Source: Patescibacteria group bacterium
GTDB lineage: Bacteria; Patescibacteriota; Minisyncoccia; UBA6257; HR35
Direction: 5' to 3'
Length of the DNA: 28,948 nt
NCBI GenBank assembly: GCA_023480925.1
Contig: JAMCWY010000012.1
Span: 1 to 28,948, forward strand
Positions 1 to 28,948 of the stretch are shown one piece after another. The position numbers and the translations under genes are program-made. Position 1 is the first letter of the stretch. Every line of letters begins with the position of its first letter. The notes under the pieces are model-generated. The model was not told where the DNA came from. It did no database searches and saw only the letters and a list, made by a program, of their open reading frames with translations.

Positions 1-157
1 TTGAATTTTTAGATTTGATTAAAAGCAAAAAAAGAAATTATCGATCAAGATTATTATTTTAACCAAAAAATTTTTTTAAAACTCCGACCGAACCAAATCG
101 AAGTAATCGGCCAGCACCAGTCGCTTCAATCCTTTTTAATCAAATCTAAAAATTCAA
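1..157. repeat. 24-bp perfect inverted repeat (1-24 vs 134-157, 109-nt spacer) at the window edge, inside the ComEC reading frame
   Basis: nt 1-24 ttgaatttttagatttgattaaaa is the exact reverse complement of nt 134-157 ttttaatcaaatctaaaaattcaa. Confidence 0.9.
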
Positions 158-999
158 TCAATGAAAAAATTAAACAAAAACTCAGTTTCAACGCGAGCCA
201 ATTTTTAGCCGGCCTTCTTTATGGCAAAGAAATCAACGATCCCGAATTAAAAAATAATCTCAAAAAAACCGGCCTTTCGCACCTAACCGCCGTTTCCGGT
301 TATAACCTGACTCTGATTTCTTCGATTGTCTTTGAATTCTTGAAAATTTTTCCGCTCTCCCGACTAATTTTATTTTTTCTCAGCACTTTTTCAATTTTAA
401 TTTTTAGCCTTTTCGTCGGCGGTCAAGCCTCGGTTATCCGCGCCAGCCTGATGGGCGTTCTAATTATTTTTTGCAAAAGCAGCGGCCGGATTCCGCTCAA
501 ACGGAACGTTCTGACCGCGGCGGCAATTTCGATCAGCCTCTTCCAACCCAGCACCTTAATTTTCGATCTCGGTTTCCAACTTTCATTTCTGGCCACGATC
601 GGCATTCTCTATCTCGCCCAACCGCTGGAAAAATTATTTCGATTCAAGGTTCTGGCGGAAACATTTTCCGCCCAACTTTTAACTTTGCCGATAATCTGGT
701 ACTATTTTGGCCAGATCAATTTTTTCAGCCTATTCATCAACGCCATCGTTCTGCCGATTATTCCATCTTTAATGATTCTCGGTTTGATCGCGATCTTTTT
801 GATCAACCTTCCTTTTATCCAACTAATCAGTTTGCCTTATGATTTGTTAGCGAAGGTTATCAGCTGGCTCAGCTTTCTTCCCCCAACCAATTTCCAACCG
901 CCTCTCTTTTTAATCGTCGCCTTGTACCTCTTCGCCTTTGCCTTTATTTATAAATTAAACAAAAATGCGCTTCCTGATTTTTCTCTTAATTTTAAGTAA
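19..999 (+). CDS. comEC: ComEC/Rec2 competence-domain membrane protein, 5' end unresolved (ORF-track start 340 is internal)
   Basis: Frame 1 is open from nt 19. Nt 262-318 already encode KKTGLSHLTAVSGYNLTLI. GGQASVIRASLMG and GFQLSFLATIG follow, with multiple TM helices; these are hallmark ComEC competence-domain motifs. There is no ATG/GTG/TTG between 19 and 340, and all three frames have stops in nt 1-60. Confidence 0.75.
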   Translation, partial: LKAKKEIIDQDYYFNQKIFLKLRPNQIEVIGQHQSLQSFLIKSKNSINEKIKQKLSFNASQFLAGLLYGKEINDPELKNNLKKTGLSHLTAVSGYNLTLISSIVFEFLKIFPLSRLILFFLSTFSILIFSLFVGGQASVIRASLMGVLIIFCKSSGRIPLKRNVLTAAAISISLFQPSTLIFDLGFQLSFLATIGILYLAQPLEKLFRFKVLAETFSAQLLTLPIIWYYFGQINFFSLFINAIVLPIIPSLMILGLIAIFLINLPFIQLISLPYDLLAKVISWLSFLPPTNFQPPLFLIVALYLFAFAFIYKLNKNALPDFSLNFK

Positions 1000-1765
1000 T
1001 ATTTTTATCTGGTCGGAAATCACCAAAGCGCTCAATCAAAAAAACGAGGTTTCTTTTCTTGATGTCGGTCAGGGTACGAGCGTTTTGTTGGCCGAACCGA
1101 AAATTTCGATTCTTTACGACGCCGGTCCGAATGGGCTCAAATTGACCAAAGCTCTTGACCGCCACTTGCCTTTAATCCGAAAAAAGGTTGACATTCTGAT
1201 CTTATCTCACGCCGACCAAGACCATTATAACGGCGCTTTTGACTTAATTAACCGCTTCCCGCCGCGAATTGTCGTAATCAGCCCAAAAGATTCAGCTGAG
1301 GCTGGCTGGCAAGCTTTGCTTCAAAAAATCAAGGCGAAAAATATTGCCATCATCGCTCTGAAAACCGGCAGTTTGGTTGAAACGCCCGGGAAAAAATTAT
1401 TTTTTCTTAACCCGCCAATCAACCAAATCAACAGCCTAAACGACAATCAGAGTTCGATCGTGATTAAAGCGATTGAACCAACCAGTTCGTTTCTGCTCGC
1501 TGGCGATATTGATAAAAAAACCGAATTTGATCTAATTAAAAAATACAACCGGTTTCTCCAAGTTGATTATCTTCTTATCCCCCACCACGGTTCAAAGTAT
1601 TCGAGTAGCGACGAATTTTTAAAAACAATTCTGCCCCGCTTAGCCGTTATCCAAGTTGGAAAAAATCGTTACGGCCACCCCAACGGCGAAACAATCCAAC
1701 GATTAAAAAATAATCAAATTCACTTTTGGCGAACCGATCTTCAGGGCGAACTGACAATTAGATAA
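965..1765 (+). CDS. Metallo-beta-lactamase-fold protein equivalent to the ComEC C-terminal domain, encoded as a separate overlapping ORF
   Basis: N-terminal TM helix, then FLDVGQGTSVLL, LSHADQDHYNG (HxHxDH-type metal motif), IPHHGS and GHPN. It overlaps the preceding ComEC ORF by 35 nt in a different frame. Confidence 0.8.
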   Translation: MRFLIFLLILSNIFIWSEITKALNQKNEVSFLDVGQGTSVLLAEPKISILYDAGPNGLKLTKALDRHLPLIRKKVDILILSHADQDHYNGAFDLINRFPPRIVVISPKDSAEAGWQALLQKIKAKNIAIIALKTGSLVETPGKKLFFLNPPINQINSLNDNQSSIVIKAIEPTSSFLLAGDIDKKTEFDLIKKYNRFLQVDYLLIPHHGSKYSSSDEFLKTILPRLAVIQVGKNRYGHPNGETIQRLKNNQIHFWRTDLQGELTIR

Positions 1766-1865
1766 CTTTTGGGTTATAATTTAATAGATCTAAATTATCC
1801 CGAAAAGTTTGACTTTTTATCAACTTTCTCCAAGCGTTTTCATATTTTTCTTATAAAATTTTAAT

Positions 1866-2468
1866 TTGATTTTATTCGCTGTCTCAATTACAGTTTTATT
1901 TTTTATTTTAATGAACCAAAAAGATCTCGATCAAAAGTTGAAAAAATACTTGGCCGAGCTTAATCGTTTTATCTTCCAGCGGCCGGTTAAATTCGATCGA
2001 GTTAAGGCCGAACTGTCCGAACATTTTTCATTTATTCGCTTTATCTTTAAGCGCGTTCTTGTTCCAATCATTGCTATTTATATGCTCGTTGGACTTATTT
2101 TTCACATCTACGTTCTTGACTCGCTTGCCTTGAGCATCATTGCTTTTCTTTACAGCAACTTCCTGCCTGACTTTGATATGATTTTTAAACAAAGCAATAA
2201 TCCAAAAAATTTCTGGTCGAACGAATATTTGGTTTTATTTTTCGCGCCGATTTACTTGTTTTATATATTTTCGGAAAATGTTGAACCGCCTGTTTCAAAA
2301 CGATACCGACCATTCCATCGATTCCGCTCTTTCTTCGCCTGGGGTCTTTTTCTTCTTTTTCTCGGTTTCATCTTTTACCGGACTTGGTTAGAAAAATTTT
2401 CGCTTTTGATTTTCGGCCTGACCGGTTATTTCACCCACCTTCTCACCGACGAATCTTTTAAGTTTTAA
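1866..2468 (+). CDS. Polytopic membrane protein, possibly YdjM/DUF457-like membrane-bound metal-dependent hydrolase
   Basis: Several hydrophobic helices. FLPDFD and FTHLLTDE resemble the LLPDIDH / SHxLxD motifs of the YdjM family. The TTG at 1866 is doubtful; an in-frame ATG at 1911 is a likelier start. Confidence 0.5.
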   Translation: MILFAVSITVLFFILMNQKDLDQKLKKYLAELNRFIFQRPVKFDRVKAELSEHFSFIRFIFKRVLVPIIAIYMLVGLIFHIYVLDSLALSIIAFLYSNFLPDFDMIFKQSNNPKNFWSNEYLVLFFAPIYLFYIFSENVEPPVSKRYRPFHRFRSFFAWGLFLLFLGFIFYRTWLEKFSLLIFGLTGYFTHLLTDESFKF

Positions 2469-2497
2469 CGGATAGTGATAAAATTAAAAATTAAACA

Positions 2498-3919
2498 ATG
2501 AAAGAAATTTTTATCGATCAAACTCTTGATTTAATCGGCCAAAAAGTTGTTTTATACGGCTTTATTGAGACGGTTCGAAATCACGGCAAGATTATTTTTT
2601 TCGATCTGCGCGACCGAAGCGGCGTTCTTCAAACCGTCATCGCCGAATCTTCGCCTTTTTTCGAACAAACTAAAAGTATCAGGCCGGAAACAGTTGTCAA
2701 AATTGAAGGCGAGGTCAAAGAGCGACCGGACCGTTTGAAAAATCCCGAACTTAAAACCGGCGCAATCGAACTTGAGATTTCGAAATTGGAAATTCTCAGT
2801 CAAGCCCAGACTCCGCCTTTTGACCTGAACGACGATGGCAAAAAAATAAACGAGGAAACAAGATTAAAATACCGCTACCTTGATCTTCGCCGAACCCGAC
2901 TTCAAAAAAATTTAATCGTCCGCCATCAAACCAACCAGTTTATTCGCAATTTTCTTTCAGATAAAAATTTCATTGAGATCGAAACTCCCATCTTGACTAA
3001 ATCAACGCCCGAAGGCGCGCGCGATTATCTCGTTCCAAGCCGACTCTACCAAGGCAAGTTTTACGCCCTGCCCCAATCGCCCCAACAATACAAACAACTT
3101 TTGATGGTCGCCGGCTTTGAACGTTATTTCCAAATCAGCCGTTGTTTTCGCGACGAAGATCCTCGCGGCGATCGCCAACCCGAATTCAGTCAGCTCGACA
3201 TTGAAATAAGTTATATTGAGCGAGATGAAATTTTAAATTTAGTCGAAGAGCTAATCGTCGCCTTGGTTAAAAAAATATTTCCGAAAAAAAAATTTCTGGC
3301 TCTGCCATTCCCCCGATTAAATTATGGCGAAGTCATGGCCAAATATCAAAGCGACAAACCCGATCTGCGCCAAAATAGAAACGACCCGGACGAACTTGCT
3401 TTTGCTTTTGTCATCGATTTTCCGATGTTCGAATGGAAAGAAGAAGAAAAACGTTGGGACGCCGTCCATCATCCGTTTACTCAGCCAAAATTAGCCGATG
3501 GTTCAAAAAATAAAGAAAAATTAATTGAGACGTTAAAGAAAAACCCCCAATCGCTTTTAAGCGAGCAGTTTGATCTTGTCTGCAACGGTTACGAAGTTGG
3601 CGGCGGCAGCCTCCGAACGACCGACGCCGATGTCTTAATCGAAACATTCAAAGCGATGGGGAACGATCAGAAAGAAATCGAAGAAAAATTCGGTCATCTC
3701 ATCCAGGCCTTTTCCTTTGGCGTTCCGCCCCATGGCGGCATCGCCCCTGGTCTTGATCGGCTCCTGATGATTTTACAAAATGAATCAAGCATTCGCGAAG
3801 TTATTGCTTTCCCCAAGACCGGCGAGGGCCGAGATTTAATGATGGACTCGCCCAGCGCCATTGAGCCAACTCAACTCAAAGAGCTTCATCTAAAAATTGA
3901 AACCAAGGAAAAGAAATAA
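2498..3919 (+). CDS. aspS: Aspartyl-tRNA synthetase, bacterial-type catalytic core without GAD insertion
   Basis: OB-fold N-terminus, QSPQQYKQLLM, motif 2 FRDEDPRGDRQPEFSQLDIE and motif 3 GGIAPGLDRL. Length is 473 aa. Confidence 0.95.
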   Translation: MKEIFIDQTLDLIGQKVVLYGFIETVRNHGKIIFFDLRDRSGVLQTVIAESSPFFEQTKSIRPETVVKIEGEVKERPDRLKNPELKTGAIELEISKLEILSQAQTPPFDLNDDGKKINEETRLKYRYLDLRRTRLQKNLIVRHQTNQFIRNFLSDKNFIEIETPILTKSTPEGARDYLVPSRLYQGKFYALPQSPQQYKQLLMVAGFERYFQISRCFRDEDPRGDRQPEFSQLDIEISYIERDEILNLVEELIVALVKKIFPKKKFLALPFPRLNYGEVMAKYQSDKPDLRQNRNDPDELAFAFVIDFPMFEWKEEEKRWDAVHHPFTQPKLADGSKNKEKLIETLKKNPQSLLSEQFDLVCNGYEVGGGSLRTTDADVLIETFKAMGNDQKEIEEKFGHLIQAFSFGVPPHGGIAPGLDRLLMILQNESSIREVIAFPKTGEGRDLMMDSPSAIEPTQLKELHLKIETKEKK

Positions 3920-3989
3920 AAAAATTTGAATCACGGTTTTTTCCTTAAAGAATAATATCGGTTAAAATAAAAAAGTTTTTTAAAATTAA

Positions 3990-4072
3990 GCCCGGGTGGT
4001 GGAATTGGCATACACGACAGTTTGAGGGGCTGTGCTCTTCGGAGCGTGAGGGTTCGAGTCCCTCCCCGGGCA
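3990..4072 (+). tRNA. tRNA-Leu (anticodon GAG), type II with long variable arm, no encoded CCA
   Basis: Cloverleaf by hand. Acceptor gcccggg/cccgggc, anticodon stem acagt/gctgt and loop ttGAGgg. Variable arm gctc-ttcg-gagc, T arm gaggg-ttcgagt-ccctc, discriminator a. Confidence 0.9.
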
Positions 4073-4134
4073 TCAAAATTGAACTTAACGGATTTTGGGA
4101 AGATGGATCATCCATTAGCTCTCTCGTGGCGCAC

Positions 4135-4171
4135 AGTCTAATTGAGAAAACATCTCTCAATCAGACTTTTT
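4135..4171 (+). terminator. Rho-independent terminator candidate closing the aspS/tRNA-Leu unit
   Basis: 13-bp stem agtctaattgaga / tctcaatcagact (one mismatch) with a 7-nt loop, followed by a T-run (ttttta). Confidence 0.5.
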
Positions 4172-4207
4172 ACTGAACATACCCCTAAGATCAGTTATAA
4201 TAAAAAC

Positions 4208-4652
4208 ATGGCGGTAAGTGGTTTTCATAATAGAGAATGCAAATTACTTCTATGTTTTGATAAGTACAGCAATATAGTCTCTTCGCAACCTCGCAATATT
4301 GTTCATTAGGAGCCATATAAAATTTCATGCTGTTGTAAATATTTGGGTTCTTAACAGTCAAGCCGATATACTGTGCGCGCATCGCGCTCCATGGCAATCC
4401 TGGGAAATAGCAGACTTATCTCGATGGACACGTTAAATCAAATTCTAGTTTCTTTAAAACTGCCAACGGGAACTGACCGAGGAGATCGATCTGAAGGTTG
4501 GTAAAGATGATTTAAAACTTATAGAAAGAAAAAGGCGAAAAGATGTTAAGCATGTTTTTGAAAGCTATGTTCTATTTTTTGATAAAGATCTATCAAAGCT
4601 CGATTTCTCTGATGACGAAATCGACAAGGCAAAATGGTTACCCTTCCGGTAA
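4208..4652 (+). pseudogene. NUDIX-hydrolase-like gene remnant (one frameshift plus three clustered in-frame stops)
   Basis: Frame 3 is open 4278-4433 and 4458-4649. It encodes ...HAVVNIWVLNSQADILCAHR...RELTEEIDLKV (a REUxEExGU-like Nudix box tail)...DEIDKAKWLPFR. TAA 4434, TAG 4446 and TAA 4455 interrupt the position of the first half of the Nudix box. ATG 4208 lies 6 nt after a TATAAT (4196-4201) but in frame 2, which ends at TAG 4307. Confidence 0.4.
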
Positions 4653-4987
4653 TATCAGAGACCAAGAAACAAGAAAACCGAAATTGGTGCAATGGAATGA
4701 GTCGAGAGCAATACAAAAAAGCGCGTGAAATCATTAATTTGTGGCCGGTTTTATATACTTAAGCAGAAAGCGACTCTTATAATTTTTCTACTGCCTTCCG
4801 CGAAGGCGACGTGACCAGGATAGGATGGACGCGGGGAAAAATGAACATCACCTCGCCCGAGCGTTCAGTTTGGCGCGCGAAGCACGCCGTCGACAACCGA
4901 AAGGAGATAAAAAAGATAGAAATACTGAAACCGTCACAACTCTGGCAACCCGATGGTTTGGCAAAACTAAACTCTCGGTTTTTTTCT

Positions 4988-5371
4988 TTATCCAATATCT
5001 TTTTTAAATTCCTTGGCTCTCGCCTCGTCCAATTTATATTTAACCCAATTTTCCCTTATTAACTTAAAAGCAAGTCGTCCTTCCCGGTGGAACATTGGAA
5101 CACCGATAAGAGTATTACACTTTGGACATGTGAACCTCGGCATTTTTTTAACAGTCATCGTTTTGTCGTTTTGAAGTTCCGCGTATTTTGTTGGCGCAAA
5201 AATGCGATTAAGATAACACCTGAATAATTTGCCGTGTTCGTCCTTTTGATCCAATAAAATATCTTGCTCGCATTGAACGCAGGATATTTTCCACCATTCG
5301 GCGTAGCTATCTCGATCGCGGAAAAATTTATCTCTCCGAAACGAAAACGAGGTAACTGTAATTTCTTTCAT
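4988..5371 (-). CDS. Hypothetical protein with two CxxC pairs (zinc-ribbon-like)
   Basis: 127-aa ORF with CVQC...CPKC. A near-consensus promoter sits immediately upstream. I recognise no family. Confidence 0.55.
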   Translation of the reverse strand: MKEITVTSFSFRRDKFFRDRDSYAEWWKISCVQCEQDILLDQKDEHGKLFRCYLNRIFAPTKYAELQNDKTMTVKKMPRFTCPKCNTLIGVPMFHREGRLAFKLIRENWVKYKLDEARAKEFKKDIG

Positions 5372-5379
5372 GTACCTAC

Positions 5380-5409
5380 ATTATAAACAAACAGCCGCTT
5401 TTTCGTCAA
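5380..5409 (-). promoter_or_regulatory. Sigma-70-type promoter TTGACG-18 nt-TATAAT, 8 nt upstream of the ATG (near-leaderless transcript)
   Basis: Minus strand reads ttgacg aaaaagcggctgtttgtt tataat gtaggtac ATG. There is no SD between the -10 and the start. Confidence 0.4.
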
Positions 5410-5452
5410 TCAAATCACAAAATAGCGATAACCACCAATTTTCATAAAACTC

Positions 5453-5499
5453 GCGGGCAAAAAATTTTCCCCCCCAAACTCCCTCAATTTTTTCCCGCG
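5453..5499 (-). terminator. Hairpin downstream of the MFS gene (possible terminator)
   Basis: cgcgggcaaaaaatt ... aattttttcccgcg inverted repeat. On the minus strand it is followed by agtttta, a weak T-run. Confidence 0.3.
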
Positions 5500-5548
5500 G
5501 ACAAAAACGAAGCCAAGTCGCCCTACTTAAAAAATTAAGGGCAGAGGT

Positions 5549-6985
5549 TCAGCCAACGTCATTGTTTCCGTTTTTTCGCTTAAGAGTATTTTTTATTTTT
5601 TTCGCTGAATGAGCAAAAATAAGATCGTAGGGCTGACGGAAAATTTGAGTGGCAAATGAATTAAAGTTAAAAACAATTCCCTTTTCAATCGGTCGAACTT
5701 CTTGAACCAAAGGAAACATAAACAGACCGACAAATAAGCGCAGAACGCCAGAAATAAAGGAAACAACCATAATCAAATTAAAAAATCGGAAAGGAAAATA
5801 ATTGATTGTGAAACTGCCGATTAACGTCCCAACAACGATGCCGAGGCCGTTAAAGATACTGCTATACGCGGAACAAAGACTTCGACGTTTTGGCGTAACA
5901 CTATCATAAAGAAAATTGCCGGCGGCTAAGTTAAAACCAGCCCAAAGAAAACCGCCGAAAAAACTAATTGTCAAAATAAAATAAAAAGAAACGATCTTCG
6001 ATAAAAAAATCGTGAAAAACCAAAGCAGAGCCGGCAAACTCGTCAACAATCCGGTTAATTTCAAAATACCAACATTGCCAAAATGATCGCCGAGCCGGCC
6101 CCAAAATGGCATCGTCAAAAAAGTCGCCAACAAACCGACTAAGTTGATTAACATGAATTCGAGATAAGAAAATTTTAGATCGCGCAAAATATAAATAACA
6201 TAATAAGGCCCGGCGACATTAGCCGTCAACAAAATCAAGGCGACATAAATTGAAAAACGACCGAAATTATTAGAACTTGATTTTTTTAAAAAACTCCAAA
6301 AGGAAAAATAATCAGAACGTTCAAAAATAAATTTTGGTTCAAACTGACGCGAGATAAAATAAAGGGAAATGAAACGAACCAACATACCGACGAAAAAAAT
6401 CAAACCAAAGCCAATAAAAATTTCCTGCCGGCCAAGATTAAATTTAAATAAATCCAAAACAAAACCGCCCAAAACAATACCGACCAGAGCGGCTAAACTG
6501 GCCAAACTGTTACGAAAGCCAAAAAATCGGCCGAGTTGCTTCGGTTCGACCAAATCGCCCATCCAGCTGACCCAGGCCGGTTGAGCGAGATTGCCCAAAA
6601 AAGCGTAGGCGAGGAAAAAGGCAATCAAGAGAAGGTATATTGATTGATCGTCATGAAGATAAAGATAAGAAACAAAAATAATCGGCAGCCAAAATAAAAT
6701 TTGAATGAGGACGGCGGTTATAAAAATTTTCTTCCGCGAAAAAAATTTCATCAGATTTGAAGTCCAAATCTGAGCCAGCGGTCCGATTAGATTGGGCAAA
6801 GAAGTCAAAAGACCGATAACGGTGACGTCGGCGCGCAGGGCGATCGCGTAAGCGCCAAAATAATTGTCGGCCAAACCCAAAGAAAAGTTAGTCGTAATCG
6901 CTTCCTTCAAACTGTAAAACAACGATTTCTTTTTTAAAGCCTCGGTTTGATTTTTTTCTAACTCAATCTGAGTAATTTCGTTCAT
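5549..6985 (-). CDS. MFS-type transporter
   Basis: 478 aa, about 12 or more hydrophobic helices in two halves, with typical MFS loop composition. Ends with TGA. Confidence 0.8.
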   Translation of the reverse strand: MNEITQIELEKNQTEALKKKSLFYSLKEAITTNFSLGLADNYFGAYAIALRADVTVIGLLTSLPNLIGPLAQIWTSNLMKFFSRKKIFITAVLIQILFWLPIIFVSYLYLHDDQSIYLLLIAFFLAYAFLGNLAQPAWVSWMGDLVEPKQLGRFFGFRNSLASLAALVGIVLGGFVLDLFKFNLGRQEIFIGFGLIFFVGMLVRFISLYFISRQFEPKFIFERSDYFSFWSFLKKSSSNNFGRFSIYVALILLTANVAGPYYVIYILRDLKFSYLEFMLINLVGLLATFLTMPFWGRLGDHFGNVGILKLTGLLTSLPALLWFFTIFLSKIVSFYFILTISFFGGFLWAGFNLAAGNFLYDSVTPKRRSLCSAYSSIFNGLGIVVGTLIGSFTINYFPFRFFNLIMVVSFISGVLRLFVGLFMFPLVQEVRPIEKGIVFNFNSFATQIFRQPYDLIFAHSAKKIKNTLKRKNGNNDVG

Positions 6986-7036
6986 CCTCGATCAATTTTT
7001 CAATTCGTTTTGAACAAAAATTTTTGGCTGATTAAA

Positions 7037-7651
7037 CTAAACCGACAATTCTTTAAAGCGCTCGGCCAGGGCTGACCAGTCAACCAAATTCCACCAATTT
7101 TCAATATACTCCCCTCGACGATTTTGATATTTGAGATAGTAAGCATGTTCCCAGACATCTAAACCAAAAATCGGCGTTTGGTTTGAAGAAAAAGGATTGT
7201 CTTGATTTGAGCTTGAAGTAATAATTAATTTTTTATCCTGGTCCAAATTTAGCCAAGCCCAACCGCTGCCAAACCGGGTCAGGGCTGCCTTTGAAAATAA
7301 TTCCTTAAATTGATCAAAACTACCAAATGTTTGATTGATTACTTCGGCCAGATCGCCGACCGGAATCTTGGTCGACTGAGACGTCATCACTTGCCAAAAT
7401 AAACTGTGGTTATAATGCCCGCCGGCGTTATTGCGAACGGCTTCGCGAATTTCTTCGTTAACGACACCGAGATTTTCCAAAAGTTCTCTCAAAGATAAAT
7501 CGGCCAAATTTGGTTGTTTGGCCAAGGCGGCGTTAAGATTATTGACATAGCCGGCGTGGTGTTTAGTGTAATGAATTTCCATTGTTCGAGCGTCAATATA
7601 CGGCTCGAGGCTGTCATAAGCATACGACAGTTTAGGCAAAACGTGTTCCAT
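7037..7651 (-). CDS. sodA: Superoxide dismutase, Mn-type signature
   Basis: HYTKHHAGYVNNLN, NNAGGHYNHSLFW (Mn-SOD-like rather than the Fe-SOD AAQxWNH motif), SSSNQDNP and DVWEHAYYLKYQNRR. Confidence 0.93.
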   Translation of the reverse strand: MEHVLPKLSYAYDSLEPYIDARTMEIHYTKHHAGYVNNLNAALAKQPNLADLSLRELLENLGVVNEEIREAVRNNAGGHYNHSLFWQVMTSQSTKIPVGDLAEVINQTFGSFDQFKELFSKAALTRFGSGWAWLNLDQDKKLIITSSSNQDNPFSSNQTPIFGLDVWEHAYYLKYQNRRGEYIENWWNLVDWSALAERFKELSV

Positions 7652-7736
7652 TATATTTTCCCAGCCGCTGTTCTTGGTTTAAGACTTAAGCTGGACTAAA
7701 TAATTTTAGATTATAGCCAATTATAATTTATTTCAA

Positions 7737-8561
7737 TCAGCTGAAACAGGATCTTAAAATTATGATGTTCTTTTGATCCGGACCGGTTCGATCAGAACCA
7801 GGCACTTCGAGAATCCAATCTTTCGAACGCAATCTTTTTTCTTTGGCCAAGTTTTTAAAGCCGGTTAAACCGATTTTGCCTTGACCGATATTTTCATGCT
7901 GGTCGTGGCAAGAATTCGCCTCGGTTTTTGAATCATTGGCGTGAATAACGACAATATTATCCAAACCAATTTCTTTTTGCCACTGATCGAAAAACTTTCT
8001 GATCGGATCGATTCGGTAATCAGTCAAAAGACCAGCCTCAAAAGCGTGAGCGGTGTCAAAACAAAATTTAACTCTGTTTGAGTTGATTTTTTTAAAGATG
8101 ATTTTGAGCTCGCTTAAACTCGAACCAAGTTTTTCTCCACCGCCAGCCGAGTTTTCCAAAATCAGCCAAGTTCGACCTTGGTTTGATTTTAAAATTTCCT
8201 TAAGCGCTTTAATTAAAAGTTCGATCTCGCCCGAACCAAGATGAACGATCAAGCCTTTAGCTTTAAGCGACTGACTAATTTTAAAATGATCGATTAGTTG
8301 TTGAACTGATTTTCGCCAAAGGGCTTGATCCCGACTGGCGGGATTGGCGAGATAAGGCGCGTGGAGATAAACCGATTTGATTCGACTTGATCGAATTTTT
8401 TCTTGAAAAATTTTGGTCTCAGTTTGATTGAACTGATTAACTCGCCATTGCCTTGGCGATGAACCAAAAATTTGAACTGTTTCCGCGCCGATTAATTCAG
8501 CTCGCTTAATCGCCTGATCCAGGCCGCCGGCGGCCGAAACATGAGCGCCAATCTTAACCAT
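7737..8561 (-). CDS. nfo: Endonuclease IV (AP endonuclease)
   Basis: IGAHVSAAGGL, ENSAGGG, CFDTAHAFEAG, IHANDSK, HENIGQGKIG and ILEVP, collinear with E. coli Nfo. Confidence 0.93.
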   Translation of the reverse strand: MVKIGAHVSAAGGLDQAIKRAELIGAETVQIFGSSPRQWRVNQFNQTETKIFQEKIRSSRIKSVYLHAPYLANPASRDQALWRKSVQQLIDHFKISQSLKAKGLIVHLGSGEIELLIKALKEILKSNQGRTWLILENSAGGGEKLGSSLSELKIIFKKINSNRVKFCFDTAHAFEAGLLTDYRIDPIRKFFDQWQKEIGLDNIVVIHANDSKTEANSCHDQHENIGQGKIGLTGFKNLAKEKRLRSKDWILEVPGSDRTGPDQKNIIILRSCFS

Positions 8562-8579
8562 TACTAACCACTTTTTCGA

Positions 8580-8885
8580 TTACTTCGCCTGATCCAATGG
8601 TTGATTCAATTGAGAATTTGTCTCAGTTTTATTTTCCTTGTTTTGTATCAAGTCTGATCCGCACTGTTCTTTTTTCCTCTGGCTAAAGATAAAGATATAA
8701 AGAATTTCCAAAATTCCGATCGTGTTTAGAATCAAAATAACAATGAACCAAATTAAATCGTTTCGCCGGCCCGCTCGCCATAAAGCCCAACCCTTCCAAG
8801 CCAACGTCCAAACGATCAAAAAGACGACTAAGATCGGATTTTGTTGAAAGATTTGATTAAAAAGACCAAAATTCTGCTGCCACAT
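8580..8885 (-). CDS. Small two-TM membrane protein of a family common in CPR genomes (recalled as DUF5652-like; name from memory)
   Basis: WKGWALWRAGRRNDLIWFIVILILNTIGILEILYI motif with two hydrophobic helices. Confidence 0.6.
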   Translation of the reverse strand: MWQQNFGLFNQIFQQNPILVVFLIVWTLAWKGWALWRAGRRNDLIWFIVILILNTIGILEILYIFIFSQRKKEQCGSDLIQNKENKTETNSQLNQPLDQAK

Positions 8886-9001
8886 TTGATTCCTTCAACC
8901 AGAATAAAATAAATAATATTCCGGTCAAAATTAATGATTTAAAAAGTATAACCGATTTCCGCGGCTAAATTAAATAATCTCAAACTCAAAAATTTTTAGT
9001 C

Positions 9002-9055
9002 AAAAAAACCGCCTGAGTTAAAAATAAAATATACTTATTTAAAACTAAGACGGTT
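9002..9055 (-). terminator. Rho-independent terminator candidate after the 86-aa ORF
   Basis: Minus strand has aaccgtcttagtt ... aactcaggcggtt: a 13-bp stem with one mismatch and one G-U, and an AT-rich loop, followed by ttttttt. Confidence 0.45.
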
Positions 9056-9098
9056 TAATAAAATCTCGAAACGGAACTAGCGCTTATGATCGATTCTC

Positions 9099-9359
9099 TT
9101 ATTGTTGGTTGGGGACTATTTCGATATCCTCTCTTTTTACCCATGTCCTCCTTATCCCTCCCCATTGGACTTCGATCTCGTAGCCCTTTATTGTCCCGGC
9201 GATAGTCCGACCCGGAACAATGGCGATGATAACCCCGACTACGCTCCGTGGAACGTTAAAGCCAATAGCGTGGTCGTGGTTAGACTTCAGCCTGACTTTC
9301 TGACCTATTTCGAACTTATACAGGCCAGAGCTAATCTTACGATCCATCTCATTATTCAC
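9099..9359 (-). CDS. Small hypothetical protein (beta-rich, SH3/KOW-like feel); likely true start is ATG at 9347
   Basis: GAAAGGAGGTG lies immediately upstream. The GTG at 9359 is fused to the SD, so the ATG 11 nt downstream of GGAGG is favoured. A terminator follows. G+C is visibly higher than in the flanks. Confidence 0.55.
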   Translation of the reverse strand: MNNEMDRKISSGLYKFEIGQKVRLKSNHDHAIGFNVPRSVVGVIIAIVPGRTIAGTIKGYEIEVQWGGIRRTWVKREDIEIVPNQQ

Positions 9360-9563
9360 CTCCTTTCAGTTAGTGAACTTATACTTTTATCTTAACATTA
9401 TTTTTGATAAACTTAAATCTGTTTTTTTATTTCTCAATTGCCGATATTTATAAAATTACGCGGGCTAACTTACCCACCACTAACCAACCGCGTCATATTA
9501 AACATACATACCCAGACTATTTTAAAAGTCAATTGACCTACCCTGCCTTTAGTAAGACACAAT

Positions 9564-9637
9564 TGGCTGCGGGGCTAGGATTCGAACCTAGATAAGCAGA
9601 TCCAAAGTCTGCTGTCCTACCATTAGACGACTCCGCA
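9564..9637 (-). tRNA. tRNA-Gln (anticodon UUG) with encoded CCA
   Basis: Minus strand: tgcggag tc gtct aatggta ggac a gcaga ctTTGga tctgc ttat ctagg ttcgaat cctag ccccgca g cca. U1-A72 and G73 match bacterial tRNA-Gln. Confidence 0.88.
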
Positions 9638-9715
9638 AATTAAAAATTAAATCTAAATAAATCTCTCGATCAAAAATTTGTTCAGTCTAAATAAATTTTA
9701 TCACAATCAAACAGC

Positions 9716-10813
9716 TTATTCCGTTTTGATCAGATCGATTATGGCGATTTCTAAGGCCAAGGTCGGCACGGGTAAATTATCGCGCGAGAAAAACTCCGCT
9801 TCAATCATAACCTTAATCGCTTGACGAATCTTAACCAGATCAATTTTGACCGTAATCTCCTCCAATCGGCCAACGATCTCAGCCGGATAACGATGGTTAA
9901 GCTGATTTAACCAAGACGGCAAAACTTTTAAAATCAAAATTTCCCGCAAAAATTTAATTGTCTCCCGAGTCAGAAGAGACAAATCAAAACCATTTTCATA
10001 ATTTGACTGGATAAATTTAATCGCCGCTTCGCTTTTATTTTCGAAAATCATCGCGATAAAATCCAAAATTTTTTCCGAGCTTAACTTACCTAAAAACTTT
10101 TCGACCAACTCGCCGTTTAATTTTTCATTATCGCCCAAACTTAAAACAATCCGTTCCAACAACGCTTCGGCATCGCGAAAAGCGGCGCCGCTTTCGGTCG
10201 CGATTAAAGCTAAAACTTTTTCATCGGCTGAAATTTTTTCCGCTCGGGCGATTAGTTCGAGTTTACGAATGATCGCGGTTAAAGTTGCGCGCTGAAAATC
10301 AAACCGCTGAATTCGAGAAAGAATCGTCGGTAAAATTTTTTCCGGTTCGGTCGTGGCGAAAATGAAAATAGCGTGTTTGGGCGGTTCTTCTAAAAGTTTA
10401 AGCAAGGCGTTGCCGGCCGCTTGGCTTAACATATGAGCTTCGTCGATAATTAAAACTTTAAAACGGCCTTGAATCGGTCTGAAGCCGATATTATCTTTTA
10501 TATTCCTAATTTCATCAACGCCGCTATGAGAGGCGGCGTCAATCTCGACCAAATCCATAAAACGGCCTTGGTTAATCGCCTGGCAATTAAGACATTGGTC
10601 GCAAGGTTCGAGCTGATTAATGTTGAGACAATTTAAAGTTTTAGCGAAAATTCTGGCGGTTGAAGTTTTGCCCGTGCCCTTTGGCCCGGCGAAAAGATAA
10701 GCCTGGGGCAATCGTTCGACATCCTTAAGGAAATTTTGTAGAATTTTGACGATTAGTTCTTGACCGATCAGTTCAGAAAATTTTCGCGGCCGATATTTCT
10801 GGTAAAACATCAC
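9716..10813 (-). CDS. dnaX: DNA polymerase III gamma/tau subunit, gamma-length (domains I-III only)
   Basis: GPKGTGKTS Walker A, a Cys cluster CDQCLNCQ, IIDEAHML and the SRIQRF sensor. The likely start is ATG 10810, overlapping the rpoD TGA by 1 nt. Confidence 0.9.
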   Translation of the reverse strand: MMFYQKYRPRKFSELIGQELIVKILQNFLKDVERLPQAYLFAGPKGTGKTSTARIFAKTLNCLNINQLEPCDQCLNCQAINQGRFMDLVEIDAASHSGVDEIRNIKDNIGFRPIQGRFKVLIIDEAHMLSQAAGNALLKLLEEPPKHAIFIFATTEPEKILPTILSRIQRFDFQRATLTAIIRKLELIARAEKISADEKVLALIATESGAAFRDAEALLERIVLSLGDNEKLNGELVEKFLGKLSSEKILDFIAMIFENKSEAAIKFIQSNYENGFDLSLLTRETIKFLREILILKVLPSWLNQLNHRYPAEIVGRLEEITVKIDLVKIRQAIKVMIEAEFFSRDNLPVPTLALEIAIIDLIKTE

Positions 10814-12030
10814 TTCAACCTTTGAATTAATGGGTGAGAACGCAATCTTTCAATCGCCTTAATTTCAAGTTGACGAACGCGTTCGCGCGTTACGCCGAAA
10901 ATTTTGCCTATCTCTTCCAAGGTATGAGGAATGCCATCCTTAAAACCAGAGCGTAACATTAAAACTTGCTTCTCCCGTTCGGGTAAATCCTGAATCGCGA
11001 TTTTTAATTTTTCCCGCGAGATTGCCAAGATCGCTTCTTTCTCCGGACTAACCGATTTTTCATCTTTAATTAACTCGCCCAAGACCGTTTCGCCCTGTTC
11101 ACCGACCGGCTTTTCCAAGTAAGTCACGTCCTGGGTTAGTCGCAAAAGTTTTTGAACCTTACGCGAAGGTAAATCAAGTTGAGCGGCAATTTCTTCCGGC
11201 GCCGGCTCGCGACCAAGTTGTTCGACCAAATTTTTTTTAACCTTGTTCATTTTGTAAAGCGCCTCGATAATGTGGACGGGCAAACGGACAGTCCGAGCGT
11301 GATCCGCCATCGCTCGCGTAATCGCCTGACGAATCCACCAGGTCGCGTAAGTCGAAAATTTAAAACCTTTGCGATAATCGAACTTATCCGTCGCTCGGGC
11401 CAAACCAATATTTCCTTCTTGAATCAAATCAAGAAAAGTAAGTTTTTTGCTCCGACCGTAATACGTTTTAGCGATGCTGACAACCAGCCTCAGATTGGAT
11501 TTGATTAACCGCTCACGCGCTTCGAGATCGCCCTGAAAAGCTTTCTTGGCCAACTCTTTCTCTTCGCTCAAATTTAAAAGCGGGTATTTTCTCAGTTCCA
11601 AGAGGTATTTTTGAATACTGTCCGGGACCTCGTCTTTCAAACTCCCGGCGATTTTTTTTAGGCCACCTTTCGTTATCATTTCGTCCAAATCCCAAAGTTC
11701 GCCACTGCTTTTTAATTCGATCCCGGCCGTTTCCAATCGTTCATTAATTTCTTCAAGCAAGCCGAGATCTTTTTCAATACTGGGAAAGTAATGAAGGATT
11801 TCATCTTCGGTCACGAACCCGCGCGCCTTGCCCTTTTGAATCAAATCTTTAATTTTCGCCTGATCGATTTCAGTTAATCGCCGTTTTGGCTTAATCTTCT
11901 CTTTGTTTTTTTCCAAAACCTGTTTTGTTTTTTTATTGGCTAAAATCGCTTTCGTTCGAACCTGACTGATTTTCTTTTTTAATTTTGTTTTAGTTTTAAC
12001 CCGAGTCTTTTTTTTAATTATCTTGGTCAT
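10810..12030 (-). CDS. rpoD: Primary sigma factor (sigma-70 family)
   Basis: Region 2 has DLIQEGNIGLARATDKFDYRKGFKFSTYATWWIRQAI. Regions 3 and 4 have LEEIGKIFGVTRERVRQLEIKA. Confidence 0.93.
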   Translation of the reverse strand: MTKIIKKKTRVKTKTKLKKKISQVRTKAILANKKTKQVLEKNKEKIKPKRRLTEIDQAKIKDLIQKGKARGFVTEDEILHYFPSIEKDLGLLEEINERLETAGIELKSSGELWDLDEMITKGGLKKIAGSLKDEVPDSIQKYLLELRKYPLLNLSEEKELAKKAFQGDLEARERLIKSNLRLVVSIAKTYYGRSKKLTFLDLIQEGNIGLARATDKFDYRKGFKFSTYATWWIRQAITRAMADHARTVRLPVHIIEALYKMNKVKKNLVEQLGREPAPEEIAAQLDLPSRKVQKLLRLTQDVTYLEKPVGEQGETVLGELIKDEKSVSPEKEAILAISREKLKIAIQDLPEREKQVLMLRSGFKDGIPHTLEEIGKIFGVTRERVRQLEIKAIERLRSHPLIQRLK

Positions 12031-12032
12031 TT

Positions 12033-13751
12033 TTAATTCGTCGATTTTTCTAATTCGTTAATTTTTTTTGAATAATTCTCGGCTTCGACTAAAATTTTTT
12101 CGACCTCGTCGGCCTGAGCCAATTTTAAACTCTGCCGGAGCAGTTCGATTCGGCGATGAAAATAATCTTTTTTTAATTCCTTTGCGATCAAATCAAACTC
12201 GTTCTCAAGAGCCTGATTTAAACCCTTCGAATCCTTCTCATACTCGCCTCTTAAACGCAATACTTCAACTTCTTCGTCGTCAATGTCGGTTTGATTGATA
12301 ATTTTTCCAACCAAATCTTTTTTTTGTTCCAAATAATCCCGATAAGATTCCAAAATCGCCTGCCGTTTTAAAACCAAGACCAAAGCCAAAAACCTTTCGG
12401 CTAAAATTGATTGGCGATCGCCCAACTCCGCGCCAAGATTTAAATTAACTCCGGTCGAACCATTGACCGAACCAATACTAGCCGGTTTAAACCACTCTTC
12501 AATTTTAATTTTTTTCAGCTCGGAAATCAAGAGCGGTTCGGCCACGCGGGTTTGTTCCGAAAGCCGCGTCAACCAAAGTTGAGCCTCGGCCGGATTAAGC
12601 AATTTTAACTGGGGTAAAAAAAATTCGATCATCGCCTTCCGACCAATGACTTGACTTAGATCAAACTTCTTCAAACTAAGATTAAATAAATAGTCTAAAA
12701 GCGGCAACTGATTTAATTCAGCCAAACTAAAACCTTGACCAAAAAAATCACCCAGATCTTTGATCGGTTTTTCTTGATCGCGATTAGATTGACCGAAATC
12801 CAACTTACCCAACTCAAAGTCGGCTCGGAGAAAAAGCAGAGCCGAACGAAGAGTCGCTTTAAGACCGGCTTCATCTTCGTCTAAGGCAAAAATAACTTTT
12901 TGACAAAATCTTTTTAAGAGCTTGACTTGATCTTCGGTTAAGGCGGTGCCGGAGAGAGCGACAATATTTTTTAAGCCGGCTTGAAAAGCCAAAAGCCAAT
13001 CCATTTGGCCTTCGACCAAAACCGCTTCTTTCTTTTTTTTAATCTCATCCAAACTCTCAAACAAACCGTAAACGAATTGTGATTTTTTGAAAAGAATCGT
13101 TTCGGACGAGTTAAGATACTTGGGCGTGTTTTCCGCTTCTTTTAAAATTCGACCGGTGAAACCAACCAGACGGCCAAACTGATTAACGAAAGGAAAAATA
13201 ATTCGTCCTTGAAAACGGTCTTCTCGACGCGAATTCAAAAAACCGGCTGCCTCGATTTCGTTAATCGCCTTGCCTTTTTTGAGCAAAAAATCACGTAGAC
13301 CCGAACCAAAAGGGACGTAGCCGAGCCGGAATTGTTCAATCGTCTCTCGGCTCAAACCGCGTTTTAAAAGATAAGCGATCGCCAATTGGTTTTCTTGAAG
13401 CTTCGATTGAAAAAATTCCAAAGCCAATTGGTTCAAAGCCAATAGCTTGACCCTGGCCGTCTGATCGGCCTGATCGCTTAGATTTAATTCAAGACCAAGA
13501 CGTTCGGCTAAAATTTTAATTCCCTCTTTAAATTCAAGTTTCTCGATCTTAAGAAAAAAAGCGATCGCGTCACCGCCTTCGCCGCAGCCAAAACATTTCC
13601 AGATTTGTTTTTGGCCCGAAACGAAAAAAGACGGCGACTTCTCCGAATGGAAAGGACAAAGACCGCGATAGTAACTGCCGGCCCGCCTCAGCGGCACGTA
13701 GCCGTTGATAAACTCGACGATGTCAATTTTATTTTTAATTTCCTCAATCAT
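12033..13751 (-). CDS. dnaG: DNA primase
   Basis: Zinc finger CPFHSEKSPSFFV...CFGCGEGGD and TOPRIM VLVEGQMDWL ... ALDEDEAG. Confidence 0.93.
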   Translation of the reverse strand: MIEEIKNKIDIVEFINGYVPLRRAGSYYRGLCPFHSEKSPSFFVSGQKQIWKCFGCGEGGDAIAFFLKIEKLEFKEGIKILAERLGLELNLSDQADQTARVKLLALNQLALEFFQSKLQENQLAIAYLLKRGLSRETIEQFRLGYVPFGSGLRDFLLKKGKAINEIEAAGFLNSRREDRFQGRIIFPFVNQFGRLVGFTGRILKEAENTPKYLNSSETILFKKSQFVYGLFESLDEIKKKKEAVLVEGQMDWLLAFQAGLKNIVALSGTALTEDQVKLLKRFCQKVIFALDEDEAGLKATLRSALLFLRADFELGKLDFGQSNRDQEKPIKDLGDFFGQGFSLAELNQLPLLDYLFNLSLKKFDLSQVIGRKAMIEFFLPQLKLLNPAEAQLWLTRLSEQTRVAEPLLISELKKIKIEEWFKPASIGSVNGSTGVNLNLGAELGDRQSILAERFLALVLVLKRQAILESYRDYLEQKKDLVGKIINQTDIDDEEVEVLRLRGEYEKDSKGLNQALENEFDLIAKELKKDYFHRRIELLRQSLKLAQADEVEKILVEAENYSKKINELEKSTN

Positions 13752-14304
13752 TTTTAACTCTTTCCAAATATTCTTTTTTGTCGATATTAACCAAAATCAA
13801 ATCGCCCGCCTTGATGAAAAGCGGCGCTTTAATTTCCGCGCCGGTTTCAAGAATAACAACCTTACTTCCGGCCTGGACCGTGTCGCCCTTCAAACCCGGC
13901 GGCGCTTCGACGACCAGGTACTTCGCCTTAATCGGCAATTTCAGCCGGACCAACCGATCGTCAATAAAAATAGCCCGAATGGTCAAATCAGTTTTAAGAA
14001 AGTCAATTTGATTAGCCAAATTTTTTTTCGCCAGGGAGTAACGACGATTGTCCGAATCGGCCAAATAAACATTGGTTTTGTCTTGATCAAGATACTCCAC
14101 GTCTTTTTCTTCCGAATCAACCGCCTTAACTTCTTCATCCGACTTAAAATTTCTCGTCAAGGTTTGACCGGTGGTTAAATTTTTCACGATCAACTCGATC
14201 GTCGCCTTGCCCCGACCAAGATGAGTGTGAGTGATTTTCCCAACTTCAAAATAATTGCCGTCGAGAATAATAATTGTGCCTATTTCAACTTGATTAATTT
14301 TCAT
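13744..14304 (-). CDS. efp: Elongation factor P
   Basis: Collinear with E. coli EF-P over its full length, with C-terminal PGLKGDT. The loop tip reads HLGRGKA. Confidence 0.93.
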   Translation of the reverse strand: MKINQVEIGTIIILDGNYFEVGKITHTHLGRGKATIELIVKNLTTGQTLTRNFKSDEEVKAVDSEEKDVEYLDQDKTNVYLADSDNRRYSLAKKNLANQIDFLKTDLTIRAIFIDDRLVRLKLPIKAKYLVVEAPPGLKGDTVQAGSKVVILETGAEIKAPLFIKAGDLILVNIDKKEYLERVKND

Positions 14305-15805
14305 TCTGGAATTTTTTAAAAAGTTCTTCTAAGCGATCAACTTCGACTCGATTCTGTTTTTCTGCCTTCGGTTTAAAACCCGCCTCGAGTTTTTTTTCTT
14401 TCAAACTTTCAAGCGAAATCGTATTTTTTGAAGATTGGGCCTCGCAGTTTGGACAAAGACTGCCTTCGTCGTAACGATTTTTCCAAAAAGCCTCGTGGCA
14501 ATTTTCGCAATAAACCAAGATCATGTTTTCTTTTCTCGCTTCGCTATATTTTTGAGCAATCGCTTTTTCAACAAAACGTTTCGCTCGGCTATAACGCGAC
14601 CGACTCAAGTTAATCAGTTCGTTTCGGTAACTGACCGAAGGCGAATCCGGCATCGCCAACGTCTCGGCCAAAAACGGCCGACTGGCGATCCCGTCAACCA
14701 ATAATCTGACGTAAATGTTGTATTTTTCCAAGTTAGTAAAGTCATCAACCGTGACTTCGCTAAATTCGCGTTCAAACTGTTCACTGTCAATCCCGCCCAA
14801 ACGAAAAACAATAAAAGTGCCGAGATTGCCAAAAATCGCCTTGATAATAGTTTCTGGCAACTGGTCAAGATACTGATGGGCGAGAATTAAACTTAATCGG
14901 TATTTTCGAGCTTCGGATAAAATATTGACGAACGAATCGGTGGCGAAATTTTGGAACTCGTCGACATAAAGATAAAAATCTTTCCGTTCTTCTTCAGCCA
15001 AATCAACTCGACTCATCGCCGCCAGTTGAATTTTAGTGATAAGTAAACCGCCCAAGAGCATTGAACTTTCTTCGCCCAGCGCGCCTTTGGATAAATTAAT
15101 CAATAAAATTTTTTGGTTATCCATAACTTGGCGCAAATTTATCGAAGACTCTTCCTGACCGATAATATTTCGAACAAGCGGATTGGAAATAAACTGACCA
15201 ACCTTGTTTTGGATTGGCGCGATCGCCTCGGTTCGGAAATTGGCGTGATAACGGGCGAACTCTTTTTCCCAAAAACTTTTAACGACCGGATCGCGCAACC
15301 GGCTTACAACACTTTTACGAAAGTCATCGTCGCCAAGGAGGCGGTTAATATCAAGGAGGGTATAATTCGGGAACTCGAGCAAGGCTAGTAAACTGTTCAT
15401 CAAAATATACTCCATCCGAGCCGACCAAGCGTCCACCCAAATCTTCTTAAAAACCGACATCAGGCTCGAAGTAATCAAATGACGAAATTCAAACGGCACC
15501 CGCTCAAGGACATTAAACGAAATCGGATTGTCTAAATCGTTCGGCTCGAAATAAATAACATCGTCCATTCTTTCGCGCGGGATGTAATTTAAAAGTTGGA
15601 AAACACTATCGCCGTGCGGATCAATGTAAGCCAAACCTTCGTTCGTTCTAATGTCATTAACGATCATATTATTAATTAAAGTTGTCTTACCTGAACCGGT
15701 TTTACCGATAATATAAATATGGCGGCGGCGATCTTCGCGCTTAATCCCGAACTTAACGGTTCTATTTCTAAAATTGGTTTGAGCGACAGGAAGAATGTCG
15801 GCCAT
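14294..15805 (-). CDS. TraD/TrwB/VirD4-like (type IV coupling-protein-like) P-loop ATPase without TM domain, C-terminal zinc ribbon
   Basis: Walker A IIGKTGSGKTT lies about 35 aa from the N-terminus. Walker B is FYLYVDEFQNF. ARKYRLSLILAHQYLDQL is present. The C-terminus has CENC-x14-CPNC plus a Lys-rich tail. Confidence 0.75.
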   Translation of the reverse strand: MADILPVAQTNFRNRTVKFGIKREDRRRHIYIIGKTGSGKTTLINNMIVNDIRTNEGLAYIDPHGDSVFQLLNYIPRERMDDVIYFEPNDLDNPISFNVLERVPFEFRHLITSSLMSVFKKIWVDAWSARMEYILMNSLLALLEFPNYTLLDINRLLGDDDFRKSVVSRLRDPVVKSFWEKEFARYHANFRTEAIAPIQNKVGQFISNPLVRNIIGQEESSINLRQVMDNQKILLINLSKGALGEESSMLLGGLLITKIQLAAMSRVDLAEEERKDFYLYVDEFQNFATDSFVNILSEARKYRLSLILAHQYLDQLPETIIKAIFGNLGTFIVFRLGGIDSEQFEREFSEVTVDDFTNLEKYNIYVRLLVDGIASRPFLAETLAMPDSPSVSYRNELINLSRSRYSRAKRFVEKAIAQKYSEARKENMILVYCENCHEAFWKNRYDEGSLCPNCEAQSSKNTISLESLKEKKLEAGFKPKAEKQNRVEVDRLEELFKKFQNEN

Positions 15806-15845
15806 AAAAATAAACTTTTTAAGTTAATTAAACTAAAATTAAAAA

Positions 15846-17138
15846 CTAAAATTCAGCCAGGGGTATTTCCGGCGGCGGCGGGATTTTTTTAACCATTTCG
15901 CGCTCCAAACCCGGCGGCGGCACAACTTTAAGCGGGACATGATAAAGCGAAGCAAGTTCTTCGCTGTTTAGAAGGAAAAGCGAATCAGGCCGGAATTCAC
16001 CCTTGAGATAAAAGTAAAGATATTTTCTCCGAAAAAATAATTTTTCGTTGTAATGAAAATTCGGATAGCTTACAGTTGTAATCATATTTTGATCCGGGAT
16101 CAGAATATTAAAGCCCTCGAAAATTTTCAAAAAACCGAAAATCAAAGCCCGATTTTTGGACAAGTTCGTATCAAAAACGTCGCTCTTGCCGATATAAGCG
16201 GCGCGCAAGCCGGAATAAAAACCGGGTTTGGAAATTTTATTCTCGACGCCAGCAACTTTTTCCTTTTCGGCCGGCGTCAAGTGTTGCATCAACGTCGGCC
16301 ACTGTCTTTCCTTCTCGTCCTTTTGACCAACCTTCCACTCGATTTGAGTAAACGGCGCTAAAAATAAATTTTTCATAAATTCAACGATATAGGCGAACGG
16401 TCCCGGCTCTTCATCTTCTTTCCGACCAATTAATTTGTCTACCACTTTTTTGCCCTCGTCTTTCCACTTGCCGCCGAACAGTTCATCATTACCCGAAACC
16501 GGCATGGCGAAAATTTGAAAAATCAGCCATTCTTTTTCCGAAATGTGATTGCTCCCCTCGGAGATAACACTGATCGGATCAATTTGTTGTTCTTCGGGCA
16601 ATTTTTCCCAAACATCATAAGTGCGTAAGGGATAAACTTGACTGTTATTAACCGGATGACCAAATTTAAAATCGCTTCCCCAGATATCGTAAGTTGGATT
16701 TGGCACTTCGGGCGGCAGGTCAACCAGCGGCTCCTCGACCTCGTTTATAATCGCGTCGGGATATTGAGAATAAATCCGGCTCATAACAAAATCTTTTAAG
16801 ACTTCCGGGCAACGAATGTAAAATTTTAGACGATGATCGTGAAGAACGAGCATAAAAATGTAATAGGGTGGAATAAAACCGTCGATAAAACGGCGATACC
16901 AGTTGCCGGGCCGATAGACGCCTGAGAGCGAACTGAAAACCTCTTCCATCGCCCGGGCGGTCTTAGTTACGCCGGCCGGAATTTTAACTTCAAGATGAAC
17001 TTGTTTGACGCTGCCAAGATAATTAAAACGAACGGTCAGGAAATGTTTGTCCCGAACAATATAATAAGTCACTAATGGCAAAAACAGCCACCAAGAGGAA
17101 AAGAAAAATCCGAAGATGTAATTTAAGTAATCAAGCAT
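15846..17138 (-). CDS. Hypothetical N-terminally membrane-anchored protein (430 aa), partner of the ATPase
   Basis: Hydrophobic N-terminus YIFGFFFSSWWLFLPLVTYYIV, a large soluble body and a proline-rich C-terminus (VVPPPGLE, KKIPPPPEIPLAEF). It lies 40 nt upstream of the ATPase. I recognise no family. Confidence 0.6.
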   Translation of the reverse strand: MLDYLNYIFGFFFSSWWLFLPLVTYYIVRDKHFLTVRFNYLGSVKQVHLEVKIPAGVTKTARAMEEVFSSLSGVYRPGNWYRRFIDGFIPPYYIFMLVLHDHRLKFYIRCPEVLKDFVMSRIYSQYPDAIINEVEEPLVDLPPEVPNPTYDIWGSDFKFGHPVNNSQVYPLRTYDVWEKLPEEQQIDPISVISEGSNHISEKEWLIFQIFAMPVSGNDELFGGKWKDEGKKVVDKLIGRKEDEEPGPFAYIVEFMKNLFLAPFTQIEWKVGQKDEKERQWPTLMQHLTPAEKEKVAGVENKISKPGFYSGLRAAYIGKSDVFDTNLSKNRALIFGFLKIFEGFNILIPDQNMITTVSYPNFHYNEKLFFRRKYLYFYLKGEFRPDSLFLLNSEELASLYHVPLKVVPPPGLEREMVKKIPPPPEIPLAEF

Positions 17139-17161
17139 TCTTCGCCTTAGTCTGGCTAAAT

Positions 17162-18232
17162 CTAAACTCGTTCAACTTCATTGCCGTTTAATTTAAATAA
17201 ATCCCGACGGCGAATGTAAATTTCAAAAGTTGTCCGCGAAATCATTTTTGCCTTTTGAACTTCGCACCAAAGTTTTTCTTTTTCAATCCGCCGCGCCCGG
17301 CTAACCAGTTCTTTAAGCAACTCGATCGTTTCGCCGTTGTAATAGCCCCATCTTTTAAGCGCGTATATGCCTCGTCCGGCCAAGACAACTTCGGGGTCAA
17401 GAATCATCTGATTATGGATCGACTCGACGCTGTAGTCTTTCCGCCAATGGTCGCTCAAAAAATCGTCTTTGAAATCAAGAAATTGATTAAGTTTGTGATG
17501 AATCGTTTTAAAATGAAGCGGCTGGCCCTCCATTTCAAAAATCAGCCTGATTTTTTCTTTCAGCGATGGCGGTGAAATTAAAATATGGTTGCTCAAACCA
17601 AATTGGCTGTAAGGATTTTTGCCCAAAACTTTAATGATTCGGATAAAACCAAAAATTTCCGATTCAGGCGGATTAACGTTTAGATGCTTTTTAATCTCGA
17701 CTAAAACGAAATTATAAATTTTTGACTCAGACCAAACCTGGGTTGGCTCTTCTAAAAATTTGAACAAAAGTCTTTTAAGAATGTGCCGGGCCAAATTAAG
17801 ATTTTTTTCGGTCTGGCTAAAATAAGCGTGGAAATTATCGTCCTCCGGATAAATTTGAAACTGACGCGCTTGCCGCAGAAAAAATCGCGACGCCCTTAAA
17901 TTATTTTCCTGATTAAACTGATAATATTCTTTTAATTTTTGGAGCAACGACGCCTCGCGTCTTAAAGCCAACGGCCCGAGTTGTTTCGCCGCGGTTCGAT
18001 TAAGTTGATTAACGACTGGATTTTTTTGAATCGCAGCCGAAATCGAATTCAGCGATCTCGCCTGAATTTGTCTGATTCGCTCTCGAGTCAAATTGTAATC
18101 GTCGGCGATATCTTGAAGCGACTCGGCCGGTTCGACCAAACCATAACGTCTTCGAATAATATCGCCTTCACGTTCGCTTAACCCGCTTAAAACTTCGTCA
18201 ACGGTTTTACTTAAATTTAAAGTTTCCGCCAT
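17162..18232 (-). CDS. Sigma-70 region-4 HTH protein with long unknown body and HARE-HTH-like C-terminal region
   Basis: N-terminus LSEREGDIIRRRYGL...SLQDIADDYNLTRERIRQIQARSL matches sigma region 4. C-terminus PLHFKTIHHKL...VLAGRGIYALKRWGY resembles the HARE-HTH of the RNAP delta subunit. Confidence 0.65.
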   Translation of the reverse strand: MAETLNLSKTVDEVLSGLSEREGDIIRRRYGLVEPAESLQDIADDYNLTRERIRQIQARSLNSISAAIQKNPVVNQLNRTAAKQLGPLALRREASLLQKLKEYYQFNQENNLRASRFFLRQARQFQIYPEDDNFHAYFSQTEKNLNLARHILKRLLFKFLEEPTQVWSESKIYNFVLVEIKKHLNVNPPESEIFGFIRIIKVLGKNPYSQFGLSNHILISPPSLKEKIRLIFEMEGQPLHFKTIHHKLNQFLDFKDDFLSDHWRKDYSVESIHNQMILDPEVVLAGRGIYALKRWGYYNGETIELLKELVSRARRIEKEKLWCEVQKAKMISRTTFEIYIRRRDLFKLNGNEVERV

Positions 18233-18306
18233 TATTTCTACCGGTTCAATTAAAAACTAAGTATTTTTTGCCTTAACCTTCTCCGATTTTTTTCTTATTT
18301 GTTTTT

Positions 18307-18339
18307 ATTATACCATATAACAATATTTATTAAAGTCAA
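18307..18339 (-). promoter_or_regulatory. Candidate promoter of the long minus-strand operon (extended -10 TGGTATAAT; TTGACT further upstream)
   Basis: Minus strand reads ttgact-21 nt-tataat with TG at the extended -10 position, about 75 nt upstream of ATG 18232. The -35 spacing is non-ideal. Confidence 0.35.
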
Positions 18340-18340
18340 A

Positions 18341-19321
18341 TTAGCTCAAACCGGTCCGCTCGAAAACCAATTTCAATGTTTTGGCCGCTTCCTTATTGGC
18401 AATCTTGGCGCTGGCTTTAAGAATTTTATTGATTTTAACTTTATTCAAACTCTCTTTTCTCTGCCGAGCTTTTTTAAAAAAACCCAAAAACTCTCGGGTT
18501 AAAGCTTTTTTTAAATCGCCATAACCTCGATTTCTAAACTCATCTTCGATTTCGGCGAAGGTTTTCTGGGTTAAGGCCTTGTAAATTATCATCAAGTTGC
18601 TAATGGCGGGTTTTTTATCCGGTTCGTATAAAATCTCACTGCCCGAATCCGTTACCGCGCGTTTGATTTTCTCCTCAATTTTTTTCTCCGATTCGAAAAT
18701 AAACAAAGCCCCGGCCAGCTTTGACTTAGCCATCTTTTTCAAAGGCTCGTCTAAACTTTTAATCTGGCCGTTTTCTTTCGGCGCGTACGTGTTGGGGATT
18801 CTAAAAGTTTGACCAAAATAATGATTAAACCGTTGAGCCAAAGTTCGGGCCATTTCAAGATGTTGAGATTGATCTTTGCCAATTGGAATTAAATCCGGCT
18901 GGTAAATTAAAATATCGGCGGCCATCAAAACCGGGTACATCAAAAGACCGGCGCTAGTAAATCGATCCTTAAACCGTTCGCGCATTTCTTTGTACTGCGT
19001 CATTCGCTCTAAATCCCCAACCGAGGCAAGACAACCAAGAATCCAATAAAGAGAAAGATGAGCGGGCACGGCTGACTGTCTAAAAATTAAAACTTTTTTT
19101 GGATCAACACCCAAGGCGATAAACTCTGCCGCCAAATTATAAACATTTTCCTCCAAATTCCGCGGCTGATACGGAAAAGGATAAGTTTGGCTGTGAAGAT
19201 CGGCGATCATCAAAAAAACTTTATATTTTTTTTGAAGTTCCAAAAGTTCGGGAATAAAAGCGAGGTAATGACCAATATGAAGACTGCCGGTTGGCCTAAC
19301 GCCAGTTAAAATTTTTTTCAT
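18341..19321 (-). CDS. trpS: Tryptophanyl-tRNA synthetase
   Basis: TGSLHIGHY (HIGH), KMAKS (KMSKS), GKDQSQHLE. 326 aa. Confidence 0.93.
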   Translation of the reverse strand: MKKILTGVRPTGSLHIGHYLAFIPELLELQKKYKVFLMIADLHSQTYPFPYQPRNLEENVYNLAAEFIALGVDPKKVLIFRQSAVPAHLSLYWILGCLASVGDLERMTQYKEMRERFKDRFTSAGLLMYPVLMAADILIYQPDLIPIGKDQSQHLEMARTLAQRFNHYFGQTFRIPNTYAPKENGQIKSLDEPLKKMAKSKLAGALFIFESEKKIEEKIKRAVTDSGSEILYEPDKKPAISNLMIIYKALTQKTFAEIEDEFRNRGYGDLKKALTREFLGFFKKARQRKESLNKVKINKILKASAKIANKEAAKTLKLVFERTGLS

Positions 19322-19420
19322 CGCATCGAATTTAATCCTAATTTAATAACAAAATTATACAACATTAATAAATAACCATATAATATAATTAGAAAAATTT
19401 AGAGACAAAATAAAATTAAA

Positions 19421-21109
19421 TTGGAACAAATGAATAAAACCGAATTAAAAAAAAAATTGGAAAAGCTGGCTGACCGAGTTTTGGCTGACGATTTCGAGAT
19501 AATCAAGGCCCGGCTGGCGCTTAATTTAAGCGACAAACTCGAGCATGGCGACTACTCGACCAACCTTCTTTTTCTCGTCAGCCAACTAAAAAAAATTTCT
19601 CTTGGCCAAGCGTTTGACTTATTCCAAAATAAAATTTTAAGCTGGCTTGAGGTCGAAAAAATCGAACTCGTGAACGGTTATCTTAATATTTTTTTGAACC
19701 AAAAAGTTCTTTGGCAAGATTATAAGATTGGCTTAAAAAAAATTTTGGCTGGTTCAAAAAATAAAATCGGCCGGGGTAGAAAAGTTTTGGTTGAATACGT
19801 CTCGGCCAATCCAACCGGTCCTCTGACTTTGGCTAATAGCCGCGGCGCCGTCATCGGCGACTGTCTCGCCAAAATTTTAAAACTGACCGGTTTTAAGGTC
19901 GAACGCGAGTATTACGTCAACGATCGAGGCAATCAAATAAAAATTCTCGGCCAAACTTGCCTAGCTCAACTTGGCTTAATTCCTTTCGCGGAAAATTTCT
20001 ATCAAGGCGAATACGTCAAAACAATCGCCCGAGAGAACAAAAACAAAATTTTAAAACTGAAGGAACCGGAAAAAATTGGCCGGTTCGCCGCCAATATAAT
20101 TTTGAAAGATTTGATCAAAAAACCGCTGAAGAAATTTGACGTTCAATTTGACAATTATTTTTTTGAATCAAATCTTTACCGTGGCCAACCTAAAGAAAAA
20201 ATTTTAAAGTTGCTCGAGAAAAAAAATTTGGTCGAAAAAAAAGACGGCGCTCTTTGGTTAAAACTAAGCCAGACGGGCGAAAGTAAAAATGAAGTTCTAA
20301 TCAAAAGTAACGGCGAAGAAACTTACTTCCTTTCCGATCTTTTGTACCATTACAATAAGTTAGTCGAACGAAAAAATAAATTGGCCATTAACATCGTCGG
20401 TGCCGATCATCTTGACCACACGCGGAGATTAAAAAAGGCGATGGATTTGATTCTTGGTTCAAAAGGCGAAATCAATTTTATTATTTACCAGTTCGTCCAT
20501 CTAATCAAAGATCAAGAATTAATTCGGATGTCAAAAAGAAAAGGCGTCTATATTTCTCTGGCGGATCTGATTGAAGCGGTTGGTCCGGATCCGATCCGGT
20601 TTATCTTTCTTCGTTCAAGCCCGGACAACCAAGTCGAGCTTGATCTTGAATTAATTAAAAAAGAATCTCTAGACAACCCTATCTGGTACATTCATTACAC
20701 TTATGCCCGGATCAACGGCATTCTCAAAAAAGCCAAAGCGGCCAGAATCAAACCGACGACCAACGCCCTTGTCTCTTTTAACCAACTATTCAACCAGCCG
20801 GATTACCAAATTCTCTGGCGCAAGATGCACCAACTCCCCGACCTGATCGAAGATATCGCTTTCGATTTTCGCGTTAATCTCCTGACGACATGGATTTTGG
20901 ATTTAAGTAAACTGATCAATCAATTTTATGAACGGGAAAAAATTTTAAGCCCGGACAAAAAAGAAACGGCCAATAAAATTCTTTTCCTAATTTTTCTGAA
21001 AACCAGCCTTGATTTTAGTTTTGACCTTCTTGGCTTTACGCCGAAAAATAAACTTAACCGCCTCGATCGCGACCAAGGCAATAAGGAAACCCAAAACCCA
21101 ACCGGTTAA
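19421..21109 (+). CDS. argS: Arginyl-tRNA synthetase (likely start ATG 19430)
   Basis: SANPTGPLTLANSRG, GADHLDH, MSKRKG and a DALR-type C-terminal domain ending LLGFTPKNKL, plus a 17-aa extension. Confidence 0.92.
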   Translation: MEQMNKTELKKKLEKLADRVLADDFEIIKARLALNLSDKLEHGDYSTNLLFLVSQLKKISLGQAFDLFQNKILSWLEVEKIELVNGYLNIFLNQKVLWQDYKIGLKKILAGSKNKIGRGRKVLVEYVSANPTGPLTLANSRGAVIGDCLAKILKLTGFKVEREYYVNDRGNQIKILGQTCLAQLGLIPFAENFYQGEYVKTIARENKNKILKLKEPEKIGRFAANIILKDLIKKPLKKFDVQFDNYFFESNLYRGQPKEKILKLLEKKNLVEKKDGALWLKLSQTGESKNEVLIKSNGEETYFLSDLLYHYNKLVERKNKLAINIVGADHLDHTRRLKKAMDLILGSKGEINFIIYQFVHLIKDQELIRMSKRKGVYISLADLIEAVGPDPIRFIFLRSSPDNQVELDLELIKKESLDNPIWYIHYTYARINGILKKAKAARIKPTTNALVSFNQLFNQPDYQILWRKMHQLPDLIEDIAFDFRVNLLTTWILDLSKLINQFYEREKILSPDKKETANKILFLIFLKTSLDFSFDLLGFTPKNKLNRLDRDQGNKETQNPTG

Positions 21110-21535
21110 AACATCAAAAGGCCAGTGACGCAAGGATAAAATTCTCAAAAGGCCGACTAAAATTGAATCAAAAATCAAGGCCAGGCCGAAATCAAAGTAA
21201 TTGTAAAAAACGACAAAAGCAAGCGTCGTGATAAAAAGGGTGTGACGCGAAGGAAAACTGTCAAAACTTTGGAATTGAGGGTAATAGTAGCTAATCGGTC
21301 TCAGCTCGGGAAAACTTTTGATCAACCATTCGGAAATTAAAAGAGCCAAAAGCAAGCCCAAACAAACTTCGAAAAAAATATACCAGTCAAAATGATTTTT
21401 TTTCAGACCGTCATAAAACCAAAGAATAAAAAAAAGCGTTAGCGGCGCCGCGACCAAAATTGTACTCAAGTAATCAAAAGCAAAAAGAAAAAATTCGTGA
21501 CCGTGAAAAACCTGAAAAATTATTCGACTGATCAT
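20987..21535 (-). CDS. PAP2-family lipid phosphatase (undecaprenyl-diphosphatase-like)
   Basis: KSFPELRP, FPSRHT and SLRHWPFDVLTG give the three PAP2 motifs, with multiple TM helices. Confidence 0.8.
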   Translation of the reverse strand: MISRIIFQVFHGHEFFLFAFDYLSTILVAAPLTLFFILWFYDGLKKNHFDWYIFFEVCLGLLLALLISEWLIKSFPELRPISYYYPQFQSFDSFPSRHTLFITTLAFVVFYNYFDFGLALIFDSILVGLLRILSLRHWPFDVLTGWVLGFLIALVAIEAVKFIFRRKAKKVKTKIKAGFQKN

Positions 21536-21667
21536 AAATTAATCACTAATCATAAAAATTAATTGATTATAGCACAGGTGATTATAATTAAGATGATCAA
21601 TTTTATTCTTGGCGAAAAAATTTTTGATTTTGCTCGAATGGGTTTAAATTTCGTTTAAAATCTTAAA

Positions 21668-23110
21668 ATGTCTAAATTAAGCGACCTAATTTTAAAAAAC
21701 ATCTCAACCAAACAAACTTTGGTTAAGAATAGTTTTTGGCTGGTTTCGGGAAAATTCCTCGCCGGCCTTTTTCGCGCTTTAATCGTGATCGTTTCAGCCA
21801 GACTTTTGGGCGCTTCCGCCTACGGCTCTTTTTCTTTGGCGATGAGTTTTGTTTTAATATTTTCCTTCTTGCCTGAATTCGGTTTAAGCACGATCTTGAC
21901 GCGCGAACTGGCCAAAAAGAAAAACGATTACGAAACATTTTCTCTTATCTCAACCATTACGCTTGGCTTTAGTTTTATCTCCTATCTGATTATTTTTTTG
22001 GCCGATCGGTTTTTTATTAAAGATCCGGTCGCTCTTTCAATCGTGCCCTTGCTCGGCTTGATGATGATCGTTGACGTCCTGCGCGAATACGGCTATGGCG
22101 TCTTCCAAGCCCAAGAGCGAATGGAAATCCAAGGCGGCCTTCACCTTCTGACAAACTTTTTAATTTTCGGACTTGGTCTTATCGCCCTTCGCCAAATTCG
22201 ATCGCCCCTTTCGCTTTCGATCGCTTACTTTGTTTCCGTCTCGATCGGCTTCGGCCTCGGCCTGTTTTTTCTTAAAGCCTTTCTTAAAAACTATCGGCCC
22301 AGATTCAATCTCGAAAAAACAAAACAAATTTTTATGTCCGCCCTGCCAATCGCCCTGTCCAACTTTCTTCTCTTGCTTTTAATTTTTATCGACTCGATTA
22401 TTCTCGGCTGGTTTCACTCACCCCGCTTAGTCGGTCTCTACACCTCGTCGGTCAAAATCAGCCAGTTTTTAATCCTCTTTCCCCAAAGCATCGCCTTGGC
22501 CGTTTTCCCGATGATGTCAAAATTTATTCACGAGAAAGAAAAACTGAAAGAAACGACCGAGTTGGGCTTAAAACTTTCAATCATTCTGATGCTGCCCTTG
22601 ACTTTCGGCATTTTTATCTTAGCGAGTAAAATTATTCTTCTTATTTTTGGACCGGCTTACTTCGCCTCAATCCCAGCCTTACGCATAATTATCTTTTCTC
22701 TCCTCGGCACCTTTCCTTTTCTCCTTCTCTCAAATCTTTTGATCGCCCTGGATAAGCGAAAAGAACTGTTGATTTTCGACCTGATCTTGGTTGTGATCAA
22801 TGTCGGCCTCAATCTGCTTCTAATTCCAAAATTCGACCTCCTCGCCGCCAGCTACAACACGACCCTGGCCAATCTCCTCGGCTTTGTTTTCGCTCACGCT
22901 GTCAGTCAGCGTTACGTCAACTTCGACTTTTGGCCATTTCTGCCAAAACCGCTGCTGGCCACGGCCGGAATGAGTTTGTTCCTCATTAGTTTAAAAAGTT
23001 TTTCTCTTCTCATTCTCCTGCCCGGCGCCGTTATCGTCTATCTTCTTGGCCTTTATTTAATTAAAGAAGAAATTACGGTTAAAATAATTCAAGGCTTAAA
23101 AAGACAATGA
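21668..23110 (+). CDS. MOP-superfamily polysaccharide/oligosaccharide flippase (Wzx/MurJ-like)
   Basis: 480 aa with about 12-14 TM helices. The N-terminus KNSFWLVSGKFLAGLFRALIVIVSARLLG is typical of the Polysacc_synt family. Confidence 0.8.
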   Translation: MSKLSDLILKNISTKQTLVKNSFWLVSGKFLAGLFRALIVIVSARLLGASAYGSFSLAMSFVLIFSFLPEFGLSTILTRELAKKKNDYETFSLISTITLGFSFISYLIIFLADRFFIKDPVALSIVPLLGLMMIVDVLREYGYGVFQAQERMEIQGGLHLLTNFLIFGLGLIALRQIRSPLSLSIAYFVSVSIGFGLGLFFLKAFLKNYRPRFNLEKTKQIFMSALPIALSNFLLLLLIFIDSIILGWFHSPRLVGLYTSSVKISQFLILFPQSIALAVFPMMSKFIHEKEKLKETTELGLKLSIILMLPLTFGIFILASKIILLIFGPAYFASIPALRIIIFSLLGTFPFLLLSNLLIALDKRKELLIFDLILVVINVGLNLLLIPKFDLLAASYNTTLANLLGFVFAHAVSQRYVNFDFWPFLPKPLLATAGMSLFLISLKSFSLLILLPGAVIVYLLGLYLIKEEITVKIIQGLKRQ

Positions 23111-24249
23111 AAATTTTAATCGTTTCGGAATCTTTTCCGCCCCACATCTCCGGCGTCTCCGTTTTTGTTTCTCAGTTAACCAATCATCTGATCAAAAATA
23201 AAAATCAGGTTATCGTGTTCACCAACAGCAGCGGCTTTAAATTTAGAGAAGAAGAAAAAGAAAACGGTCGACTAAAAATTTTTTCCTTTCCCTCTTTTCC
23301 TAACCCCTTCCGGACCAAACTCCGAATCGCCCTGCCATCGCGAAAAATTTGTTCAATCATTAAAACCGAACGACCGGATCTAATTCACATTCAAGATCCC
23401 GGTTTTCGTTCCCGCCAAGTCATTTTTGAAGCGAAAAAACTTCACTTGCCCATCATCGTCACCCACCACTTCACCCTGGCGATGATTGAAAGTTATCTGC
23501 CGAAATTTTTGAAAAATACCGGTCGGAAGAAAACAATTAACTACTTAAAAAAATTTTACGCTCAAGTTAACTTAATCACCTGCCCGAGCGATTTTGTCAA
23601 AAACGAACTTAGTTCAATGGGAATCGAGAAAAAAATCTTGGTTGTCTCAAACGGCGTTGACTTGGAACAATTCAAGGTCGGCCGAACGGTCAAAAAAGAA
23701 ACACCGCTCATTCTTCACGTTGGCCGAGTCGATCCGGAAAAAAATATTTCCGTTTTAATCAAAGCGGCCGAGTTGATCTTAGCCAAAGTTAAAGCGACAT
23801 TTATTTTCGTCGGCGACGGCAAACTTTTAAAACGTTATCGTCGGTACGTTAAAAACAAAAAATTGTCGGGCGCGATTAAATTTATCGGAAGCGTACCGCC
23901 CCAAAGCCAAAAATTAATCGATCTTTACCATCAAGCTTGGTTTTTTTGGATCGCCTCAAAAGCGGAGAGTCAAGGCATCGTTGTCCTTGAAGCGCTCGCG
24001 ACAGGCCTGCCCGTGATCGGAATTAAAAGCGGCGGCTTGGCGGAAATATTCAAAGACAATCAGGCTGGTTTTCTTCTTGAAAACGATCAGAATAAAAATT
24101 TTGCCGATAAGGCCTTGTCTCTTATTGACCAACCTCAACTTCGCCAGAAATTTTCGGAAGAAGCATTAGTTGAAGCAAAAAAATATTCGATTGAAAAAAC
24201 CTTAGCCGAATACGACGGCATCTATCGCCAACTGGTTAAATCTAAATAA
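23107..24249 (+). CDS. Glycosyltransferase, GT4 (GT-B fold)
   Basis: N-terminal ILIVSESFPPHISGV. C-terminal ESQGIVVLEALATGLPVI carries the EX7E motif. ATGA overlap with the flippase gene. Confidence 0.88.
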   Translation: MKILIVSESFPPHISGVSVFVSQLTNHLIKNKNQVIVFTNSSGFKFREEEKENGRLKIFSFPSFPNPFRTKLRIALPSRKICSIIKTERPDLIHIQDPGFRSRQVIFEAKKLHLPIIVTHHFTLAMIESYLPKFLKNTGRKKTINYLKKFYAQVNLITCPSDFVKNELSSMGIEKKILVVSNGVDLEQFKVGRTVKKETPLILHVGRVDPEKNISVLIKAAELILAKVKATFIFVGDGKLLKRYRRYVKNKKLSGAIKFIGSVPPQSQKLIDLYHQAWFFWIASKAESQGIVVLEALATGLPVIGIKSGGLAEIFKDNQAGFLLENDQNKNFADKALSLIDQPQLRQKFSEEALVEAKKYSIEKTLAEYDGIYRQLVKSK

Positions 24250-24253
24250 AATT

Positions 24254-25288
24254 TTAGGCCGTCTGAAAACTTCGCCAAATCGCCAAAAGAATAAAATCAG
24301 AGATTAGATAAGAACCGCCGTAACTTAAAAACGGCACAGGGACACCCATAATCGGGAAAAGACCGACGTCAACCGCGGTCATTAAAACAAACCTCAGACC
24401 AAATTGAACCACAAGCAAAAAGGCGAAAGATTTTGCCAAAGGATCGGCGACAAACCGAGACTCGACGTAGATGGTTCGAAGAAACAAAAAAACCAAAAAT
24501 AAGAAAAAGACGAATCCGACCAAACCCCACTCCTCGACAAAACTATCTAAAATAAAATCGGTTTGGCTTGAAGGCAAGAAACCAAGTCGCGCCTCAGTTC
24601 CGCCGCCCAAACCCCGGCCGAAAATTCCGGCCGAACCAATCGTAATTTTCAGTTGACGCAAATTATAACCGCTACCAAGGACATCCTTGTTGGACGAGAA
24701 TAAGGTTAAAACTCTTTCTTTTTGATAAGGTTTAAAAACAAAAAACCAGCCGATAATAAAAATTAAAATTAAGATCAGGCCCCAGCGGAAAAATTGTTTT
24801 TTACTCATAAAACCAATAACGCTAAAAAACCAAGTCAGAAAATAAATAAGAGCCGTGCCGAAATCCGGTTCAAGTAAAATAAGCAGAATCAGCGGCAGAA
24901 CCAAAATAAAACTCAAAAGGAGGTACCGATCTTGATTTAGCTTTGAAGAAAACTTCGCCAGAAAAACGCTCAGAATTAACAAAAGACCGATTCGGCCGAA
25001 TTCCGACGGCTGGAAAGAACCAAAGCCCCGATTCAAACCGGAACGAAAATGCGAGGGGAGAAAAAAGACGCCGACCAAAAGAATGATAACAATCGCCAAA
25101 ACGAGACCAAAGTAAGGCCGACGAAAAACATTTTTATAACTAATCCAATAAGAACTGAAAAAAATCAGCCAGCCGGCCAACCAAAAAATCAATTGGCGCT
25201 CGAATAAGGTTTGGCGACCAATCGAAAAAAGCGTAACCAAGCTAATCAACATAAAAAAAACCAATATCAAAGCGATCTTCATTGTCAA
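24254..25288 (-). CDS. SEDS-family protein (FtsW/RodA)
   Basis: QPSEFGRIGLLL, TDFILDSFVEEWG and GVPVPFLSYGGSYLI, with about 9-10 TM helices. Confidence 0.9.
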   Translation of the reverse strand: MTMKIALILVFFMLISLVTLFSIGRQTLFERQLIFWLAGWLIFFSSYWISYKNVFRRPYFGLVLAIVIILLVGVFFLPSHFRSGLNRGFGSFQPSEFGRIGLLLILSVFLAKFSSKLNQDRYLLLSFILVLPLILLILLEPDFGTALIYFLTWFFSVIGFMSKKQFFRWGLILILIFIIGWFFVFKPYQKERVLTLFSSNKDVLGSGYNLRQLKITIGSAGIFGRGLGGGTEARLGFLPSSQTDFILDSFVEEWGLVGFVFFLFLVFLFLRTIYVESRFVADPLAKSFAFLLVVQFGLRFVLMTAVDVGLFPIMGVPVPFLSYGGSYLISDFILLAIWRSFQTA

Positions 25289-26037
25289 TCGGTATAGAGA
25301 TTTGAATCGGGTTGAAAAATCAAATTAACCGGTTGACCGCTTAGGGGCGGTAAATTTAAAATACCTTGATACCGGCCGAGCGGTTGAAGTTGATCAAGAT
25401 AACTTTTGGCCGTGCCGATAATATTATTATTTTGATCCAAGATTAAAAAGTTTAAGTTGATTTTTTTATAAACAATCGATCCGCCATTACTAACTTCGAA
25501 AGACAAAGTTTTATTTTTAAACTGACTGTTTAAAAGATTGATCGCGACGTTCGAGTTGGCCGAGGCTAACGGCAACCAATCGGCCTGGTTGAAATTTAGG
25601 TTAAAACTAACTTTGGCGACGAAAAAATTTGGCTGTTTTAAATTACTTTCAATCACGTATTTTTGTTCACTCGGGAAGACATAACTTTGACCGGCAAAAA
25701 CTTCGGCCTGGTTCGGCTGATTGCCCTGAACCAAAAATTGGTAAGAAAAATTTTTGAGGCCGTGGCCCTGGTCTCGATCGCTGACTTGGGCGTATAAGTC
25801 CATCGTACCATCAGCGTAAAGAATGACGTTGGCCGATTCAATTTTAATCCGAGCCATCGCCGTCTGACAAGTTTGGCAACTACCGCTACAGCCGACGCCG
25901 GCGACTTGATTTCTCTGAGCTTGAGTTAAACATACTTTCGAACCGTTCCATTTAAAAGCGACCAGCCCGATTAAAGCAAAAAAGATTAAAAAGAAAACAA
26001 GTCCGTAAAAAAACTGTTTCCACCTTCGTTTTGACAT
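25285..26037 (-). CDS. Hypothetical bitopic protein (N-terminal TM, Cys cluster, beta-rich extracytoplasmic part)
   Basis: TM helix FFYGLVFFLIFFALIGLVAF, then C-x13-C-x3-C-x2-C, then repetitive beta-like sequence. 4-nt overlap with the SEDS gene. Confidence 0.6.
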   Translation of the reverse strand: MSKRRWKQFFYGLVFFLIFFALIGLVAFKWNGSKVCLTQAQRNQVAGVGCSGSCQTCQTAMARIKIESANVILYADGTMDLYAQVSDRDQGHGLKNFSYQFLVQGNQPNQAEVFAGQSYVFPSEQKYVIESNLKQPNFFVAKVSFNLNFNQADWLPLASANSNVAINLLNSQFKNKTLSFEVSNGGSIVYKKINLNFLILDQNNNIIGTAKSYLDQLQPLGRYQGILNLPPLSGQPVNLIFQPDSNLYTD

Positions 26038-26081
26038 CTTATTCTATTTTACCGCAACAATAGCCAATTTCAATCTTTCGA

Positions 26082-26393
26082 TTACTCCTTCGCCTCGTCC
26101 GTCGCTTCTTTTTTTAGATCGATCAATTTAATTTTATCCTCGAGAGATTTTTTTATTTTTTCTAAAACTTCAACTTCTTCCAACCTTTCTTTTTGAAATT
26201 TGTCTATCTCGTCCGCTTCAATCGCGGCCAAACTCAAACCCTCCTCGAAAAAGGCCATAATAATATCGTCTTGGACATCTTTGGGTAAATCGTTAAAGTG
26301 ATCAACTAGAAATTGCTTCGCTTCATTTTCATCGCCCTTTGATAAAAGTTCGACAAACTCTTGATAAAGATAAGAAAAACTTATATTAGTCAT
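26082..26393 (-). CDS. Small acidic helical hypothetical protein
   Basis: 103-aa ORF rich in Glu/Asp. 4-nt overlap with the upstream 370-aa ORF. Confidence 0.5.
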   Translation of the reverse strand: MTNISFSYLYQEFVELLSKGDENEAKQFLVDHFNDLPKDVQDDIIMAFFEEGLSLAAIEADEIDKFQKERLEEVEVLEKIKKSLEDKIKLIDLKKEATDEAKE

Positions 26394-27502
26394 TGGCTTT
26401 TTGCCTGACCGCCGTTCGGCTCGGCTGGAATCAAATCAAAACCGCTCGCCAACTTGGCCATGAACGCCTCGAGCAGTTTATACCAAAAACCCTTTTTCTT
26501 TATTTTTTTGTTTTTGTCGCCAAGATAGTTTTGGACAAATAAATTTTGGAGTTCGCCTTTCGCGACCAAATCATTTTTTTGAGCGCGGCCGACCAACTCT
26601 TTATCGTTAGAATCGCCGACAAATCGTTGCCAGGCGGCCTCAAGATCGCTTTGAGACAGATAAAGTTCTTTTGACTCTTTAAAACTCATTTCAGTTTCTC
26701 CTTCTTCTCGCTTTGATTTATCCTCGCCGCGCAAAAACGAAACCAACTCGCGCCTAACCTCGTCATTGTTGCCAATTGAAAGCGATAAAGAATCACCCAA
26801 ACTCAACATCGTCTTATCCGCCTCGGCCAATAACGCGACAATGTCATCGCGCCGGTCTAATTCTTCGGCCCGGCGGCTAATCTCTCGATTTTGAAACAAT
26901 CCCCCGAAAGACATTCGCTTTTTGATCAGGCCGCGGATTTGAATCAATCTCTTATTGGTATCGTCGATTTTTAAAACATCGCCCAAGTCACGATCGGAAA
27001 CACTATATTGAGCGCAAATTTTTTTGATCTCTTCGTCTTTTTCCGCTTCGGCTGACTTTTGCTCTTGAACCCGCTCAAACGAATTTATAATTTGATCGAA
27101 ATGATCTTTGTCTTCAATCGCCAGAAAATTTAACTTCTTCGCCACTGTCCGCTGAATACCATCTTGGCCGACAAGATGGTTAAGCGTTTGAAGATTGGGC
27201 GAGCGGGTGATGACGCCGTTTAAAACTCTGCTATCCAACATCTCGTTGACTTTTTTTGAATCGTCTAAAATCTTGACGAACTCGTTCCGGTAACCTTCAA
27301 GTTGTTTTAAATCTTCCGGCTTTAATTCGCCCTTAACTAATTTTTGACCCAAGTCATTTTCATTTTTTTTGTCCAAAAGCGTTCCAAATAATTCAGAGTT
27401 GTTTTTATCCGCCAAAATTTCGCGCAAATTTAAATTCGGGTCAGCGCTTGGTTCCAATTCTTTATTTTTATCCCATTCTTTTTTTATCCTCTCGATCGCC
27501 AT
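26390..27502 (-). CDS. Hypothetical soluble helical protein with C-terminal amphipathic helix
   Basis: 370 aa with no TM segment, charged and helical composition, and C-terminal KKKGFWYKLLEAFMAKLASGFDLI. Confidence 0.6.
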   Translation of the reverse strand: MAIERIKKEWDKNKELEPSADPNLNLREILADKNNSELFGTLLDKKNENDLGQKLVKGELKPEDLKQLEGYRNEFVKILDDSKKVNEMLDSRVLNGVITRSPNLQTLNHLVGQDGIQRTVAKKLNFLAIEDKDHFDQIINSFERVQEQKSAEAEKDEEIKKICAQYSVSDRDLGDVLKIDDTNKRLIQIRGLIKKRMSFGGLFQNREISRRAEELDRRDDIVALLAEADKTMLSLGDSLSLSIGNNDEVRRELVSFLRGEDKSKREEGETEMSFKESKELYLSQSDLEAAWQRFVGDSNDKELVGRAQKNDLVAKGELQNLFVQNYLGDKNKKIKKKGFWYKLLEAFMAKLASGFDLIPAEPNGGQAKSQ

Positions 27503-27608
27503 TACTACTTTATTTTAGCACAATTTAAACAAGTTTTTTATCTAACTCGCCCTTGAATTTTTGATTGAATAATTTTTTAACCAAAAACAAAAATCTTATC
27601 CAAAAAAT

Positions 27609-28841
27609 TTATTTTCTAACCGCGCCCCTGGCCGCCGCCTCTCCCTGTTCAATAATCCAAACCGGCAGGTAAAAAGCGAAAACCGCTGACCACATCAACA
27701 CGCTCGTGCCAAACAAATTCAAAATCGTCCCGCCATTATCTTTAGCCCACTTTTTAAACTTTTCGATCAAGCCTTTGGGTTCCGCGCTTAAATTACCTTC
27801 TAGAAATTCAATCAACTCTTTTCCCATTTTTCTAATTTTTTCTAACTCAGCCTGACTAGCTCCTCGCTTAAGACATCCTCTATATTGATCTTCAAACATA
27901 ATCAAAAGCAATTCGATCGAATTAACGATTTCAGGCGAATTTGAATATTGTTTTTTAATTTTTTTAACTAAATCTTTCGCCTCTGTTGATAATTTACCAA
28001 CTTCAAATTGAAGTTTAGTTATTGCCGCGCTAGAAACCAGCAATCGTTCGATTATATCTTTTAAATCTTCAGAACCAATTTCAAATCTATACTTATCGCC
28101 TTTTTCTACCAAGCCAATCTCTCCCGCCCTGCCTTTAACGCTAGCCGGCAATTGATTAAAAATTTCTTTATTAAAAACAAATTTAGTAGAATCTCCTTCT
28201 CCTAAATTATCAATAAAATTATTATACCCGCCTAAAATTACTTGGCTTTTTTCACTTCGGCCATATAACTGACCTTTCGGAAAAACTCCCGGCGGCCAAA
28301 AACGAAACCATCTGATACCTTTTTGACTAATCAAACGTTCAAAATCATCCCTTAAACTTTCGTCGCCAGTTTTTAAATAAAGATACGACTTAATTTCTTC
28401 TACGTTCTTCAATTCCAAAAATTGAGCTTCACTTTCCGGATAATTATTTTGTGACTCTATGATTATCTCTATGATTTTCTGCCGGCTTTCTTCTGATATC
28501 CCAGATATTTTCACGACCTCTTCCTCGACTATTCCATTAAATTCTTCCTGCGTCAATTTATTTTCATTCGCGTCAATTCTTCGTTTTATTCCAAAATAAA
28601 GTTTTTCTTTATTTTCTTTGTCAATAGATTTCAATTCATAAATAGCTCGATGCAATTCTAATAATTTTTTTATCTTTAATTCTCTTCGTGAATTTTCAAT
28701 CGAAGAAGATTCTTTTTCTTCTTTTTCTTCTTTTTCTTCTTTTTCTTCTTTTGTTCCTTTTATTTCCTCCACTTGGTTTGTCTCTTCCTCTTCGTTTTTT
28801 TCTTTTGGCGGTTGTTCTCTTCTTGGTGGTTGTTCGGTCAT
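27609..28841 (-). CDS. Hypothetical tail-anchored protein with Glu/Lys-repeat N-terminus
   Basis: 410 aa with N-terminal (EEK)n low complexity and one C-terminal TM segment ILNLFGTSVLMWSAVFAFYLPVWII. Confidence 0.6.
   Translation of the reverse strand: MTEQPPRREQPPKEKNEEEETNQVEEIKGTKEEKEEKEEKEEKESSSIENSRRELKIKKLLELHRAIYELKSIDKENKEKLYFGIKRRIDANENKLTQEEFNGIVEEEVVKISGISEESRQKIIEIIIESQNNYPESEAQFLELKNVEEIKSYLYLKTGDESLRDDFERLISQKGIRWFRFWPPGVFPKGQLYGRSEKSQVILGGYNNFIDNLGEGDSTKFVFNKEIFNQLPASVKGRAGEIGLVEKGDKYRFEIGSEDLKDIIERLLVSSAAITKLQFEVGKLSTEAKDLVKKIKKQYSNSPEIVNSIELLLIMFEDQYRGCLKRGASQAELEKIRKMGKELIEFLEGNLSAEPKGLIEKFKKWAKDNGGTILNLFGTSVLMWSAVFAFYLPVWIIEQGEAAARGAVRK
28711..28755. repeat. Tandem 9-bp repeat tctttttct x4 plus one imperfect copy (encodes EEK repeats on the minus strand)
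   Basis: Direct reading of 28711-28746 gives four perfect units. 28747-28755 is tcttttgtt. Confidence 0.85.
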
Positions 28842-28911
28842 TTTTTAATTAATTAATTTTAATTAAATTCTAAAATAATTATAGCATCTGATTAGTCCAA
28901 ACTTTAAATAT

Positions 28912-28920
28912 ATTATACCA
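28912..28920 (-). promoter_or_regulatory. Extended -10 element TGGTATAAT upstream of the 410-aa gene
   Basis: Minus strand reads ttatggtataatata about 70 nt upstream of ATG 28841. The same 12-mer occurs at 18306-18317. Confidence 0.3.
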
Positions 28921-28948
28921 TAAAAGAAAATAGCCGCCAAAAGAAAAA

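Follow-up and report, generated by a model that had tools for sequence, protein, structure and literature searches.

A chromosomal DUF8128-ATPase gene pair of Patescibacteria is a split variant of a known coupling motor

In a Patescibacteria group bacterium, the adjoining genes for a 430-aa DUF8128 protein and a 503-aa ATPase encode a split variant of a known coupling motor, the type IV coupling protein (T4CP), and not an unknown system. On balance, we favour the reading that this split T4CP of the monoderm kind, chromosomal and vertically transmitted throughout Patescibacteria, likely feeds a T4SS. The preliminary description of this DNA could not map the arrangement to any described system. 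This view is superseded: VirD4-type homologues away from virB4 (PMC12102498) and a recognised subfamily of TM-less T4CPs relying on a membrane partner (PMC7434980) have been described, and DUF8128 is a known family.

Gene layout and synteny

The window, i.e., the whole stretch of 28,948 nt analysed, contains three consecutive genes, which, like efp, dnaG, rpoD, dnaX and the motifs and domains given below, are on the minus strand. According to ORF and Pfam analysis, these are a sigma4/HARE-HTH gene (17162-18232, 356 aa), the DUF8128 gene (15846-17138, 430 aa; Pfam family PF26449 identified on homologues) and the ATPase gene (14294-15805, 503 aa), separated by spacers of 23 nt and 40 nt, respectively. 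The ATPase gene shares 11 nt with efp (elongation factor P; 13744-14304; Pfam EFP_N and Elong-fact-P_C), which in turn shares 8 nt with dnaG (12033-13751). The gene rpoD (10810-12030) starts 2 nt after the end of dnaG and overlaps dnaX (9716-10813) by 4 nt; the dnaG-rpoD-dnaX stretch (9716-13751) lies outside the module. The identities of Sigma70_r4, EF-P, DnaG, RpoD and DnaX were confirmed with Pfam, and all coordinates, gaps, overlaps and motifs reported earlier were reproduced exactly. Since the identical arrangement is present in three independent assemblies, an assembly artefact is excluded. The GC content is even (0.40-0.43 across the trio, 0.35-0.46 window-wide).

Pfam scans of 18 of the larger ORFs of the window revealed no relaxase, VirB4, TcpC, TcpE, PrgI or integrase. 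Likewise, no homologues of relaxase, VirB4, TcpC, TcpE or PrgI were found by tblastn within the window, and VirB6 and pilin genes are absent from it. The five ORFs at 19421-25288 were identified solely from hits that had been precomputed for an identical assembly; no Pfam family was matched by three ORFs close to the right end.

The trio consists of real genes which are kept together across Patescibacteria (CPR). Among species loci with sufficient flank, the order sigma4, DUF8128, ATPase is kept in 55 of 66. The ATPase gene follows DUF8128 directly in 67/71 species loci (median gap 14.5 nt; 12 pairs overlap) and the sigma4 gene is directly upstream of DUF8128 in 65/74 (median gap 23 nt; 8 pairs overlap). 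In two loci (L001, L004) the ATPase gene was moved elsewhere and the sigma4-DUF8128 pairing persists. Position and order of the DUF8128-ATPase pair are the same in 80 species-level genomes of many classes. Upstream, secD-secF was found in 48 of the 61 loci with sufficient flank, and secA farther upstream in 26 loci. A VirB4-like ORF within 10 kb was detected in one of 80 loci. The DUF8128-ATPase module is chromosomal, as had been proposed, vertically inherited and off mobile elements; both the synteny and the lack of relaxase and VirB4 in the window bear this out.

The junction with efp-dnaG-rpoD-dnaX is, in contrast, a lineage-specific context. Of the 80 species loci, only four (L006, L007, L063, L084) have dnaG/rpoD downstream of the module. 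The gene efp is present in 16 of the 80 loci, directly after the ATPase gene in 12, on either strand and often on the opposite one. In GCA_026004515.1, an ATPase-efp overlap of 14 nt is kept and the ATPase gene is unlinked from DUF8128. Accordingly, conservation of the trio withstood the survey of ATPase neighbourhoods, whereas the supposed tie to the efp-dnaG-rpoD-dnaX operon did not; secD-secF is the commoner association, and is located upstream.

The two halves of the coupling protein

The 503-aa protein is a soluble P-loop ATPase of the TrwB/VirD4 fold and forms the motor half of the split T4CP. It is a member of the VirD4-type group of homologues known from Patescibacteria. Pfam scores exceeded the gathering cut-offs for TrwB_AAD_bind (33.3 bits), TraG-D_C (30.1 bits) and T4SS-DNA_transf (27.9 bits), whereas the VirB4-type model P-loop_TraG remained below its cut-off and AAA_10, the monoderm VirB4 family, was not matched. 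The AF2 model (pLDDT 84.9), in which helices 105-230 form an inserted alpha domain, was compared using Foldseek. The top match was TrwBdeltaN70 (E 2e-13, TM-score 0.63-0.66, ~410 columns), followed by Cag-beta, DotL and HerA; VirB4 chains were absent among the top 50 matches.

Walker A (GKTGSGKT, residues 34-41; 15683..15706) and the Walker B region (LYVDEFQNF, residues 279-287; 14945..14971) were read directly from the sequence. G34, K35, T36, G37, G39, K40 and T41 are invariant in 39 ATPase homologues, as are Y280, D282, E283, F284 and Q285 of Walker B in homologues. The motif ARKYRLSLILAHQYLDQL starts at residue 299. Near the C-terminus, the sequence contains a zinc ribbon, CxxC-x14-CxxC (residues 433-454; 14444..14509), the halves of which are CENC from residue 433 and CPNC from residue 451. 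All four cysteines are conserved to at least 90% in homologues, and relatives are annotated as CxxC-x17-CxxC proteins. The pLDDT drops beyond residue 422, and a low-confidence tail follows the ribbon. The protein has no TM-grade segment (peak 19-residue Kyte-Doolittle mean 1.36). Pfam, TrwB fold and hydropathy thus agree with the original proposal of a coupling-protein-like ATPase without a TM domain of its own.

The 430-aa protein, for which no family had been recognised before, has homologues carrying PF26449 (DUF8128). Searched against the PDB with Foldseek, its AF2 model (pLDDT 86.3) gave 13 hits at E ≤ 0.001, every one of them a TrwK/VirB4 chain (7e-5 to 6e-4); those ranked next were at ~1e-2. 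TM-scores with the N-terminal half of VirB4 are modest (0.30-0.37) and no similarity to VirB4 was found by profile-sequence comparison, i.e., the likeness is purely structural. Residues 2-43 of the model form a single long helix, which includes an aromatic-rich hydrophobic helix at residues ~5-29 (17052..17126; AF2 and hydropathy). This is a probable membrane anchor. Its hydropathy (19-residue Kyte-Doolittle mean) is borderline at 1.46 in the window copy and clearer across the family (median 1.7; ≥ 1.6 in 21 of 33 members). The borderline helix of the window copy and the structural-only likeness to VirB4 are observations which speak against the favoured split-T4CP reading.

Fused DUF8128-like/ATPase proteins of 810-880 aa are encoded on plasmids of Bacillaceae and Streptomycetaceae and also in Bacillus phage G. 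Using hhalign, the DUF8128 family maps onto their N-terminal ~320 residues (N-domain probabilities 94-99). The values were prob 98.7 and E 2.6e-16 for the 883-aa protein of a Shouchella clausii plasmid (NZ_CP012476), prob 97.6 and E 4e-12 for phage G gp156, and prob 93.9 for the 812-aa protein of Embleya (NZ_CP108778). Among viral models, Foldseek matched DUF8128 to gp156 as well (2e-16), and phrog_5156 (824 positions) contains the ATPase at 387-811 (1e-67) and DUF8128 at 75-290 (6e-5). The ATPase part of fused homologues has 25-33% identity to the window ATPase in tblastn (E down to 7e-57).

On the Shouchella plasmid and on B. methanolicus pBM69 (fused protein of 833 aa), the order is primase, fused protein, Replic_Relax protein, TcpC, TcpE and AAA_10-type VirB4. 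On the Embleya plasmid, the order is PrgI, VirB4-like ATPase, fused protein, replication-relaxation protein and NlpC/P60. The fused proteins hence occupy the coupling-protein slot of conjugation modules and adjoin a relaxase-family gene, and in the plasmid and phage loci they have a distinct, genuine VirB4-type gene (AAA_10 or P-loop_TraG) beside them. Inside the CPR, SEML1_0293 of Ca. Southlakia epibionticum (921 aa, TrwB_AAD_bind at 402-719) looks like a natural fusion of both halves. As DUF8128 is homologous to the N-terminus of fused coupling-slot proteins, DUF8128 and the ATPase together make up a split coupling protein, of which DUF8128 is the detached N-terminal, membrane-proximal half. 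The fused versions back the earlier suggestion that the 430-aa protein partners the ATPase. That suggestion had been tied to a housekeeping-linked translocation module; on this point the outcome is divided, since the 430-aa protein does match the N-domain of a plasmid coupling-slot protein, but the sigma4 gene is missing from the plasmid and phage loci.

Function and alternative explanations

The ATPase would act as soluble motor with a RecA-like P-loop domain into which, as in TrwB/VirD4, an all-alpha domain is inserted, and by analogy may form an NTP-driven hexameric ring. Its C-terminus is predicted to combine the conserved zinc ribbon with a flexible tail. C-terminal extensions of T4CPs recognise substrates or adaptors. 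DUF8128, modelled as one N-terminal hydrophobic helix plus alpha/beta domains reminiscent of VirB4's N-terminal half, most likely tethers the motor to the membrane and docks it to a channel. The pair would most likely receive DNA or protein as a macromolecular substrate and pass this on to the T4SS of Patescibacteria, encoded elsewhere in the genome and related to the Gram-positive MPF-FATA class; MPF-FATA ancestry has been reported for the chromosomal T4SS of Patescibacteria (PMC12102498).

Of 3,035 Patescibacteria genomes, 2,918 encode VirD4-type T4CP homologues, which are mostly remote from virB4 (148 of 5,713 t4cp homologues near virB4), whereas VirB4 of the Patescibacteria clade occurs in 2,407 genomes (PMC12102498). 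The lack of VirB4, VirB6, relaxase and pilin genes in the window, the rarity of virB4 near the pair and the wider distribution of T4CP homologues speak against T4SS coupling. A possible, though less probable, explanation is an exapted translocase: the split-T4CP ancestry would be the same, but the pair would be a T4SS-independent core motor that moves nucleic acid or protein, with possible roles in DNA handling at division, in transporting DNA/RNA into or out of the cell at the host interface, or in a task tied to Sec export. Exaptation was raised by the authors of PMC12102498 themselves and fits a near-universal family which is more widespread than VirB4, is flagged as core and Patescibacteria-enriched, and is core in Southlakia. 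Further, the ATPase shares 49-61% identity with homologues across Patescibacteria classes, as high as RpoD; this is unusual for coupling proteins and suggests housekeeping constraint, against the T4SS-coupling view. The fixed chromosomal place among core genes including secD-secF and secA and the lack of a relaxase in the window point in the same direction. However, the secDF synteny may be mere ancestral gene order, and we know of no interaction between Sec and a T4CP. In Southlakia, Tn-seq found SEML1_0293 non-essential in co-culture (PMC10633639 Table S1), which is hard to square with core housekeeping, although its normalised reads did drop from 5817 to 1372 over the passages. A second paralogue, the FtsK-like SEML1_0142, is essential and the better candidate for chromosome segregation. 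The T4SS cluster of Southlakia is essential while SEML1_0293 is not, which in turn argues against an obligatory T4SS role.

The 356-aa protein contains a sigma-70 region 4 HTH at residues 14-64 (18041..18193; Pfam Sigma70_r4, E 4e-11, and family profile), and its family profile matches region 4 structures of RpoD/SigA at 2e-20. Region 2 is missing; hence, a sigma factor was ruled out. Sigma70_r4 is present in 36/36 family members and HARE-HTH in 34/36. In the window copy, HARE-HTH was not detected at E ≤ 0.01, but the family alignment places a probable HARE-HTH winged helix at residues ~235-297 (17342..17530), with F241, G286, G288, Y290 and L292 invariant. HARE-HTH occurs in the RNAP delta subunit and is an RNA-polymerase-associated module. 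The protein may bind DNA or RNA polymerase.

It is rather unlikely that the trio forms a single module, in which the sigma4/HARE protein would be a DNA-binding adaptor, like a relaxosome accessory factor, and bring DNA to the motor. The tight sigma4-DUF8128 pairing, which survives relocation of the ATPase gene, and the at least two DNA-binding HTH modules are consistent with such an adaptor, and DNA-binding accessory proteins serve T4CPs (PMC7434980). Yet, in Southlakia the sigma4/HARE gene SEML1_0294 is essential and SEML1_0293 is not (PMC10633639 Table S1); therefore, the trio need not form one functional unit, as the preliminary description had assumed, and serving the motor cannot be the main role of the sigma4/HARE protein. 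Sigma region 4, like HARE-HTH, is RNA-polymerase-associated, and the protein has no similarity to the plasmid replication-relaxation proteins and no counterpart in the plasmid and phage loci. It is probably a conserved neighbour with a separate, essential role.

A split VirB4-type ATPase, with DUF8128 as N-terminal domain and the 503-aa protein as C-terminal ATPase of VirB4, is highly improbable. The TrwK/VirB4 hits of DUF8128 and the homology of VirB4 and T4CP ATPase domains (PMC12102498) would suit it, but the ATPase is closest to TrwB, Cag-beta and DotL in structure and to T4CP families in Pfam, the plasmid and phage loci hold a VirB4-type gene besides the fused protein next to the relaxase-family gene, and Patescibacteria possess their own VirB4 clade. 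Even less probable, i.e., very unlikely, is an origin as leftover of an integrated conjugative element or a role as ATPase in anti-phage defence (MADS mad8/HerA type): PADLOC mad8 matches at 5e-18, HerA matches are weak and homologues exist on plasmids and phages, but position and order are constant across the 80 genomes, the composition is even, integrase, relaxase, other mad genes and a nuclease partner are all absent nearby, and the family is core in Southlakia.

Comparison with known systems

Structurally, the ATPase is matched best by TrwB of R388 (PDB 1E9R, 1E9S, 1GKI), over nearly all of the soluble domain and with the all-alpha insert included, and both proteins have Walker A and B. 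Identity is ~16%, however, and the sequence match is limited to the P-loop. TrwB, which is plasmid-encoded and acts together with a relaxase, has a two-helix TM domain at its own N-terminus and no zinc ribbon, whereas the window ATPase has a zinc ribbon and no TM domain. The alignments of the DUF8128 model are specific to TrwK chains of five PDB entries (VirB4 N-terminal domain). Unlike VirB4, DUF8128 itself contains no ATPase domain, and the low TM-scores and missing sequence or profile similarity also set it apart.

TraJ/TraI of pIP501 appears to follow the same design, a soluble coupling ATPase with an adjoining membrane-protein gene (PMC7434980). The membrane partners of TM-less T4CPs, including TraI, are small membrane proteins, whereas DUF8128 comprises 430 aa with large folded cytoplasmic domains. 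In the fused proteins of monoderms and phage G (gp156/phrog_5156), both halves are homologous to the window pair. The plasmid versions are single polypeptides on mobile DNA as opposed to two chromosomal genes, and their neighbours (replication-relaxation; TcpC/TcpE/AAA_10 or PrgI/VirB4-like/NlpC-P60) are missing beside the window genes.

The closest described relatives are the VirD4-type T4CP homologues of Patescibacteria (Quinonero-Coronel et al. 2025, PMC12102498), e.g., SEML1_0293, which are of the same family as the ATPase. Neither the DUF8128 half and the split or fused architecture nor the sigma4/HARE neighbour and the synteny with secDF are described in that study. Where Southlakia has the single protein SEML1_0293, the window has two genes 40 nt apart. 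Like the window pair, the homologues are chromosomal, near-universal, far from virB4 and without relaxase, and in Southlakia, as here, a sigma4/HARE-HTH gene (SEML1_0294) is located immediately upstream of the coupling-protein gene.

The DUF8128-ATPase pair

With high confidence, the ATPase gene and the gene preceding it encode two halves of a single machine of the coupling-protein type, which in fused form works in Gram-positive conjugation modules. Both belong to a trio on the minus strand, which consists of the gene of a 356-aa protein with sigma region 4 and HARE-HTH domains (sigma4; 17162-18232), the gene of the 430-aa DUF8128 protein (15846-17138) and the gene of the 503-aa P-loop ATPase (14294-15805). 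In the ORF table, the intergenic gaps within the trio were 23 and 40 nt, overlaps were 11 nt for ATPase/efp, 8 nt for efp/dnaG and 4 nt for rpoD/dnaX, and rpoD starts 2 nt after the end of dnaG. This reproduces exactly the layout, gaps and overlaps of the preliminary description, and Pfam agreed with its naming of the neighbours EF-P, DnaG, RpoD and DnaX and also identified TrpRS as a neighbour.

The ATPase motifs described before were located at residues 34, 279 and 299; Walker A (GKTGSGKT, from residue 34) and the Walker B region (LYVDEFQNF, from 279) are invariant in 39 homologues. The gathering cut-offs of three Pfam families of type IV coupling proteins (T4CPs) were passed (TrwB_AAD_bind, 33.3 vs 20.5; T4SS-DNA_transf, 27.9 vs 20.1; TraG-D_C, 30.1 vs 22). 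Scores stayed far under the cut-offs that NCBIfam sets for named T4CP types (SXT_TraD, 45 vs 366; the VirD4-like conju_CD1115, 43 vs 250; TraD_Ftype, 18 vs 521), and the sequence-level match to TrwB and DotL was limited to the vicinity of the P-loop. AlphaFold modelling from 39 homologues gave a pLDDT of 84.9, and the best PDB match of the model in Foldseek was TrwBdeltaN70 (E 2e-13, target-normalised TM 0.63-0.66, ~410 columns), with Cag-beta, DotL and HerA ranking next; VirB4 chains were absent from the best 50 PDB matches. Residues 105-230 are predicted to be wholly helical, as expected of the all-alpha insert of the TrwB type. The core is followed by a conserved zinc ribbon (CxxC-x14-CxxC, residues 433-454) and a low-confidence tail. 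No TM domain was found in the ATPase (top hydropathy mean 1.36, Walker A already at residue 34), the hydrophobic helix being supplied by the upstream DUF8128 gene.

For FtsK/SpoIIIE, the ATPase scored 20.5 vs a cut-off of 24 over residues 25-50 only, with no match past the P-loop. DUF87/HerA was passed marginally (Pfam score 24.5 vs 23.2), and HerA structures reached a TM of 0.46-0.50, less than TrwB. The PADLOC model mad8 of the MADS defence system matched residues 26-366 (5e-18), probably by shared ATPase ancestry, since the other mad genes are missing nearby. A defence-system reading of the mad8 and HerA matches was rejected on account of lacking partner genes and the fixed position in the core genome. 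The ATPase family is very large, 8,000 of 8,000 scored candidates being significant. A lone 395-aa ATPase (39% identity to the CPR protein, E 8e-85) is encoded on the Sulfitobacter mediterraneus plasmid NZ_CP081110 (fetched locus L085, 6983-8170), an alphaproteobacterial plasmid on which it is flanked by a recombinase and transposases and a DUF8128 partner is not annotated.

No family matched the 430-aa protein in NCBIfam or in Pfam, using a Pfam set without the PF26449 model. Precomputed matches to PF26449 (named DUF8128) are present on homologues at 30-51% identity (E down to 1e-145) and absent from the window protein itself; thus, its DUF8128 membership is by homology. Using the DUF8128 profile on a representative library of 1.84 billion proteins, 3,777 clusters were matched, the best 150 of which were stand-alone proteins only (~400-570 aa), with distant fused forms unseen among them. 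A literature search found no paper mentioning 'DUF8128'.

Fused proteins of 810-880 aa, i.e. single polypeptides with a DUF8128-like N-domain and a T4CP-like ATPase, were detected with the ATPase by tblastn on plasmids and in Bacillus phages. The phage family phrog_5156 (824 positions) covers both halves, the ATPase at 387-811 (1e-67) and DUF8128 at 75-290 (6e-5). By hhalign, the DUF8128 alignment matched the N-terminal ~320 residues of fused proteins from a Shouchella clausii plasmid (prob 98.7, E 2.6e-16), from phage G (gp156; prob 97.6, E 4e-12) and from an Embleya plasmid (prob 93.9). The full-N-domain alignments (Shouchella, phage G) end at a conserved LNxEELASLxHxP motif just ahead of the start of the fused ATPase. 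The DUF8128 model matched the predicted gp156 structure at 2e-16. SEML1_0293 of Ca. Southlakia epibionticum (921 aa, TrwB_AAD_bind at residues 402-719) appears to be a natural fusion, given that the separate halves of other Saccharibacteria add up to about its length. Profile and structure comparison, named in the preliminary description as a check on the 430-aa protein, hence showed homology to the N-domain of fused proteins from conjugation modules: the 430-aa protein is a coupling protein's N-terminal half, split off as a separate gene product.

The fused proteins occupy the expected coupling-protein slot of Gram-positive-type conjugation modules. The loci of the Shouchella plasmid and of B. 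methanolicus pBM69 contain a primase, the fused protein, a Replic_Relax family protein, TcpC, TcpE and an AAA_10-type VirB4 of ~840 aa. On the Embleya plasmid, a PrgI family protein, a VirB4-like ATPase, the fused protein, a replication-relaxation protein and NlpC/P60 were found. In phage G (L086, JN638751, 3196-7338), the VirB4-like gp155 (P-loop_TraG, AAA_10) is followed by gp156 with its DUF8128-like N-domain and T4CP-like ATPase. Members of phrog_5156 also occur in other Bacillus and related phages, e.g. JL, Shanette, CP-51, SP-10 and CampHawk. The carriage of a T4SS-type ATPase pair by lytic phages is a notable side observation.

Thirteen of 13 PDB matches of the DUF8128 AlphaFold model (pLDDT 86.3, pTM 0.81) with E ≤ 0.001 were TrwK/VirB4 chains from five entries (7e-5 to 6e-4); the following matches were at ~1e-2. 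TM-scores to these chains were modest (0.30-0.37). The DUF8128 profile retrieved nothing from PDB sequences at E ≤ 10, and hhalign against single VirB4-like sequences (the Shouchella AAA_10 protein and phage G gp155) was negative. Due to these scores and the negative sequence-profile tests, the predicted VirB4-N-domain-like fold is held as a lead, short of established homology. The N-terminal helix (model residues 2-43) is rich in aromatic residues. Its hydropathy reaches 1.46 in the window copy; the family median is 1.7, and 21 of 33 members have values ≥ 1.6. In the window copy this helix is likely the membrane anchor, and we propose with moderate confidence that DUF8128 tethers and docks the predicted TrwB-like hexameric motor at the membrane.

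Gene order in Patescibacteria and in the window

Searching species-representative genomes with the DUF8128 profile yielded at least 551 loci, and a species-level set of 80 was analysed. Record titles were mostly those of Patescibacteria (Saccharibacteria, Paceibacterota, Moraniibacteriota, Magasanikbacteria, Nealsonbacteria, Yanofskybacteria, Wolfebacteria and others); about nine records had other taxon labels (Gammaproteobacteria, Bdellovibrionales, two archaeal names) and are suspected to be mis-binned contigs. Synteny was counted only for loci with enough flank. The ATPase gene is the next gene after DUF8128 in 67/71 loci (median gap 14.5 nt, 12 overlapping pairs) and the sigma4 gene precedes DUF8128 in 65/74 (median gap 23 nt). 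The neighbourhood survey suggested in the preliminary description thus found the trio conserved, being complete in 55 of 66 loci. Directly upstream and on the same strand, secD and secF were present in 48/61 loci (e.g. L074, a locus of this set, 6418-8753), with secA further upstream in 26; secD and secF are absent from the window. Either the order of these genes is ancestral, or the trio has a functional tie to protein export. Frequent downstream neighbours of the trio are pgk, a DHH phosphoesterase gene, mnmA and an RNase H gene.

The joining of the trio to efp-dnaG-rpoD-dnaX, pointed out in the preliminary description, did not extend beyond a sub-lineage: dnaG/rpoD are downstream in only 4/80 loci, and efp occurs in 16/80. 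It directly follows the ATPase gene in 12 loci, and 10 of the efp copies are encoded on the opposite strand. Given the conservation of trio and pair over the loci, the trio is an ancient, vertically inherited array and the junction a sub-lineage feature. In GCA_026004515.1 (L091, 6001-8065), the ATPase gene is ~90 kb from the sigma4-DUF8128 pair and still overlaps efp by 14 nt. Together with the 11 nt in the window (14294-14304), this overlap suggests a locally conserved transcription/translation unit in the sub-lineage. Identity of the window ATPase to the 80 loci (tblastn) is unusually high with 49-61%, compared to 44-62% for RpoD, 38-50% for DnaX, 34-42% for DnaG, 28-38% for EF-P, 26-48% for DUF8128 and 22-38% for the sigma4 protein.

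BLAST detected neither relaxase nor VirB4 in the window, in line with the earlier claim, at a sensitivity limited by few and distant queries. At BLAST-level sensitivity, none of the 80 loci had a homologue of Replic_Relax, TcpC, TcpE or PrgI nearby. A VirB4-type-ATPase-like ORF fragment is located ~8 kb downstream of the ATPase gene in the close relative Parcubacteria KatS3mg096 (L007, 20844-21317, minus strand), at the edge of the fetched locus, and was the sole case in the 80 loci by BLAST. In another locus (L004, 9360-12503, minus strand), the FtsH gene adjoining the sigma4-DUF8128 pair holds an intein (PF14890; product 1047 aa).

The trio arrangement is identical in three independent assemblies and GC across the region is even. 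Other large ORFs of the window are mostly housekeeping genes according to Pfam scans or precomputed matches on an identical assembly (ComEC parts, class II aminoacyl-tRNA synthetase, MFS transporter, SOD, AP endonuclease, ArgRS, flippase, glycosyltransferase, FtsW); three ORFs by the right end matched no Pfam family. ComEC is encoded in two overlapping plus-strand ORFs, with the Competence domain at 340-999 and the Lactamase_B domain at 965-1765. A frameshift or an assembly error may have caused this, or the gene may be split naturally, and the first ORF may extend past the window start. One of two tRNAs, tRNA-Leu(GAG) (3990-4072, plus strand, ARAGORN), was not reported by Rfam at the gathering threshold and is followed by ~1.4 kb with short ORFs only (4073-5548). 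Scans of 9400-19500 gave 22 promoter-like consensus sites (16 ± 4.3 in shuffled sequence) and 16 terminator-like sites (15.2 in shuffled sequence), neither being better than shuffled sequence; therefore, these scans are uninformative on operon structure.

The sigma4/HARE-HTH protein

Sigma70_r4 was found in 36/36 members of the sigma4 family (residues 14-64 in the window copy) and HARE-HTH in 34/36, whereas sigma-70 region 2 or 3 was found in none of the 36. The protein is not a sigma factor. Its family profile matched the region 4 structures of RpoD/SigA at 2e-20. Elsewhere, both domains are modules tied to RNA polymerase: region 4 of sigma factors touches the beta flap as well as the -35 element, and the delta subunit of the polymerase has the HARE-HTH fold. 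A possible role of the protein is that of an uncharacterised factor associated with RNA polymerase, which would be delta-like or rival sigma region 4. A cryptic relaxase was rejected, as the family has no similarity to the plasmid replication-relaxation protein. Literature searches found no paper pairing 'HARE-HTH' with 'region 4', and 'HARE-HTH' with 'sigma' gave nothing relevant. SEML1_0294 of Southlakia, which has both domains, is core, Patescibacteria-enriched and essential by Tn-seq (PMC10633639 Table S1). The essentiality data suggest that this gene, the constant neighbour of the pair, has a function of its own.

Role of the pair and comparison with known systems

Much of bacterial diversity belongs to the Patescibacteria; in Southlakia, their sole species with Tn-seq data, a chromosomal T4SS is needed for epibiotic growth. 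Wang et al. 2023 reported this T4SS cluster as essential and without recognisable coupling and relaxase proteins (PMC10633639). SEML1_0293, which adjoins SEML1_0294, is core, enriched and non-essential, its normalised reads declining from 5817 to 2940 and 1372, and a second paralogue, the FtsK-like SEML1_0142, is essential (PMC10633639 Table S1). Quinonero-Coronel et al. 2025 counted 5,713 VirD4-type homologues in 2,918/3,035 genomes, with just 148 homologues close to virB4. In their data, 2,407 assemblies had Patescibacteria-clade VirB4 and 103 genomes had relaxases; they raised exaptation of the VirD4-type homologues as possible (PMC12102498).

Service of the pair in the Patescibacteria T4SS is rated slightly more likely than its exaptation because of ancestry and matching MPF-FATA origin. 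Diversion of the pair from this T4SS to another role is favoured by a family that is more widespread than VirB4 and extremely conserved, by the missing relaxase, and by the pair being dispensable in a species that needs its T4SS. It is rather unlikely that the pair is an autonomous membrane-docked translocase of nucleic acid (or protein) with a core task, which has lost its T4SS/conjugation role and is functionally coupled to sigma4 and secDF. If so, these auxotrophic epibionts would, for example, move host-derived or their own DNA/RNA across the membrane, and the neighbourhood of the essential sigma4/HARE-HTH gene and secDF would be a real coupling to transcription and export. Reading the DUF8128-ATPase pair as a split VirB4 is disfavoured by the plasmid and phage fused loci, each of which already holds a separate VirB4.

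According to the prior published view, the T4SS cluster is without a recognisable coupling protein and the scattered VirD4 homologues may be exapted. To this is added that the VirD4 homologue makes up a coupling protein together with DUF8128, the two halves being encoded by separate or sometimes fused genes, and that DUF8128 is the N-domain seen in T4CPs of plasmids and phages; DUF8128 thereby gains its first functional context. New as far as searched are the recognition of DUF8128 as the detached, sometimes fused, N-domain of a coupling-protein clade, its predicted VirB4-N-domain-like fold and the phylum-wide array of secD, secF, sigma4/HARE-HTH, DUF8128 and ATPase. This conserved array is a target in the genetically tractable Southlakia, and the essential CPR-enriched protein combining sigma region 4 and HARE-HTH is highlighted as well.

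The preliminary description could not map the arrangement to a described system; however, the ATPase family, its odd genomic placement in CPR and TM-less coupling proteins with membrane partners are already published (PMC12102498, PMC7434980). The subfamily 'T4CP lacking TMD' relies on membrane partners, e.g. TraJ/TraI of pIP501 (PMC7434980). A possible likeness to TraJ/TraI is one of architecture: the ATPase is TM-less, the adjoining gene encodes an N-terminal hydrophobic helix, and both halves also occur fused. The DUF8128 partner is much larger than TraI.
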